NCBI GenBank assembly: GCA_036276755.1
Contig: DASUOG010000028.1
Location: 1,040 to 65,039 of the forward strand
Origin: Candidatus Saccharimonadales bacterium
Lineage (GTDB): Bacteria > Patescibacteriota > Saccharimonadia > Saccharimonadales > 2-12-FULL-41-12
Reading direction: 5' to 3'
DNA: 64,000 bases
Of the stretch, positions 1 through 64,000 are shown piece after piece (positions within the stretch are counted from its first letter, which is position 1; the number at the start of each line of letters is the position of its first letter). Below the pieces are notes generated by a model that was given only the letters and a program-made list of their open reading frames with translations, did not search any database and had not been told where the DNA came from. The position numbers and the translations under genes were made by a program.

Positions 1-426
1 AAAGCTGATTATCAATGCTGCTTCGGCATAAGGGTCAAACAAGCCGCTTATAAAGTTGCCGGAATGCTTGTATGCCAAGTCAATCACCGAATTAAGCAAA
101 CTGCCGAATGAAAACGCCGCGACACCGAGACTTATAAACATGATTATGTATTCCATACCGTAGGTACTGTAAACTTCAGCCACCGGCAGCGGGTGGTCCG
201 GATCCACATTCCAGTTATTGCTTTTATCAGATGCAGGTGTTGCCCCATACGGCGGTTCCGGTCGTGTAAATTGAGCGGGTGCTTCCGTTTTTTGCGGCTC
301 CGTATCTGCAACTGTACGCGGAACAGGTGAGCTTATTATCGTGCTGGGTTCCGGCAACTGAGTTGAATCAGCAGCAGCAGCCTCGTCATTAAACCGAGCA
401 AAGTCTTTAGGCTCGTTATCATTCAT
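1..426 (-). CDS. hypothetical membrane protein, N-terminal part only (ORF open to window edge)
   Basis: ATG at 426 (minus) opens a stop-free frame of 142 codons to position 1 (MNDNEPKDFARFNDEAAAADSTQLPEP...YGMEYIIMFISLGVAAFSFGSLL). Pro/Thr-rich N-terminus, then a hydrophobic helix. Absent from the ORF track because no stop lies in the window. Confidence 0.45.
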   Translation of the reverse strand, partial: MNDNEPKDFARFNDEAAAADSTQLPEPSTIISSPVPRTVADTEPQKTEAPAQFTRPEPPYGATPASDKSNNWNVDPDHPLPVAEVYSTYGMEYIIMFISLGVAAFSFGSLLNSVIDLAYKHSGNFISGLFDPYAEAALIISF

Positions 427-475
427 AGGCAAATGATATGTTAATACGCTTAAGCTTGTCAATTTACAATGACTA

Positions 476-787
476 TTGTCCAGGGGCCGTGAATTATCCT
501 TTACAGGACGAATTTCAGAGACTTCATACTACAATAAATGTATGGCCAGAGAAAAAGCACCGCGCAATGAGACGGCGGCCGAACGGGGCAGCCGGTTTTT
601 CAGAAATCTGAACGCCGTCGGAGCAGTAGCGTTATTCGGAGTCGGTGTCGTCGTGCCCGCCGGAGCGGTAGCTTTCAATACCTTGGCAGCAATCAATGTG
701 GCACAAGTCGGCGGATTCGAAGCCGCGCGAAGACATTTTAAAAAGAAACGACAGAAAAAATTAATATCGAAGTCAAAAAAGAGATAA
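476..787 (+). CDS. small hypothetical membrane protein with Lys-rich tail (true start may be ATG at 542)
   Basis: ORF track. Contains a Gly/Ala/Val-rich hydrophobic segment (AVGAVALFGVGVVVPAGAVAF) and a KKKRQKK tail. The listed start is TTG; MAREK at 542 is an alternative. No homology recognised. Confidence 0.3.
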   Translation: MSRGRELSFTGRISETSYYNKCMAREKAPRNETAAERGSRFFRNLNAVGAVALFGVGVVVPAGAVAFNTLAAINVAQVGGFEAARRHFKKKRQKKLISKSKKR

Positions 788-866
788 AGCTTGGAATCGC
801 ATAAGCACTTTACGTCGCAATTTACTAAAAATACATCATAAAAGATATACGGAGTATAATTAGTTC

Positions 867-1427
867 GTGATTTTAGTCATCGACAACTACGATTCGTTCA
901 CTTATAACCTTGTCCAACAGATTGAAACCCTGGGACATACCTGCCAGGTTTTCGCCAACGATAAGATAGCCTTGGCCGATATTGCCGAAAGGCAGCCGGA
1001 AAAAATAGTAATATCGCCGGGCCCCGGCGGTCCTGCCCGTGCCGGAATTTCAAGCGATGTTATCAAGTATTTTTATAAATCGACGCCGATATTGGGAGTC
1101 TGTCTGGGGCATCAGTGCATCGGTATGAATTTCGGGTCTGAGCTGACCCACGCCAAACAAATAATGCACGGCAAGGTTTCCCGGATCCGCCATGAAGGCA
1201 CAAAATTATTCAAAGGCTTACCTTCGCCCCTGAACGCCGCCAGGTACCACTCTCTGGCCCTCAAGGACGTGAGTGATCCGTTGCGTTTGACCGCCAGTGC
1301 CGACGACGGTACCCCCATGGCGCTTGAGCACCGCGATTATCCTCTATATGGCGTGCAGTTCCACCCCGAATCATTTTTGACACCATACGGCAACAAAATA
1401 ATCGAAAACTTTCTAAATATCAGATGA
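867..1427 (+). CDS. pabA: glutamine amidotransferase component II of aminodeoxychorismate/anthranilate synthase
   Basis: Class-I GATase signatures: N-terminal ILVIDNYDSFTYNL, nucleophile elbow GVCLGHQ, C-terminal GVQFHPES. GTG start with GGAG upstream. Overlaps the next gene by 4 nt. Confidence 0.85.
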   Translation: MILVIDNYDSFTYNLVQQIETLGHTCQVFANDKIALADIAERQPEKIVISPGPGGPARAGISSDVIKYFYKSTPILGVCLGHQCIGMNFGSELTHAKQIMHGKVSRIRHEGTKLFKGLPSPLNAARYHSLALKDVSDPLRLTASADDGTPMALEHRDYPLYGVQFHPESFLTPYGNKIIENFLNIR

Positions 1428-2674
1428 AGACCAAGCCAGTAATCACAAAACATAGGTTGAGCGGTCTACTAACCAGACTTACTTCGGATGTCCGGGGTGT
1501 CTGTCTTTTAACAGGTTCTGCAGGAGGGTGGAAAAAGCGGCTGGCCTGGGACCCCTGCGATAGTCATTCCATCGACACCGGTAGCAGCTTAGACAACAGC
1601 GTTTTCGAATTCATCGGTAAGCACCAAGCCCTCAATAACCTGATAGTGGGATTCGTTAGTTATAACTTAGGCTACGGATTGCACGGCCTCAAACCGACCA
1701 AGCCCGATGTTTTAAATTTACCGAATATAGCGCTATACGCCTATGACAACTATTTGGAAGAAGTGGGCGGGAAAGTTTATGCAAAATATACACATGATGA
1801 GTTCTTGAAGTCTGTGGAAAATTTGAAAACCTACGCAGACGCTAAAATAACCAACTCCCCTGCCCCTGATTTCCGGCCACAATGGACACGCCGGCAGTAT
1901 TATGAAGCCTTCAGCAAAATAAAACGGCACATTTTCGACGGAGATGTTTATCAGATTAACCTTACCCAAAAGTTGACGGCTGGGTATAACGGCGATTCCC
2001 GGACTTTATTCAGCAATCTGGCAGAAAACAATACCGCCAAAATGATGGCATATTTCGAGGGCGAAGACTTCGAGTTGATTAGTATGTCCCCTGAACGATT
2101 TATCCGGACGCGTGGCCAGGTCATTGAAACTTTCCCGATCAAAGGCACCCGGCGCCGGGGCAAGGACAAGGCCGCCGATAGACACAACAAGAAAGCTCTG
2201 CTGGCAGACGAAAAAGAAAAGGCGGAATTGAATATGATAACCGACTTACTGAGAAATGACCTGGGCAAAGTCTGCCGCGCCGGCAGCGTAAACGTCATAA
2301 AAAAACGTGCAGTCGAAGAACTGACTGCCGTGATGCACACTTTTTCCCTTATACGAGGTGAGCTGGGTAGGAACGTATCGCCGGCGGAAGCATTGTTTTC
2401 GATGTTCCCGGGCGGTTCTGTAACCGGTTGTCCGAAAAGAAAGGCAATGGAATTAATAGACGAACTGGAAAGCTCGAACCGGAGTGCTTATTGCGGGAGC
2501 ATAGCCGTAATAGACGGTTCGGGCGACCTGGATTCCAGCATACTTATCAGGACCATCATCCAAAAAAGGAATCAGCTCCATTTATCCGTAGGTGGTGGTA
2601 TAGTTCATGATTCGACAGCCCGAAGCGAATACGCAGAAAGCCTGGATAAAGCCAAATCTTTGATCAGAAGCTGA
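1424..2674 (+). CDS. pabB: aminodeoxychorismate synthase component I (chorismate-binding enzyme)
   Basis: Chorismate-binding motifs: SPERF, PIKGTRRRG, AELNMITDLLRND, GGSVTGCPKRKAMELIDELE, YCGSI, GGGIVHDS. Translationally coupled to pabA. No trpD/C/B/A nearby, so PabB is favoured over TrpE. Confidence 0.8.
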   Translation: MKTKPVITKHRLSGLLTRLTSDVRGVCLLTGSAGGWKKRLAWDPCDSHSIDTGSSLDNSVFEFIGKHQALNNLIVGFVSYNLGYGLHGLKPTKPDVLNLPNIALYAYDNYLEEVGGKVYAKYTHDEFLKSVENLKTYADAKITNSPAPDFRPQWTRRQYYEAFSKIKRHIFDGDVYQINLTQKLTAGYNGDSRTLFSNLAENNTAKMMAYFEGEDFELISMSPERFIRTRGQVIETFPIKGTRRRGKDKAADRHNKKALLADEKEKAELNMITDLLRNDLGKVCRAGSVNVIKKRAVEELTAVMHTFSLIRGELGRNVSPAEALFSMFPGGSVTGCPKRKAMELIDELESSNRSAYCGSIAVIDGSGDLDSSILIRTIIQKRNQLHLSVGGGIVHDSTARSEYAESLDKAKSLIRS

Positions 2675-3707
2675 TGTACGTACGTGTTTTGCTGCGGTCT
2701 TTTATCGAACCTAAGTAATTATTTATGTCCTTGAAGTTGAAGATTATATGGGCACCCTTGATGCTGTCGCCCTTACGCTCGATGTTTTTTACGATCTCAA
2801 GGCCGTAGCCTACGTTTACTACCCCGGAAACTTCCCCCGGTTCAAGATTGAAAAGGGCTTCGACGGTCTGAGGAGAAATATCCCGATTGTTCTTGCTTAC
2901 CAAAAACCCGAATTGTCCGCCTTGTGACTTGGTCGAAGGATCTTCTGAAACATCTTTGGCGACCTTTGCGAAATCTTCGCTGGCATTGATTCTCTTTAGC
3001 GCGTCCTGGGCTTTGGCCTTGGCCTCGGTGTCCAGTTCGGCTATCACTTTCTCGGTTAGTATCTGCTGTTTCAGGCTTCTCTTGAAGTCGCCGACCGACC
3101 AATCCCAGAATTCGCGCAGCACATCTTCGAACTCCTTGTCGGAATTTCCGATACGGTTCTGGCTTTTAATCAGCTCGATACGATCCTCGACTTCTTTGCC
3201 GGAGACTGAAATTCCCCTTTCTTCGGCAATTATCTTGACGTAAGCATCGTTGATAACCTTTTCCATCGCACGCTTTTTAAATTCCTGCAGCTGTTTCTTA
3301 CCTGAATCGCTATTGAAATCAAGGTTCTGTTGAGTTTTGTAGTAATGTTCGTAATGTTTGACTTCGAACAAATAATTCTCATAAGCTACGAAGTCGGAAC
3401 CGATCCGGGCCAGAGGAAAAGGTATTACTTTGGTAACCCGATACAGGAAATAAGAGTCTGATTTAGTCTTATATAAAGCGACCGTACAATAAGCAAGGAA
3501 TGCGAATACGGCGGCCAACACTATCATTGCCGAAATAAATACCAGCCTGTGTTTGGACTGACGCAAAGGATATATATGCTTGCGTCCCGTACCCAGTACT
3601 TCCTCCCGGTGTTCGGCGAGGTTGTCGTTGGTTATTCTCTTGTCCAGAGGCTTATCGGAAGATTTTTTGCGTCTTACTTTATTCAGAATTTTCTTGTGTC
3701 TCTTCAT
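2664..3707 (-). CDS. membrane-anchored SurA/PrsA-like peptidyl-prolyl isomerase (parvulin type)
   Basis: Basic N-terminus, one TM helix (LVFISAMIVLAAVFAFLAYC), a SurA-N-like helical region and a C-terminal parvulin-like block (GGQFGFL...GYGLEIVK). Confidence 0.6.
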   Translation of the reverse strand: MKRHKKILNKVRRKKSSDKPLDKRITNDNLAEHREEVLGTGRKHIYPLRQSKHRLVFISAMIVLAAVFAFLAYCTVALYKTKSDSYFLYRVTKVIPFPLARIGSDFVAYENYLFEVKHYEHYYKTQQNLDFNSDSGKKQLQEFKKRAMEKVINDAYVKIIAEERGISVSGKEVEDRIELIKSQNRIGNSDKEFEDVLREFWDWSVGDFKRSLKQQILTEKVIAELDTEAKAKAQDALKRINASEDFAKVAKDVSEDPSTKSQGGQFGFLVSKNNRDISPQTVEALFNLEPGEVSGVVNVGYGLEIVKNIERKGDSIKGAHIIFNFKDINNYLGSIKDRSKTRTYISF

Positions 3708-4230
3708 CCGGGTCTTGTTCTTTTATTTGTGGCGGTGTGTTGGCGACAATCCCCTTGTCGCGGAGCACCTTTAATATTTTTTGCTGAACTTTTTCGGGAT
3801 GGTGTACGTCGTGAATTACCAAATCACCTACGAAAGTCTGCATCATTATTGTACCAAATCCTAAAACCGTCTGATTGAATCCGGCTACCTCATAATTAAC
3901 CATTTGGATCTGGCTCAAACCTATATCGACTACGCTGCGAGTCCAGAAACCTTTTTGTGAAATCTGAAGCAACCGCTGGTCGGTCACTATGTATACGCTG
4001 TAATACCAGCTTATATAGGAAGGCAGAAAAAACAGAAAACCGATTACGAAACCGGCGGCCAACCCGCCTATCAAATAATTATATTCCGGCTTTAACAGAG
4101 ACGGAACGGTGCCGGCTAAAAGTGCCAGCAGTCCGAGAACCAGTCCTTTGCGCATCACTATCGGGTGTTTGCGGAAGATAAACAGCAGTTCTTCATCATC
4201 AAGCTGATCGGTAAAGTATTTTTCAGCCAT
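3679..4230 (-). CDS. bacterial PH-domain (YdbS/YdbT-like, DUF304) membrane protein
   Basis: Two adjacent TM helices followed by the pattern YIVTDQRLLQI...GFGTIMMQT, typical of bPH_2 proteins. Confidence 0.55.
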   Translation of the reverse strand: MAEKYFTDQLDDEELLFIFRKHPIVMRKGLVLGLLALLAGTVPSLLKPEYNYLIGGLAAGFVIGFLFFLPSYISWYYSVYIVTDQRLLQISQKGFWTRSVVDIGLSQIQMVNYEVAGFNQTVLGFGTIMMQTFVGDLVIHDVHHPEKVQQKILKVLRDKGIVANTPPQIKEQDPDEETQENSE

Positions 4231-4299
4231 ACAGACAGTTTACTCTAGTAATTAATCAGTGTAAAAGCTCATTGCATCAAAGGAATAATAATCAAGACG

Positions 4300-4374
4300 T
4301 GGTGCCCCTATCACGATTCGAACGTGAATCTATTCCTTAGGAGGGAATTGTTCTATCCATTGAACTATAGGGGC
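4300..4374 (-). tRNA. tRNA-Arg (anticodon CCT)
   Basis: Hand-folded cloverleaf on the minus strand: acceptor GCCCCTA/TAGGGGC, D stem GTTC/GAAC, anticodon stem ATTCC/GGAAT with loop CTCCTAA, T stem TCACG/CGTGA with loop TTCGAAT, encoded CCA end. Confidence 0.9.
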
Positions 4375-4427
4375 TGATTTCTGTTGTTAAAAACAGATTA
4401 CAGCATCTAATTATAGAGCAAGCAGGT

Positions 4428-4892
4428 TTAATTTCTTTCGTCTGTTTCGTAAATATGTACGTATTCTGACTTATCATAGTTAAACAGTTCACTGCCCTCG
4501 AAAAACACATTTACTTCGTCTTCTCCGCTCTTTTTGCTGTCGGAAGCATGCACCAGGTTACGGCCCGTACCGATAGCAAAGTCTCCTCGTATGGTTCCAG
4601 CATCGGCCGCCCGGGGATTAGTGGCACCGACGATTATCCGTACAGAATTCACGCACTGGTAACCCTCCCAAGCCATGACAACAACCGGAGAGCTCTTCAT
4701 AAATTCTTCCAGCCCCCGATAGAAATCCTTTTCTAAATGCTCCCGGTAATGTTCTTGTAAAAGCTCGTTATTCAGACTTAGCATCTTCAACCCGATAAGC
4801 TTTAACCCCTTCATTTCCAGTCGACGAATAATCTCTCCGACCAATCCTCGTTGAACCGCATCAGGCTTGGCAATAATCAATGTTTTTTCCAA
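4428..4892 (-). CDS. ndk: nucleoside diphosphate kinase
   Basis: MEKTLIIAKPDAVQRGLVGEIIRRLEMKGLKLIGLKM plus TIRGDFA and NLVHASDS (active-site His context). TTG start. Confidence 0.95.
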   Translation of the reverse strand: MEKTLIIAKPDAVQRGLVGEIIRRLEMKGLKLIGLKMLSLNNELLQEHYREHLEKDFYRGLEEFMKSSPVVVMAWEGYQCVNSVRIIVGATNPRAADAGTIRGDFAIGTGRNLVHASDSKKSGEDEVNVFFEGSELFNYDKSEYVHIYETDERN

Positions 4893-4983
4893 GATATTTT
4901 TCCTTATTTAATTATTTAGCTCAATTATAACAAAACCACCGGTTATATGTGATAATGGAAAGGCAGGATCAACAAAAACAACA

Positions 4984-5901
4984 ATGCAAGTTTCAAAATT
5001 AAAAACTGACTTCTTGGAATATCTGGAGATCGAACAAAACCGCTCACAGAAGACCATCGCCAATTACGATCATTACCTGACCCGTCTGATTGACTTTGCC
5101 GGAGAAATCGACATAACGGAAATCAGCCCGGAACTTATTCGCAAATGGCGGCTATGGCTTAACCGCTTAGGGACCAATACTTCGGACGAGCTGCATAAGG
5201 CGACGCAAAATTATCATCTTATCGCACTCAGGAGTTTTCTGAAATTCTGTGCCAAACGCGGCATAGATACCCTGCCGGCGGATAAGATCGAACTGGCCAG
5301 AACCAAACGGAGCCAGGTCACCTTTTTAAACGAAGAAGAAGTGGGACGGTTATTAAATCAGCCCGATACTTCAAAAGAGGGTGGTTTACGAGACCGCGCG
5401 ATACTTGAACTGCTATATTCAAGCGGCCTGCGCGTGTCCGAATTAGTCGGCCTTAACAGGGGACATATCAACCTCAAGCATCGCGAATTCATGGTCCGTG
5501 GCAAAGGACAAAAAGACCGACCGATATTTATCAGCGAAGCGGCGGGTGAGTGGATAGAGAGGTACCTATCAAAGCGATCCGACAACTCACCGCCTCTTTT
5601 TACAAGAGTCGGTGGTACCAAAGCGGTAGATCAAACAGGAAACCATCTGAGATTGACGGCCAGAAGCGTGCAAAGGATGGTCGCGCGTTATGCATTGCTG
5701 GCCGGTATAACCAAGCACGTGAGCCCCCACACCCTGCGCCATAGTTTCGCGACCGATCTTCTGATGAACGGTGCCGATTTACGCTCCGTTCAGGCAATGC
5801 TCGGCCACAGCAATATATCGACCACTCAAATTTACACGCATGTTACCGATCCCCATCTCAGAAGTGTGCACGAGAAGTTTCACCGACGTAAATCCGCCTA
5901 G
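4984..5901 (+). CDS. xerC: tyrosine site-specific recombinase XerC/XerD family
   Basis: N-terminal SAM-like core-binding domain (FLEYLEIEQNRSQKTIANY). Catalytic region with LLYSSGLRVSEL, HTLRHSFATDLL and LGHSNISTTQIYTHV (R-H-R-Y residues present). Confidence 0.85.
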   Translation: MQVSKLKTDFLEYLEIEQNRSQKTIANYDHYLTRLIDFAGEIDITEISPELIRKWRLWLNRLGTNTSDELHKATQNYHLIALRSFLKFCAKRGIDTLPADKIELARTKRSQVTFLNEEEVGRLLNQPDTSKEGGLRDRAILELLYSSGLRVSELVGLNRGHINLKHREFMVRGKGQKDRPIFISEAAGEWIERYLSKRSDNSPPLFTRVGGTKAVDQTGNHLRLTARSVQRMVARYALLAGITKHVSPHTLRHSFATDLLMNGADLRSVQAMLGHSNISTTQIYTHVTDPHLRSVHEKFHRRKSA

Positions 5902-6959
5902 CAGTGGTTTTCGCTGGGTGGGAAACCCGGATCGGGCGGAACTATCTCAAGCAATTTGCAAGTGTCATCTCCGCCGGTTTGTATCGCTGCTTCAGTATAT
6001 TCTCTGCTGCTGTAGGTGCTCAACGGATCCCTGACCCGTATTCTCTTAAGGACATCACTGGCCCGGCCGGTCGCATCGATCATCATTTGTGCGTCTATGA
6101 ACTCTATAGCCTCGCCGCTGCCGTCCACCGTACCGGTTACTGAGACTCTGCTCTCTTTATACAAGGACCTCAGGTGCAGTACCAGCCGTTTTTTGCCGAT
6201 ATTGTGTATGGTGAGGGAGCACTGGTTACCGCTGCATCCGCCGCGCCAATTGACGCCTTGTCCGTTGGTACCAAGACCGCTCGAATATTGCGGGGAACCC
6301 GGGCTGGAATTAGGATGGGGTCTGGGCGATAAGAAAGCTGTGAAGTTCTTGGCGACCAAATCACTTCTAGATGTACCGGTGGGATCTATAAGCTCGACCC
6401 GAAGAACACCGGCGTCACAATCGTCGTTTAGGGACGGGGGGAAATTCGCCGAGGGACATCCGGAAAAGTCATGGCTGCCAGTGTTAGGCCTCTTCCAGGT
6501 GACAGTCAGGTCGTCTATCTGATTGGCTGCTTCCTTGTCCTCCAGAGGTATTACCAGCGAATCATTGCCAATCCTCGAAAATTCCAAGGATTCGGGAGTA
6601 GCATCATAAAGCACGCATGAATAACGGTTAACGCTTTCTCCGACCGTGTTCGAATATCCTGGAAACTGTTCATTTCCTATCGCACCGTCGATGCCATCAC
6701 ACGAAGTCTTTTCTTCGGAAGCAGGGTTTATGGGATCCTCAAAATTATTTAGATAATAATCGCGCGCATCGTTGATACCGGATTCGGCGGCATAAAACGC
6801 CTGGCTGTTCAGCTGTCGGTCCAAGGCTTGTTTTTGTTCCCTGTTGGCAGTTTTGGTCATCGACACTACGATAAGCGAAAGCAAGGTCATTATCAGTATT
6901 ACGATTACCATGGATGCCATGCCTTTTTGGTTTTTGACAAGTGTTTCTTTTTTGTGCAT
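5898..6959 (-). CDS. PilX-like minor pilin / pilus-associated protein
   Basis: N-terminal hydrophobic segment MASMVIVILIMTLLSLIVVSMTK, then QAFYAAESGINDARDYY, the PilX N-terminal pattern. Last gene of the pilus block. Confidence 0.55.
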   Translation of the reverse strand: MHKKETLVKNQKGMASMVIVILIMTLLSLIVVSMTKTANREQKQALDRQLNSQAFYAAESGINDARDYYLNNFEDPINPASEEKTSCDGIDGAIGNEQFPGYSNTVGESVNRYSCVLYDATPESLEFSRIGNDSLVIPLEDKEAANQIDDLTVTWKRPNTGSHDFSGCPSANFPPSLNDDCDAGVLRVELIDPTGTSRSDLVAKNFTAFLSPRPHPNSSPGSPQYSSGLGTNGQGVNWRGGCSGNQCSLTIHNIGKKRLVLHLRSLYKESRVSVTGTVDGSGEAIEFIDAQMMIDATGRASDVLKRIRVRDPLSTYSSREYTEAAIQTGGDDTCKLLEIVPPDPGFPPSENHC

Positions 6960-6982
6960 AGGCTATTGTTTAATACTTATGG

Positions 6983-7642
6983 TTATTCTACACGAGAAGT
7001 TACAGTGGTTTCAAGCCCGGCTACGGCACAGAATTCATTACCGGCTAAGGCAAATTTGCATAATGCGCCAGCAATTACCGGCTCTTCCGGCGGATCGACC
7101 GGGTCATTCCAGCCAACAGGGCTGCCGGTATCATCATAAATGGTAAGTAAATCGTTATCGCCGTAAGCTATCCTTATCACCACCCGGAAAGGGTCGGCAT
7201 TTGAGACCTCGAATTGAAGCAATCGCATATTGTCTCCAAGTAACTCCGTACCGCCTGTAAAATCACCGGGTTCGCACGTACTTTCCGCCTCGGAAGACCG
7301 CGTATCGCGGTATAAGGCATGTACGCCATCCTCAACCCGTTGATTCAATACGTAGGTATAACGGTCCGAGCCGAAACATCTAGCTTTGATCTCAGACGGT
7401 ATGCCGTCCGCCGGGAACCTGGAAATGGCTTCCTTATTGGAAAATTGCAGTGAACCTGACACGTCATTGATGATCGATCGGGCCGTTTCCTGTACCCTGG
7501 TAGAAGTGACACTCTTGTAGTACGCCCGGCCGATGGCTATCACGCCTACGCTGGTCACGAGCAAGATGAAGCTGAACACGGTGGTAGCTATCATCAATTC
7601 AATTATGGTGAATCCTTTTTGATTTTTCTTCTTCAGCGTCAT
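6983..7642 (-). CDS. prepilin-type N-terminal cleavage/methylation domain protein (minor pilin)
   Basis: Class III signal KG|FTIIELMIATTVFSFILLV with Glu at +5. Confidence 0.75.
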   Translation of the reverse strand: MTLKKKNQKGFTIIELMIATTVFSFILLVTSVGVIAIGRAYYKSVTSTRVQETARSIINDVSGSLQFSNKEAISRFPADGIPSEIKARCFGSDRYTYVLNQRVEDGVHALYRDTRSSEAESTCEPGDFTGGTELLGDNMRLLQFEVSNADPFRVVIRIAYGDNDLLTIYDDTGSPVGWNDPVDPPEEPVIAGALCKFALAGNEFCAVAGLETTVTSRVE

Positions 7643-7687
7643 TCTTACCTATCTTTTGATATTAACTTTAGCATTTTGCAGTAGAAA

Positions 7688-8269
7688 TTACGAACTCCTG
7701 CCTCTTGATGCTGATTGTTCTACCGTATAAATGATGAAACGATATGCCGCCACCGCGAAGGTTATCTGGAAGGCTAATTCCCCGAATATCAAATAGCCTT
7801 TACGGGGGGTCAGATACATCACGGAAAAGATCATCTCCGCCGCCATAAGAACCAGTAACAGCAAGCTGATGATATCTGCCCTGACCCTGAATGCCAGCCA
7901 CCACACTATTAAAAATTGGATGAGGAATAAAAGCGCGCTTAAGATGGTATGTGTATACTCGACGACAAAATCTATGCCATAAGGCACTACTGCTATCGCA
8001 ACCAGCATGAAGCTTATCAGTTTGAAAGCACGTGCCATGGCCCTAGGGGCTTTTTCGGGCAAAGATCCGGCCACTTTGTAGCTGAATAACGCTGTCAACA
8101 GCAACCCCGCGGCGTAAGGCAGAGCTGTAAGCTTATACGCGCTATAATAACTGATGCCGTCATTAGCAAATATCCCTTCGGGTAAGAGAAAAATACATAT
8201 GGATATGCTCAGGAACAGACTTGCCTGCCCAAACACGAAGTATCTAACGGCCTTATGCTTATGCTGCAT
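7688..8269 (-). CDS. polytopic membrane protein of unknown function embedded among minor pilins
   Basis: About 6 predicted hydrophobic helices throughout. No recognisable motif. Sits in line and on the same strand between pilin-like genes. Confidence 0.5.
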   Translation of the reverse strand: MQHKHKAVRYFVFGQASLFLSISICIFLLPEGIFANDGISYYSAYKLTALPYAAGLLLTALFSYKVAGSLPEKAPRAMARAFKLISFMLVAIAVVPYGIDFVVEYTHTILSALLFLIQFLIVWWLAFRVRADIISLLLLVLMAAEMIFSVMYLTPRKGYLIFGELAFQITFAVAAYRFIIYTVEQSASRGRSS

Positions 8270-8272
8270 TTT

Positions 8273-9043
8273 TTAAAAACATATAGCTTTTCCGCAGCTT
8301 GGTGGATTATACTCATCGTTATCTGATGAACCCGAGCACCCGGGGTCAGAGCCGTCAGTCAAGCCATCAAAGTCATCATCAGCTCCGTTGCTGCAAGCCG
8401 GCGGCACGTTGTACTCATCATTATCCAGTGGCCCGGTGCACCCGGGGTCAGAGCCGTCAGTCAAGCCATCAAAGTCATCATCAGCTCCGTTGCTGCAAGC
8501 CGGCGGCGGATTCCATTCGTCGCCGTCATTAGGGCCGGAGCATCCCGGATCGGAACTATCTGTAAAGCCGTCGCCATCGTTGTCAAGCCCGTCGACGCAG
8601 ACCAGGGCGTCCTCGGTTTCAAGGGCGGTAGCCGGTAGCTTATAAGAAAGTTCCACCGACTGATCGGTGTCTGAAGTCAGTGATGGCCAAGTAGTAGTTA
8701 CCGTATAGGTATCCGGAGCGGAAGCGCTTTCGGAGATAGCGATTCTATAACGGCTATCTATACCCTGCTGACATTGGGCGGGAATCGAAGTCGGGCTCTT
8801 ACTGGTGTTAAAACAAGTGTAGCCGGGCCAATCGCCATGGGTTTTCAGATAGCCTCTTAACAGCTCAAGCTGGGCCTCGCTTATTTCCTGTGCTTCTCCC
8901 CGCTCTTGTGATTGCTGGATATATTGGGTATTGCGGTTGGCAAGAGCATAGGAGACGCTTAAGACCAAGCTAAGCACCGCCACAGAGATTAGAACTTCTA
9001 CTATGGTGTCGCCTTTGGTATTAAGTTTTAATTTTTTTAACAT
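8273..9043 (-). CDS. prepilin-type protein with C-terminal Asp-rich Cys-bracketed tandem repeats (putative Ca2+/metal-binding)
   Basis: N-terminus KG|DTIVEVLISVAVLSLVL (N-methylation domain). C-terminus has three repeats CxxGxDDDxDGxTDxSDPGCxG...DNDEYNxPP. Confidence 0.7.
   Translation of the reverse strand: MLKKLKLNTKGDTIVEVLISVAVLSLVLSVSYALANRNTQYIQQSQERGEAQEISEAQLELLRGYLKTHGDWPGYTCFNTSKSPTSIPAQCQQGIDSRYRIAISESASAPDTYTVTTTWPSLTSDTDQSVELSYKLPATALETEDALVCVDGLDNDGDGFTDSSDPGCSGPNDGDEWNPPPACSNGADDDFDGLTDGSDPGCTGPLDNDEYNVPPACSNGADDDFDGLTDGSDPGCSGSSDNDEYNPPSCGKAICF
8336..8507. repeat. in-frame tandem DNA repeat, period 102 nt, with a 70-nt perfect core
   Basis: gcacccggggtcagagccgtcagtcaagccatcaaagtcatcatcagctccgttgctgcaagccggcggc occurs at 8336-8405 and again at 8438-8507. 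It encodes the Asp-rich repeats of the 256-aa pilin-like protein. Confidence 0.9.
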
Positions 9044-9846
9044 GACTGGTCTATCTTTGTATCTACTATAATCTGGCTTCTGCCCGTTGCCAATTCGATT
9101 ATGGCCCCGCGGCCGCCGCCTTCTCTAAGACAGATGCGTATGCCGCCGTTTGCTTGATTGATATTAGTATTTGTTATAAGAGCTACTCCGCTGCCCCCGC
9201 CATCACCGCGAAAGACGGAACCTGCTTGATGTAACGCACCCGGCACGGTTGCCAGGCTCGCTCTGGCGTTTAGGCCGCTGCTTATATCGCCATCTCCTGA
9301 TTCGGAAGATGAAACCATGGCAAAACCGGCTAAAGCGTCGCCGCTGATCGTTTCAACACTTTCGACTTCGATGCCTGAGATCAACGACTTGCGTTCGACA
9401 AACTGATTCAACCCGATAGGTCTCGCATCATCAATGCTTGTCACCGGTTCCCTAGTGCCGCTGACGAGGCGCCTGCCAACTACCGTGTATATGTCAATGT
9501 CGGATGCACTACCCCCTGCCGGAGCAAACTGTATGGCCTTCCCTAAGAATATACAATCCGTGTTAGTCCCCTGTTCGGCCGCCCCCGAAGGGAAGGTGGG
9601 ATAACCACCGCTGGGGTTAGCGACGCAGCGGAAGTTATTAGTCGACGGATAAAAACCGGATTCGACATCATTCAATATATCCTGTATGTCCTGGGCAAAA
9701 TTCTGAACACTCTGGGTAAATTGCGTCCGGCGGTTCTGGGCACTGTAACCCACTACCGCGGCGGCGAACAGTATTGAACTCACAGTCAGTACTATGACAA
9801 CTTCTAAGATCGTATAACCGCCTGCTCCGGGGCGATATCTGTTCAT
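9037..9846 (-). CDS. prepilin-type N-terminal cleavage/methylation domain protein (minor pilin)
   Basis: MNRYRPGAGG|YTILEVVIVLTVSSILFAAAVVGY with Glu at +5. Confidence 0.7.
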   Translation of the reverse strand: MNRYRPGAGGYTILEVVIVLTVSSILFAAAVVGYSAQNRRTQFTQSVQNFAQDIQDILNDVESGFYPSTNNFRCVANPSGGYPTFPSGAAEQGTNTDCIFLGKAIQFAPAGGSASDIDIYTVVGRRLVSGTREPVTSIDDARPIGLNQFVERKSLISGIEVESVETISGDALAGFAMVSSSESGDGDISSGLNARASLATVPGALHQAGSVFRGDGGGSGVALITNTNINQANGGIRICLREGGGRGAIIELATGRSQIIVDTKIDQSC

Positions 9847-9853
9847 AGGCAGA

Positions 9854-9862
9854 ATTATAGCA
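9854..9862 (-). promoter_or_regulatory. extended -10 element TGCTATAAT, 7 nt upstream of the ATG at 9846 (possible leaderless internal promoter)
   Basis: The minus strand reads TGCTATAATtctgcctATG. No Shine-Dalgarno lies between the box and the start. Confidence 0.35.
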
Positions 9863-9895
9863 TAAGAGGTATCTCCTATGGCCTATTTGATGCTT

Positions 9896-10732
9896 TTACA
9901 CCCCATACATATTTTGATACCAGTCGATTATCGCCATGCCGAAGAACTGGACGAGTACAGCGGCGGTTATAAGAAAAGGCCCGAACGGGATGCGCGTCCT
10001 AGGTTTGACCTTTTTAGACATGATTAAGGGCAATGAATAAAGCGTGCCAATTAGCGAAGCTAAAAACAACATTAAAAGCGCCGGCCATGGACCACCTATG
10101 ACTGCGCCCAGCAATAAGCCCAGCTTCACATCTCCGCCGCCTATCCAGGCACCATCCGATACTTGAAAAAGCACGTAAAAAATGCCGCCGCCGATCAAGA
10201 TTCCCCAAAAAGCGGTAACCAGCGGATCCAGATTGCCGATTAGCAAGGATTCGGTTAACAAACCGATGCCTGCAAGGTACGCCAGCGGCAATATTATACG
10301 GTTAGGCAAAATCATATATTTTAAGTCATAGACGAACAAGGCTATGAACCCGCTCAAGAAAACAAGCCATATCACAAAGGCAGCTATATTCTCGGCGGCG
10401 GATAGCCCGTATGGCCAAAATATATAAGACAATGCGAATAAGAAAGCCGTGATAAGCTCCACCGTGGGATATTGTCCGGATATCGGTTTATTGCAGTATC
10501 TGCACCTGCCGTGAAGCATTATCCAGCTGAAAAACGGGATAAGATCCTTTGCCGCTAACCTATGTTTGCAATGCGGGCAGACACTTCTGCCGGAACTGAT
10601 GGAATAAGCGCGCTTTTCGGCTCCATCGACCTTTTTATGTGTTCCCTGCCAATGCAGACGATATATGAGTGCATTTATAAAACTACCTATACAGAGGCCA
10701 AGTAGGAGCAACCCTAAGATTGTAATTACCAT
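9896..10732 (-). CDS. pilD: prepilin peptidase / N-methyltransferase (A24 family)
   Basis: N-terminal Zn-binding CPHC...CRYC pair, 7-8 TM helices, and Asp-containing motifs (FVYDLKY, GGGDVKL) typical of PilD. Confidence 0.9.
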   Translation of the reverse strand: MVITILGLLLLGLCIGSFINALIYRLHWQGTHKKVDGAEKRAYSISSGRSVCPHCKHRLAAKDLIPFFSWIMLHGRCRYCNKPISGQYPTVELITAFLFALSYIFWPYGLSAAENIAAFVIWLVFLSGFIALFVYDLKYMILPNRIILPLAYLAGIGLLTESLLIGNLDPLVTAFWGILIGGGIFYVLFQVSDGAWIGGGDVKLGLLLGAVIGGPWPALLMLFLASLIGTLYSLPLIMSKKVKPRTRIPFGPFLITAAVLVQFFGMAIIDWYQNMYGV

Positions 10733-10751
10733 TAGAATTATCTTAGCATAG

Positions 10752-10779
10752 AAAAAACGGAGCCTAAATGCTCCGTTTT
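10752..10779 (-). terminator. Rho-independent terminator downstream of pilA
   Basis: Perfect hairpin AAAACGGAGC-ctaaat-GCTCCGTTTT at 10754-10779. On the minus strand the stem is followed by a T6 run. It lies 17 nt after the pilA stop. Confidence 0.75.
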
Positions 10780-10795
10780 AATTCGTATACCTAGT

Positions 10796-11317
10796 TTAAG
10801 ATTGCTGGCAAGTAGGTGTCCATCCGCCGCTTGTTTCCAGCTGATATTGGACTGCTATTTGACGCGCGCTTCCGGCTTGAGTAGCTCCGCTAGGCACACC
10901 TGTTACTAGCACGCACCGGGCTCCGGTTACTATGACCACCCTGTCCCCGGCAGCGGTTGCCGGAAGGGCACCCTGGGTAGGAGAGCCGGAAAGAAGATTA
11001 ACCTGTCCTTGACCGGTACCTGCTCCGACATAATAGCCAGTCTGGGCATTTGCCGTCACCTGAGCGGTGGTAGTCGGTAGCGTACCTTGATTGTTCGATG
11101 TAAATTCATTGACCGCCCCTAGAAGTGCGCTGACATCATTCTTGCGCTGGGTGTTACGGCTGTTGCGTTGCAGAGCCGGTACGGCTAAGAAAACTATCAG
11201 CAGGATAAGCCCGGCGATAGCCAGCACTATCAGGACTTCGATGATGGTGAAGCCGCCTTCTGAATTCCTTCTGGACTTCATCTTCCAGAAATCTTTGCTG
11301 TTTTTAATGTTTTTCAT
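10796..11317 (-). CDS. pilA: major type IV pilin
   Basis: Class III signal ...SEGG|FTIIEVLIVLAIAGLILLIVFLAVPALQRNSRNTQRKNDV. Two C-terminal Cys (disulfide loop). Strong GAGGA RBS, its own promoter and its own terminator. Confidence 0.8.
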   Translation of the reverse strand: MKNIKNSKDFWKMKSRRNSEGGFTIIEVLIVLAIAGLILLIVFLAVPALQRNSRNTQRKNDVSALLGAVNEFTSNNQGTLPTTTAQVTANAQTGYYVGAGTGQGQVNLLSGSPTQGALPATAAGDRVVIVTGARCVLVTGVPSGATQAGSARQIAVQYQLETSGGWTPTCQQS

Positions 11318-11365
11318 GTTTCCTCACCCTTTTGCTTATAGTTATGTTTACTTCTTATGCTTTGC

Positions 11366-11394
11366 ATATTACTTGATGAATTTATTAATTGCAA
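11366..11394 (-). promoter_or_regulatory. sigma70-type promoter for pilA (TTGCAA-N17-TAATAT)
   Basis: The minus strand reads TTGCAAttaataaattcatcaagTAATAT, about 50 nt upstream of the pilA start. Confidence 0.55.
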
Positions 11395-11402
11395 GTGCGC
11401 GT

Positions 11403-12623
11403 CTAGCCTATTATATTTTTACCGGCCAACCCGTAAATCGGTAGCAGCACGGCTGCGACCACTACGAACGCTACTATTCCGAGCATAATCATCAGCACCG
11501 GCTCGATTATGGTCGATACGGTCTTTATCTGATTATCGACTTCCTTTTCATAGTAATCGGCAGTTTTGGCAAGCATATCTTCCAAGGAACCGGATTCTTC
11601 CCCTATGCGCAGCATGTTCGGGAGCAAAGGAAGAAAGTTCGGATCCCCCTCCAGAGAATCGGCGAGCGACTTGCCGCCTTTTACCTTTTCCGTAGCCTTT
11701 TTGATTGATCTTTCTATATGCACATTATTGATGGACCTGCCGACGACTTCCAACATTTTAATCAAGGGGATCCCGCTGGCAACCAGTGTAGTACCGGTGC
11801 GGGCAAAACGGGCCATGTATATCTTCATGAACAGAGGGCCTATCGGCCAGACGGTCATCTTTATCCTATCTACAACTTCCCTCCCCGGTCCGGTGCGGGC
11901 ATAACGTGTCATTAAGAAGGCTAGGAAAGCCATCACGATCAATATCACCCACCAAAAATCGCTGACAAAATGCGATATCGCCAGCAATATCCTAGTTATC
12001 AGAGGTAAAGACGCGCCGGGTATGTCCTTATAAATTATCTCCACCTGCGGCATGACTTTGACCACCATGAAGGTTACCACTGCCAGCATCACCAGGATAA
12101 CTATCGCCGGATAAGCCATCGCACCACGGACCTTGCTTAATATCTCGGCATCCTTCTCTTGTTGAAAGGCTATGCGTTCCAAGGACTTATCAAGCGTACC
12201 GGACACTTCACCGGCGGCAATCATACTGACATAAACGTCGTTAAAAACCATCGGATGAGCCGCTAGCGCATCTGAGAAGGCCTTGCCTCCTTCGACATCC
12301 GATATGACTTGGTTGAGCACTACCTTGAAGGACTTGTTAGGGGTCTGGTTTTGTACGTTACGAAGGCTCTGGACCAAAGGCAGACCGGCATTTATCAAGG
12401 TTGACATCTGGCGGGAAAAAACAACTTTATCCTTGGTTTTTATCCTGTTATGAAACCTCGATACCGGGTTACCGGAAGACTCGTCAAGGACCTTGATAGT
12501 GAGCGGAGCCAAGCCTTCTTTTTGGATCAGTTTGGCAGCAGCGGCTTCATTATCGGCCTGGACCTGTGCCTTGACTTTGTGCCCGGTCGAAGGGTCCCGT
12601 GCCGTGTAAGTAAAGGTCAGCAT
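11403..12623 (-). CDS. pilC: type IV pilus platform protein (GspF/PilC family)
   Basis: Duplicated T2SSF domains, 3 TM helices, motifs FSRQMSTLINAGLPLVQSL and MLRIGEESGSLEDML. Confidence 0.9.
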   Translation of the reverse strand: MLTFTYTARDPSTGHKVKAQVQADNEAAAAKLIQKEGLAPLTIKVLDESSGNPVSRFHNRIKTKDKVVFSRQMSTLINAGLPLVQSLRNVQNQTPNKSFKVVLNQVISDVEGGKAFSDALAAHPMVFNDVYVSMIAAGEVSGTLDKSLERIAFQQEKDAEILSKVRGAMAYPAIVILVMLAVVTFMVVKVMPQVEIIYKDIPGASLPLITRILLAISHFVSDFWWVILIVMAFLAFLMTRYARTGPGREVVDRIKMTVWPIGPLFMKIYMARFARTGTTLVASGIPLIKMLEVVGRSINNVHIERSIKKATEKVKGGKSLADSLEGDPNFLPLLPNMLRIGEESGSLEDMLAKTADYYEKEVDNQIKTVSTIIEPVLMIMLGIVAFVVVAAVLLPIYGLAGKNIIG

Positions 12624-12624
12624 G

Positions 12625-13695
12625 TCAGCCCCTCATGAGCCTGTCTAGCTCTTCCAGGTCTACGGCAAAATTACGGGCTTCCTCATAAGTAATAGTCCCG
12701 GCATGTATCAGACTTACCAGTGTCTTATCCATAGATTGCATACCATGCTCTCCGCCGGTTTGGATAACCGCGTCCAGTTGATGGCTTTTACCTTCGCGCA
12801 CGATGTTTCTGACCGCCGGTGTGGCAATCAGTATCTCCGCAGCGGCTACTCGGCCGCCGCCGATGGTAGGAATAAGTCTTTGCGAACAAATAGCCATAAG
12901 GATGTTACTAAGCTGGGCCCGGATTTGGGGCTGTTGGTGAGGTGGAAACACATCGATCATACGGTCGATACTTTGGGCCGCACTGTTGGTATGCAAGGTT
13001 GCGAACACCAGATGTCCGGTCTCGGCAATAGTTATAGCTGCGGCTATGGTCTCAAGGTCGCGCATTTCGCCGATGAGCACCACGTCCGGATCCTGCCTAA
13101 GGCTGCTTCTTAAGGCCGCTGAGAAGGAATAAGTATCATAATGAACTTCGCGCTGGACAATTACTGATTTTTTACTCTTATGCGTGTATTCGATAGGGTC
13201 TTCTATAGTCACGATGTGCGATGGACGCTCTTGATTGATCTTATCGACCAAAGAGGCCAAAGTGGTCGACTTACCGGAACCGGTAGGACCGGTAACCAGC
13301 ACCAGTCCGCGCGGATATTCGGCGAATTTTTCTACTATCTTCGGTAGTCCCAGCTGTTGAGTCGTGCGTATTTCGTTAGGAATCAGGCGCAAAGCGGCTG
13401 CCAGGTTACCTCGTTCATGGAAAGCATTGACACGGAACCGGCCGAGATCGCCGAATGCGAAACTGAAATCAAATTCCTTGTCCTTAAGCAATATCTGTTT
13501 CTGCTCATCATCAAGGATGGCAAATACTAACGATTCTACCAACTCTTCGGTTAAAACAGGCGTGCCGTTAATAGCCACCAGGCTGCCGTCGATTCTCAGC
13601 ATAGGCGGTAAGCCGACTTGTATATGCAAATCAGACGCGTTTTTCTTAATCACATCTTCGAGCAGTAGTTCGATTCTCAGTTCACGTTGGGTCAT
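12625..13695 (-). CDS. pilT: twitching-motility retraction ATPase
   Basis: ASDLHI, Walker A GPTGSGKSTT, Asp box, Walker B VLIGEMRD, His box LVFATLHTNSA, AIRNIVREGK-like motif. Confidence 0.92.
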   Translation of the reverse strand: MTQRELRIELLLEDVIKKNASDLHIQVGLPPMLRIDGSLVAINGTPVLTEELVESLVFAILDDEQKQILLKDKEFDFSFAFGDLGRFRVNAFHERGNLAAALRLIPNEIRTTQQLGLPKIVEKFAEYPRGLVLVTGPTGSGKSTTLASLVDKINQERPSHIVTIEDPIEYTHKSKKSVIVQREVHYDTYSFSAALRSSLRQDPDVVLIGEMRDLETIAAAITIAETGHLVFATLHTNSAAQSIDRMIDVFPPHQQPQIRAQLSNILMAICSQRLIPTIGGGRVAAAEILIATPAVRNIVREGKSHQLDAVIQTGGEHGMQSMDKTLVSLIHAGTITYEEARNFAVDLEELDRLMRG

Positions 13696-13717
13696 TTTTA
13701 TTTCCTTATTTTCCTTC

Positions 13718-15511
13718 CTAGGCGCTATCCTCTGCCGCTACGCGGTTAACTTCAGCTACCGAAGTGTACCCTGACAGGGCCTTCAGGTATCCGTCTTCGC
13801 GCATATTTACCATGCCTTGGGCAATCGCGGCTTTTTGTATTTCGCTGCTGGTCGAATGCTTCAGGATCAGCTGCTGAATCGTCTCATCAACGTGGAAGAC
13901 CTCATATAACCCCATACGACCTTTATACCCCCCTGGTGTTTCTGGGCTGTCTTTACCCTTGAACAAAGTATAACCGTTTTGGCTGGCCAGTGGCAAGTCC
14001 GGGAAACCTAAGTCCTGACTGATGGCCTTACGCGATGCCTCATCCTTGGCGAGCAATCTGCCGACGCTTTTTCTAATAGCTTCGGTCTCGGTTATATCGG
14101 ACTGGTATCTCTCCTTGTTGTCTGCCAGGCGCCGTACCAGACGCTGGCCTATGACCGTATGCACGGTCGAGGCTATCAAAAACGGTTCTATACCCATATC
14201 AAGAAGCCGGGGTAATATTCCGGAGGCGGAATTAGTATGCAGGGTAGAAAATACCAGATGGCCGGTCAGGGCCGCCTGTACCGCCAAGGTTGCCGTTTCC
14301 TTGTCCCTGATTTCCCCTACCATAACTACGTCCGGATCCTGGCGCAATATGGATCTCAGGCCGGACGCGAATGTCAGTCCTACCGCCGGATTGACCTGGA
14401 TCTGATTGATACCTTCCATCTTGTATTCGACCGGGTCTTCCAGGGTTACGATATTTATTGCATCATTCTTGATTTCCTGCACCATCGCATAAAGTGACGT
14501 CGACTTTCCCGAACCGGTCGGACCGGATGTGAGTATCATACCGTTCGGCCGCTGGATACTGTTTCTTATCATCCTCAATGCACGTCCGTGGTAGCCCATG
14601 TCCTCAAGCTTCAGACTCGTCCCGGTCTTATCAAGTAACCTGATGACTACCTGTTCGCCCCATACGACCGGCGATATGGCTATGCGCAGGTCGATAGCCG
14701 TATTCTTATTTATCGCGACCGTGAATCCGCCGTCCTGAGGGATTCTGTGTTCGTCGATTTTTAGGTTGCTCAATATCTTTATGCGCGAAATAAGCGGTGG
14801 TTCGGTTGATTTGGGAAGCTTCATTATTTCCCGTAGGACACCGTCTATCCGACAGCGTATCTTCAGCTCCTTTTCCAGCGGTTCGATATGTATATCACTG
14901 GCCCGGTGTTTGGCGGCATACTCCAAAATTGTGGAAAGCGCCTTGCTGATGGGTGAATCCTGTACTATGGTTTTTATCTTTTTCTCGGATTTCTTATCGG
15001 GTTCGACCTGGGCCTGCTGGGCCTCCATGGAATCGCTCATTACCTTGGCCACATCGGCTTCTACGTCCTCCGCATACTGGCTTAAGATCTGGCGGATGCC
15101 TTCCTCGCTGGCCGTGTAGACCTTGACCGGCCGGTTAATCCTCTTAGCCAAATAGTCGACAGCTTGGACATTGTCGGCGTCCAGCATGGCCACTACCAGC
15201 CGGCCCTTTATTTGCCCCAGGGGTACGGCCATGTATCTTTCTGCTATTTCCTTGGGTATGAGCCTTAACACCCTTCTATCGATACGAGCATCCGTCAGGT
15301 TGACATACGGTACGTGGTTAACCTGGGCGATGACTTTGGTCAAAGCCTCGTTGGGCAGATGGCCTTCTTTGACTAAGAAACCGAAGAAAGGGGTAGAAGA
15401 ATTCCGAGCTTTTTCTTTGAGAGCTGCAAGCCTCTCACGGGTTATATAGCCCTCGCTTATCAGATTTTCTTCGACCAGCTTTTGGTTTGCTACTGATAAA
15501 ACACTCATCAA
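13718..15511 (-). CDS. pilB: type IV pilus assembly ATPase (GspE/PilB family)
   Basis: N-terminal T2SSE_N domain, ASDIHIEP, Walker A GPTGSGKST, VMVGEIRD, LVFSTLHTNSA. Confidence 0.92.
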   Translation of the reverse strand: MMSVLSVANQKLVEENLISEGYITRERLAALKEKARNSSTPFFGFLVKEGHLPNEALTKVIAQVNHVPYVNLTDARIDRRVLRLIPKEIAERYMAVPLGQIKGRLVVAMLDADNVQAVDYLAKRINRPVKVYTASEEGIRQILSQYAEDVEADVAKVMSDSMEAQQAQVEPDKKSEKKIKTIVQDSPISKALSTILEYAAKHRASDIHIEPLEKELKIRCRIDGVLREIMKLPKSTEPPLISRIKILSNLKIDEHRIPQDGGFTVAINKNTAIDLRIAISPVVWGEQVVIRLLDKTGTSLKLEDMGYHGRALRMIRNSIQRPNGMILTSGPTGSGKSTSLYAMVQEIKNDAINIVTLEDPVEYKMEGINQIQVNPAVGLTFASGLRSILRQDPDVVMVGEIRDKETATLAVQAALTGHLVFSTLHTNSASGILPRLLDMGIEPFLIASTVHTVIGQRLVRRLADNKERYQSDITETEAIRKSVGRLLAKDEASRKAISQDLGFPDLPLASQNGYTLFKGKDSPETPGGYKGRMGLYEVFHVDETIQQLILKHSTSSEIQKAAIAQGMVNMREDGYLKALSGYTSVAEVNRVAAEDSA

Positions 15512-15529
15512 TACTTATCTTACAGCAGA

Positions 15530-15766
15530 TTAAAACGGTTCGGGATTATTGGCATTGCCGATTTGTATCAATTTCGTAGGATTAATAGCCCGCTCGTTAA
15601 ATACAGTCTTGTCCGGCTCTTTAAACTCTGCAGTTATCGGTTGTGCGGTCTCCGCTGTTAATTTACGCTGATCACCGGAAGTAAAGAATATGTTGGATAT
15701 CACTAATGAGAAAACGCCGGCGAATATCGCTATCACGGCTATGGTCAGGATATCTTTTTGTTTCAT
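15530..15766 (-). CDS. small single-pass membrane protein in the pilus operon
   Basis: N-terminal TM (ILTIAVIAIFAGVFSLVISNIFF). Overlaps the upstream pilO-like gene by 4 nt. No lipobox, so it is not a canonical PilP. Confidence 0.45.
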   Translation of the reverse strand: MKQKDILTIAVIAIFAGVFSLVISNIFFTSGDQRKLTAETAQPITAEFKEPDKTVFNERAINPTKLIQIGNANNPEPF

Positions 15767-16431
15767 CTTACTAACTCCCGTTTAACGTTCAGGCTTTTCT
15801 CCGGCTGGAAATAAGTTTTGGCCGTGATAGTGACTCTGAGCTGATCGTTTTGGCTTTCAATGACCAGTTTATTGACTTGTATAGGGCGGATTGATTTTTC
15901 AAACAGTTGCATCAAGATCTTACCACGCTGGTCGCTGGTGTTAACCTCTACTTCGAACGGTATCTCTATGGGCTGGGGATCTTCGGCCACTTCAACCTCT
16001 GATTGCGAGACTTCTTCGTCGTTACCGGTAAACGAGGATATGCTGAAGCCGTTGTCCTTTAGGAGTTTTTCTACACTTGTGGTCAAGGCCGGAAAATCAT
16101 ATTTGCTAGGCAGCGAGTCCAGTATAATCCTTGGGTTGTCACCGTCCCTGTCAGCATCGCCTCCCGGATTGCCGCCCAGGACATTCACCGGCTGTTCCGC
16201 GAACGCTCTGTATGCCAAGGTTAACTCATCTGCCGTCCGCAGATTATTTTTCAGCGTTTCTAGGGCGTGCTCCTTTTGCGAGGAAACTTTGTTTTGATAA
16301 CGAAGCTGCGAATACAAGGCTTTTGAGGCAACCAAGGAGAATACGACTATGAACGCCGTTATCGCCACCGCTATAAAAATAGTGGTGTTGGCTTTATCGA
16401 TGGCTAGTTTTTTAGTTGAAAACCGCTGCAT
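15763..16431 (-). CDS. pilO: PilO-like pilus assembly protein
   Basis: Single N-terminal TM, coiled-coil, then a C-terminal alpha/beta region. The call rests on position after pilN and on topology; sequence similarity is weak by eye. Confidence 0.5.
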   Translation of the reverse strand: MQRFSTKKLAIDKANTTIFIAVAITAFIVVFSLVASKALYSQLRYQNKVSSQKEHALETLKNNLRTADELTLAYRAFAEQPVNVLGGNPGGDADRDGDNPRIILDSLPSKYDFPALTTSVEKLLKDNGFSISSFTGNDEEVSQSEVEVAEDPQPIEIPFEVEVNTSDQRGKILMQLFEKSIRPIQVNKLVIESQNDQLRVTITAKTYFQPEKSLNVKRELVR

Positions 16432-16434
16432 AAT

Positions 16435-17175
16435 CTATAGCCCCTCCTGAGTTGTTTCGTCAACTTGCGGAGCGAAAAGGTTATCCGGTTTTTCGGTTTC
16501 CGATCTGGTGCTTATGATGTTGGGGACTTTCAGGGTTACGACCTTATCTTGCGATGCTTCGTCAGTCAGACCCTTAATATTGGCAAAAATCAGCGGTTCG
16601 AAATTAAATTCCAGTTCATAAGTTATGGCTCCCCTGTCCTGTTGAGCTTCCGTGCTGACGGAGAATGACTTCAATACCACGTTGCTGAACGCCTTGCCTT
16701 CGGAGGGAGTTTCGCCGGCGACTTGGAAGTCAGTGAACTTAAGCGTATCGGCAAACTTGTTGACCGTGCTCAGTGCATCGGCGTTCCCTTTGATGTTCAA
16801 TACATTCTGCGTCAAATCCAGTTCAACGTCAGAAATCGTTGCCTTTTCGGGAGTAAGCTTGGCAAGATAATCGAACAGCCTAGAGCTAATAGACTTCTGG
16901 TCATGAAGAGCCGGCAGACTATTAAGCTGGCTCTGAATAGTAAGTATCTTGTCCAAATCAGGTTTGGCTTTTAATTCCTCCGTGGTTCTATCGATATCTC
17001 TGGTCAGGGCATTTATATGCTGTTTCTGCGAAAATCGGACATACACGAATAAGGCTATAAATATCACCAGAAATGCCCCGGAAACTATCGTAGACAGACC
17101 TATCACCAAGCGTTTTTGGCGCCTGGCCTTTATATATTGCAGTTTTACATCCGGCAATAAATTCAATTGAGCCAT
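16435..17175 (-). CDS. pilN: PilN-like fimbrial assembly protein
   Basis: N-terminal LNLLP motif (MAQLNLLPDVK), then a TM helix, as in PilN. Start overlaps the pilM stop. Confidence 0.6.
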   Translation of the reverse strand: MAQLNLLPDVKLQYIKARRQKRLVIGLSTIVSGAFLVIFIALFVYVRFSQKQHINALTRDIDRTTEELKAKPDLDKILTIQSQLNSLPALHDQKSISSRLFDYLAKLTPEKATISDVELDLTQNVLNIKGNADALSTVNKFADTLKFTDFQVAGETPSEGKAFSNVVLKSFSVSTEAQQDRGAITYELEFNFEPLIFANIKGLTDEASQDKVVTLKVPNIISTRSETEKPDNLFAPQVDETTQEGL

Positions 17176-18215
17176 TATTCGTTTCTCTCCGCTAAGCCTA
17201 CCGCTACTCCGAAATTGTTAGACACCGCCATCAGCTCGTTCTGTCTCTCTTGGGGATAGGCTACCCCTGCCCACGCATTGCCTATCTCTACTTCGATCCC
17301 GAATTTGTTGGCAACGTACAGGGGAAATTCCGGCAAAGTGGAGGCCGCGCCCGTCATAATTATGCGTTCCAATTTCGAGTCCTGGTAGCGGCTTTCGAAA
17401 AACTTGATCGACTTGCTTATATCGGTTACCAGGGCGTCGACCGTAGAAATAATGGCTTGGTGAATCTGGCCTTCGAGTTTATCCTGTATAAGTCCGAATT
17501 TGAACACGAATTCCTGGGCCTGGGCCGTGTCGATATTCAAATTCTGGCTGGCTGCCCTGATCAATGCTTCGGAGCCGGTCGGTACCGACCGGGTAAGTCT
17601 GGGGGCGCCTTTCATCGTAATGACTATGTCCGTCGAAGTTTCCCCGACATCTATAATCAGATGCGGCGAAGAAGTCCCCGGTCGTATCAAGGCTCTGGCC
17701 AAAGCTAGATTATCCGGTTCGAAAGCAATCACATTCAGCCCTATGGATTCCAATATATCCAGTCGTTTTTCCGCAAATTCATTAGGAACGCTGGTAATCA
17801 GTATCTCAACCTTGTTGGCATCTAGCGGAGAATCGCCTAGCAGGGACCAGTCTATCTTCGACTCCGCCGGCGGTGTGGGTATGATTGAGTCGGCTTGATA
17901 ATTGATAGTTTTTTCCAAATCGGCCGGAGCCAAACGCTCAATATCGATGACCGATGTAAAAACTCTCGATGACGGCAAGCCGACCGCGACGTTTTTGGTT
18001 CTAATACCGCTTTTGGACAAAAGTTGCTGTATGGATTGTGCCAGTTTCTGCTGGTCGGCTTTTGAATCGCTTGATGATGTTTTCTGATCGATTACTTCCG
18101 CTCCGTAACGCAGCAGTTGCTTATTACTGGGGTTATTTGTCAACTGTACGGCACGTAGTCCGGTCGTTCCTATATCAAGGCCGAAAAATTCACCTACACC
18201 CGTAAGCAGACTCAT
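17175..18215 (-). CDS. pilM: type IV pilus assembly ATPase-fold protein PilM
   Basis: Actin-like fold motifs: GLDIGTTGLRAVQL, IIDVGETSTDIVI, IIMTGAASTLPEF. Confidence 0.85.
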   Translation of the reverse strand: MSLLTGVGEFFGLDIGTTGLRAVQLTNNPSNKQLLRYGAEVIDQKTSSSDSKADQQKLAQSIQQLLSKSGIRTKNVAVGLPSSRVFTSVIDIERLAPADLEKTINYQADSIIPTPPAESKIDWSLLGDSPLDANKVEILITSVPNEFAEKRLDILESIGLNVIAFEPDNLALARALIRPGTSSPHLIIDVGETSTDIVITMKGAPRLTRSVPTGSEALIRAASQNLNIDTAQAQEFVFKFGLIQDKLEGQIHQAIISTVDALVTDISKSIKFFESRYQDSKLERIIMTGAASTLPEFPLYVANKFGIEVEIGNAWAGVAYPQERQNELMAVSNNFGVAVGLAERNE

Positions 18216-18305
18216 ATAACCAACTCCTCAACCGAGCTACGGTGCGTATTCTTAGGGGTAAATTGTATTTTAGTTTGTTTTTTTCGTTTAATCATCGCTG
18301 CCCAC

Positions 18306-18322
18306 CCTCTCCCGATGAGAGG
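18306..18322. repeat. GC-rich hairpin CCTCTC-CCGAT-GAGAGG in the pilM 5' region
   Basis: Inverted repeat seen directly. The flanking ...GGGTGGGCAGCG... (minus strand) resembles motifs in the element at 54488-54557. Confidence 0.5.
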
Positions 18323-18340
18323 CAATCTTATAATATTCGA

Positions 18341-18349
18341 ATTATATCA
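18341..18349 (-). promoter_or_regulatory. extended -10 promoter element (TGATATAAT) upstream of pilM
   Basis: The minus strand reads ttaTGATATAATtcg, in the 182-nt gap between the 940-aa gene stop and the pilM start. Confidence 0.4.
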
Positions 18350-18397
18350 TAAGCACAATAATAACAAAGCATTTCTATACCAGGTTTTTTATCGTGC

Positions 18398-21220
18398 CTA
18401 CAATACCGGAGGCAGTGTGGTGATGTAGTCGTACGGCTGGCCGCCGGTTCCCTCTTCGAATTTGGTTTCATAATAGAGGTACACTTCGGGCGTGAAGTTG
18501 AAAATCTCAGCGGCATTGGTACCGGTGCCGGTATTGAAGTTCGGTGTCTCTCTTCTTACCGAATCCCTCAAGGAGTCGGCTACTCTTAGGAATTTGACGT
18601 CCTTCGCTACGAAAGCACCGTTGATAACCAGCTGGGTACGGCACCTGTTATAAAGGTTCGACGTCGGCACGGCGTGGGCGCCGCCTTCAGCACAGGTATA
18701 AATATTGCCCCCATCGGTATGATCCCTGGGCTGAGCTACGTACAAGCCGTCCAAACGAGTTACGTTCCTGTTGATATAAATATCCCCCTTGACTATTATC
18801 GTGAGGTATTCGCGGAAGGGGAAGGTTATATTACCGTTGATAACCACGTCTCCGCTGACAAACAGAGCGGCTTTTTTGTTGAAACTACCGCCGTTGATAG
18901 TCAGGTCGCCATTTTTGAACGATTGTTCTCCGTCAGGCAGACTGTTGATGTTGATAGTCGATCCGGATACCGTAGCGGCTCCGGCCTTTAGGTCGGAGTA
19001 AAAGTCATTAGAACATATGACCTGGCCGGCATAATTGCCACCGTCATTTGGCTCGTCTTCGCCTTGACTACCGGTAGTGCCGGCAGTATTGGCCAAACTT
19101 AGCCCGTGCGGCCAGATAGGCGCGGATATACGGACACTGGCACTGCCGAACCCGGATATCTGCTCAAACGCCAGTGCGGCGAACTGGACACCGGAACCGC
19201 CCTTGCCGGCTTCGGTGGAACGATAAGCCTTGATGCCTTGGCCGCTGCCATCGCTACTGCAGGTATCGCCCGTCCTAAAGCCTACGCCGGATATGACATC
19301 AGAGCCGTAAACATGCATATAAGGCCGGTCATAGACGTAACTACAATCAGTCATCGGCGGATAGTCGCTGTTCGTGTATCTGAATTCATTATTCGGTCCT
19401 ATCCAACCGGACGTTTCATACACAAAGAAAAACGTACAATATTCATCACCGGCTTGGTTCGGCATGGGATTGATACTCCTGTCATAGGGTACGGTTATCC
19501 GGTCATACCCGAAGTTAACCGTATGATGCGATTGTGTTGGTTGGCCATACCGTGTCTGGCGTGCGTCCGCGTCATAATGGACGTTGAAGCCATGAGGGTA
19601 GGCGGGGTCGGAGAAACTTGTATCGACACGGCCGATAAACCGCGCATTGTTAGGATCCTCCACCGTTGGCGACAACTGGACTTCCGCCGATGGAGTCAAG
19701 CTGAAATGCTTAAACGTTTTTACATTGGCATGGCAATCAGGCCCTATACGCTCCGCGTCGAAGTAGACGGGATGGAAGGTCCATGTTTCCTCCTTTATGC
19801 TCGATGGAGCCGGCACGGTAAAGGAGAACGGATATGGGATGCCTCCCGCATAGACCTGTTCATAATTAGTGCCGCGTACGACGCCATTCTGATCCTTGAC
19901 ACCCGGCCACCAAAGCGTCAGGTTGTCCGGTGGTGGGCTATCATTGTAGAAAACACCGCTGAAGTGCATGTTGCCACCGGCAATAATTAAACCGCCCGGC
20001 CCATCACCATGGACACTCATATCGCAGCGTGCCTGAAAACAGACAACCGTATCGTGGCGCACATCGGTTATCTTATTCCACGTCGGATTAGCTACACCAT
20101 CACCGGTATTGTCCCAAAAGGCTTCCACCGTTATATCTATCCTGATGGTATTGTTCTCCGGCTGGTACCACCATTTCTTGCCCGTTTTTACGTCAGTATC
20201 ATCCTCACCCCCCGAACTGGGCACAAATTGATCTATGTTGCCATACGTCCCCCCGGGGTTGGGATCCGGATTCTCGATGTTGTTATATACATCATAGTTA
20301 GGACCGGCCCCGCCATTCTTATTGACGGTTATGTCTTGGATCACTACGTGTGTTCTCTTGCGATTACCTCCTGCTGTGCTGGTGTTCTCTATGAACGCAT
20401 TCGTACAATCGGCTTCAACCTGCCTCCTACATTGTGGCATGTGGGGATTAGTAACACAGTTTGGCGGCGGATCATTCGGTTCCCATATCAGGTTAATCCG
20501 GGCATTCTGGCCGTTTACAACGCTGAACGCATTGCTATAGTTCATAGGAAAGGCTCTCTCTTGAAGTGATCCACCGCCTGTAGATAGCTTTATTTTCCAC
20601 TCTCCGCCATATGCACCGTCAATGCCACCCGGCGTGGTTATGCTATCGATCCAGAACTGATTGTTGCGTCTATGTCCACTGGTATCGACTTCTTGGCAAT
20701 CCAAGAAAAATCCATTGCCTTTATTTTCTTCAGTCCCGGGACCTATCTCATCCCAGCCAGGGCAGCTGCCCGTAGGCGAGCTAAGGGTCCCTCCCGTATG
20801 GAACCATCTATTGTCAAATCGGCCGCTGCCAAGAGGGTACTTAAATATCCTTGCGCCTGGCCATAGGTTGGCCGGAGCGTCATATTGAGCCGGCGGCGAA
20901 CCGTAACTATAACTACGATTAACGTCGGAGTTAAGTCGATAACCGACATTCAGCTCTTTGCCACTATCCGCATTATACGCGTACACGGCTACGCTGGCGA
21001 AGTCATGCTCGATGCCGCCGTTTTGCATACCCCAATTTCCAGGCACTGTCGCAGAAGCGGAGGTGGCGGGACATTGTAACCCTGCAGCAGAAACTTTGCC
21101 GGCGCCATGAAATAATGCCACGCCCAGAAAAACGACGGCTACGACCGCCAATTTCGCTGTGAAACTAAAAATTATGTTCGATGTATTATTATAGTTGTTC
21201 TTGCGTTTTAGTTTTAGCAT
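18398..21220 (-). CDS. large secreted protein of unknown function heading the pilus block (C-terminal beta-helix-like repeats)
   Basis: 940-aa ORF. N-terminal signal/anchor (FTAKLAVVAVVFLGVALFHGAGKVSAAG). Gly/Asn/Pro/aromatic-rich. C-terminus has short repeats (GDLTINGGSF..., SGDVVINGNITF, VKGDIYINRNVT) resembling polymer-forming/bactofilin-type beta-helix turns. Confidence 0.7.
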   Translation of the reverse strand: MLKLKRKNNYNNTSNIIFSFTAKLAVVAVVFLGVALFHGAGKVSAAGLQCPATSASATVPGNWGMQNGGIEHDFASVAVYAYNADSGKELNVGYRLNSDVNRSYSYGSPPAQYDAPANLWPGARIFKYPLGSGRFDNRWFHTGGTLSSPTGSCPGWDEIGPGTEENKGNGFFLDCQEVDTSGHRRNNQFWIDSITTPGGIDGAYGGEWKIKLSTGGGSLQERAFPMNYSNAFSVVNGQNARINLIWEPNDPPPNCVTNPHMPQCRRQVEADCTNAFIENTSTAGGNRKRTHVVIQDITVNKNGGAGPNYDVYNNIENPDPNPGGTYGNIDQFVPSSGGEDDTDVKTGKKWWYQPENNTIRIDITVEAFWDNTGDGVANPTWNKITDVRHDTVVCFQARCDMSVHGDGPGGLIIAGGNMHFSGVFYNDSPPPDNLTLWWPGVKDQNGVVRGTNYEQVYAGGIPYPFSFTVPAPSSIKEETWTFHPVYFDAERIGPDCHANVKTFKHFSLTPSAEVQLSPTVEDPNNARFIGRVDTSFSDPAYPHGFNVHYDADARQTRYGQPTQSHHTVNFGYDRITVPYDRSINPMPNQAGDEYCTFFFVYETSGWIGPNNEFRYTNSDYPPMTDCSYVYDRPYMHVYGSDVISGVGFRTGDTCSSDGSGQGIKAYRSTEAGKGGSGVQFAALAFEQISGFGSASVRISAPIWPHGLSLANTAGTTGSQGEDEPNDGGNYAGQVICSNDFYSDLKAGAATVSGSTININSLPDGEQSFKNGDLTINGGSFNKKAALFVSGDVVINGNITFPFREYLTIIVKGDIYINRNVTRLDGLYVAQPRDHTDGGNIYTCAEGGAHAVPTSNLYNRCRTQLVINGAFVAKDVKFLRVADSLRDSVRRETPNFNTGTGTNAAEIFNFTPEVYLYYETKFEEGTGGQPYDYITTLPPVL

Positions 21221-21228
21221 GCTATAGC

Positions 21229-21280
21229 TCTAATGCTTATCTAAGCATAGATTGTAGCATGGATAGATGGCTATTCAACC
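21229..21280 (-). promoter_or_regulatory. promoter module type 2: TTGAAT-N16-TACAAT followed by palindrome ATGCTTA-TC-TAAGCAT (copy 1, drives the 940-aa gene)
   Basis: -35 at 21273-21278, -10 at 21251-21256 (TGCTACAAT context), palindrome at 21233-21248 over the expected +1. The 52-nt block is repeated with 1 mismatch at 23261-23312. Confidence 0.55.
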
Positions 21281-21303
21281 ATTAATTAGTAGGGAATAAA
21301 GCT

Positions 21304-22242
21304 TTAGCAGGCTCTTCTAACCCCGCCGCCTAGGACTGGGTTAATTTTATCTACTGGGTCAATTCTTACGAAAACTCTATAAGATTTTGTACCTAAGGTA
21401 TGGCCGTCTATAGCACTGTTTACCTTAAGTCGGTATACAGACTGTACGCGTGTTACGCCTTTGCCAGGAGTGCAGCGATATAGAAGTTTTTTATTTTTAT
21501 CTCCATTATATTTACTAAACCACGCTGAACCTCCCTGTCCTCCGTTACCGTCAATCGGTAAGTTATTATGTTCAAGAAGTTTGGTTTTAGATCTAAACCA
21601 CTTTTTATGATTACGCGGATTTTGGACTTTAATGAACACTTTGGGTGTTTCTCGTGCGATTAATGGACTACAGGTTTCCGAAACTGGATTTAATCTAGCA
21701 AAAACACTTACTTCTTGTTTCCTTCTATCTCCTGGGAAAATCATAACAGCTTCATTTTTCCGCTTCGGTTTCCTAAGCGCAGCCTTCACACAATCCTGTT
21801 GCAGGTCGCTGGCAGTGGCATTGGTAACCGCCGCGCCGGGAGCAGTTACGGGTTGGTCGGAAGCGTTACTTTCGCCGGAAGCGGAAGCAGGCATAGAAGC
21901 CAGTAGTGCCAGCGAGGCAGCGGTACCGGTAGCCAGCATACCTACGCGGCTGCGCTTGGCCGCAAGCAGCGTGTTTTTGCCCCAGCTTTTTAGCTTTTCG
22001 GTCATGGCCGGAGTATGTTGCTCAGTAAAAGAAGCTGTCGATTCGGTAGGTTGGTCGGGCAATGTTCCTGCAGTTTCCCCGACGCCCTGCAAGTCAGGGT
22101 TGTACGGCTCGAACCTTTGGGCAGGTTCCTGACATGATTCTGCTGGTGGAACCATTATTCTCTCAAGCACGGCTTCGGCCGAAGGCATAGTTCCTTGGCC
22201 TTTCAACATTTCACCTTGTTCGGGTGTCGCTATAGCTCCCAT
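21304..22242 (-). CDS. secreted Cys-containing protein, paralog A (unknown function)
   Basis: Internal hydrophobic signal-like segment (GMLATGTAASLALLASMPASASG). The C-terminal roughly 170 aa is clearly homologous to 23334-24098 (DLQQDCVKAAL.KPK, QNP.NHKKWF, KKLLYRCTPGKGVTRV.SVYRLKV, C-terminal Cys). GGAG RBS. Confidence 0.7.
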   Translation of the reverse strand: MGAIATPEQGEMLKGQGTMPSAEAVLERIMVPPAESCQEPAQRFEPYNPDLQGVGETAGTLPDQPTESTASFTEQHTPAMTEKLKSWGKNTLLAAKRSRVGMLATGTAASLALLASMPASASGESNASDQPVTAPGAAVTNATASDLQQDCVKAALRKPKRKNEAVMIFPGDRRKQEVSVFARLNPVSETCSPLIARETPKVFIKVQNPRNHKKWFRSKTKLLEHNNLPIDGNGGQGGSAWFSKYNGDKNKKLLYRCTPGKGVTRVQSVYRLKVNSAIDGHTLGTKSYRVFVRIDPVDKINPVLGGGVRRAC

Positions 22243-22264
22243 AATTGCTCCAAGTTATAAAGAT

Positions 22265-22293
22265 ATATTACCAGAAAAACTAAGAATAAGCAA
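22265..22293 (-). promoter_or_regulatory. promoter module type 1: TTGCTT-N17-TAATAT (drives paralog A)
   Basis: The minus strand reads acTTGCTTattcttagtttttctggTAATATatctttataacttGGAGcaattATG. The same architecture is reused at 24125-24153 and 24962-24990. Confidence 0.55.
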
Positions 22294-22308
22294 GTACTTT
22301 GTTGTTAT

Positions 22309-23253
22309 TTAAACGTAAACTTTATAGCCCAGGCGTTGCTTGGCTTGGTCCAGATACTGGGTAAAATCCATGCCTGTATAACTACCGGATGTCTGATCCA
22401 TCTTTACAACCAAGTAATATGATTCGGCGGTACTGTCACCTTCTAGAGAATTAGACACGCGCACTACGAAAGGCTTGGTAATCTCGCCGGCCTTTATGTT
22501 ATTGATCTTTTGGCGAATGGAAGCGACATTAAACACAGGTTGAGGCCTTAGGGATGTATCGAACGAACCCGAATGCGACAGCGAAGTATAGGCCTCCTTG
22601 CCAAGCCTGGGGTCGGCATGTTCCATCTTAATCGCCTGGTCAAAAGTTATCTCACCCGAAGTTATCTTGTTATATAAATCTGTAATAAAATCTTTGGCGT
22701 ATTTCTTATCCTTGGCTATAGCCTTGGGGTCGCCTAACAGCGGGTCTCTTTCTTTGTCTTCCGGCAGCGCCGGTTCGTATGCGACATGATTGCTAAAATT
22801 AGCCACCAGCATCTTGCCTTTGTAAACCCCGTTATTATGAGCCTGTAATTTTGAAAGATAGAGCTGGTTCAGCTTATTCTGGTAAGCGTATTTATAATCA
22901 GTTTTTTGTTTCAGCGTATCTTTGTCATAGCTAGCGGCAAGCTCTTTGTCGGTTACCGTTATCCCCCGCTCTTTGGCTAGCGCTTCCACCAGATATTTGT
23001 CCGCAAGCACGGTAGCCGCATCGTGTTCGCTTATATCCTTGCGCTGTCCGATCAGATCGTCTATTTCCTTCTTATATATCTTATGGCCGGCGGCCTCGGC
23101 ATAAACCTTCTCGCCCTTGCGCACTCCGTCATCGATCAATAGTGCCCATGCGGCAAAACCTAGCGCGATAATTAATAACAGACTAAGTGCTTGGACTTTG
23201 CGATTCTTAAAGTCTGGTTTTTTCAGGCCTGACGGACGTTTTAGTTTGAACAT
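22309..23253 (-). CDS. membrane-anchored SurA-N-like chaperone domain protein
   Basis: N-terminal TM (ALSLLLIIALGFAAWALLI), then a SurA N-terminal-like helical region (KIYKKEIDDLIG...YLVEALAKERGITVTDKEL). No clear parvulin domain. Confidence 0.55.
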   Translation of the reverse strand: MFKLKRPSGLKKPDFKNRKVQALSLLLIIALGFAAWALLIDDGVRKGEKVYAEAAGHKIYKKEIDDLIGQRKDISEHDAATVLADKYLVEALAKERGITVTDKELAASYDKDTLKQKTDYKYAYQNKLNQLYLSKLQAHNNGVYKGKMLVANFSNHVAYEPALPEDKERDPLLGDPKAIAKDKKYAKDFITDLYNKITSGEITFDQAIKMEHADPRLGKEAYTSLSHSGSFDTSLRPQPVFNVASIRQKINNIKAGEITKPFVVRVSNSLEGDSTAESYYLVVKMDQTSGSYTGMDFTQYLDQAKQRLGYKVYV

Positions 23254-23260
23254 GCTTTAT

Positions 23261-23312
23261 TCTAATGCTTATCTAAGCATAGATTGTAGCATGGATAGAT
23301 AGCTATTCAACC
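23261..23312 (-). promoter_or_regulatory. promoter module type 2, copy 2 (drives the SurA-like gene)
   Basis: -35 at 23305-23310, -10 at 23283-23288, palindrome ATGCTTATCTAAGCAT at 23265-23280. Confidence 0.55.
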
Positions 23313-23333
23313 GATATCGTGAAAGCTTAATTT

Positions 23334-24098
23334 CTAGCAGGGACCTTTAACTCCGCCATTCAGAACTGCTTTACCTGGTAACGGTCTTATTTTGACAGGC
23401 ACAGTATATGACTTCCGACCTAAGGTACGTCCATCTACGCTACTGGCTACTTTCAGTCTGTAAACAGACTTTACGCGTGTTACACCTTTGCCAGGAGTAC
23501 AGCGGTAGAGGAGTTTTTTGTTTTTTAATGTGATGTTTCTATCATTTCTATATGCGCCAAGGTCTACACCACCAATACCGCCTTTATTGCCAATTGGTAG
23601 ATAATCAACAATGTCTTTAAGTACTTGCGGTTTGGTTTTAAACCACTTCTTATGATTATTTGGGTTCTGAATCTTAAAAATCAGCGTGGGAGTTTTCCTA
23701 GTTACTACAGAGAGACAGGCTTCGGCAGTCGGCTCGAATTCCCCTCGAGCTTGCATAAGTTGCTGTTGATTGTTGCCGGGATAAGTCATACCGGAAAATC
23801 GTATTTTTGGCTTCTTTAAAGCAGCTTTCACACAATCCTGTTGCAGGTCGCTCGTAGTAGCGTCGGATAAAGAATGTTCAACCACTTGGCTTGTCGCAAC
23901 TGAAGCCGGAGCGGAAAACGACTCTATGTTCCTGGCAGGCGCCTCATTGAACGCGGCAAGCGCCGCCTTTTCAGTATCAGCCGAGTCTTCATTAGCCAAT
24001 GCATTACCTGCAGGCAAGAAAAAAGCTGCACTTGCTAACAAAGCAATGCCTTTACCTAATCTTCTTTGGGTTGGATCAACTTCACCTGCTGGAAGCAT
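23334..24098 (-). CDS. secreted Cys-containing protein, paralog B (start re-assigned to ATG 24098)
   Basis: The track ORF starts at 24182 but would then overlap the GNAT stop and its own promoter. ATG at 24098 (MLPAGEVDPTQRRLGKGIALLASAAFFLPAGNALA) has GGAG 9 nt upstream. The C-terminal domain is homologous to 21304-22242. Confidence 0.65.
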   Translation of the reverse strand: MLPAGEVDPTQRRLGKGIALLASAAFFLPAGNALANEDSADTEKAALAAFNEAPARNIESFSAPASVATSQVVEHSLSDATTSDLQQDCVKAALKKPKIRFSGMTYPGNNQQQLMQARGEFEPTAEACLSVVTRKTPTLIFKIQNPNNHKKWFKTKPQVLKDIVDYLPIGNKGGIGGVDLGAYRNDRNITLKNKKLLYRCTPGKGVTRVKSVYRLKVASSVDGRTLGRKSYTVPVKIRPLPGKAVLNGGVKGPC

Positions 24099-24124
24099 AT
24101 TTAAAAACTCCGAATTATAAAGAT

Positions 24125-24153
24125 ATATTACCAGATTTATGATTATTTTGCAA
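24125..24153 (-). promoter_or_regulatory. promoter module type 1 variant: TTGCAA-N17-TAATAT (drives paralog B)
   Basis: The minus strand reads TTGCAAaataatcataaatctggTAATATatctttataattcGGAG. The -10 and 5'UTR are nearly identical to the module at 22265-22293. Confidence 0.5.
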
Positions 24154-24157
24154 AGTC

Positions 24158-24937
24158 CTACTCGGGCTGGGGTTCGCGCCACATAAAGTGCAGATCTTCG
24201 GTAGCGCCCATATAACGGCCCCAGGCAATGACCTCAAAGCCGTTGCGCTCATAAAGCGGTATGCTTTGAGGCGTGGATGCTTCCAAATAGGCCGCTTCGC
24301 CTTTGGCGTCGCATTCATCCAGGACAACCTTCATCAATGCGTCGCCCCAGCCCATACCTTGCCAATCGGGACTAAGCCCTACCATTGCCAAGTATCTGTG
24401 CAATCTCCACCGATGTTCGATTTCTCCATGCTTATCTTCTGTAAAATCTAGAACACGCCGCAAACGAGCAGCTTCCGCGGGAGTTATTACACCTATTAAT
24501 GACTTTGCTATACGCGCCATGGTAGCTAAACTGGCCTTCCAATTGCCTTGGTCGGTCCAGGCAGCGGCGCCGGATCGTTGTTCGTTGGTATGTACGACGC
24601 CATTCGGCAGCCATTCATGTTTGATGAAGCTTAAAATACCATGCCCCAGCCGTGACAGTTTTTTATCTTCGTCCCTGATCATATAGGAAAAGTGCGGGTC
24701 ATGCTCAAAGGCTTCGGCAAGCGACTGAGCCACCTGAGGTAATTCCTCGGCTGTAACTACATGGATGCCGTTGTCACTGTCAGGCGCCGGTCTGTCCTCC
24801 GACCCTGGAGGCGGCACCATATCAGCAAGCATCGACGGCGACGGATCAATAAGGTTGCCGGCCTTTACGCTAAGGTCGTGCGCCATGACTTCAAAACTTG
24901 GAGGGATTTTCTCCCTTGCGGCTTCCAATATAGGCAA
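24158..24937 (-). CDS. GNAT-family N-acetyltransferase
   Basis: Acetyl-CoA-binding region YLAMVGLSPDWQGMGWGDALMKVVLDECD, then YLEASTPQSIPLYERNGFEV. TTG start with GGAG 8 nt upstream. Confidence 0.8.
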   Translation of the reverse strand: MPILEAAREKIPPSFEVMAHDLSVKAGNLIDPSPSMLADMVPPPGSEDRPAPDSDNGIHVVTAEELPQVAQSLAEAFEHDPHFSYMIRDEDKKLSRLGHGILSFIKHEWLPNGVVHTNEQRSGAAAWTDQGNWKASLATMARIAKSLIGVITPAEAARLRRVLDFTEDKHGEIEHRWRLHRYLAMVGLSPDWQGMGWGDALMKVVLDECDAKGEAAYLEASTPQSIPLYERNGFEVIAWGRYMGATEDLHFMWREPQPE

Positions 24938-24961
24938 ACTTGAATCTCCGTAATTATTTAT

Positions 24962-24990
24962 ATATTACCATAATCAGTAAGAATAAGCAA
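24962..24990 (-). promoter_or_regulatory. promoter module type 1: TTGCTT-N17-TAATAT (drives the GNAT gene)
   Basis: The minus strand reads acTTGCTTattcttactgattatggTAATAT. The -35 half (acTTGCTTattctta) is identical to the module at 22288. Confidence 0.5.
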
Positions 24991-25031
24991 GTTACCGCCC
25001 TCTGCTTGTGCCGCAAAAAGTTATCCGGAGC

Positions 25032-25151
25032 CTAGGTCTGGCCGCGGTAAAAAAGAAATAAAGCGACAAGAATGCATATAGATACAATTACGACCAACAG
25101 TTCCAGCAAGGTATAACCGGCTTGTCCGTTGGGTAGCTTAGGATGTCTCAT
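25032..25151 (-). CDS. 39-aa stand-alone prepilin N-terminal domain peptide (mini-pilin or pilin gene remnant)
   Basis: Not in the ORF track (below 60 aa). MRHPKLPNGQAG|YTLLELLVVIVSICILVALFLFYRGQT*: class III signal with Gly at -1 and Glu at +5, then only the hydrophobic alpha1 helix. TGCTATCAT box 11 nt upstream. Confidence 0.4.
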   Translation of the reverse strand: MRHPKLPNGQAGYTLLELLVVIVSICILVALFLFYRGQT

Positions 25152-25241
25152 CTTTAGCAAATATGATAGCACCGTTTATATAATTATGTTACGGCTTAAG
25201 CGTTTTTGCTATACTTAAAACAATTACAGGAAAAGCCAAAT

Positions 25242-26087
25242 ATGGAAACAAACAAACAAACAAAAACAGGTTTGGCCAAGTATTTGCCGATCTGGATGGC
25301 TATCTTGCTGTTGTTGGTTATTTTTCTCGCCCCTACGGTCGGTGCGCTTACTACCCTATCCCAGGGCTACTACTCTAACGATAAGGTCGCCTTAGGCTCT
25401 ATCGTCAGCCTTAAGAGCAAGTCGTCCGATCAAGTGGTAGCGTCGACAAATTCCACTTCTGACAGCATGCTGGGAGTCATCATAGATAACGGGAATTCCC
25501 TGCTGTCGCTCAAGAGCGGCAAGGACGAGCAGGTCCAGGTAGCGACAAACGGGACGGTGCAAGTATCGGTTTCCGATATTAACGGGGAGATAAATAAGGG
25601 GGATCACATCACTGCCTCTCCGATCAAAGGCGTGGGCATGAAAGCGACCGGTAACACCAAGGTCATCGGCATAGCCCAGGACAATCTTTCTGAAAACGAA
25701 TCAAGTCAACAGACCTATACAGATAAAGGCGGTGAGCAAAAGATCATAAAACTCGGTCAGGTGCCGGTTATAGTAAATGTCTCTTATTACTACAAACAGC
25801 CCGACAAGACATTGATACCTTCCGCCATTCAGAATATCGCCAACGCCCTAGCCGGCAAACAGGTAAACGCTACGCCCATCCTCATCAGCGCGGGAATTTT
25901 CATAATCACTCTCATCGTAGTCGTCAGCATCGTTTATTCAATGATCCACAGTAGCATCATTTCGGTCGGTCGTAATCCGATGTCCCAAAAGGCCATATAC
26001 CGCGATCTTATACAATTATCAGTACTGGTTATGGTTATACTTGTAGTAGCCTTAATATCAATATATATGGTACTTACGAAGTTTTGA
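25242..26087 (+). CDS. membrane protein: N-terminal TM, extracytoplasmic beta-rich domain, C-terminal two-helix hairpin; first gene of the ATP synthase operon
   Basis: ATG at 25242 (METNKQTK) with an AGGA-like RBS; the track lists an upstream TTG at 25206. Its stop lies 1 nt before the b-like gene. The C-terminal hairpin is ...IFIITLIVVVSIVYSMIHSSIISVGRNPMSQKAIYRDLIQLSVLVMVILVVALISIYMVL. Confidence 0.6.
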   Translation: METNKQTKTGLAKYLPIWMAILLLLVIFLAPTVGALTTLSQGYYSNDKVALGSIVSLKSKSSDQVVASTNSTSDSMLGVIIDNGNSLLSLKSGKDEQVQVATNGTVQVSVSDINGEINKGDHITASPIKGVGMKATGNTKVIGIAQDNLSENESSQQTYTDKGGEQKIIKLGQVPVIVNVSYYYKQPDKTLIPSAIQNIANALAGKQVNATPILISAGIFIITLIVVVSIVYSMIHSSIISVGRNPMSQKAIYRDLIQLSVLVMVILVVALISIYMVLTKF

Positions 26088-26088
26088 C

Positions 26089-26703
26089 ATGAGTTTTTTG
26101 CAAATATTACTGGTTATAAACGCATTCTTCATTGGCATGCTCTCGGCCATCGCCTTGCGGCATGCCCTGGCCCATTTCAAACCCCACGTGCATGACGGCG
26201 AAAAACGCCATGCTCGTACGCCTCAGCAGAACGGACATCTGCCGCCGGCGATCCGGGAAAAATTACTCGAAGAAGCACAGGCGAATTTCCATTTGATGTT
26301 AAGGCGTTCGGCAAAGGAGCTGGAAAAGGATTTGGAAGTTACCACCACGAAAATCCATCAGACACTGGAAAAAGAAGGTAACGATGCTATCCGCCATCAG
26401 GTAAAGTTATACCGTGACCGGTTGACTCAGCTGCAGGAACAGACAGAAGACAATATCGCCGATATTGGTAAAGACCTCTCCTCTCATCAGACTGAACTCA
26501 AAGCAAAACTTGCCGAAGAGATAGAAGTCGAGAAAAAGCGCCTGATCCAGCAGATAGATACCAAGCTGGCCGATGCCGTGGGATCGTTCTTAACGGAAAC
26601 TTTGCAGCACAATATAGATTTAGGCGCCCAGAGCGATTATCTGAAGAAAATGTTGGAGGAACACAAGGCCGAAATCGCCAAAGAGGTGTCCAATGAAAGT
26701 TAA
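26089..26703 (+). CDS. atpF: F-type ATP synthase peripheral-stalk subunit b-like protein
   Basis: Single N-terminal TM, then a long charged coiled-coil. Sits immediately upstream of delta. The call is by topology and position only. Confidence 0.55.
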   Translation: MSFLQILLVINAFFIGMLSAIALRHALAHFKPHVHDGEKRHARTPQQNGHLPPAIREKLLEEAQANFHLMLRRSAKELEKDLEVTTTKIHQTLEKEGNDAIRHQVKLYRDRLTQLQEQTEDNIADIGKDLSSHQTELKAKLAEEIEVEKKRLIQQIDTKLADAVGSFLTETLQHNIDLGAQSDYLKKMLEEHKAEIAKEVSNES

Positions 26704-27178
26704 GCTGGACGGCAGCGTAGCTTCTCCGCAGGATTTGAAAACCTTGATACTAGAGATGCGTGGTTATGCGCACTGGTTCTCGCAGAACGCGGTAAAAAAA
26801 CGCCTTAACGCAAAAAGCGCATCGGAAAAGCCGGATTTATCCGTGGCGGCGGAAAGCCTGATCCGCGATTTGAACCAAAAAAAATCGCTCGACCGCAAAG
26901 GTCTGGATGAATTGATAGCCGACCTGGAAGAATTCGCAGATACTGCGCCGCGGCTTAACGTCACCCTCGCCGCACCACCGGTAAGAGGACTCAAAAAAAC
27001 ATTGGTTAACTGGCTACGTGAAGAGATATCCCCGGAAATATTAGTAACATTTGATTTCAATTCTACCTTGCTCGGGGGCATGGTTCTGCGCTGTGGCAGC
27101 CGGATCTTTGACTGGTCCCTACGCCGTCAGATCCTGGATGAACGCGCACGTTTCCCGGAGGTATTGCGGAATGCATGA
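26693..27178 (+). CDS. atpH: F-type ATP synthase subunit delta (OSCP)
   Basis: C-terminal pattern LVTFDFNSTLLGGMVLRCGSRIFDWSLRRQI matches the OSCP C-terminal signature. Position is between the b-like gene and alpha. Confidence 0.7.
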   Translation: MKVKLDGSVASPQDLKTLILEMRGYAHWFSQNAVKKRLNAKSASEKPDLSVAAESLIRDLNQKKSLDRKGLDELIADLEEFADTAPRLNVTLAAPPVRGLKKTLVNWLREEISPEILVTFDFNSTLLGGMVLRCGSRIFDWSLRRQILDERARFPEVLRNA

Positions 27179-28669
27179 AAACCAGACTTTTCAACGTTTG
27201 GTTGAAGCAGACAACCTGACCGGCGAAGTAGTGGCCTCCAACAGTTTCATCATAGAAGTCAAGGGTTTAGAAGGTGTACGTCTGGGGGCTCAAGTATTGT
27301 TCGAAGACGGTCAGCGCGGGCTGGTCCGGGAAGCTTATAAAGATCGGGTGGTCTTGTTCAACATCGATTCCGAAAAAATCGAGCCGGGTACCTTGGCTGT
27401 CGTGGAAAATGAGGAGTTAAACGTGCCCGTGGGTAAAAAGCTGGTCGGCCGGGTCGTTTCGCCAATGGGCGACCCGCTCGATGGTAAGGGAGCCATAAGA
27501 TCCACCGCAAAATCCGGTATCTTCAATGACGCTCCGGGCATCATGGAACGAAACCCGCTAAATGAACAGTTGGCAACCGGCGTTACGGCGATCGATATGT
27601 TTTTCCCAGTGGTCTTGGGTCAGCGCATTGCTATTTTAGGCGATAGCAAATCCGGTAAAAGCACCGTATTGAGCCAATTGAGCGCCAGTCAGGCCGGCAC
27701 CGACCGGGTAGTTGTTTATGTCCTTATCGGCAAGCGCAAAGTGGACATAGAAAATTTATTGTCCGGACTGCGCGCCTCCGGTGCCATGGATCACACCATA
27801 GTGGTGCTCGCCAACATATTTGATTCGCTGACACAGTCATATATAGCGCCTTACGCCGCCTGTGCCATGGCGGAGTATTTATGGAACAATGGCCAGGATG
27901 TAATAATAATTTACGACGACCTGACCTCTCATGCCGAAGCTTACCGCCAACTTTCATTGCTCCAAGAGGTCGATCCGGGCCGGGACTCTTATCCCGGGGA
28001 TATATTTTATGCCCACTCCAGCCTGCTGGAGCGCGCCGGAAAATTAAAAAAAAGCAACAAGACATTGACCGCCTTACCGGTGGTAATGACCCCAAGCGAT
28101 GACATCACCGCATATTTATCGACCAATATAATGTCGATCACCGACGGACAGATAATCCTTGATCTCGGTGTCTTCCGGAAAGGCATACGACCTGCCGTGA
28201 ACGCCGGACTATCGGTCTCACGGGTCGGCGGCCAGGCACAAACCGTCCGCCAGAAAAGACTTACCGGCAGCCTATTCCAAAAGCTCGCCAAATATCACCA
28301 AGCCGAAGAATTCTCGCATTTCGGAGCCAGACTTTCCAAAGAAGCTACCATTGATCTCCTGCTGGGAAAGCAGATTTATGAAGCGCTCAGACAGCCGCCG
28401 GAAGAACGCCACTCGCTAGCCGAACAGCAATTGATGCTGGAAACCATCTTGCTTGCCGGTGGCGAAACAGAGCTCGACATAGCCGGCCTAAAAGAAGCCG
28501 TCAAAACCGTCGCCTCAAAAGCCAAAGACGAAAAAGATTTTGACCGCATTGAAGCCGAGCTGCTCAAAAAACATTCTGCCAAAGCGAAAGCAGTGGATGA
28601 CAAACAATCGGCCGGCAAAAAGAAAAAAGAAAAAAGTAGCGCAAAAGCCGCTAAAGGCAAGGAAAATAA

Positions 28670-28673
<4 letters not shown>
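27171..28673 (+). CDS. atpA: F-type ATP synthase subunit alpha (start re-assigned to ATG 27171)
   Basis: Alignable by eye with E. coli alpha across the protein: P-loop GDSKSGKST (canonical GDRQTGKT), IIYDDLTSHAEAYRQLSLL, PGDIFYAHSSLLERA, SITDGQI, RPAVNAGLSVSRVGG. GGAGG lies 10 nt upstream of 27171. Lys-rich C-terminal tail. Confidence 0.9.
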
Positions 28674-30975
<2,302 letters not shown>

Positions 30976-30989
30976 CCCAGGGAATACTT

Positions 30990-31253
30990 ATGAGCCATAA
31001 AGATGAAGATGAAGAACTGACCGTCATCGCCCGAGCACCGTTTCATATATATTATGAAGGTCCCGCGGATGTCGTCACGGCGACCAATAAAGTCGGCCAG
31101 TTCGACATCCTACCCGGCCATGCTGATTTTTTCTCCATATTAAACCCTGGCGATGTTCTGATTGAAACCAAAACCAAGTCCTTGAACTTTCATATATCAA
31201 ACGGTATCGTCGCCGTCCGCGATAACGAGGTCATGCTGTTCGTCAATATGTAG
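30990..31253 (+). CDS. atpC: F-type ATP synthase subunit epsilon (beta-sandwich domain only)
   Basis: 87 aa with the pattern GQFDILPGHADFFSIL...NGIVAVRDNEVMLFV. Lacks the C-terminal helical hairpin. Confidence 0.75.
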   Translation: MSHKDEDEELTVIARAPFHIYYEGPADVVTATNKVGQFDILPGHADFFSILNPGDVLIETKTKSLNFHISNGIVAVRDNEVMLFVNM

Positions 31254-31263
31254 TGGGCGTCAT

Positions 31264-32274
31264 CTACTGCATGACGATGTAATTGAAACTATAGCCGCCG
31301 GCTGATAAACCGCTGCCCCCTATACTGAAACTCCCGGAGGAGCTGTTCACATAGACGTTGGCTGCTCTGCCGACGGGCGTTATCACTACTCTGGGCGTAC
31401 CACTATAAGAATTTCTAAAATGCACCGTAGCCAAAGTTCCGCTGCCTCCTCCCGCTCCGACACCGACGAATACGGTTCCTGCCGAGTCATTGCCGCTGAT
31501 CGATGCGGAACCTGCCGCCGAACCACGGCTTACACTGGGGGTAGAGCCGGTTGTAATAAAATGCCCGCCTAGCTGTATGATGCTATCCGATACCAGGCTA
31601 CTGACACGCAGAGTGCCTACGGATAATTGTCCGCCTATCGAGATATTACCCGATATATTAGCGGTATTGGCTGCAAGTCCTTGTACCCGCGCGGTTCCCG
31701 CCACGGCCAAGTCATTTCGAACATTTAGGTTAGATACCGTGCCGTCACCATTGACGTTCAGGTCGCTAAGTGAGGTCTTGCCAGCTTGCAACTGGGTCAA
31801 ACTAGCGTCGGCCGCCGATAGCCTTTTGCTCAGAATAAGTTGTCCGCCTACGCTCACGTCGTCACCGATCCTCACTTTGCCATTGAAACGGGCATCGGGA
31901 TTTACTATAAGCTCCACGCCCGTATCGCCTATAGGCCCACGTTTGACTCCCAATTTGTCCAGCGCTTCTTGACTGATGGCGACCTGTCCGGGCTCTACTT
32001 GGCTATTTTGAGACTGGCGTTTGACGACAAAGATAATGATTACGGAATTGATAAGCAAGATAGCCACCACAACCGCCAACCCCATAAAGGTGGCTTTGTG
32101 GCTTGGCCTATACGTACGGTGTGCGTGCTTGCCGGCCTTGGCTTTAGACGCTGAGGATGTATTTTCGGAAGACTCACGCGACGATGTATCCGTGTCAGCC
32201 TTAGGCGTCAATACTTCGGGAGCCGGTGGCTCTTTGCTTTGATTTTTTGGTTTGGAAGATGGTGAGTCCGCCAT
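31264..32274 (-). CDS. membrane-anchored surface protein: beta-helix-like repeats plus an H-type-lectin-like C-terminal module
   Basis: Ser/Lys-rich N-terminus, TM (FMGLAVVVAILLINSVIIIFVV) and repetitive V/N/G-rich segments. The C-terminus VHFRNSYSGTPRVVITPVG...GGYSFNYIVMQ is homologous to the C-terminus of the 1384-aa protein. Confidence 0.6.
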   Translation of the reverse strand: MADSPSSKPKNQSKEPPAPEVLTPKADTDTSSRESSENTSSASKAKAGKHAHRTYRPSHKATFMGLAVVVAILLINSVIIIFVVKRQSQNSQVEPGQVAISQEALDKLGVKRGPIGDTGVELIVNPDARFNGKVRIGDDVSVGGQLILSKRLSAADASLTQLQAGKTSLSDLNVNGDGTVSNLNVRNDLAVAGTARVQGLAANTANISGNISIGGQLSVGTLRVSSLVSDSIIQLGGHFITTGSTPSVSRGSAAGSASISGNDSAGTVFVGVGAGGGSGTLATVHFRNSYSGTPRVVITPVGRAANVYVNSSSGSFSIGGSGLSAGGYSFNYIVMQ

Positions 32275-32400
32275 CTATTTTTACCTTTTGTTTTTAATGC
32301 TTTAGTTAGTATACCGCTTAAGTTAACGGGCTACAAATCATTTCAGCCCCGGACGGCCTTGCTGTTTGCAAAATCATTATGTTTCGTCAACAATTAAACT

Positions 32401-33132
32401 ATGTTGAAGTGGCTTATGCGGAGTTGCGCCTTGTTGCTGGCAGCCGTACTTTGCAGCGGCTGCATAGTGGCCGTCACGTACGCCGAAACCCTGAAATCAC
32501 CGAACTATCAGTTCGATGAAAGCGTTCTCGGCGCCGGCGGGGTGGTAAGGTCCGGTTCCGCCAACTACCAGACAGGCCAGTCCATCGGCGACACGGCAAT
32601 CAATGAATCGTCTTCATCTAACTTCCAATTCCAGGCGGGTTCGCAAACCACGAGCGACCCTGCGTTGTCGTTCGCCGTCAATGACCCCAGTGTTAACTTC
32701 GGCGATTTCTCAGCCGCGGCCACAGCCACCGCGACCTCAAGCTTCTCAGTGTCCAACTATACAAGCTACGGTTACGCGGTACAGATGATTGGCGATCCGC
32801 CCAGTAATAACAATGATGAAATCACTGCGATGACGACTACCGGTCCTTCTCAGACCGGACAAGAACAGTTCGGTATAAACCTAGTAACCAATACGGTCCC
32901 TACATCATTCGGTGATGATCCTGATAACGGACAATTCGGCAACGGAGAAGCAGCCGCCAATTATAATACATCCAACCAATATCGTTATGTTGATGGCGAA
33001 ACTATCGCCACCGCCCCTAAGAGTTCCGGTGTTACCGATTACACTATCAGCTATATAGTCAACGTGAGCAATCTTACTCCCGGCGGCCGTTACTCGTCCA
33101 GCCAATCGATCATATGCACGGGTGTATTCTAA
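32401..33132 (+). CDS. secreted surface-protein paralog 1 (WxL-like C-terminal strand motif)
   Basis: Signal peptide. SPNYQFDES...SANYQTGQSIGD...SSNFQFQAG short repeats. The C-terminal half is shared with the two 371-aa proteins (QFGINL..N, YRYVDGETIA, YTISYIVNVS..TPGGRYSSSQSIICTGVF). Confidence 0.65.
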   Translation: MLKWLMRSCALLLAAVLCSGCIVAVTYAETLKSPNYQFDESVLGAGGVVRSGSANYQTGQSIGDTAINESSSSNFQFQAGSQTTSDPALSFAVNDPSVNFGDFSAAATATATSSFSVSNYTSYGYAVQMIGDPPSNNNDEITAMTTTGPSQTGQEQFGINLVTNTVPTSFGDDPDNGQFGNGEAAANYNTSNQYRYVDGETIATAPKSSGVTDYTISYIVNVSNLTPGGRYSSSQSIICTGVF

Positions 33133-33158
33133 TAAGCCCGATTTAATTCGCTTTTTTG

Positions 33159-33187
33159 TTGACAAGCCACGCTGCTTATGCTAAACT
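33159..33187 (+). promoter_or_regulatory. sigma70-type promoter TTGACA-N17-TAAACT upstream of the first 371-aa gene
   Basis: TTGACAagccacgctgcttatgcTAAACT read directly, about 45 nt upstream of the ATG at 33230. Confidence 0.5.
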
Positions 33188-33229
33188 TCCCTAAAGTTCG
33201 ATAAATAAACAAAAATCAAAAATACAAAA

Positions 33230-34345
33230 ATGAAAAAACAAAATAGATTAACAATACTGTTCGGCATAACAATTATGTTGGCCGGATTAGTGGTTCCGGC
33301 TTTTTTGGCCGGTAACGCTTCTGCGGCTCAGATAACCGTCCGTAGTCTGACCCTTCAGGCCGGGGCTACCGATGGTGGCTCAGAAGCCGGGGGCGTGGTT
33401 AACCATCTCTTTGGCTTTACCATACCGACTACCGGCAACGTAGGTTCGATCCAGTTCCTATACTGTACAACGGCCAGCGGTGCCTGTACGACACCTACCG
33501 GCCTTGTTACGACTTCATCTACATACGGCACTGAAACCGGCGCCACCGGCTTCAGCCTTGTTAATACGACCAACGGAGCTCCTTACATAACCCGTACGGC
33601 AGCTAGCATTTCCTCGGGTACGGCCGTAACTTATCAACTACAAAGCATTACCAACCCGACTACCGCCGACGAGACATTTTACGTACGTATTTCAACTTTT
33701 GCCTCTACCGATACCACAGGTGGAACCACCGACACCGGTACGGTAGCCGCCAGTACCGCTACGCAAATCGATCTGAGCGGAACTATGCCCGAATCATTGG
33801 TATTCTGCGCCGGCGGCACCGTCAGCACCACCGCGGGCGTGCCGGACTGCTCTACCGCCACCAGCGGTTCTGTGAGCTTCAATCAGCTCTTTTCACCTAC
33901 CGACACTGCTACGGCTACATCCCAGATGGCCGCTTCGACCAATGCCGGCGCCGGTTATGCGATAAGTGTGAACGGTCCTACTTTGACATCCGGCTCAAAT
34001 ACTATAACGACCATAAGTACTGCCGGTGTAGGCATACGCGGTACCAGCCAGTTCGGTATGAATCTCAAGGCCAATACGACCACCACTTCCAACCCGGCTG
34101 TAGGTAGTGAAGTTGCGCCGGCCGCCAACGGCACCAACTACAAAGGCCAGGCATCCACCGATTACGATACTGTCGATAACTTCAAATTCGTATCCGGGAA
34201 TACCGTAGCCGCCAGTGATAACGGTGGCGCCGGCGGTACGGACGCCCAGATCTTCACCGCTTCTTATATAGTCAACGTACCCGGTAGCCAGCCTGCCGGT
34301 ACCTATACTACAACTCTTACATATATCTGTACTCCTACCTTCTAG
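33230..34345 (+). CDS. secreted Thr/Gly/Ala-rich surface protein, paralog 2a
   Basis: Signal peptide ending ASA|AQ. 371 aa. By-eye alignment shows it is nearly identical to 34462-35577. Ends AGTYTTTLTYICTPTF. Confidence 0.7.
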   Translation: MKKQNRLTILFGITIMLAGLVVPAFLAGNASAAQITVRSLTLQAGATDGGSEAGGVVNHLFGFTIPTTGNVGSIQFLYCTTASGACTTPTGLVTTSSTYGTETGATGFSLVNTTNGAPYITRTAASISSGTAVTYQLQSITNPTTADETFYVRISTFASTDTTGGTTDTGTVAASTATQIDLSGTMPESLVFCAGGTVSTTAGVPDCSTATSGSVSFNQLFSPTDTATATSQMAASTNAGAGYAISVNGPTLTSGSNTITTISTAGVGIRGTSQFGMNLKANTTTTSNPAVGSEVAPAANGTNYKGQASTDYDTVDNFKFVSGNTVAASDNGGAGGTDAQIFTASYIVNVPGSQPAGTYTTTLTYICTPTF

Positions 34346-34461
34346 TAAAACCTTATGTAAAAAACTCTAATATAGGTTTTGTTTTTTCCGTGCTTGTGCT
34401 AATATTTTGGCAGAGCGTGAGCGGGAAGCGTTTGCCTCTCTGTTAACAGTCAGCAGAGAAA

Positions 34462-35577
34462 ATGAAAAGACAAAACACATTAGCAATATTCTTAAGCGTT
34501 ACTTTCATGTTACTGGGCTTGGCCTTGCCGGTCTTTCTGCCGAATTCCGCTTCTGCGGCTCAGATAACCGTCCGTAGCCTGACTCTTCAGGCCGGGGCTA
34601 CCGATGGCGGTTCCCAGCCCGGCGGCGTGGTTGATCATCTCTTTGGCTTTACCATACCGACTACCGGCAACGTAGGTTCGATCCAGTTCTTATATTGCAC
34701 TACTGCCAGTGGAACTTGTACTACCCCGACGGGGTTGGATACGACCGCTGCGACTTTGGGCAGTGAAACCGGCGCCACCGGCTTCAGTATTGTTAATACG
34801 ACTAATGGGTCACCCTATATAACCCGTACGGCTTCCAGCATTAATACAGGAACAGCCGTAAGCTACCAATTACAGTCCGTCACTAATCCGACTACCGCCG
34901 ACGAGACATTCTACGTCCGTATTTCAACTTTTGCCTCTACCGATACCACAGGTGGAACCACCGACACCGGTACGGTAGCCGCCAGTACCGCTACACAGAT
35001 AGTCCTTACCGGTACTATGCCTGAGTCCTTGATCTTTTGCGCCGGCGGCACCGTCAGCACCACCGCGGGTATACCTGATTGCTCTACCGCCACCAGCGGT
35101 TCCGTGAGCTTCAACCAACTTTTCTCACCCAGCGATACAGCCACTGCCACCTCCCAGATGGCCGCCTCGACCAATGCTTCGTCCGGTTATAGCATAACTG
35201 TGAACGGCACTACCTTGACATCCGGTTCGAATACTATTCCCGCCATGGGGACGGCAACAACCGGTGTTAAAGGTACCGGGCAGTTCGGTCTGAACCTCAG
35301 GACCAATACTACTGCGACCTCCAACCCGGCTGTAGGCACCGATGTAGCTCCTGCGGCCAACGGCACCAACTACAAAGGCCAGCCTTTTACCGGTTACGAT
35401 ACTGTAGATACCTTCAAATTCGTTAGCGGGGACTCTGTTGCTAAAAGTGATAACGGCGGTGCCGGCGCCACTGATTCCCAGATCTTCACGGCAGCTTATA
35501 TAGTTAACGTGTCAGGTAGCCAGACTGCCGGTACTTACACCACCACCTTGACTTATATCTGTACGGCTACGTTTTAA
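34462..35577 (+). CDS. secreted Thr/Gly/Ala-rich surface protein, paralog 2b (tandem duplicate)
   Basis: Same length (371 aa) and collinear with 33230-34345, offset by 1232 nt. Ends AGTYTTTLTYICTATF. Confidence 0.7.
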   Translation: MKRQNTLAIFLSVTFMLLGLALPVFLPNSASAAQITVRSLTLQAGATDGGSQPGGVVDHLFGFTIPTTGNVGSIQFLYCTTASGTCTTPTGLDTTAATLGSETGATGFSIVNTTNGSPYITRTASSINTGTAVSYQLQSVTNPTTADETFYVRISTFASTDTTGGTTDTGTVAASTATQIVLTGTMPESLIFCAGGTVSTTAGIPDCSTATSGSVSFNQLFSPSDTATATSQMAASTNASSGYSITVNGTTLTSGSNTIPAMGTATTGVKGTGQFGLNLRTNTTATSNPAVGTDVAPAANGTNYKGQPFTGYDTVDTFKFVSGDSVAKSDNGGAGATDSQIFTAAYIVNVSGSQTAGTYTTTLTYICTATF

Positions 35578-35582
35578 TCCTT

Positions 35583-36605
35583 ATGAAGAAAACCGCTTAT
35601 TTCATCACTTTGTGGCTAATCCTTGCTGCTTTCTGTTTAAGTCCGGCTATGCCGGCGGTTTTAGCGCAAACTTCAACTAATAATCCCGACACATCCGGCA
35701 ACGGTCAGGCGCTTGAAATAGCCCCGCCGGTTATAAACGTATCCGGAAAACCGGGAGAAACCATTAAAACCACTCTTAAGCTCCGTAATATTTCAAGCGG
35801 CCAGCTGATTGTAACCAATCAGATAAACGACTTCGTAGCCGCCGGAGAAGATGGCACACCGAAAATAATTACCAAGAAGAACGATAATAATCCTTACTCG
35901 TTGACCGATTGGCTGAACCCACTGCCAAGCCTGCTTATAAAATCCCGACAAATAAAAGATTTGCCGGTGATAATAGAGATTCCAGAAAACGCATCGCCGG
36001 GGGGACATTATGGGGTTATCCGGTTCACCGCTACGCCGCCAAAGCTGGATGGCACCGGCGTTTCGCTATCGGCCAGCCTTGGAGCTCTGATGCTGGTAAC
36101 TGTAGAGGGAAAGGCTAAGGAAAGCCTATCCGTAGAAGAATTTTCGGTGATGCAGAATGGCAAAGCAGGTACTATATTTGAGTCTACTCCCTTAACATTT
36201 TTGGAAAGAATACGTAACACCGGCAATATACATGAACAGCCGGTCGGCCGGATCACCATAACCAATATGTTCAACAAAAAGATCGCGGACGTTAATGTTA
36301 ACCTCAACGGCAACAACATCTTGCCGCAAAGTATCCGCAGGTTCGAACAACCGCTTGATAGTTCCATAATCGGCAACAAGAAGCTGTTCGGCCGTTATAA
36401 GGCCGATTTAAAGCTTGTCTATGGCAAGGATGGAAAAGTGCTGAATTCAAGCATTGTATTTTGGGTCATACCTTATCGCCTGATCGGGTTGATAATACTG
36501 CTGCTAATAGTCGGGTTCTTTGCCTTAAGGTTCCTGATCCGCCGCTATAACCGCCGCATTATAAGTAAGGCCCAGAACCAGAAACCGCAAAACAAGAACG
36601 ATTAG
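35583..36605 (+). CDS. DUF916/DUF3324-like (CscA-like) two-Ig-domain cell-surface protein with C-terminal TM anchor
   Basis: Signal peptide. LEIAPPVINVSGKPGETIKTTLKLRNISSGQL..., ...ENASPGGHYGVIRF, a second beta domain (RIRNTGNIHEQPVGRITITN...GRYKADLKLVYG), then TM LIGLIILLLIVGFFAL plus a basic tail. This architecture matches the DUF916-DUF3324 proteins of WxL/Csc loci. Confidence 0.55.
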   Translation: MKKTAYFITLWLILAAFCLSPAMPAVLAQTSTNNPDTSGNGQALEIAPPVINVSGKPGETIKTTLKLRNISSGQLIVTNQINDFVAAGEDGTPKIITKKNDNNPYSLTDWLNPLPSLLIKSRQIKDLPVIIEIPENASPGGHYGVIRFTATPPKLDGTGVSLSASLGALMLVTVEGKAKESLSVEEFSVMQNGKAGTIFESTPLTFLERIRNTGNIHEQPVGRITITNMFNKKIADVNVNLNGNNILPQSIRRFEQPLDSSIIGNKKLFGRYKADLKLVYGKDGKVLNSSIVFWVIPYRLIGLIILLLIVGFFALRFLIRRYNRRIISKAQNQKPQNKND

Positions 36606-36653
36606 CCTAACCGATATTCGATCCAAAATATAGCCATAACCGCCGATTTAAAC

Positions 36654-36662
36654 TGGTATAAT
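36654..36662 (+). promoter_or_regulatory. extended -10 element TGGTATAAT, 7 nt upstream of ATG 36670 (possible leaderless transcript)
   Basis: ctGGTATAATataccctATG read directly. No SD in the 7-nt gap. Confidence 0.4.
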
Positions 36663-36669
36663 ATACCCT

Positions 36670-37620
36670 ATGTTTGACCGAATGCGAATAATACACCATA
36701 GCCATAGTGGCCGGTTCCGTCCGCATGAATATACGTCTTATCCGATATTATTTTTGCTGATAATAGTAACCGGATTGACTTTGACCCTATGCTCCGTATC
36801 GGCCGGGCCACCGCCTCCGGAAGCAAATTCCATAAGCCTGTCGGGAACGTTTCCAAAAGACCCTCCCAAGGTAGCCGCAACCATCGCTTCTCCCGGAGGC
36901 GGACAGCGTTTTACTTCTTCTCCAATAACCATTGAAGGAACATGCCCCAAGGATACGATAGTAGAAATATTTAAGAACAACATCTTCGCCGGATCCACTC
37001 CCTGCAAAGACGGCCGTTATTCATTACGGGTGGACCTTCTGATAGGCCGTAATTTGATCGTAGCGAGGGTTTTTGATGTATTAAACCAAGCCGGACCTGA
37101 CTCGAATAAGATCACAGTTTTTTATGACCAGAGCGGGCCTCAGGGAGCGGCTCTGGTACCGTTAAATTTCTCCGGATCACAATTACTGTTGAATACGGAC
37201 GCCGTATACCGCGGCGTATTTCCCGAGGACGAACTTGACGTACCCATAAGCATCATCGGCGGCGAAGCACCTTATGCCGTCAACGTACAGTGGGGAGATT
37301 TGGATAACAATATAATCCCGCGCAAGAATAATCAGGTATTCCGGGCCAGTCACGCCTACGACAAGCCGGGAACCTACCAAATAACCATACAAGCTACAGA
37401 CTCGCGGTCGCGCGTAGCGTTTTTAACGGTAGCTGCAATTGTGAACGGTCAAACGGCCGCAACAACCGTAAGCGGCATATCAAAGTCATCGGTTAACAAA
37501 TTATTATTGCTCTGGCCCTTCTACACCAGCGCGGCCGCCATCGTGTTCAGCTTCTGGCTTGGCGAGCGGCGCGAGAAGCGGATTTTAACAAAAAATATTG
37601 TCCAACATCACTCTATTTGA
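36670..37620 (+). CDS. bitopic membrane protein with Ig-like and PKD-like domains
   Basis: N-terminal TM and C-terminal TM. PKD-like signature YAVNVQWGDLDNN...FRASHAYDKPGTYQITIQATDSRS. Confidence 0.6.
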   Translation: MFDRMRIIHHSHSGRFRPHEYTSYPILFLLIIVTGLTLTLCSVSAGPPPPEANSISLSGTFPKDPPKVAATIASPGGGQRFTSSPITIEGTCPKDTIVEIFKNNIFAGSTPCKDGRYSLRVDLLIGRNLIVARVFDVLNQAGPDSNKITVFYDQSGPQGAALVPLNFSGSQLLLNTDAVYRGVFPEDELDVPISIIGGEAPYAVNVQWGDLDNNIIPRKNNQVFRASHAYDKPGTYQITIQATDSRSRVAFLTVAAIVNGQTAATTVSGISKSSVNKLLLLWPFYTSAAAIVFSFWLGERREKRILTKNIVQHHSI

Positions 37621-37748
37621 ACACAAATTTTACCCATCCAAAACACTTGTAAAAACGCCCGTCAATGTTTATGCTTTACACCAGGTAGAACTACTTATGT
37701 GCTAGAAGCTACTACCACTAAAGTCAAAAATTAATAAGAAGTAAAAAC

Positions 37749-40700
37749 ATGGTTACAGGGGCGAAATTCAAATGCCACTTACAGTCATTGATAACCCTAT
37801 TGGCAGGAATTGTGTTCGTAAGTGCTTTTTTATTATTAGCGACCTCTGTTAATGCGGCTTCCGGCATCAATCAGCGAATGAATTTCCAGGGACGATTACT
37901 AAATGCCCAGGGAGCAACCGTACCAGATGGATTTTACAATATACAGTTTAAGATCTATCAGGACGGTGACGGCCAAACCGCTGGAAATACCACCGGTACG
38001 CCGGCCGGTGCATTGAAATGGACCGAAGATTACCTTAATGCAAATGGCGATGGAATCCAGGTAAAGAACGGTTTTCTATCTGTTGAACTTGGTTCGATCA
38101 GTCCGTTCGGCTCCAGCATAGACTGGAATCAGGATACTTTATGGCTATCGATGAATATCGGCGGGACCGGAGCTGCATGTACCCCATTCTCAAACTGTAG
38201 TCCTGACGGAGAAATGTTGCCTATGAAACGACTTACTTCTACGCCCTACTCTCTTAATTCCGGCCTTTTGGGCGGGCTTTCCAGCTCACAATATGTACAA
38301 TTCGCACAAGGCGTACAAACCGATTCTTCCAGTAATAACAGCCTTTATATAAACAAAACCGGATCCGGGAACCTGGTGGTCCTGCAGTCTTCCGGTGTTG
38401 AGTCCTTTGTCATCGATAATGCCGGCGACGTCGCATTCGGAGCCAACTCCGACCATACTATCTCGGTCACGACAGCCGCTGCCGGTTTGGCCGGACGTTC
38501 GCTGAGTATAGTAAGCGGCGATGCTGCGGCCGGCAGTAATTTAGCCGGTGGTAATCTTATACTTCAAGGCGGGGCCGGTGACGGGGCCGGTGCTAGTGGC
38601 AGCGTCATCGTACGGTCCAATACGACCAATTCTGCTGCTGCTTTTCAGGTACAGGATTCGGCCGGTGCGACCGTAGTTAACGTGGATACAGCTACCGCTA
38701 CCGCTGCCATCGGTAATAGTACCAGCCAGGGTTCTTTGGCCGTTCATGACGGCAACGGACAGACTACTACCCTTCGGGCCGGGGACTCCACCGGCGACCT
38801 CGTCTTTACATTGCCCGTCAGTACCGCCGCCCAAGCCGGCGATTGCTTAAAAGACACCAGCGGTACCGGCACGCTCGGTTTTGCTGACTGTGCTGATCTC
38901 ACGCTTCAAGATTCGTATAACTTATCTGTCGGTGGGACGACGCCGGAGATAAAGGTAGACACTACCCGAGGCGCTTTAGACATCCAGGATGCCGACACGC
39001 CGACTGGCGGCACGCTTCTGGCCGTCCGTCTCAGCGATGACGGCGGAGGCCTCGGCGATACTATCCTTGACGTGGATGTGAACGGCGTTGGTCTCGGTCA
39101 CAGCAGTGCGCTGGACGGCACACTACTATTTAGAAACGCCAATAACACCAATGTTGTTACCCTAAAAAGCGGCGCGACCAGCAGCAGCTATAGCATTACC
39201 CTGCCGCCCGCTTTGAGCGGCAGCGGAGCGTGTTTGGTCGATACCGACGGAAACGGCACGCTCGGCTTCAGCAGCTGTGATGGTGCCAACGCCTATGTTC
39301 AAGGCGGTAACAGCTTCGGTGCTACAGCAGTGCTCGGTACGACCGACCCCAACAGTCTGTCGTTTATTACCGACAGCAATACGGTGCTTAGCCTAAGCGG
39401 CGTTAACGGAGCGGCGACATTCCAGAACAGTGATGATTCTTCAAGCGCCCTGAGGGTCTCAAACGCCGGCGGCAACAGCGTACTCACGGTAGATACTGCC
39501 GACGGGTTGGTTCTGTTTGGTTCGCCCGGTAATGTCGACGGCAAGTTAATCGTCGCCAATGCCACTAACACCAATACCGTTACTATATCCTCTGTTGCTC
39601 CCAGCACAAACCAGTCCATCCTGCTGCCGAACCTCAGCGGTACTTTGTGTCTTAGTAGCGGTAACTGTGCCGGACTTGGCGGCAATGGTGATATTCTCCA
39701 AGGTGGCAACAACTTCGGTACCGATATGGTTATAGGTACTAACGATCCTTTCAATGTTAGCGTGGAAACAGACGGTCAAACCCGCCTGACAGTCGATACC
39801 GCCGGGGATGTCGGTATCGGCGGGACCAGTTCAGGCAGCCGGTTGTCAGTATCAAGCGCCATCGATAATATAGGCGCATTCACAGTGGTATTAACAGACG
39901 ATTTTGACGCGAACATCGATAGCACGCAATGGACCGCCACCGGCTCTACTGTCGCTGACACTTCATGCGACAGCGATTCGGGTAATTCTCTACGATTTGA
40001 AGGCAGCACCCGTCAAGCCGAAACGATTGACGTCGACGTATCAAGCGGCGGCACCGTATCGTTCTACATTTACAGCCCGAATAACGGCACCGGTAACTGT
40101 CAGGAGGCGGAAGCCAATGAGGATCTATTCTTAGAGTATTCTACCAACAACGGTGCTAACTGGACGACCATAGCTAGCTATCAGGCCGATATCGACCCGA
40201 TGGTTCAGGTCAACGAAACCATACCGGCTGGTGCAGAGACCAGCGACACCCGTTTCCGCTGGCGCCAGAGTTCCTTCAGTAGCGGTAATGACCATTGGGC
40301 CATCGACACGGTCATGGTCGCCGCCTTCACCGGCCAAGGTGACGGGGCTTTAAGCGACGATTTCGACCCATCCCGCGACGCTACCCAATGGTCTTCGACC
40401 AACAACGCTACCGCCGATACCGTCTGTGGCGGTAGCGGCAGTGTTTCCGGCAACGCCCTGCGTTTTGACGGCGCAGGCCAGCGCGATACCACTTCTAACA
40501 ACATTGACTCCTCGGGCGGCGGATTGATCTCATTTTACCTGTACTCGCCGACCGGTGGCGGTACGGGCTGTGAGCAACCGGACGCCGGTGAGAATATGGT
40601 GCTCGAATACTCGACAAACGCCGGCGGCAACTGGACGACGATTAATACCTATACTCCATCGGCAAATCCCATTACCGAGATCAATGTATTAATTCCGTCC

Positions 40701-41903
40701 GGCGCACAAGCTGCCTCCACGCTTTTCCGCTGGCGCCAAGCTACCCACTCTGGAAGTGGATTCGATAACTGGTCCATCGACAATGTATCCATCACAGTCA
40801 ATACCCCGCCCGGTGAAATCGGCTCTACCATTTATGCCTATAATAGTTCGTCGGATGTGACCGATCTGTTACGGTTGGCGTCGGATTTCGGTGGTGTTGA
40901 AAGTATAAAATTCCGGGTAGAGTCGAACGGTGACGTTTATGCCGACGGCACCTTCTTCGGGGCTGGCGGGGTCACTACGGGTTCAGCCGACCTGGCCGAG
41001 GTTTATCGCAACTATGATCGGGCTAAACCGGGCGATGTCGTCGTCTTTACCGACCCTTACAGCGTGGTCAAATCTGCCAGCCCGGGCCAGCCGGGACTGG
41101 CAGGCGTAGTATCGACGCGGCCGGGTTTCACACTTAATGCCGACGAAGAGGGTGTCCCGGTCGCACTCTCCGGTCGCGTACCGGTGAAGGTCAGTGTAGA
41201 AAATGGTGCAATTCAAAAAGGTGATTACCTGACCAGCGGACCGAACGGTAGGGCTCAAAAGGCCACCGGTGCCGGACCGACTATCGGCATTGCTCTTCAA
41301 AATGCGACCCATGACGGCAAAATCGAAGTGTTTGTCCATCTTGGCTATTACGATCCGGTGGATGAAGCCATTTCTCAAGGCGACGTGTTGTTGATGCTTC
41401 AATCATCCGATCTAGCCGTTGCGCAATTGAACGTCAGCGGCCAAGCCTCAATCGGTTCACTCCAGGTTTCCGAAAACGCCTACGTCGGTGGCAAACTTAC
41501 AGTCCGCACTGCACACATCGCTTTCACGCTTACTCTCGGTAGCCATATAGTCAGTCAGAGCGAGGCCGTTACTCCTGAGGCGCTCGCGGCGCTCGGTTAC
41601 GAAGATAAAGCACCTGAAGATGCGGTCAAATCCGACGGTACCGATACGGCCGGCAATCTCAATTTCACGACCGGACCGACACCGGCCGATGGCAAGTTGT
41701 TGAAGATTACCTTCCATACTCCTTATGAAAGTAAACCGCGGGTCATCCTGGAAGCCAACAACGCCCATAGCGCCGCTTTGCAGACATTTGTCACTAAAAC
41801 AGATGACGGCTTCATCCTGCATTCGATTACCCCGCCCCAAGCTGATAAGACCTACTCCTTCGACTATATAATCATCGGCAGCGAAGTCGTCAAAAATCCC
41901 TAA
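37749..41903 (+). CDS. giant (1384 aa) secreted surface protein: Gly/Thr/Ser-rich repeats, two jelly-roll (reelin-subrepeat/MAM-like) modules, a beta-barrel domain and an H-type-lectin-like C-terminus
   Basis: Signal peptide (LLATSVNA|AS). Internal duplication DDFD...QW...LRF.G...SFY.YSP...C...LEYSTN.G.NWTTI...FRWRQ...W.ID.V at 39897-40320 and 40356-40795. The C-terminus ITFHTPYESKPRVILEA...DGFIL...YSFDYIIIG resembles the H_lectin pattern (ITFxxPYxxxPxVxL...GF...YSxxW/YIxI). Confidence 0.75.
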   Translation: MVTGAKFKCHLQSLITLLAGIVFVSAFLLLATSVNAASGINQRMNFQGRLLNAQGATVPDGFYNIQFKIYQDGDGQTAGNTTGTPAGALKWTEDYLNANGDGIQVKNGFLSVELGSISPFGSSIDWNQDTLWLSMNIGGTGAACTPFSNCSPDGEMLPMKRLTSTPYSLNSGLLGGLSSSQYVQFAQGVQTDSSSNNSLYINKTGSGNLVVLQSSGVESFVIDNAGDVAFGANSDHTISVTTAAAGLAGRSLSIVSGDAAAGSNLAGGNLILQGGAGDGAGASGSVIVRSNTTNSAAAFQVQDSAGATVVNVDTATATAAIGNSTSQGSLAVHDGNGQTTTLRAGDSTGDLVFTLPVSTAAQAGDCLKDTSGTGTLGFADCADLTLQDSYNLSVGGTTPEIKVDTTRGALDIQDADTPTGGTLLAVRLSDDGGGLGDTILDVDVNGVGLGHSSALDGTLLFRNANNTNVVTLKSGATSSSYSITLPPALSGSGACLVDTDGNGTLGFSSCDGANAYVQGGNSFGATAVLGTTDPNSLSFITDSNTVLSLSGVNGAATFQNSDDSSSALRVSNAGGNSVLTVDTADGLVLFGSPGNVDGKLIVANATNTNTVTISSVAPSTNQSILLPNLSGTLCLSSGNCAGLGGNGDILQGGNNFGTDMVIGTNDPFNVSVETDGQTRLTVDTAGDVGIGGTSSGSRLSVSSAIDNIGAFTVVLTDDFDANIDSTQWTATGSTVADTSCDSDSGNSLRFEGSTRQAETIDVDVSSGGTVSFYIYSPNNGTGNCQEAEANEDLFLEYSTNNGANWTTIASYQADIDPMVQVNETIPAGAETSDTRFRWRQSSFSSGNDHWAIDTVMVAAFTGQGDGALSDDFDPSRDATQWSSTNNATADTVCGGSGSVSGNALRFDGAGQRDTTSNNIDSSGGGLISFYLYSPTGGGTGCEQPDAGENMVLEYSTNAGGNWTTINTYTPSANPITEINVLIPSGAQAASTLFRWRQATHSGSGFDNWSIDNVSITVNTPPGEIGSTIYAYNSSSDVTDLLRLASDFGGVESIKFRVESNGDVYADGTFFGAGGVTTGSADLAEVYRNYDRAKPGDVVVFTDPYSVVKSASPGQPGLAGVVSTRPGFTLNADEEGVPVALSGRVPVKVSVENGAIQKGDYLTSGPNGRAQKATGAGPTIGIALQNATHDGKIEVFVHLGYYDPVDEAISQGDVLLMLQSSDLAVAQLNVSGQASIGSLQVSENAYVGGKLTVRTAHIAFTLTLGSHIVSQSEAVTPEALAALGYEDKAPEDAVKSDGTDTAGNLNFTTGPTPADGKLLKITFHTPYESKPRVILEANNAHSAALQTFVTKTDDGFILHSITPPQADKTYSFDYIIIGSEVVKNP

Positions 41904-41906
41904 GGC

Positions 41907-42413
41907 TCAGCGCGGTTGCGTCTGGTAGTCCTTGATCGAAGCCGAGACCTGTGAATCTTCTTTGAGGTTTTCGAAGAATAAAATCTGATCGCGGCTGATG
42001 ACCATTTCGTCCACCGGGCCATGGATTTCTTCTCCAAGTTTTATGAGCTGGACACCTGATGTTTGTTGATCGCTGGTCTGTTGCGGATTCTGAGAGTTTC
42101 TGTTTGCCGATTGCGTCTGCAGGTAATAAATATCGCTCAATCGCATATATTCCGCATTAACGGTGGCCAATTTGCCGAAATAGACCTGCCCGTTAGTCAA
42201 AAAGACCGCCTGATACTTATTATCGTCAATCGTCTCGGCGGTTGTTGTCGGTCGAAAAGCGAACCATGCGCCTACTAAAGCGCCGACAATAATGACAATC
42301 GCTACGATGGATACGAGCCGTTTCTTTTTTAAAAACCGCTTGCGACGCGGGGCCGACTTTCCATTACTGTTGGCAGATTGGCCTGAGCTATTCACACTTA
42401 TCGGTATGTTCAC
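41907..42413 (-). CDS. hypothetical single-pass membrane protein
   Basis: ORF track. Basic N-terminus plus TM (LVSIVAIVIIVGALVGAWFAF). Convergent with the giant gene, with a 3-nt gap. Confidence 0.5.
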   Translation of the reverse strand: MNIPISVNSSGQSANSNGKSAPRRKRFLKKKRLVSIVAIVIIVGALVGAWFAFRPTTTAETIDDNKYQAVFLTNGQVYFGKLATVNAEYMRLSDIYYLQTQSANRNSQNPQQTSDQQTSGVQLIKLGEEIHGPVDEMVISRDQILFFENLKEDSQVSASIKDYQTQPR

Positions 42414-42479
42414 CTCTGTTTTCTCCGAAAACCTTATCCTTTATTAAAATAAATCATAGCATAAAAAGTTTTAACTACG

Positions 42480-42998
42480 CTATTTAACTAACATATCCCC
42501 TATCACCACGCCGGACTGTTTGTAGTAAAAACAGGTCACGGTAACGGCCCATTTACCGACCGGCGCTGAATTATATACTGGCCAGTCCCAGCTTACGACA
42601 CCGAACTCATCAACTTTTTTATCGATCAGAGCGGAGTTTTTATACTCTACGTCTTTGTCATTTTTATCTTTGTAGCTGACCTTTATCTTGCATTCCGACT
42701 TAGGGTTGGTTTTGACAGTTATCGACGCCTCTGAGCCCCGTTTGACCGGTGAGGTAATGGTCTGGACGACAACGCTTTCCTTAGCCTTGGGTGAAAGCTT
42801 TGGCGGTTCTATCACCGGCGGGGATGGCGGCTCCGGCAAAGGAACCGATTGCTCGGTATTTTGCTGGTTGTCCGCATATCTTATATACAATATTCCAGCC
42901 ACCACCAGAAATAAAAGCAGCACCATGGCACTTAAGAAAATCTTCAAGGCCGTTCTAATGTATTTTTTTGTCACTTTCTCCGGGTTCCTTTGTTTCAC
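42480..42998 (-). CDS. hypothetical single-pass membrane protein with a small beta-rich ectodomain
   Basis: TM (IFLSAMVLLLFLVVAGILYI), a Pro-rich linker, and a roughly 100-aa C-terminal domain with 2 Cys. Confidence 0.5.
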   Translation of the reverse strand: MKQRNPEKVTKKYIRTALKIFLSAMVLLLFLVVAGILYIRYADNQQNTEQSVPLPEPPSPPVIEPPKLSPKAKESVVVQTITSPVKRGSEASITVKTNPKSECKIKVSYKDKNDKDVEYKNSALIDKKVDEFGVVSWDWPVYNSAPVGKWAVTVTCFYYKQSGVVIGDMLVK

Positions 42999-43102
42999 CC
43001 CATTTTATGTGCGTCTTATCATAGCACGCCCCTTCTTTGGAATTATAGTTAAGAAAGTTATAATTTCCATGACGTGCCATCAAGATACGAAAGAAACCCT
43101 AA

Positions 43103-44182
43103 ATGAGCCTAGGCATAGGCATAATCGGATTGCCGAACGTTGGGAAATCCACCTTCTTCAATGCGCTTACCGGCAATAAAATATTGGCTGCTAACTACCC
43201 CTTCGCCACTATCGAGCCGAACACCGGCATTGTAGGGGTTCCCGATTCACGGCTCCAGCGGTTGGCGGAGTTGTACGGTTCAAAAAAGATTGTTCCGGCC
43301 ACCGTAACCTTTGTAGACATCGCCGGTTTGGTCAAAGGAGCCAGCGAAGGCGAAGGTCTGGGCAATCAATTCTTGGGTCACATCCGCAGCACAAATGCCA
43401 TTTGCCACGTCGTGCGCGCATTCAATGACAACAATGTAGCGCACGTCGATGAACAACGTGACCCGAAAAAAGATATAGAAACGATCAATACCGAGCTGGT
43501 ATTGGCTGATCTGCAAACTACGGACAAACGTCTGGCCAAGCTGGAAAAGGAAGCCAAGGCAAACCCTAAATTACAGCCTGTCTTAGAAGAAATCAAAAAA
43601 GCAAGGACCATCTTAGACGGCGGAACGCCGTTGAACCACGCAGACCAGGAAATAAGCCAGGAATTGATAGCCGATTTGCAACTCACTACCGCAAAACCGG
43701 TAATCTATGTATTCAACGTCGATGAGCAAACACTGGCCGACGATAAAAGAAAAGCCGGCCTGCAAGAGCTCGTCGGCAATGCCAAAACGATCTTCGTCTG
43801 CGCCAAACTGGAAGAAGAATTACAGGGCTTATCCAAAGCCGATGCCGAGGAACTGCTCTTAACTTACGGTGTTGATCAGCCAGGCTTGGATAAGGCCATC
43901 CATAGCGCTTATGAGACACTTGGCCTGCAAAGTTTTCTGACCGCCGGGGAAAAGGAAACCAGAGCCTGGACCGTCCACAAAGGTTCGACCGCGCCGCAAG
44001 CTGCCGGCGTGATCCATTCCGATTTCGAGCGGGGGTTCATCGCCGCTCAGGTAGTAAATTACACCGATTTAATAGCAGCAGGCTCGATTGCGAACGCCAA
44101 AGCCGCTGGTAAAGTACGTACCGAAGGCAAGGACTACGTAATGCAACCTGATGACGTAGTAGAATTCCGGTTCAATACCTAA
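43103..44182 (+). CDS. ychF: redox-regulated ATPase YchF (Obg-like GTPase family)
   Basis: GIIGLPNVGKSTFFNALT, FVDIAGLVKGAS, and a C-terminal TGS-like DFERGFI..AEV-type motif (HSDFERGFIAAQV). Confidence 0.92.
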   Translation: MSLGIGIIGLPNVGKSTFFNALTGNKILAANYPFATIEPNTGIVGVPDSRLQRLAELYGSKKIVPATVTFVDIAGLVKGASEGEGLGNQFLGHIRSTNAICHVVRAFNDNNVAHVDEQRDPKKDIETINTELVLADLQTTDKRLAKLEKEAKANPKLQPVLEEIKKARTILDGGTPLNHADQEISQELIADLQLTTAKPVIYVFNVDEQTLADDKRKAGLQELVGNAKTIFVCAKLEEELQGLSKADAEELLLTYGVDQPGLDKAIHSAYETLGLQSFLTAGEKETRAWTVHKGSTAPQAAGVIHSDFERGFIAAQVVNYTDLIAAGSIANAKAAGKVRTEGKDYVMQPDDVVEFRFNT

Positions 44183-44188
44183 CTTTAC

Positions 44189-44228
44189 GGGAGCGCGGAA
44201 TGAATCCGATGCTTCAGCCGCACTTCCC
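44189..44228 (+). repeat. intergenic GC-rich hairpin element with core GGAATGAATCCGATGCT (copy A)
   Basis: Starts 7 nt after the ychF stop. GGGAGCGCGG...CCGCACTTCCC imperfect stem. The 17-nt core recurs in the same gene-relative orientation after the rnj stop (54501-54522, minus). Confidence 0.5.
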
Positions 44229-44263
44229 AGTCCTTTATCATCCTGTTAGACTATTAATTAAGA

Positions 44264-45031
44264 ATGAATGCGCTTGATGTAGTTGGGTTGGAAAAGACCT
44301 ATGGTAATAAAACGAAGGCGCTTCAGGGCATCGATTTGGAAATCCCTGAAGGATCCTTCTTTGGTTTGCTCGGTCCTAACGGCGCAGGCAAATCAACGCT
44401 TATACATTGCATTATGGGCCTGGCAGTCCCGACCGCCGGTCAGGCTTCGGTCTTCGGCCACGATATAATTACCGATTATCAAGAAGCGCGGGCGCAGATA
44501 GGACTAGCGCCGCAAGAAATTAACCTGGACTGGTTTTTAACCGTCGAGGAAACCCTGGACTTTCACGGCGGCTATTATAGGATGCGCAAAAAAGAACGAC
44601 AAAAACGCATCAAGGAACTCCTAAAAGATTTCTCGCTTACCGATAAGCGCAAGGACAGAAGCATGTTCTTATCAGGCGGAATGAAACGCCGAGTGGTGCT
44701 GGCGAGAGCCTTGATGCACCGGCCGAAAATGCTAATTCTGGATGAACCGACGGCCGGAGTGGATGTAGAGCTGCGTCTGGAGCTATGGAAATACATGAAG
44801 AAAATCAACGAAGCCGGTACGACCATCCTGCTTACCACGCATTATATCGAGGAAGCCGAGCAACTCTGCGACAATATTGCGCTTATCAGCAAAGGCAAGA
44901 TCATCCAGACCGGTACTGCCGAGAGTTTGAAAAAGCATTACAAGCAAAAAACACTTGAGGACGTGTACCTGAAAGTAGTCGGACGCAGCGAGCTTACCCG
45001 CAGCAGCCTGCAAACCGGAGAGATAAAATGA
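44264..45031 (+). CDS. ABC transporter ATP-binding protein
   Basis: Walker A GPNGAGKST, signature LSGGMKRR, Walker B ILDEPTAGVD. Confidence 0.92.
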   Translation: MNALDVVGLEKTYGNKTKALQGIDLEIPEGSFFGLLGPNGAGKSTLIHCIMGLAVPTAGQASVFGHDIITDYQEARAQIGLAPQEINLDWFLTVEETLDFHGGYYRMRKKERQKRIKELLKDFSLTDKRKDRSMFLSGGMKRRVVLARALMHRPKMLILDEPTAGVDVELRLELWKYMKKINEAGTTILLTTHYIEEAEQLCDNIALISKGKIIQTGTAESLKKHYKQKTLEDVYLKVVGRSELTRSSLQTGEIK

Positions 45032-45810
45032 CGGAGCGGTTTATCATACGCTGGCTGCCGTTCTGGACCGTACTCCGCCGCGAGCTTTCCCGTTTCTGGA
45101 GCATCAAACGCCAGACTATCTTCGGACCGCTTTTAGAAACATACCTTTACATCAGCATCTTCGGTGCGGCCCTGGGCAGCCGAATCAACGAACTGGACGG
45201 CCACCGCTACATAATCTTTATAGTACCGGGACTCATAATGATGAGTTTTGCCATAAATATATTCATTAACAATTCCTTTTCGATACTCCAGCAGAAGCTG
45301 CAGCGTGCGATCGACGATCAATTGGCCTCGCCGGTCTCCAATACCGAATTGCTTGCCGCATTCGGGTTAGGAGGATTCATCCGCGCTACGATAGTATCCG
45401 GCATTGCCCTTATAACTGCAAAGATCCTGTTACCGGACCTGCCGATAGCCCACCCGGTAATGTTTACGCTCAGCTTTATTTTCATCGGATTGTTCTTTGC
45501 CATGGCCGGAGTTCTCGTGGGTTTGCGGGCGGAAAAGTTCGATGATATAAGCCTTTATCAAAATTTCATACTGCAGCCGCTGATATTCTTAGGCGGGGTA
45601 TTTTATTCAGCCAGTTTGCTGCCGGGTATATTTGAAACGCTGACCAGGTTCAACCCGGTTTATTACATGATAAGCACTCTTAGGTACTCGATGTTGGGTG
45701 ATACCGATATTAACCCGAATATCAGTCTGACAATTATAGCCGTCGTCGGATTGTTGCTTTTTGGGCTGAATTACCGGCTGTTCAAAAGCGGCTATAAATT
45801 GCGGGCCTAG
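45028..45810 (+). CDS. ABC-2 type transporter permease
   Basis: Six hydrophobic helices, 4-nt overlap with the ATPase gene, size and topology of the ABC-2 family. Confidence 0.8.
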   Translation: MTERFIIRWLPFWTVLRRELSRFWSIKRQTIFGPLLETYLYISIFGAALGSRINELDGHRYIIFIVPGLIMMSFAINIFINNSFSILQQKLQRAIDDQLASPVSNTELLAAFGLGGFIRATIVSGIALITAKILLPDLPIAHPVMFTLSFIFIGLFFAMAGVLVGLRAEKFDDISLYQNFILQPLIFLGGVFYSASLLPGIFETLTRFNPVYYMISTLRYSMLGDTDINPNISLTIIAVVGLLLFGLNYRLFKSGYKLRA

Positions 45811-45816
45811 GGCGTA

Positions 45817-46764
45817 TTATCGGCTCTCGATAGCTTTGGTAATCGCGGTAACCTGCTTGAGATTGCCGCCTTCGCTCATGATTACCAAAACATAGCTGCG
45901 CTGGCCATGGGTTACTATACCGGCATCATGGGCAACGGCCTGCATCTCGCCGATTTTGACGGCTGTCCTACAGTCACCGCAACCCGGAGTGATGCCTTTT
46001 TTAAGGATCTGCTGGTACAGCGCATCAAATACGAATCTGCGTGCATTATCGCTAAGCATCTGTCCTTTTTTCAGCCTTATGAAAAATTCTCCGATATCGG
46101 CGGCCGTGGCTTCTCTTCCCTTGTTCTTGGTAATCATGGTGTTTTTATAGCCGTTTTTTTCGGCAAGATCATTTATATATTCCCACCCTATGTAATCGCC
46201 CAGGGTCTCGCCGCAGGCACTATCTGAACTCCTTAGCATCTCATAGATACAAGTCTCGATGTTTGTACCGTCATCCATCCAGGTATAAGCCCATTTTTCA
46301 TACGGCAGTTTGCTTTCCAACGCTTCTAAAAGGAATAATTTATAGAGACTGCCCGCCGCAAAAACATGGTCAGTGTTGATGCTTACCGTACTACTGCTTT
46401 TTAAATCATATAGGAAAACAGACCAGTTCTGCGTTTCGGGGAAAGTAGCTAACTTATCGCTTATCAAATCTTTTAATTCTTCGTTTTCTTTTCTGATTTC
46501 CGGTAGAGCCTTCTTATCCGATTCAGGCTCTGCCTGCGCTACACTGTCAACGTCGATGGTTTGGCGGCTTTGTAGCGCACCTATATGCTTGATGGCTGGA
46601 ATTGCCAGGTTAGTCACAGTAAAAAAACCACCGCCCACTACAAGCAAGGTGCTTGCGTGCAGTGCCATGGCCCGAAAACGGTTCTTACGAAAAATGACAC
46701 CATAACGATGATGAAAGTATGTACTTCGGCCGGTATTGAAGAATTTTGATTTGTATTTAAACAT
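45817..46764 (-). CDS. membrane-anchored serine hydrolase, class A beta-lactamase-related
   Basis: N-terminal TM. SxxK motif (AAGSLYKLF), SDS at the SDN position (LRSSDSACG), KIG at the KTG position (AVKIGEM). Confidence 0.6.
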   Translation of the reverse strand: MFKYKSKFFNTGRSTYFHHRYGVIFRKNRFRAMALHASTLLVVGGGFFTVTNLAIPAIKHIGALQSRQTIDVDSVAQAEPESDKKALPEIRKENEELKDLISDKLATFPETQNWSVFLYDLKSSSTVSINTDHVFAAGSLYKLFLLEALESKLPYEKWAYTWMDDGTNIETCIYEMLRSSDSACGETLGDYIGWEYINDLAEKNGYKNTMITKNKGREATAADIGEFFIRLKKGQMLSDNARRFVFDALYQQILKKGITPGCGDCRTAVKIGEMQAVAHDAGIVTHGQRSYVLVIMSEGGNLKQVTAITKAIESR

Positions 46765-46772
46765 TTTTATTT

Positions 46773-46838
46773 AAAAGAGCCTGTAGAAAAACATCAGGCC
46801 CGTGCAGCGGACCAAAACATTTTCTGCCAGGCTCTTTT
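46773..46838. other. long inverted repeat (11-bp arms AAAAGAGCCTG / CAGGCTCTTTT, 44-nt loop) in a 320-nt intergenic gap
   Basis: Read directly. It lies 9 nt upstream of the start of 45817-46764 on the minus strand and is flanked by T/A runs on both strands. Confidence 0.45.
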
Positions 46839-47084
46839 CTGTTTGTTGTTTTAGCGTTTTGTTTCGTTTTTAGCAACCGAGGTCGCCATGCTTAACTTAA
46901 CAGCAAGGAAAAACGTACGCAAGACTAATTTTTTGTGCACAAAATCCACACGATTGAGTAATTATTTATATTTTCTTCGTATACTACTGTATAGAGATTC
47001 ATTTATAACAAATATACTGTTTTCAGGTGTTATTCCAATCTGTGGATAACTTATTGTACTCTAATAGATGTTCAAATAATGTAT

Positions 47085-47741
47085 TCACCAATTGAGAATA
47101 ATGTTTCTCATGGTCTCGACAATCTCTTGGTGCTTTGGAAGTTGATTATTTTTGTAGTAATGATCCGTACTATCCACGTATTCCTCTACCGTACCGAGGC
47201 AACAAATTTTGTCAGCCACCAGATGCATCTTATCTACAGCCTCGACACTGGCGACCGGTGTGGCTATGATAATCTCCTTGGTTTTTATCGGTTTTAAGAA
47301 ATCAGCTGTTACGTCAATCGATAAGCCATTTCTAAAACCGTCGGAAACTATGATGACCGTATGATTTTTTAAAAGCTGTTTAGGGATATCCGTGCCCTCA
47401 TCCCCTATCCTGTTCAATTTTTGAAAAGCCAAGACACGCTTTTCTTCTATAATACTGCGATAATCACTATTCAATGCTTCAAGCTCACCGGTTGAATATT
47501 CGTTATTGTAAGTAAAGGTCCCGGCAGAACTCATGGTAGCCAATGGCTTCTGCTCGCCCGGCAGGGCTACGTCTTCCATGACCAGCAAATAAAGTGCCGT
47601 GTGCAATGTCTTGGCTATCTCAGCCCCAACTACGACACCGCCCTCTGTCAGACTTACTACTACGCAATTTTCCTTTTTGTAGTCTTTTAGCTTTTCGGCG
47701 ATAATTCTTCCGGCTTCTTGGCGGTCGGCAAAATATCTCAT
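47085..47741 (-). CDS. phosphoribosyltransferase-family protein
   Basis: N-terminal RYFADRQEAGRIIAEKL and PRPP-binding-like loop VIIVSDGFRNGLS. Confidence 0.65.
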   Translation of the reverse strand: MRYFADRQEAGRIIAEKLKDYKKENCVVVSLTEGGVVVGAEIAKTLHTALYLLVMEDVALPGEQKPLATMSSAGTFTYNNEYSTGELEALNSDYRSIIEEKRVLAFQKLNRIGDEGTDIPKQLLKNHTVIIVSDGFRNGLSIDVTADFLKPIKTKEIIIATPVASVEAVDKMHLVADKICCLGTVEEYVDSTDHYYKNNQLPKHQEIVETMRNIILNW

Positions 47742-47781
47742 ATAAATGTTAGTTTATCATGATAAACCAGGAACAGTATGC

Positions 47782-48513
47782 CTAGCGAACAGGCTTAAGC
47801 AAATAGAACCTCTCCAGATTGCCTTTCGGGCCCGGCACCAGAGAGTCGGACTTATCAATTATCTTATAATATGGCTTTGCCCAGCCCTCAAAAGCTTTTA
47901 AAACTTTACGTCGGATATTCTCATTTTTGATGACGCCTTTATGCTTATGCAAACTGTCCGTAGTTTCAAATTGCGGTTTTACCATGGCTATTACTTCCAC
48001 GTCATAATCTATTAGGCTGAGTAAATGACCTAAAACCAGCCTAACACTTATAAACGATACGTCGATAAGACAATAATCAATTTTTGTACTCAGGTTTTTA
48101 ACATCTCGTATGTCCGTCTGTTCATGAAGCTCGATACGTTGATCCGTTTTTAAGCGTTGATCCATCTGATTCTTTCCAACGTCTATGGCAATGATCTTGG
48201 CTGCCCCGTGTTGTAGAGCATAATCGGAAAAGCCTCCGGTGCTGCTTCCAACGTCCAAAACGGTCTTGCCCTGGAAATCAAGCTTGAGCTGGGTAGCAAC
48301 CGACTCCAGCTTCAATCCGCCTCTTGAAACATATCTTATAGGCGCTGTAAGTTCGACAATAGCATTTTTTGACATTTTAAAACCGGGCTTAAGCACGACC
48401 TTTCCATTCACTGTCACTTTTCCCAGCTTTATATGGTTTTCTGCCTGGCTCCGGGTTGCTGCCAGACCTCTTTCAACCAAATGATTATCAAGCCTGGTTG
48501 TGCTCATGCTCAA
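47782..48513 (-). CDS. tlyA: TlyA-family rRNA 2'-O-methyltransferase
   Basis: N-terminal S4 domain (RLDNHLVERGLAATRSQAENHI), SAM motif VLDVGSSTGGFSDYAL, FtsJ-like fold. Confidence 0.85.
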   Translation of the reverse strand: MSMSTTRLDNHLVERGLAATRSQAENHIKLGKVTVNGKVVLKPGFKMSKNAIVELTAPIRYVSRGGLKLESVATQLKLDFQGKTVLDVGSSTGGFSDYALQHGAAKIIAIDVGKNQMDQRLKTDQRIELHEQTDIRDVKNLSTKIDYCLIDVSFISVRLVLGHLLSLIDYDVEVIAMVKPQFETTDSLHKHKGVIKNENIRRKVLKAFEGWAKPYYKIIDKSDSLVPGPKGNLERFYLLKPVR

Positions 48514-49076
48514 TCTTTTCTGCGCTCACGGTAATTACCCGTTGTCGTATCCACACTGATAATATCGCCGGTTTTTATGAAAGCCGGTACTTTGATAGTA
48601 GCCCCTGTTTCCAGCTTCGCATCCTTGGTTAAGGCGGAGCTGGTATCTCCGCGCACCACGTTTTCAGCGTAATCGACTTTGAGATCAACATTCTTGGGTA
48701 TCTCAATATTAATAACTCTACCGCTAAAGCTCTGGGCCACGACCTCCAACCCCTCGGTCAAAAATCTACTTTGAGCCCCCAACATGGCCTGTGGGACTTC
48801 ATAGGTCTCATAAGAAACCTTGTCCATAAAAAATAACTTTCCGCCATCTGCATACAAAAATTGGGCAGTAGAATTTTGAATGTCAGCGGATTGGACCGAG
48901 CCGTTACCTTTGTAAGTTTTTTCTAAAACCTTGCCGTCGGAGAGACTTTTTATTTTGACATTTACTATTGATCCACCGCGACCCAATACTTTTTGACCAT
49001 ATTCAATAACCTTGAACGGTTCGCCGTCGATCTGGAATATGGTTCCTTTCTTCAAGTCAGTTATCGATAATGCCAT
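48510..49076 (-). CDS. efp: translation elongation factor P
   Basis: Three-domain EF-P pattern (DLKKGTIFQIDGEPFKVIEY..., VKVPAFIKTGDIISVDT). The loop tip reads VLGRGGS, with Arg where Lys34 sits in E. coli. Confidence 0.9.
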   Translation of the reverse strand: MALSITDLKKGTIFQIDGEPFKVIEYGQKVLGRGGSIVNVKIKSLSDGKVLEKTYKGNGSVQSADIQNSTAQFLYADGGKLFFMDKVSYETYEVPQAMLGAQSRFLTEGLEVVAQSFSGRVINIEIPKNVDLKVDYAENVVRGDTSSALTKDAKLETGATIKVPAFIKTGDIISVDTTTGNYRERRKD

Positions 49077-49152
49077 TTAATTTCTCCTTTTATTAGGAAA
49101 GGGCGGCGCCGGTTACCTCTCAACGAACGGGTCCCGATTTATTCAGACTACA

Positions 49153-49362
49153 CTACCCGTTCTGCACAAAAGGCAGAAGACCGATATGACGGGCTCTTTT
49201 TATAGCGACAGCCAGTTTTTTCTGCTGGCTTTCGCTTAGACCGGTTTTTTTGCGGGATTCTATCTGGCCGTATTGATTCACATACCTTTGCAATGTCTTG
49301 AAATCCTTGTAGTCAAAGTATGCTATATCTGTTTTGTGCTTGAATATTTTTGCCATCTTCAC
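49153..49362 (-). CDS. rpsR: 30S ribosomal protein S18
   Basis: IAYFDYKDFKTLQRYVNQYGQIESRKKTGLS...QKKLAVAIKRARHIGLLPF. Confidence 0.92.
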   Translation of the reverse strand: MKMAKIFKHKTDIAYFDYKDFKTLQRYVNQYGQIESRKKTGLSESQQKKLAVAIKRARHIGLLPFVQNG

Positions 49363-49390
49363 TCCTTTTGGTTGCGTTTAGTTATTAGTC

Positions 49391-49873
49391 CTAGAAAGGG
49401 ATGTCATCGAGATTAATCGGCTCATCGTCAACGTCTTCGATTGTTACATTCTTGTCTTTTTTCTTGTCTTTCTTTGCAGGCTCAGCATCCACCGGACCGG
49501 ACCGTGAGGATGCCGGCGGTTCGCTTCCTTCACCGCCTCCTCGGCTGCCCAAGAAGGTGACGTCCAGAGCTACGACTTCGAGCTTACTACGCTTTTGGCC
49601 GTCCTGCTCCCAATTCCGGCTTTGCAAACGTCCGCTCACTAATACCGGACGACCTTTTGTAACATATTGTGCGACACGCTCCCCGAGCGGACCCCAAGCT
49701 ACTACATCCACATAGTCCGTAGCCTCCTGCCACTCTCCATCTTGCCCTTTATAGGCTCGATTAAGAGCAAGGCTGAAATTACAAACACTCTGCCCGCTGG
49801 GAATCTGCCTGATTTCCGGATCGCGGGTTAGGTTACCCATCAATGTTACCTGGTTAAAACTTCTAGCCATCAT
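49391..49873 (-). CDS. ssb: single-stranded DNA-binding protein
   Basis: OB-fold N-terminus (FNQVTLMGNLTRDPEIR), disordered linker, acidic C-terminal tip DDIPF. Confidence 0.92.
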   Translation of the reverse strand: MMARSFNQVTLMGNLTRDPEIRQIPSGQSVCNFSLALNRAYKGQDGEWQEATDYVDVVAWGPLGERVAQYVTKGRPVLVSGRLQSRNWEQDGQKRSKLEVVALDVTFLGSRGGGEGSEPPASSRSGPVDAEPAKKDKKKDKNVTIEDVDDEPINLDDIPF

Positions 49874-49897
49874 CTACTCCTTTTGGTTAACATTGTA

Positions 49898-50290
49898 CTA
49901 TTCTTTTTCTTTTTCTTCTTCGGCATCCGCTTCGTCGTCAGCAGCTTTTCGTTCAGCAGCTCTTTTAGCCTTGGCGGCCCTTGCCGCTTCGGCCCTGGCG
50001 ATGGCTTTGAGATCCGGCTTCGTAATCAGATAACGGATCACTTCATCTGTGATGTTCAGCGCAGACTCTACCTTGGCTATGTTTTCCGCCGGCAATTGTA
50101 CCGTATAAAATACATACACCGCGTGATCGTGTTTTTTTATCGGGTAAGCTAGTTTTTTCTTGCCCCAGTTATCGTCTTTGACGACCTTGCCTTTGTTTTC
50201 TGAAAATATTTTTTCTACCTTGGCAGACGGTTTGCTCAGGTCAATTTCCAGGTGCGGATCAAATAAAACCGCGACCTCATACTCATTCAT
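49898..50290 (-). CDS. rpsF: 30S ribosomal protein S6 (start re-assigned to ATG 50290) with Ala/Lys/Glu-rich tail
   Basis: MNEYEVAVLFDP... with a GGAGAG RBS. The upstream 20 codons in the track lack an RBS. Canonical rpsF-ssb-rpsR order. Confidence 0.88.
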   Translation of the reverse strand: MNEYEVAVLFDPHLEIDLSKPSAKVEKIFSENKGKVVKDDNWGKKKLAYPIKKHDHAVYVFYTVQLPAENIAKVESALNITDEVIRYLITKPDLKAIARAEAARAAKAKRAAERKAADDEADAEEEKEKE

Positions 50291-50411
50291 AGAATCTCTC
50301 CTCTGGTTATGCCTGCGCGCTTCACAATTGGCCGCAAGCTGAGTTAACAATCAATAAATATTAACAAAATCACCTCTGTTAGTCAAGTATGGACGATCGG
50401 CAGGGATTACT

Positions 50412-50924
50412 TCAGACTTCCACGGCGCGCAGATGCACATCGGGCAAAGGTGTACCCCGGCTAAAGAATTCAATAGTCCGTGCCATATAGCCCCGCGGCG
50501 GCAGTTGGGGTTCACTTCTTTGCAGCTCCGGATCGGGTTCTACCGCGACAACCGGATCAGGCTCTGCCGCGACAAAGAATTCATCCCTGGCCGTAACCGG
50601 AGGACTTTGATCTACTTCTATAGGATCAAATAGCGGGTCAATGGCCGTTATGCCCAAACCGCTGGGTATCACATCGATTCTGGCGAGTATCGCTTCAGGA
50701 TCCGCGCCGTTACTGCTCAAAGCGGCTTCAACCTTTCTTGCGCTTTCAATCGGGGCAAATAATCTGTCATCCTCGATTAATCTACGCCCATCTGCAGCAG
50801 CATCGGCTACGTCGCCTTCTATGGGTGCATAAAGTTCATCTAAAGCCGTTATGCCGTGTCCGTTGACAATATCTTTCTCACCAACCAAGATTTCTCTGGT
50901 AGGTTCTCCATTTCCTGTGGTCAT
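50412..50924 (-). CDS. acidic hypothetical protein with three [LF][YF][AD]PIE motifs (start re-assigned to ATG 50924)
   Basis: AGGA RBS before MTTGNGEPT. Motifs LYAPIEGD, LFAPIESA and LFDPIEVD. No homology recognised. Confidence 0.45.
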   Translation of the reverse strand: MTTGNGEPTREILVGEKDIVNGHGITALDELYAPIEGDVADAAADGRRLIEDDRLFAPIESARKVEAALSSNGADPEAILARIDVIPSGLGITAIDPLFDPIEVDQSPPVTARDEFFVAAEPDPVVAVEPDPELQRSEPQLPPRGYMARTIEFFSRGTPLPDVHLRAVEV

Positions 50925-51011
50925 TGTATTTTCCTTTTTTACCTCTGCTGTGCTCGAATTTATCACAAATAATACTATAAGTCCAGAGTTTAACAACGAT
51001 GTCAAAGCGGA

Positions 51012-53222
51012 CTATTTCAGGGGATCTTCCGGCTGGTCGGGCATATCATCATACACGTCTCCGGACATGTTGCCGCCGCCAAAAACATCATCCATGCTAT
51101 TGACCAGTACCTCTCGCGGCCGGGAACCGTCAGCTTGGCTGACTATTCCCTGCTCCTCCATGGTTTCGATCAGACGGGCGGCGCGGGCGTAACCGACACG
51201 TAATCGTCTCTGCAATAAGCTTGTGCTGGCCTTCCTGCCCTCGATGACCACTTGCACCGCATCACGCCACAAGTCATCATCCGCATCCTGTGCACCGAAT
51301 TCGGAAACCACGCCCCCCTTGCCTATCTGAACCGGTTGACTCACGACTTCGTCGTCATATTGAGGCGGACGCTGTTCGCGCAAATAATCAGTTACTTTTG
51401 CCGTTTCCTTATCCGAGATAAATGCCGCTTGCACGCGCCGGGGTTTGGGCATATTGGCCGTTAGAAGAAGCATATCGCCCTGGCCCAACAGCTTTTCGGC
51501 ACCAGCCCCGTCGATTATGGTCTTCGAATCGACCTGGCTGGTAGTGGTGAAGGCGACCCTGGCCGGCACATTAGCCTTGATCAGTCCGGTTATAACATCT
51601 ACGCTGGGTCGCTGGGTTGCCAGTATCAGGTGTATGCCGGCCGCCCGGGCCTTTTGCGCTATGCGCGCCACCAATGACTCCACGTCGCGTGCCGCCATCA
51701 TCATCAGGTCCGATAACTCATCGATGACGATCACCACATAAGGCATCCCTTCTTCTTTTTTCAGGTTATTGTATTCCACGATATTGCGCTTGCCGGCCTC
51801 GGCCATGGTCCGAAGGCGTCTTTCCATCTCGGCGACTGCCCATTTGAGCGCGCTGATACACTTCTCAGGTTCATGGATAACCGGGCTTAGCAGGTGCGGA
51901 ATGTCGTTGTAGGGAGTCAGTTCGACTTGCTTGGGGTCGACCATTATAAGTTTGAGGTCCGACGGGCTATAACGATAGAGCATGCTGGTCAGGACAGTAT
52001 TGATCATCACCGATTTGCCGGAACCGGTCTGACCGGCTATCAACAGATGCGGCATTTTAGCCAAATCGCCGACTATCGGCGTGCCGACTATATCCTTACC
52101 GATAACAAAGCTGATATGGCCCTTTTCTTTCTGCCATTTATCCGAGGTCAGCACACTGCTTAGGCGCACCGTCGAAGGCTTCACGTTGGGCACCTCTATA
52201 CCCACCAATCTTTTGCCCGGTATTGGCGCTTCTATCCTTATAGAGTGAGCCGCCAGATCCAGCGCCAGGTTATTGTCAAGCGCGGTAATCTTCTGCAGTT
52301 TAGTTCCCGGCGGCGGTTTTAGGGTGTACTGAGTTACCCGCGGCCCGATGTTGGCGCCTTCCATCTCCACCTTGATATTAAAATTGTTCAACGTATCGCG
52401 GATAATGTCGGCATTGGTCTGCACATCGCCGGCATCAGCCTTGTCCTGCTTTTGGTTCAATAGATCAAGCGGCGGGAATTTCCAGTCTTTATCGCTGGAC
52501 GTAGTCAGTGCTTCGTGGTTTTCGCTTTCCGCCAACTTCTTAGCCGTGTTTTTAAGCGTAGAAAGCCGGGTCGACTTATCATTATCGCCTCCCGAAGAAT
52601 GTTCTATGGGCACGCCTTCGTTAAGTTTCAGGCCTTTTTCACTTCTTGCCTTAAGCTCGGCCAGGTCCGTGTCCGATTTATTGCCTGGAGTGAAGGGCTT
52701 GAACAGTAGGAGAAGCTTCTTAAGGGAAATATTAAATGCCAGGAAGAAAAACAACGTAGCTACTATCAGCATTGAAATACCGGCCGGTAACTTATCCAGG
52801 GCCAAAAGCATGGCATTGCCGATAACCTCGCCGATATAACCCCCGTGTCCGCCGGTAATTTCACCAGTGAAGGAATCTTTATCCGCAAAAAATGTGTGTA
52901 ATGCCACAGAAAAAGTAACTAAAAATCCAAGCATGCTGGCCAGCTTGATAAGCGGTATCCGCCTATCTTCGTTATTAAATTTATGCACGCTGAAAAATAC
53001 CAGGGCAAAAGGCGTAAGATAAGCCACCCAGCCCAACGCGGCGTAAACCTGCTTGAACATACCGACCGGTAACGATCCGCCGGTGCCGAAACCGCCGAGC
53101 AATAAGAAGAAAGCCAAAACCAGCATCAAAATAGCGGCCGACAACTGCCAGAAGGCGTTGTCACTGCCGTCCGGAGTGTTTTTCTTTACCGGTTTTTTTG
53201 CGCGTTTTTTCTTTTTTGCCAT
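51012..53222 (-). CDS. ftsK: DNA translocase FtsK/SpoIIIE
   Basis: Four N-terminal TM helices, a linker, the motor domain with Walker A GQTGSGKS and Walker B VVIVIDELSDLMM, and a C-terminal gamma (winged-helix) domain ASTSLLQRRLRVGYARAARLIETMEEQGIV. Confidence 0.93.
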   Translation of the reverse strand: MAKKKKRAKKPVKKNTPDGSDNAFWQLSAAILMLVLAFFLLLGGFGTGGSLPVGMFKQVYAALGWVAYLTPFALVFFSVHKFNNEDRRIPLIKLASMLGFLVTFSVALHTFFADKDSFTGEITGGHGGYIGEVIGNAMLLALDKLPAGISMLIVATLFFFLAFNISLKKLLLLFKPFTPGNKSDTDLAELKARSEKGLKLNEGVPIEHSSGGDNDKSTRLSTLKNTAKKLAESENHEALTTSSDKDWKFPPLDLLNQKQDKADAGDVQTNADIIRDTLNNFNIKVEMEGANIGPRVTQYTLKPPPGTKLQKITALDNNLALDLAAHSIRIEAPIPGKRLVGIEVPNVKPSTVRLSSVLTSDKWQKEKGHISFVIGKDIVGTPIVGDLAKMPHLLIAGQTGSGKSVMINTVLTSMLYRYSPSDLKLIMVDPKQVELTPYNDIPHLLSPVIHEPEKCISALKWAVAEMERRLRTMAEAGKRNIVEYNNLKKEEGMPYVVIVIDELSDLMMMAARDVESLVARIAQKARAAGIHLILATQRPSVDVITGLIKANVPARVAFTTTSQVDSKTIIDGAGAEKLLGQGDMLLLTANMPKPRRVQAAFISDKETAKVTDYLREQRPPQYDDEVVSQPVQIGKGGVVSEFGAQDADDDLWRDAVQVVIEGRKASTSLLQRRLRVGYARAARLIETMEEQGIVSQADGSRPREVLVNSMDDVFGGGNMSGDVYDDMPDQPEDPLK

Positions 53223-53286
53223 AAATTTTTTCTGGTTATACCGGTGATAATTGTATCATTTATAAGCATAGTCAAGCTATGTATAT

Positions 53287-53315
53287 ATTATAGCAAAAAT
53301 TACTACAAAAGTCAA
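53287..53315 (-). promoter_or_regulatory. near-consensus sigma70 promoter TTGACT-N17-TATAAT upstream of ftsK
   Basis: The minus strand reads gTTGACTtttgtagtaatttttgcTATAATata. -35 at 53310-53315, -10 at 53287-53292. Confidence 0.6.
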
Positions 53316-53334
53316 CTTAATAAAATAAGGCGGG

Positions 53335-54351
53335 TTACTCTTTTGCTTCGCGAAATTGCTTTGAGTCCAACACTGCGATGTTAGTTCCTATACTCCTATT
53401 AGAACCCTCTCCTTCTGCAACAATACTGTCGTATTCACCAGAATTATCCTCAAGAATATCAAAACCTTTTTCAAACGCAGAATCCACACCTCTAAAGTCT
53501 CCACTGGCCGATACGTGCAAGGGATGTAGAGATTTGATAAAAACCGGTATTATACGGGGAGAAGCGTTAGCGGGAAGGAGAATCTGGTTGCCAAGTGAAG
53601 CCTGCTGTTCAACATAACGTTGATGGGCGGAATACAAGGATTTATAAGGTAGTAGTTCTTCATCAGAATCCGGGAAACGACCCCCGTATAACTGAAGCAT
53701 CTCGCCTAGGTGTGAGACATGGACACCATCAAAAGAAAAAGAGGAACTGAAAGTTATAGTCCCCTCTTCTAACAACTGATGGTAATCATCAATATCGTAT
53801 TCCTTTCCTTGCTCTATGATTTTTACGCGTCCATCCCTTTGTTGGCACGAGCCAAGCACTTCGTTCCATTTTTTTATAACATTTGGGAAAGCATCTTCAT
53901 CAAGTGTATTTGCCGCTTCCATCTGTTCGATTAAAGTTCCCGAAGCCAGTTCTTTAAACCCGAAACGGAAAGCAATGTTATTCATAACAGTAATAAACTT
54001 AGAACCCAACGGATCGGCAAATTGAGCTGCCAATTCTGGAGTATCCGTTACATAAATACCTTTATAATCATGGTCCATCCCATGATTCGAAAGCATGGCC
54101 GGATCTTGAGAGCCCATGGAAATAGAAATATCAAATTGTCTGTTCGTACCATGATAGAAAACCTGAGGCTCACCTGTTTGAGAATTTACGATCTTGCTCG
54201 TATCGAGAGCGTCCGGGTCATTTTGCCAGTCTCCGAACCAAGATATAAAATCAGGGCTATGGACTTGTTCCTGCTGAGCGGGTGATAATTTTGAGTCAGC
54301 AGCTGAACTACTAGTATTCGCTAAGGCCGGAGGTTTAAGTTGTTCTGACAT
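53335..54351 (-). CDS. ART-PolyVal-like (ADP-ribosyltransferase-fold, H-Y-E class) domain protein, orphan
   Basis: FISWFGDW...TGEPQVFYHGT..QFD, then KGIYVTDTPELAAQFA and a C-terminal ...PVFIKSLHPL...IAVLDSKQF. This resembles the WFG...vvYHGT / G.YFT pattern of polyvalent-protein ART domains found in phages and conjugative elements. Confidence 0.45.
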   Translation of the reverse strand: MSEQLKPPALANTSSSAADSKLSPAQQEQVHSPDFISWFGDWQNDPDALDTSKIVNSQTGEPQVFYHGTNRQFDISISMGSQDPAMLSNHGMDHDYKGIYVTDTPELAAQFADPLGSKFITVMNNIAFRFGFKELASGTLIEQMEAANTLDEDAFPNVIKKWNEVLGSCQQRDGRVKIIEQGKEYDIDDYHQLLEEGTITFSSSFSFDGVHVSHLGEMLQLYGGRFPDSDEELLPYKSLYSAHQRYVEQQASLGNQILLPANASPRIIPVFIKSLHPLHVSASGDFRGVDSAFEKGFDILEDNSGEYDSIVAEGEGSNRSIGTNIAVLDSKQFREAKE

Positions 54352-54377
54352 TTTAGTTTTTTGTAAATTACTATATT

Positions 54378-54406
54378 ATTATAGCAAAAAATAACTAAAA
54401 AGTCAA
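54378..54406 (-). promoter_or_regulatory. near-consensus sigma70 promoter TTGACT-N17-TATAAT upstream of the ART-like gene
   Basis: The minus strand reads tTTGACTttttagttattttttgcTATAATaat. -35 at 54401-54406, -10 at 54378-54383. Similar to the ftsK promoter, including the spacer ending TTTTTGC. Confidence 0.6.
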
Positions 54407-54487
54407 ACTATCTGATCCTCGGCATCTCTCACTTGAGTATAATTCTAAAAAATATGTTAACCACCCAAGGTAGAATAATGGATTTTT

Positions 54488-54557
54488 AGGGGTGGGCAGC
54501 CGGAGCATCGGATTCATTCCGTGCCCCGCGCGATGAGAGGGGACATTCCCCTCTCAT
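54488..54557. repeat. intergenic double-hairpin GC-rich element (copy B) downstream of rnj
   Basis: Hairpin 1: GGGCA(GC)CGG-agcatcggattcatt-CCGTGCCC. Hairpin 2: ATGAGAGGGG-acatt-CCCCTCTCAT (54533-54557). Contains the reverse complement of the GGAATGAATCCGATGCT core seen at 44197-44213. Confidence 0.5.
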
Positions 54558-54567
54558 TAGCGTAGCG

Positions 54568-56628
54568 TTAATCTATGCGGGCATCTTGATTGAGCAGACG
54601 CGAGCGCATCTCGGCATACCGCTTTTGTAATTCTTCTGCTTCCTCCTGGGGGCTTTTCTTCTGAGCCGGCTGGCCGTTTGCCTTCTGTTGTACCGCCCGG
54701 CGCAGTCCGATTATGTTCACCACGGGTATGACTATCGGGCTTCGGCCGGTCTGGTCGTACAAGAAATGAGTTATATGTTCTTTCAGCTCCAGTTTGAACC
54801 TATCTACATCAACTCTTTTGAACCGCTGGGCGACCGCCCGCTTAAGTTCCGTCCTGAAGCTATTCATCAGCTCTTCTTCGTCTTTCATATATATAAAGCC
54901 GCGACTGATGATATCCGGACTGGTCATCAACTGCCCGGTCTTCTTATCGATCGTTAGGACTATGGCCACCAAGCCTTCGTTGCTGAGCATCAACCGGTCC
55001 TTGACCACGACGCTGCTGACAATGGCGCCTGTCTGGTCCACCAGAACCGTGCCGTGAGGAATCTTTTCGCCAAGTTCCATGGTGTTTTTAGTAAACAGGA
55101 CCGTTTCACCGTTACCGACGTTCAGGCAGTTTTTCCTGGGGATACCATGTTCGACGGCCAGTTCGATGTGATATTTCTTAGCCGTATAATCGCCATATAT
55201 CGGGATAAAGAATTTCGGGCGGACCATATCGATCATCTCACCATACTCATCACGGCTGGCATGACCGGAAACGTGTAATGGACCGCAACTATCGACATCC
55301 CTGCTCTCGTGCCGGAAAATGTGGACGTTTTTTCTGAACATATCATTGACCATGTTCCTGACCGTGGAATCATTGCCTGTATACGGTATCGGGGTGCTGG
55401 AAAGAACTACGGTGTCCTGTTCCTTGAGCTTGATGTGGGCATGGTCGCCGGTAGACATCCGCTGTAGAGCCGAATTAGGTTCCCCTTGGGAACCGGTGCA
55501 TACGATGATGACTTCGTCGTCCTTCATGTTCGGCACGCTGGCGATCGGTACGAACGTGCCTTTGGGCACCTTGACGAAGCCGTTGCGGATGGCCATTTCG
55601 AGAGTGCTGACCATGCTGCGACCGTCCATAGCGACCTTTTTGTTGTGGTGAACGGCCGCGTTGATAAGCATCTGCACGCGGTTCATGTTCGTCGAGAACA
55701 AGCTGATAAATATCCGGCCGGGCGCCTGGCTCATAATATCTTTGAAGGTCTGTTCGATAGTACTTTCCGATGGGGTACGCCCCAGCCGATCAGATGTGGT
55801 GCTTTCGCTTAGCAACACTAAAACACCTTCTTTGCCCAGTTGCTTAAGCCTCTCTACATCAGTCCGTTCGTGGTCAAGTGGATTCGGATCCAGGCGGAAA
55901 TCGCCGGTATTGATAATCCGCCCTACCGGTGTGTCCAGCACGATACAGTTGCTGCCGGGTATGGAGTGCGTGATCCGTACCAGTTCGACGAAGAATTCGC
56001 CGACTTTCAGCCGTTCATGATTGTCCTCGTTCATTATCACCGTCTTAAGCTCGAAGTTTTCGGGCAGTGGCAGAGAGAAATTCTCGAATATTTCTTCAAC
56101 CCGGCCGATAGTGAACCGGCTGCCGTATACCGGTGCCGGATATTTTGGCAATATATGCGGCAAGGCACCGATGTGGTCCAAGTGTCCGTGTGTAATTACA
56201 TATGCCTTAAGTTTGTGCTTTATTGAGTCCAGATAACTCATGTCGGCTATGCCATAATTGATGCCCGGCAGATCGACCCCCAGGTCACTGCCGCAATCCA
56301 TGATTATCGCGTCATTCTTATACTCGACAAGCAGGGTGTTTTTTGAACCGCCGCCGTCCATGCCGCCAAAACCTACAAACTTCAGCCGCGGGCTGTCGTC
56401 AATAAAGTTAGCCCTCGGCCGCGGTTGCTCCTTGTTTCCACCGTTGGCGGCGGCGGTCATGTACTGGCTGGCTTTCCGGTGGGCGTCTTCGTTAGCCCGC
56501 CTTTGGGCACGAATAGCCGCGCCGCGGCTGGAACTTAGCCGCTGGCCGTTGGTTTTCTTTTGCCGGGAACTGTTTTTTGGTTTCTTATTCCCCGGCTGCT
56601 TGGGTTTATTTACATTCTTATTGTTCAT
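54568..56628 (-). CDS. rnj: ribonuclease J
   Basis: Metallo-beta-lactamase motif ITHGHLDHIG, a beta-CASP region, HVSGHASRDE. Lys/Arg-rich N-terminal extension of roughly 80 aa. Confidence 0.9.
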   Translation of the reverse strand: MNNKNVNKPKQPGNKKPKNSSRQKKTNGQRLSSSRGAAIRAQRRANEDAHRKASQYMTAAANGGNKEQPRPRANFIDDSPRLKFVGFGGMDGGGSKNTLLVEYKNDAIIMDCGSDLGVDLPGINYGIADMSYLDSIKHKLKAYVITHGHLDHIGALPHILPKYPAPVYGSRFTIGRVEEIFENFSLPLPENFELKTVIMNEDNHERLKVGEFFVELVRITHSIPGSNCIVLDTPVGRIINTGDFRLDPNPLDHERTDVERLKQLGKEGVLVLLSESTTSDRLGRTPSESTIEQTFKDIMSQAPGRIFISLFSTNMNRVQMLINAAVHHNKKVAMDGRSMVSTLEMAIRNGFVKVPKGTFVPIASVPNMKDDEVIIVCTGSQGEPNSALQRMSTGDHAHIKLKEQDTVVLSSTPIPYTGNDSTVRNMVNDMFRKNVHIFRHESRDVDSCGPLHVSGHASRDEYGEMIDMVRPKFFIPIYGDYTAKKYHIELAVEHGIPRKNCLNVGNGETVLFTKNTMELGEKIPHGTVLVDQTGAIVSSVVVKDRLMLSNEGLVAIVLTIDKKTGQLMTSPDIISRGFIYMKDEEELMNSFRTELKRAVAQRFKRVDVDRFKLELKEHITHFLYDQTGRSPIVIPVVNIIGLRRAVQQKANGQPAQKKSPQEEAEELQKRYAEMRSRLLNQDARID

Positions 56629-56632
56629 TAAA

Positions 56633-57259
56633 TTATTTTCCTTGTTTATCGTCGTTATTAATTAGTTCTATTATCTTTGGTACCGCCTGGAAGTCATCGA
56701 TCAGGGTCTCACGCATGGCCGAGTTATAAAGTGCCGCGGCCGGGTGGAACAAAGGCAAGATGACTATTTTGCCGTTACCCAGGCGGATGCGTTTTGGCTG
56801 GCCGTGAATCTTGCTTATCCGCATGTCGGGCAGGAAATATTCCATACTGTGCCGGCCGAGTGTAGCGATGATCTTCGGGCCGATGACGTGGATTTCCCGG
56901 AGCAGAAACGGCCAGAAAGCCTTTTTCTCATCAGGCAGGGGGTCGCGATTGTTCGGTGGGCGATACTTGACGATGTTGCTAATGTAAACGTCCTCCCGCC
57001 TCATGCCTACCATCGTAAGCATCTCATCTAAAAATTTGCCGGCAGCTCCGACGAACGGTTCTCCTTGCAAATCTTCGTTCTTACCGGGCGCTTCGCCGAT
57101 GAACATCACTTCCGCGTCGGGATTTCCTACTCCCATGACAAGGTTCGTGGCTTCTTTGGCCAAATCCGGGCAGATATCTTTTGCGGTGATATCCGCTTTG
57201 ATCTGATCAAGAAGTAATCTCTTATCGCTTTTTTGTTTTGCCTTTTGCATTTGCGCCAA
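56633..57259 (-). CDS. udg: uracil-DNA glycosylase, family 4
   Basis: FIGEAPGKNEDLQGEPFVGAAGKFLDEML (GEAPG motif) and a C-terminal HPAAALY-type motif (LFHPAAALYN). Confidence 0.88.
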   Translation of the reverse strand: MAQMQKAKQKSDKRLLLDQIKADITAKDICPDLAKEATNLVMGVGNPDAEVMFIGEAPGKNEDLQGEPFVGAAGKFLDEMLTMVGMRREDVYISNIVKYRPPNNRDPLPDEKKAFWPFLLREIHVIGPKIIATLGRHSMEYFLPDMRISKIHGQPKRIRLGNGKIVILPLFHPAAALYNSAMRETLIDDFQAVPKIIELINNDDKQGK

Positions 57260-57461
57260 CTCCTCGCTGAATTACAGCGTGCGATAGGTTGTTCAATCCG
57301 CCAATGAACAGCAGCAAGCCCAGCAGCCACTGCCATAAACTACCGGTATCTATAGCCCTCGAAATAATCAGGTAACAAAGAAAGAGTTCGATTAGGCCGA
57401 AGGTAATCCTGCCTTTCCTGGTCTTATGAAACCTGTCGATCTCCGCTGTAGTGCTACCCAT
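57222..57461 (-). CDS. small two-TM membrane protein (start re-assigned to ATG 57461)
   Basis: The ATG lies 1 nt after the pnp TGA. Two hydrophobic helices (ITFGLIELFLCYLIISRAI; LWQWLLGLLLFIGGL). It overlaps the udg start by 38 nt, so one of the two starts may be wrong. Confidence 0.4.
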   Translation of the reverse strand: MGSTTAEIDRFHKTRKGRITFGLIELFLCYLIISRAIDTGSLWQWLLGLLLFIGGLNNLSHAVIQRGVGANAKGKTKKR

Positions 57462-57462
57462 G

Positions 57463-59604
57463 TCAACCTTGCTTTCCGCGGTCACGCGCTACCGCCTTCA
57501 TACTTAACTGCAGCCTGCCGCGATCATCGATGGCGACCAGTTTAACGTCGACCTTATCGCCTTCCTTAACCACGTCGGAAGGGCGGTTCACCCTCTCTTC
57601 GCGCATCTCGGAGACATGGACCAAGCCTTCCTTGCCAGGCAGTATCTCGACGAACGCGCCGAATTCCAGCACGCTGATAACCGTGCAGTCCTTATATATC
57701 TTACCGACTTCCGGTTCGGCGGTAAGCGTCTGTATGAATTGTATCGCCCCGTCGATGCTCTGTTTATTAGGGCTGGCTATCATGACGGTGCCGTCGTCTT
57801 TGATATCGATTTCCGCGCCGGTCTCAGCAATTATCTTATTGATGGTTTCTCCCCCTTTGCCGATAACTTCACGGATCTTATCAGGATTTATCTTGATAGT
57901 TTCCACCTGTGGTGCATATTTACTTATGCTGGCTTTGGGGCGGCTCAAAGTCTTTAGCATATGGTCTAAGATTGCCTTGCGGCCTTTCGTGGCTTGTGTT
58001 AAAGCCTGCTTTAAAATATCAATGCCAAGTCCATGCACCTTCATATCCATCTGCAACGCAGTGATACCGCGCGGCGTACCGGCCACCTTGAAGTCCATAT
58101 CACCGGCGAAATCCTCGGCATCGGCAATATCACTCAGAATAAACGGCTTGCCGTCTTTGGACAGCATCAGGCCCATCGCGATTCCGCTCACCGGAGCAGT
58201 CAACGGTACACCGGCGTCCATCAACGCCAAACAGCTCGAACAGGCGGCCGCCATCGAGGTACTGCCGTTTTGGCTCATTATTTCGGTCACGGAACGGATG
58301 GTGTAAGGGAAATCGCTCTCCGCGGGTAATACTGGCAATAACGCTCTTTCTGCCAGATAACCGTGGCCGATTTCACGCCGACCGGGGCTACCCAGCCGCC
58401 TGACTTCGCCGACCGTGTAACCCGGCGCGTTATAGTGATGCATGTAGCGTCTCTCGCCTTCTTTTTCCATAGTATCCACGACTTGGGCATAACTAAGCGG
58501 GGCTAGCGTAACAACGTTGAACGCCTGAGTAACTCCTCTGGTAAACAGGCTGGACCCGTGGGCCCGGGGCAAAAGATCAACTTCGCTAGACAGAGGGCGG
58601 ATCTCGTCCATAGCCCGTCCGTCGGGACGAATGTTAAACTCCGTTATCTCCTTACGCACATCCCGGTGTAAGGCCAGAGTAAAGGCATCGTCATATTCCT
58701 GCTTGAGTTCGGCGAAGCTGTCTTCGCCAAGTTCCTCAGAAAACCTTGCCTGCATCTGGTCCCGCAGATCGCGGATCATCTGGTTACGTTCGGGGTAAGG
58801 TGCGCGCAGGTTCGCCCCTAGTTTGCCTTCGAGCCAGGTTTCTACTTCCTTTTGTATAGCATCATCCGGAAGGGTAAGCTTATATTCCTGCTTGTTTACT
58901 CCGATTTTCTTGATCAATTCATTCTGCAGGTCAATCGCCGGCTGCAGTTGCTTATGGGCATATTCCATGGCACCGATGACGTCATTCTCGCTCGCTTCGT
59001 TAGCGCCGGCTTCAACCATCATTATCCCGTCTTTGGTTCCTGCTACCACCAGATCAAGCGGACCTTCATTCAATTCCTGATTGGCAGCGAAAGCCTTGTA
59101 CTTACCGTCAGCCATACCTACGCGCACACCGGCCACCGGCCCTTCGAACGGAGCGCCGCTCAGCATGAATGCCGCGCTCATAGCTATCATCGCTATCGCA
59201 TCGGGTCGAAAGTCAGGGTCCATGCTCATGACGGTAGCTACTCCTTGTACTTCGTGCCTGTAGCCCTTGGGCCAAAGCGGACGTATCGGCCGGTCAATCA
59301 AACGGCCGATCAAAACGGCGTCGTCGCTGGGCCGACCTTCGCGCTTTATGAACCGGCTGCCGCTGATCTTGCCGGCCGCATACATTTTTTCTTCATAATC
59401 AATGCTTAGCGGGAAATAGTCGAACCCTTCTTTTGGTTTATCGCCGACCATGGCCGTACCAAGCACTACCGTATCACCGTACTTAGCCAGGACGCTGGCG
59501 CTGGTACGGAAACCTATTCTGTGGACTTCCAAGGAGAGTTCGCGGCCGCAGAACTGGGTGGTTACCTTTGTAATCTTTTTACCATATGGGTTTATGGTGC
59601 TCAT
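57463..59604 (-). CDS. pnp: polyribonucleotide nucleotidyltransferase (PNPase)
   Basis: Two RNase PH domains (..REGRPSD..IGRLIDRPIRPL.., ..GRREIGHG..), a KH domain (IGKGGETINKI) and an S1 domain (G.V..V..FGAFVEILPGKEGLVHVSE). Confidence 0.95.
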   Translation of the reverse strand: MSTINPYGKKITKVTTQFCGRELSLEVHRIGFRTSASVLAKYGDTVVLGTAMVGDKPKEGFDYFPLSIDYEEKMYAAGKISGSRFIKREGRPSDDAVLIGRLIDRPIRPLWPKGYRHEVQGVATVMSMDPDFRPDAIAMIAMSAAFMLSGAPFEGPVAGVRVGMADGKYKAFAANQELNEGPLDLVVAGTKDGIMMVEAGANEASENDVIGAMEYAHKQLQPAIDLQNELIKKIGVNKQEYKLTLPDDAIQKEVETWLEGKLGANLRAPYPERNQMIRDLRDQMQARFSEELGEDSFAELKQEYDDAFTLALHRDVRKEITEFNIRPDGRAMDEIRPLSSEVDLLPRAHGSSLFTRGVTQAFNVVTLAPLSYAQVVDTMEKEGERRYMHHYNAPGYTVGEVRRLGSPGRREIGHGYLAERALLPVLPAESDFPYTIRSVTEIMSQNGSTSMAAACSSCLALMDAGVPLTAPVSGIAMGLMLSKDGKPFILSDIADAEDFAGDMDFKVAGTPRGITALQMDMKVHGLGIDILKQALTQATKGRKAILDHMLKTLSRPKASISKYAPQVETIKINPDKIREVIGKGGETINKIIAETGAEIDIKDDGTVMIASPNKQSIDGAIQFIQTLTAEPEVGKIYKDCTVISVLEFGAFVEILPGKEGLVHVSEMREERVNRPSDVVKEGDKVDVKLVAIDDRGRLQLSMKAVARDRGKQG

Positions 59605-59756
59605 TATTTTATGTTCCTTTCCGAAGTAACAGGGTTCAACTTTTCGCTAATAAGGCGAATAGCTGCTGCTCTATCACTCCGTTTATATTTAACATTTACA
59701 GTTTACAGCTCACATTTTTATTCAAATGTGAAATGATAAATGTAAATTTAAGGTTC

Positions 59757-60023
59757 CTATTTGCGAATGTTCAGTTTCTTTATCAATGCCAAGTATTTCT
59801 TGGGTTCATTGTCGGCCAAATACTTAAGAAGCTTTTTGCGTTTGCCGACCATCTGAAGCAACCCCCGCCGGGCGGCGAAATCCTTTTTATTGACCTTTAA
59901 ATGCTCGGTCAATTCGGCAATCCTGGCAGTGAGAATTCCCACTTGTGCTTCAGGGGAACCGGTATTCTTCTTGTCTTTGGTTAATTCAGCAATTATCGAT
60001 TGCTTTTTCTCAGAGGTAATCAT
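59757..60023 (-). CDS. rpsO: 30S ribosomal protein S15
   Basis: GSPEAQVGILTARIAELTEHLKVNKKDFAARRGLLQMVGKRKKLLKYL. Confidence 0.93.
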   Translation of the reverse strand: MITSEKKQSIIAELTKDKKNTGSPEAQVGILTARIAELTEHLKVNKKDFAARRGLLQMVGKRKKLLKYLADNEPKKYLALIKKLNIRK

Positions 60024-60060
60024 TCGTTAACTGGGATTATAGCACACTCTTATCTGTTTT

Positions 60061-60732
60061 TCAAGTTGTTATACTTTCCGTGATCGCCGGATTTGTAGGT
60101 GGTATAGCCCCGGCTAAACCAAACTTTCCGATCTTTAGTCTTGTTAATTTGGTCAAGTAAGCTCCGGTCCCGAGTTTATGGCCAATATCTTCACCAAGCG
60201 AGCGGATGTAAGTCCCTGAAGATACTTTGGTTGTAAATGACAGGTACGGAAAATCGTAATTTACACTTGTTATTGCGTAGATTTTGACCTTTCTTGGCTC
60301 CAGTTTTAGCTCTTTGCCTTCCCTGGCTAATTTATACGCTCTCCTGCCTCCTATCTTTACGGCCGAATATGCCGGCGGGATTTGCTCAATCTCACCGATA
60401 AATGATTTTAAAGCTTGCTCAATTTCCTTTTCTGACGGTTTCTTATCTGATACATCGGTCTTTTTTCCTTCTGCATCACCGGTGGAGCTGGTTTTGCCGA
60501 GCTTCATAGTAGCTTCATAGGTTTTATCCAGCTTGGAAAATTCAGCCGCGCGTTTGGTATAGCTTCCGACAACTAGAATCAAAAGCCCGGTAGCCATCGG
60601 GTCAAGCGTACCGGTATGGCCGACCTTTACTTTTTTATTGGCCTGTTTGTTTAAAATGCCGCGGACTTTGGCTACCACGTCATGCGATGTCCAGCCTTCG
60701 GGCTTATCAATCAACAATAATCCGTTAAACAT
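60061..60732 (-). CDS. truB: tRNA pseudouridine(55) synthase
   Basis: GLLLIDKPEGWTSHDVV, catalytic Asp motif GHTGTLDPMATGLL, PPAYSAVK. Confidence 0.92.
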   Translation of the reverse strand: MFNGLLLIDKPEGWTSHDVVAKVRGILNKQANKKVKVGHTGTLDPMATGLLILVVGSYTKRAAEFSKLDKTYEATMKLGKTSSTGDAEGKKTDVSDKKPSEKEIEQALKSFIGEIEQIPPAYSAVKIGGRRAYKLAREGKELKLEPRKVKIYAITSVNYDFPYLSFTTKVSSGTYIRSLGEDIGHKLGTGAYLTKLTRLKIGKFGLAGAIPPTNPAITESITT

Positions 60733-60764
60733 ACTTATGAGCTTAACAGATAAGCCCTTGTGGC

Positions 60765-62285
60765 TTAAGAATCAGTCGGCGGCAAATAAGGAGGCGGGGT
60801 TTGCGGCGGCGGTAAATTCTTTTTGGGGTCAAGCGTAGCTGATTCCGGCGGCGTGTCATTGCCACCGCCAGGATCCGTCGAGCCGCTGCTGTTAGGCTCG
60901 GAAGGTCCGGTAGTGTCGTTGCTTTGGTCGTCAAGGTGCGGGCTATCGACGCTTTTTTCGATCTCACTCAAGGTTTGGGTATCTTCTATGCTCAAGTCCT
61001 TGCCTTTGGCCAGACCGCTGTCATCATTTTCAGGAAAAAGCGTATCCGTGGCCGCATCACCGCTTCGTGACCGGCTGAGCAAAGGAGTATCGGGCAGGTT
61101 ACTGCTCAGGGGATCGGTACTCCCGGTGTACTGGCCTTCTTCGGGAGTAGAGTTGGCCGTTAATTTACCGCTAAATTCCGGCGGTTCATGTATTACCTTG
61201 GGCTTACTGATAGTAGCTTTCGTATCATTTTCCCCTTCCTCGAGTTTATCCGGTCCGGTTGTCGGACCGACATCGGTAGGAGCTTCCGGCTCTGCCGGTT
61301 CTATCGGTTCTACCGGCGGCGGAGGCAACTCATCTGTCCCGCTGCCTGCCGGCTCGGACTTTTCTTCGGGCTCCTGCGGTGGCGGCTGGATTTCTTCCAG
61401 CTCTACGGGCTGGTTGTCTGCTTGTTTCGGATGATCAATCCGGAGCACGCCTCCGTCAGAGCCGTCCGGTTGCTCTTGAGCGGGTTCCGAGGTGGTTTGG
61501 GCAGGACCGCTGGCGAGCTCGCTGCTGACCAGCTGGGTGCTCGCACCCGCCGACATCAACAAACCGGCTACCGACATGGTATGCGGCGCGGCCTTATCAT
61601 TGCTGTATCTGTCCGTTTCAGCGACTATACCCGTCAATAATGCGGTAGCGTTCTGGCTATCAAAGATATTGCTGTCCAATTCGCTGGCGATATCGGCCAC
61701 CATTTCGCACAGACTGCTGGCACGGTTGTCGCTCCAGTTGAGGCTGCCGACTTTGCTATGCTTGGACGTATTGATAGATATTACCGTAGCATCATGCAGG
61801 ATACGGCCGTGGCTTAGAATCGCCTTGTCTATGTGATTCTTGTCCTGGACCCCCAGGGCAACTACTACGTCAACGTTCAGGTCGCCTTGGCTGAATTCCA
61901 GGTCTTTCTCGGTGATACTGGTCTTGTAGGGCGTTATGAATATCTTTACGACGTCATTTTCGACTTTGTAGCGCAGCTTATCGGCTTTGGATTTGTCCAG
62001 GGCTATTATAAAGTCCCGCAGACTGTCGGTATTTTTTTCCAGGGTTTTTTCAGGCTTTAGAAAATCAAGAGCCGAAGGCACCCTGCCGCTGAACACCGCG
62101 TTGGCATGCTTACCCACCTTGTTCAATACCAGCGTCAAGCCTATACAGGCCGCGAACTGGTCTACCGTGGGGTCAGTGCTTATGGTAACGAGAACATTGT
62201 TGGCCGATCTTACCTTGTCGACGACCTGCTCGAATTCGTCCTTGTTGTGCACATCCTTATTCGTGGAGTTATCTGACGGGTTCAT
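60765..62285 (-). CDS. DHH-fold (NrnA-like) protein with degenerate catalytic motifs and a long Pro/Glu/Ser-rich disordered C-terminus
   Basis: Sits at the usual nrnA slot upstream of truB-rpsO-pnp. The N-terminal fold pattern is present (VLVTISTDPTVDQFAACIGL, FIIALD, VVVALG, VISINT), but His/Asp residues of the DHH motifs are replaced. The C-terminal roughly 260 aa are low complexity. Confidence 0.55.
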   Translation of the reverse strand: MNPSDNSTNKDVHNKDEFEQVVDKVRSANNVLVTISTDPTVDQFAACIGLTLVLNKVGKHANAVFSGRVPSALDFLKPEKTLEKNTDSLRDFIIALDKSKADKLRYKVENDVVKIFITPYKTSITEKDLEFSQGDLNVDVVVALGVQDKNHIDKAILSHGRILHDATVISINTSKHSKVGSLNWSDNRASSLCEMVADIASELDSNIFDSQNATALLTGIVAETDRYSNDKAAPHTMSVAGLLMSAGASTQLVSSELASGPAQTTSEPAQEQPDGSDGGVLRIDHPKQADNQPVELEEIQPPPQEPEEKSEPAGSGTDELPPPPVEPIEPAEPEAPTDVGPTTGPDKLEEGENDTKATISKPKVIHEPPEFSGKLTANSTPEEGQYTGSTDPLSSNLPDTPLLSRSRSGDAATDTLFPENDDSGLAKGKDLSIEDTQTLSEIEKSVDSPHLDDQSNDTTGPSEPNSSGSTDPGGGNDTPPESATLDPKKNLPPPQTPPPYLPPTDS

Positions 62286-62372
62286 TTTTTATTTTTATTT
62301 TCAGCCTTAGCTTATATATAAACCTCACTATACAACCGCTTATGTATTCTGTCTAGATTTTTTTGGATTTTT

Positions 62373-62381
62373 TGCTATAGT
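62373..62381 (+). promoter_or_regulatory. extended -10 promoter element TGCTATAGT upstream of rpsT
   Basis: ttttTGCTATAGTgg read directly, about 48 nt before the ATG. AAGGA RBS precedes the start. Confidence 0.4.
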
Positions 62382-62428
62382 GGTGGTAAAGTATAAAACT
62401 TAACTTAAATTATAAGGATTTAAACCTC

Positions 62429-62827
62429 ATGCCCATTATTAAGTCGGCTCAAAAACGTGTAAGAATCGCGAAAAAGGCCGCTGTTCGCAATCTGCAGACC
62501 AAACGGAATATGAAATCCGCCATAAGGACCATTGAAAAAGCCGTCAAAAGCGGTAAAAAATCCGTCGGCAGCGAATATAACGAAGCTGTCAGCGCCATCG
62601 ATAAGGCTGTCAAGAAGGGCGTGATCCATAAGAACAAGGCTGCCCGCCAAAAAAGCCGGCTGGCCACATTGCTGAAAAAATCAGGTATCAAGATCGCCGT
62701 CGGAACTAAAAAAACCGCTCCGAAGGCCAAAGCTGTAGCGAAGAAAACCGTCAAACCAAAAACGCCTGCCAAAAAGGCCGTCAAAAAACCTGCTGCGAAG
62801 AAAACTTCGGCCAAAGCCAAGAAGTAA
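62429..62827 (+). CDS. rpsT: 30S ribosomal protein S20 with Lys/Ala-rich C-terminal extension
   Basis: MPIIKSAQKRVRIAKKAAVRNLQTKRNMKSAIR... The C-terminal roughly 45 aa is a KKxxAK repeat tail. Confidence 0.9.
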   Translation: MPIIKSAQKRVRIAKKAAVRNLQTKRNMKSAIRTIEKAVKSGKKSVGSEYNEAVSAIDKAVKKGVIHKNKAARQKSRLATLLKKSGIKIAVGTKKTAPKAKAVAKKTVKPKTPAKKAVKKPAAKKTSAKAKK

Positions 62828-64000
62828 TCACGCAGCTATCATTTCCCGGTCCGGCTGATACTGACCGCCGCTGAATATTTGACGCACCCGCTCTTCAACG
62901 TTGCCTTTGAATCCCGCCAGTCGCCAGTTCTGTTTTGGATCGGCTTCGGCGGTTTTTAGCATTTTGTAAGCTTTTAGCATCCAGGCTACTTCCTCAGCCG
63001 CTTTTTTGCCTGCGGCAATTTGTTTTAAGCCTTCCTCTTCGCGATAGTGTCTTTCCAGATCTTCTATATATTTATTGAGGTTTTTATAGGCATTGCCGCC
63101 TTCCGGCACCAGATGGGACCAGCTGCTGTTGACTGCATTTATGAAAGCGGTGCGCTCCGGGCCTGAATCTCCCAGTTCGGAGTAGGCTCGGGTAGCCATT
63201 TTGACCGGGATTTCTTCGCTGCCGGCCTCGAGCAATATGCTGAGCAGATCGCGTTCATGCACATATCCGCCGCCGGGCCGGTACCGGCGCTTCCAAGGAC
63301 TAAGCTTATCCGGATTACCGTCTTCCATCACCTGGGCTATATGTTCGGTTACCGCCTCATCCAGCCAGCGTACCTCAAAACTGCCTAAGACTGCGTGGTT
63401 GAGTTCATGTTTGGTAATCCGCTTAAACTGCTTGCGTATGTCTTCGTAATCTCCGTCGTGAGGGATGACCCCGATCGCCGCCGCGACCACTTCCCGCGAA
63501 CCGCGTCGGTAATATCCGCCGATTTCTTCGAACGTGGTACCGAACAAGTCGCCGGCGTGTACCTGTATGGAGTCCGTCAATTCTATAGCCGGTTGAGTCT
63601 CGGGATGCAGCCAGCCCTCGGCTATGCCCGCCGCTATACCCTGCTTGTATTCACTTTTTTGACGATCTATTTCTTTAGCTATTTCCGGACGTTGGACTAC
63701 TTGCTCCATAGCATGGTTGTGCCACTGCAAAAAGTTCACCAGTTGTCCATTGTCAGCCTGCTCACTTAACCAGCCGGCCCAGTCCATTGGCCGGGTTTCA
63801 TCTGAGTCTTCTTTAAGTTTACTTAAAAACGGCGACGTGATTGAACCGCAATATTCCTCAAACAACCGCCTTTCTTTGGTATCAAGGCGATGAAGCCGCT
63901 CTCGCACACATTCCAAGTCCCTGGGTTTTGAAGATTCACGACGTTTAATATCATTACGCAGTGTAAATAATTCACTGCCGGTTTCGATATCAATATCATC
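62828..64000 (-). CDS. HExxH motif protein (putative Zn metallopeptidase-like), 5' end outside the window
   Basis: Contains ITKHELNHAVLG. The frame upstream of the track TTG start (63916) stays open for 28 more codons to position 64000, so the gene probably begins beyond the window. Confidence 0.5.
   Translation of the reverse strand, partial: DDIDIETGSELFTLRNDIKRRESSKPRDLECVRERLHRLDTKERRLFEEYCGSITSPFLSKLKEDSDETRPMDWAGWLSEQADNGQLVNFLQWHNHAMEQVVQRPEIAKEIDRQKSEYKQGIAAGIAEGWLHPETQPAIELTDSIQVHAGDLFGTTFEEIGGYYRRGSREVVAAAIGVIPHDGDYEDIRKQFKRITKHELNHAVLGSFEVRWLDEAVTEHIAQVMEDGNPDKLSPWKRRYRPGGGYVHERDLLSILLEAGSEEIPVKMATRAYSELGDSGPERTAFINAVNSSWSHLVPEGGNAYKNLNKYIEDLERHYREEEGLKQIAAGKKAAEEVAWMLKAYKMLKTAEADPKQNWRLAGFKGNVEERVRQIFSGGQYQPDREMIAA

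Follow-up and report, generated by a model that had tools for sequence, protein, structure and literature searches.

What does a short sequence module do when it stands, almost unchanged, immediately upstream of two neighboring genes beside a type IV pilus locus? To our knowledge, almost nothing is known about promoters and gene regulation in Saccharibacteria or other Patescibacteria, and we found no mapping of Saccharibacteria transcription start sites in the literature. A recent study of the type IV pili of Patescibacteria places their regulation among the open questions (PMC11623550).

The module was found in 64 kb of DNA from a Candidatus Saccharimonadales MAG (the whole stretch is called here the window), where a repeat finder reported a 52-nt direct repeat at 21229-21280 and 23261-23312. 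The copies are 98% identical (51 of 52 bases), and their sole mismatch is the G/A site given by the first-pass annotation; repeat finder and sequence agree on both points. Read on the minus strand, each copy is TTGAAT-N16-TGC-TACAAT-CT-ATGCTTAGATAAGCAT, after which an ATG follows within 8 to 12 nt; 8 nt separate the 52-mer from the start codons, at 21220 for an open reading frame of 940 aa and at 23253 for one of 314 aa. Exactly two occurrences of the 28-nt promoter core are present in the 64 kb (0.00 expected from shuffles), and exactly two of ATGCTTANNTAAGCAT when up to two mismatches are allowed (0.26 expected).

The first of these genes (18398-21220, minus strand, from the ORF list) encodes a protein with an N-terminal signal-like hydrophobic segment and lies immediately upstream of pilM; we found no Pfam or PDB match for this protein. 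The second (22309-23253, minus strand) encodes a membrane-anchored SurA/PrsA-like protein, with remote similarity only. The name SurA-like, taken over from the first-pass annotation, should be read loosely: the matches to SurA_N_3 (E = 0.0015) and Rotamase (E = 0.0056) are both below the Pfam cut-offs, but the two families are matched again by 13 and 11, respectively, of 38 homologs. Searches of PDB sequences with both proteins gave nothing significant, even with a profile of the 38 sequences. The SurA-like gene and the gene for the large secreted protein are found in conserved synteny with pilMNO. Upstream of each module lies a co-directional gene on the minus strand, namely paralog A (21304-22242; 312 aa, secreted or anchored, of unknown function) and paralog B (23334-24092; 252 aa with the ATG at 24092 taken as the start), which share 48% amino-acid identity.

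In all likelihood, each copy of the module represents an extended -10 promoter of the sigma-70 type. Consensus scanning placed a -35 hexamer TTGAAT at 21273-21278 in module A and at 23305-23310 in module B, and the extended -10 element TGC-TACAAT at 21251-21259 and 23283-23291 (all on the minus strand), the assignments in module B being made by scan and alignment together. In both copies the -35-like hexamer and the TAnnnT box are 16 nt apart, within the 16 to 18 nt expected of sigma-70 promoters, and a TG, flagged by the scan, stands one base 5' of the -10 hexamer. The orthologous promoters of 11 related loci (48 to 72% protein identity) carry the module as well. It precedes the same two genes in every locus and is present twice in 64 kb, and we did not see the many copies at unrelated sites that characterize a dispersed repeat of the REP or MITE kind.

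When 14 modules from 10 loci are aligned, what is kept can be told from what is free to vary. The -35 box (TTGAAY in 12 of the 14), the TGCTAYAWT box and a start-site element of about 20 nt are conserved, and the spacer is randomized across related loci (approximately 5 of 13 positions identical between loci). TGCTAnAnT is invariant in all 14 modules, as is TGC-TAYAWT, which also occurs at locus L037 of a sister clade; spacer length is 16 nt in 11 modules, 15 in one, 14 in another and unclear in L035, the second sister-clade locus. Within the start-site element, 16 to 19 of 18 to 20 positions are identical in every comparison. The promoter proposed by the first-pass annotation is thus retained across orthologous loci as TTGAAT, a variable 16-nt spacer, TGCTAYAWT and a downstream element, and a near-identical module before each gene places both under the same control sequence, as had been claimed. 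The module resembles extended -10 promoters (TGn or TRTGn) in its TTGAAT, its 16-nt spacer and the TG one base before TAYAWT, but differs from them in two respects: the 'n' of TGn is C without exception, and past the -10 box conservation continues at the level of the box for about 20 nt. The locus has other promoters, P2 (TGGTAATAT) and that of pilM (TGATATAAT), which likewise are of the extended -10 class. A further candidate, TAGAAT as the -10 box of a second promoter giving a leaderless mRNA, was rejected: it has no -35 box, varies between loci (TAGAGC, TAGTAC, TAGGAT) and lies 5 to 9 nt from the ATG.

What, then, is the conserved element downstream of the -10 box? In this genome it is the 7-2-7 palindrome ATGCTTAGATAAGCAT, at 21233-21248 in module A, where it overlaps the predicted transcription start, and at 23265-23280 in module B (both minus strand). 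The first-pass annotation took it for the operator of a dimeric repressor that would shut off both promoters together, a reading that could coexist with an RNA structure. The palindrome runs from about -4 to +12 relative to the predicted start, within a promoter that is well supported, and its dyad symmetry is centered just downstream of the -10 box, as in operators such as lac O1 and LexA boxes that overlap +1. Moreover, ATGCT...AGCAT and the core GCTAGATAAGCA are almost invariant among loci whose spacers are randomized, a degree of sequence conservation that one would sooner expect of a protein-binding site than of a plain hairpin. Against this, half-site sequence and spacing vary among the orthologous sites, unlike those of lac O1 or LexA-type operators. 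The annotation had named absence of the palindrome from orthologous promoters as a refutation, and its reading comes through this check only in part. The closest clade retains ATGCT...AGCAT, whereas the perfect 7-2-7 form occurs in this genome alone and stems from the insertion of one T. Relatives have ATGCT-N5/6-AGCAT with 5-bp arms. The half-sites are 5 nt apart in eight modules and 6 nt apart in six, and at least three independent 1-nt insertions at different places account for the change in spacing. In the sister clade (L035 and L037) ATGCT/AGCAT is lost, and a palindrome with other half-sites is found in a different register, its center shifted by 3 nt. The conserved flank TTAG has no symmetric partner, and the symmetry is strand-biased through G·U pairs.

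Neither a wider regulon nor a regulator was found. Mismatch searches and a weight matrix detected no additional site in the window, nor was one found in approximately 240 kb of related DNA; the best other match in the window (32297-32312) has only AAGCATTA in common with the element and looks like chance. No helix-turn-helix protein was detected among the 30 window proteins scanned, in a window that makes about 7% of the genome visible, and none is conserved in synteny at the related loci. A search of a genome collection, whose species set evidently lacks this lineage, for the -10 box followed by the palindrome (TAHAATNNATGCTTANNTAAGCAT) gave nine matches, all in unrelated taxa (Elizabethkingia, Sulfurimonas and others), which we treated as chance. 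Among 13 metagenome matches to ATGCT(N0-1)AGATAAGCATTAG, none had the module's promoter context, and one (L018) proved to be a lipoprotein gene with 33% GC and a normal Shine-Dalgarno sequence; a viral collection gave no match. A resemblance to a Fur box or to a sigma-28 -10 box was a poor match and was dropped. Overall, we consider the operator reading weak and a dimeric repressor at this site rather doubtful.

The proposed regulon also has a simpler history. The 52-mer is the best-conserved core of a diverged segmental duplication of about 1.1 kb on the minus strand, whose copy A (21204-22295) comprises promoter P2, paralog A, module A and the first six codons MLKLKR, and whose copy B (23237-24155) comprises P2, paralog B, module B and the first six codons MFKLKR; mean column identity between the copies is 72%. 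In outgroups, the SurA-like gene overlaps a gene of about 930 to 1,180 aa, and one module is common to the two. The 940-aa gene is the ortholog of these overlapping genes (929 to 1,181 aa), which begin, according to BLASTP, at about residue 13 to 17 of the 940-aa protein; this protein and a 933-aa counterpart have 12 to 16 extra N-terminal residues. Sequence comparison thus indicates that, in this clade, an old duplication of the unit formed by promoter, paralog gene, module and first six codons split an ancestral operon; there are two modules because the duplicated unit came to lie between the gene for the SurA-like protein and that for the large one. The 51/52 identity of the copies in this genome points to later gene conversion: spacer identity between the two copies within a genome is 12/13 in the window, 10/13 in L012, 8/13 in L010 and 5/13 in L014. 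The pattern is like that of other segmental duplications with concerted evolution, in that the unit carries its own promoter and copies within a genome are closer than orthologous copies, but it differs from the usual case in that an operon was split and the first six codons of one gene were grafted onto another. The co-wiring of the gene heading the pilus block with the SurA-like gene, as first proposed, therefore stands in so far as both carry the same module, but its origin is one operon split by duplication. The small regulon under a dimeric DNA-binding protein is not supported, as its two targets descend from that single operon.

A different view of the palindrome comes from its surroundings, as its 16 nt are the tip of a longer inverted repeat that extends from the -10 region to the ATG. 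In module A, this imperfect repeat (CAUGCUA...UAGCAUG, 21218-21261, minus strand) was found in single folds and by RNAalifold; its 5' arm holds the -10 box, its 3' arm the AUG of the 940-aa gene, and it folds at -16.0 kcal/mol (z -3.2 to -3.4). In module B, the folded repeat (CAUGCU...AGCAUG, 23251-23293, minus strand) includes the AUG of the SurA-like gene; it folds at -14.4 kcal/mol (z -4.2 to -4.4), and the hairpin is kept in a 136-nt context. Across loci, the predicted hairpin of about 45 nt has a stability of -8 to -20 kcal/mol in single-sequence folds, with z-scores that are negative in 14/14 modules, at or below -3.2 in seven of them and as low as -5.5; control promoter and leader regions gave +0.9 to -2.0. 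RNAalifold returned the same two helices as the single folds, an outer one (CAUGCU/AGCAUG) containing the AUG and an inner one. In 12/14 modules, and also in L035 and L037, the minimum-energy fold has the AUG base-paired. Leaders taken from the predicted start site onward showed no notable structure (-3 to -6 kcal/mol, z near 0). A search of Rfam with 20800-25200 yielded no family match, only two chance matches to lncRNAs (E>0.09). The whole window contains one tRNA.

The variation among modules respects the pairing. In the aligned modules, 97.4% of cells are paired, versus 20 to 45% when the 3' partners are slid by one to three columns; a shuffle control was uninformative for this pairing. 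Variable paired positions change by transitions compatible with wobble (18 G·U cells versus three A·C and one U·C), and the three bases 5' of the ATG follow the pattern R-G-Y, which is precisely what pairing with GCU permits. No compensatory change on both sides of a pair was seen, and of the five inner-stem pairs three are constant. Some of the variation seen in the 5' arm (Y-R before the TG) would equally be tolerated by an extended -10 box of the TRTG type, as in Gram-positive promoters. The 5-bp inner stem taken alone does not qualify as an RNA hairpin (z -0.2 to -0.6, no covariation), and hairpins are weak in several modules of the TACAAT form (L010b, L014b, L034 and L036; z -0.8 to -1.9). 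Although the sister clade has lost the half-sites, a hairpin of 16 bp still connects its -10 box with the AUG, in a different register. There, the sense strand folds at -19.8 kcal/mol in L035 and -18.1 in L037 (z -4.7 and -3.9), versus -12.0 and -11.7 (z -1.0 and -0.1) for the antisense strand. The sense strand is the more stable in 9/14 modules; in the window's own modules it is the antisense fold. An inverted repeat that is longer than the palindrome, favored on the sense strand and inclusive of the start codon is better read as RNA than as a DNA operator, and the palindrome looks like the tip of a predicted AUG-hiding hairpin, not like a repressor site.

Could the complementarity to the AUG nevertheless be incidental? 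The module might be a promoter only, the bases after the -10 box serving start-site selection, the initially transcribed sequence and a ribosome-loading leader devoid of a Shine-Dalgarno sequence. Several observations agree with this. A Shine-Dalgarno-like motif precedes approximately 71% of genes in relatives and none of the module-driven genes; synonymous sites are conserved in the first six codons (AAACTAAAAC), suggesting that translation initiation is constrained; and GCTAGATAA(G/A)CA is near-invariant in 16/16 modules, in both clades, whether it falls in stem or loop. This last invariance means that structure alone is an insufficient explanation, and it suggests either a sequence-specific reader or overlapping promoter constraints. 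A promoter alone, however, leaves unexplained the R-G-Y rule before the ATG, the invariant C of the TGC, the re-creation of the hairpin in L035 and L037, and z-scores down to -5.5 where other promoters of the same loci are near 0, so that we regard this simpler account as unlikely. As a test of whether promoters of this kind lie in hairpins by general design, P2 gave a negative answer, with a weak and non-significant TTCTG/CGGAG complementarity (z +0.3 to -1.6).

The reading that we favor, without regarding it as proven and with confidence that is about evenly balanced, is fold-back insulation of translation, a promoter in a hairpin whose AUG is masked in read-through transcripts. As the -10 box lies in the 5' arm, promoter geometry predicts that this arm is absent from the gene's own transcript; the hairpin could then form only in read-through transcripts, which is why we prefer this model. 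Three elements of the model are inferred: where transcription starts, that transcripts arrive from upstream, and what this does to translation. A strong housekeeping-type promoter (TTGAAT, 16 nt, TGC-TACAAT) would be built into the 5' arm of the hairpin, and the 3' arm would carry the start codon of the gene that this promoter drives. Transcripts from the gene's own promoter would start inside the hairpin and so lack the 5' arm; their leader would be short, unstructured and devoid of a Shine-Dalgarno sequence, and their AUG free. The strongly promoted co-directional gene ends 23 to 80 nt upstream, and in the window the scan found no terminator-like site on the way to the module, including between the stop codon of paralog A and module A; its read-through transcripts would contain both arms, fold back and mask the AUG. 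Translation of the SurA-like and 940-aa genes would thereby depend on their own promoter only.

There is precedent in mobile elements. The transposase genes of IS10 and IS50 are subject to fold-back inhibition: their own promoter lies inside the repeat, such that only transcripts coming from outside fold and are silenced. The present module resembles these, as well as the 5' structure that masks the start of IS200 tnpA, in placing the translation start in the 3' arm of an inverted repeat, and resembles IS10 and IS50 in that its own promoter is predicted to fire from inside the repeat. Unlike in the three insertion sequences, the genes concerned are cellular (a chaperone-like gene and one for a large secreted protein, by pilus genes), neither being a transposase gene; the 5' arm is the -10 box, the AUG and not a Shine-Dalgarno sequence is masked, and the evidence here consists of sequence and predicted folds. 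By analogy, the module may work like the IS10/IS50 fold-back family without being a member of it.

Because a co-directional gene ends some 23 to 90 nt upstream in nearly all loci, the hairpin could instead belong to that gene, as a terminator-like or stabilizing stem-loop or an RNase processing site at its 3' end that overlaps the next promoter. The scan found no canonical terminators in the region (7 terminator-like sites, versus 10.9 expected). An intrinsic (Rho-independent) terminator is rejected all the same: the scan does not call one, and the AU-rich stem has no U-tract and is followed by A-rich coding sequence. Moreover, the SurA-like gene retains the module where its upstream neighbor is a GNAT gene (L036) or a different small gene (L035), and where no co-directional gene lies upstream (L014), and the AUG is always in the 3' arm, where a terminator would not need it. 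We consider a 3'-end element very unlikely.

Even less probable, to the point of being nearly negligible, is that a leaderless mini-ORF (ATG CTA GAT AAG CAT TAG, encoding MLDKH*) is translated and followed by re-initiation at the main AUG. The 14 aligned modules do have an ATG or GTG with an in-frame stop, and both substitutions in L035 are synonymous in this frame, but 1-nt insertions change the peptide to MLV*, MLE* or MLR*, and L037 has ATT in place of ATG; we ruled the mini-ORF out on these frame changes and on L037. In addition, the A of the ATG is just 2 to 4 nt past the -10 hexamer, which in terms of promoter geometry is too close for a start site.

Fold-back insulation may also be combined with a protein. 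In the terminator-poor and tightly packed genomes of Saccharibacteria, the -10 box might have been reused as the AUG-masking arm that insulates a gene from its neighbors, while the invariant GCTAGATAAGCA might be the site of a candidate factor setting the expression of the chaperone-like and large secreted pair. We put this broader scheme forward tentatively, as possible but not probable.

The practical value of these observations is modest and would lie in promoter and leader parts for new genetic systems in the phylum; the proposed mechanism is computational. The module yields a phylogenetically footprinted promoter consensus, TTGAAT-N16-TGnTAYAWT, and a concrete, testable cis-element before two genes conserved beside pilMNO. 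It illustrates how an operon can be split without loss of co-expression, the promoter having been duplicated along with the inserted gene, and it is a candidate for fold-back insulation outside mobile elements. If the proposal is true, translation would be promoter-specific beside the type IV pilus machinery, which other work has tied to host attachment.

The 52-nt repeat claimed in the first-pass annotation was recovered by repeat finding and by reading the sequence: its copies at 21229-21280 (module A) and 23261-23312 (module B) differ by a single base. On the minus strand both read GG-TTGAAT-(16 nt)-TACAAT-CT-ATGCTTAGATAAGCAT-TAGA..., with a spacer ending in TGC and hence an extended -10 box in each. 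Neither the 28-nt promoter core nor the 16-nt palindrome has more than these two occurrences in the 64-kb window (0.00 and 0.26 expected from shuffles), and the palindrome is separated from the ATG by 12 nt for the 940-aa ORF (21220) and by 11 nt for the 314-aa SurA-like ORF (23253). The 314-aa protein has a 100% identical match in a Candidatus Saccharimonadales MAG. The locus lies entirely on the minus strand, in the order GNAT gene, paralog B (252 aa), module B, SurA-like gene, a promoter designated P2, paralog A (312 aa), module A, 940-aa gene, pilM, pilN and pilO, beyond which come pilB, pilT, pilC, pilD and the pilins.

Twelve related loci were fetched with the SurA-like protein as query. 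The module precedes the SurA-like ortholog of L010, L012, L014, L016, L030, L031, L034 and L036 (48-72% protein identity), and L010, L012 and L014 have a second copy before the large gene. The SurA-like protein of this module-bearing clade begins with M.KLK; a sister clade (L035 and L037, protein start MADTK) keeps the TGCTATAGT box together with a variant of the element, and a clade with a long N-terminus (L032 and L033) is without the module. Alignment of 14 modules (A2) gives a footprint composed of TTGAAY, a 16-nt spacer, an invariant TGCTAnAnT and 1-3 variable bases, then (A/G)TGC-TAG-N(1-2)-TAAGCATTAG, 8-12 variable bases ending in R-G-Y, and ATG; the spacer is practically random between loci (~5/13 identical). 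This phylogenetic footprint strongly backs the promoter proposed initially, and the module displays every sequence feature of the extended -10 class. Synonymous positions of the first six SurA-like codons (ATG-NCA-AAA-CTA-AAA-C; 21204-21226 and 23237-23259 in the window, A2 columns 72-87) are conserved across loci at 48-72% protein identity, which suggests that the start of this coding region may be under nucleotide-level constraint.

The palindrome had been read as the operator of a dimeric repressor. Its ATGCT/AGCAT arms are indeed kept at the orthologous promoters of the closest clade, but the perfect 7-2-7 form exists in this genome alone, where it arose through one inserted T; the check proposed in the first-pass annotation, presence of the palindrome at orthologous promoters, is passed only partly. 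Half-site spacing varies (ATGCT-N5-AGCAT in 8 modules, ATGCT-N6-AGCAT in 6), through at least three independent insertion events, since the extra base sits at different places. Further points against an operator are that the conserved TTAG 3' flank has no mirror partner, and that ATGCT/AGCAT has been lost from L035 and L037, where (T)GCTAG-N7-CTAGC(A) is found instead, its centre displaced by 3 nt. The conserved half-site sequence and spacing that mark a dimeric operator were thus not found among orthologous sites. ATGCT-N5-6-AGCAT occurs 12 times at modules in ~240 kb of related DNA and twice elsewhere, both times in coding sequence. The small regulon envisaged under a dimeric DNA-binding protein gained no support: a weight-matrix scan found no further operator-like sites, no HTH domain was detected in 30 window proteins, and synteny shows no conserved regulator. 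Together these observations remove most of the positive case for a repressor, though one may still act here.

What the arms may form instead is an RNA hairpin that reaches from the -10 box as far as the AUG. RNAalifold applied to A2 predicted two nested helices, an outer one pairing (C/U)(A/G)UGCU with RGY-AUG, start codon included, and an inner one pairing AUGCU with AGCAU. Of 154 cells 97.4% are paired, a share that drops to 20-45% once the 3' partners are displaced by 1-3 columns. Single-sequence folds of the 14 modules, from the -10 region to ATG+6, range from -8 to -20 kcal/mol, with z-scores of -0.6 to -5.5 (<= -3.2 in 7/14) versus +0.9 to -2.0 for control promoters and leaders from these loci; in 12/14 folds the AUG is base-paired. 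No base pair showed a two-sided compensatory change. Variable hairpin positions show transitions that keep pairing via G·U (18 G·U cells versus 3 A·C and 1 U·C), and the R-G-Y before the ATG is the exact set able to pair with GCU. In a context of 131-136 nt the hairpin is retained for copy B, L031 and L037, while copy A in longer context adopts an alternative fold with the AUG still paired. No Rfam family matches the module.

The sister clade provides the strongest evidence for this longer hairpin. Despite a different sequence and register, L035 and L037 have hairpins of 16 bp that connect the -10 box with the AUG, predicted at -19.8 kcal/mol (z -4.7) and -18.1 kcal/mol (z -3.9) on the sense strand, versus -12.0 (z -1.0) and -11.7 kcal/mol (z -0.1) on the antisense strand. 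Because a DNA palindrome would be strand-symmetric, this favours an RNA hairpin. Nine of the 14 aligned modules fold more stably as the sense strand, with a mean difference of 1.5 kcal/mol in its favour.

RNA from the module's own promoter cannot contain the 5' arm, because that arm includes the -10 hexamer. Transcription presumably starts, from promoter geometry, at an A or G lying 7-9 nt beyond TACAAT; leaders from this start are unstructured (-3 to -6 kcal/mol, z near 0) and have no Shine-Dalgarno sequence, which ~71% of neighbouring genes possess. In nearly all loci the module is preceded, at a distance of 23-90 nt, by the end of a co-directional gene that has a strong extended -10 promoter, and a terminator scan of the window found no terminator-like site between upstream gene and module. 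Both arms would be present only in transcripts arriving from upstream by predicted read-through; such RNA would fold back and mask the AUG, and the gene's own RNA, devoid of the 5' arm, would leave it free. Fold-back insulation of this kind is the simplest reading of the module. Its logic is known from IS10 and IS50. Related masking of start signals is documented for IS200 (PMC4513863). The module would work as these structures do, yet it is not a member of the insertion-sequence group. A terminator is disfavoured as an explanation of the hairpin by the missing U-tract, and a mini-ORF by the ATT in L037. Fold-back offers no explanation for GCTAGATAA(G/A)CA, which is near-invariant whether in stem or loop, and a sequence-specific reader of it, protein or polymerase, is possible. 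For this reason we retain the operator as an unlikely alternative, and a module acting as promoter and leader only as a quite improbable one.

Far from standing alone, the 52-mer forms the best-conserved core of a ~1.1 kb duplication that has diverged (21204-22295 versus 23237-24155, 72% mean column identity). Its unit comprises P2, a paralogous gene, the module and six initial codons encoding M(L/F)KLKR. The duplication is old, as the paralog A and B proteins are merely 48% identical. In L016, L030, L031, L033, L034 and L035, which have one module at most, the SurA-like gene overlaps the gene for a 929-1123-aa protein by 8-17 nt. These proteins are orthologous to the 940-aa protein of the window, which is longer by 12-16 residues at the N-terminus and whose gene opens with codons resembling the first ones of the SurA-like gene. 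The overlap and the extension argue that an ancestral two-gene operon was split by an inserted duplicated cassette (promoter, paralog gene, module, 5' codons), so that the copied promoter would maintain expression of the downstream gene. The spacer shows no visible constraint between loci; the two copies within a locus share 12/13 spacer positions in the window, 10/13 in L012, 8/13 in L010 and 5/13 in L014; the TACAATCT form occupies both window sites and TATATTAA both L012 sites. We see here the signature of gene conversion between module copies in the window and L012 lineages, which makes the 51/52 identity partly a product of concerted evolution and not of selection alone. The L012 counterpart orthologous to the 940-aa gene is split into three ORFs (11865-14641; 153, 375 and 295 aa), either a pseudogene or an assembly error, and the module before it is intact and homogenised with the SurA-like copy.

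The paralog family (21304-22242 and 23334-24092; 5713-7931 in L031) comprises fast-evolving secreted or anchored proteins of 190-370 aa with a conserved Cys-containing C-terminal domain (...YRCTPGKGVT...) and a GGGV(K/R)xAC-stop ending; it has no Pfam match, and 1-3 copies, depending on the locus, lie beside the SurA-like gene. The divergent neighbour of the locus is a plus-strand ATP synthase operon (25206-31000; OSCP and gamma subunits identified), which adjoins it in L012 and L014 too; in L010, L016 and L031 YchF and an ABC transporter take its place, so the region has been rearranged between relatives. Between this operon and the GNAT gene lies a 39-codon minus-strand ORF (25031-25150) with a prepilin-like N-terminus (...NGQAG/YTLLELLVVIV...) and TGCTATCAT upstream.

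Other promoters were noticed as well. P2 (TTGCTT-N17-TGG-TAATAT, then an ACGGAG Shine-Dalgarno) has three window copies versus 0.07 expected, on the minus strand upstream of paralog A (22263-22295), paralog B (24123-24155) and the GNAT gene (24960-24992). It is also conserved before the paralog family in L012, L014, L016 and L031, and folding gave no significant hairpin at P2 promoters. Relatives carry a third conserved promoter-like motif, (C)ATGCTTGACCTCTGTT...TAAA-TGnTA, which precedes other family members (L010 ~9150-9180 and ~11030-11070; L012 ~9100; L014 ~9890-9925; L030 ~6750; L034 ~4930; L036 ~6960) and has no copy in the window. A remnant of this motif survives in L014 immediately before the SurA-like module, at the spot of a lost paralog gene. 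The region at 18216-18360 (minus strand) supplies pilM with a separate conserved extended -10 promoter (GTGCTTATGATATAAT) and a ~125 nt leader. The leader contains a conserved hairpin, GCCTCTC-N4-GAGAGG, then GTGGGC, and a 27-codon Lys/Arg-rich ORF (ATG 18296) that ends in a stop codon overlapping the start of pilM. The leader hairpin and GGGTGGGC recur in L010, L012, L031 and L034.

The module is a well-conserved putative cis-regulatory element of a known general kind; in the literature, elements of such a kind are essentially undescribed in this phylum.
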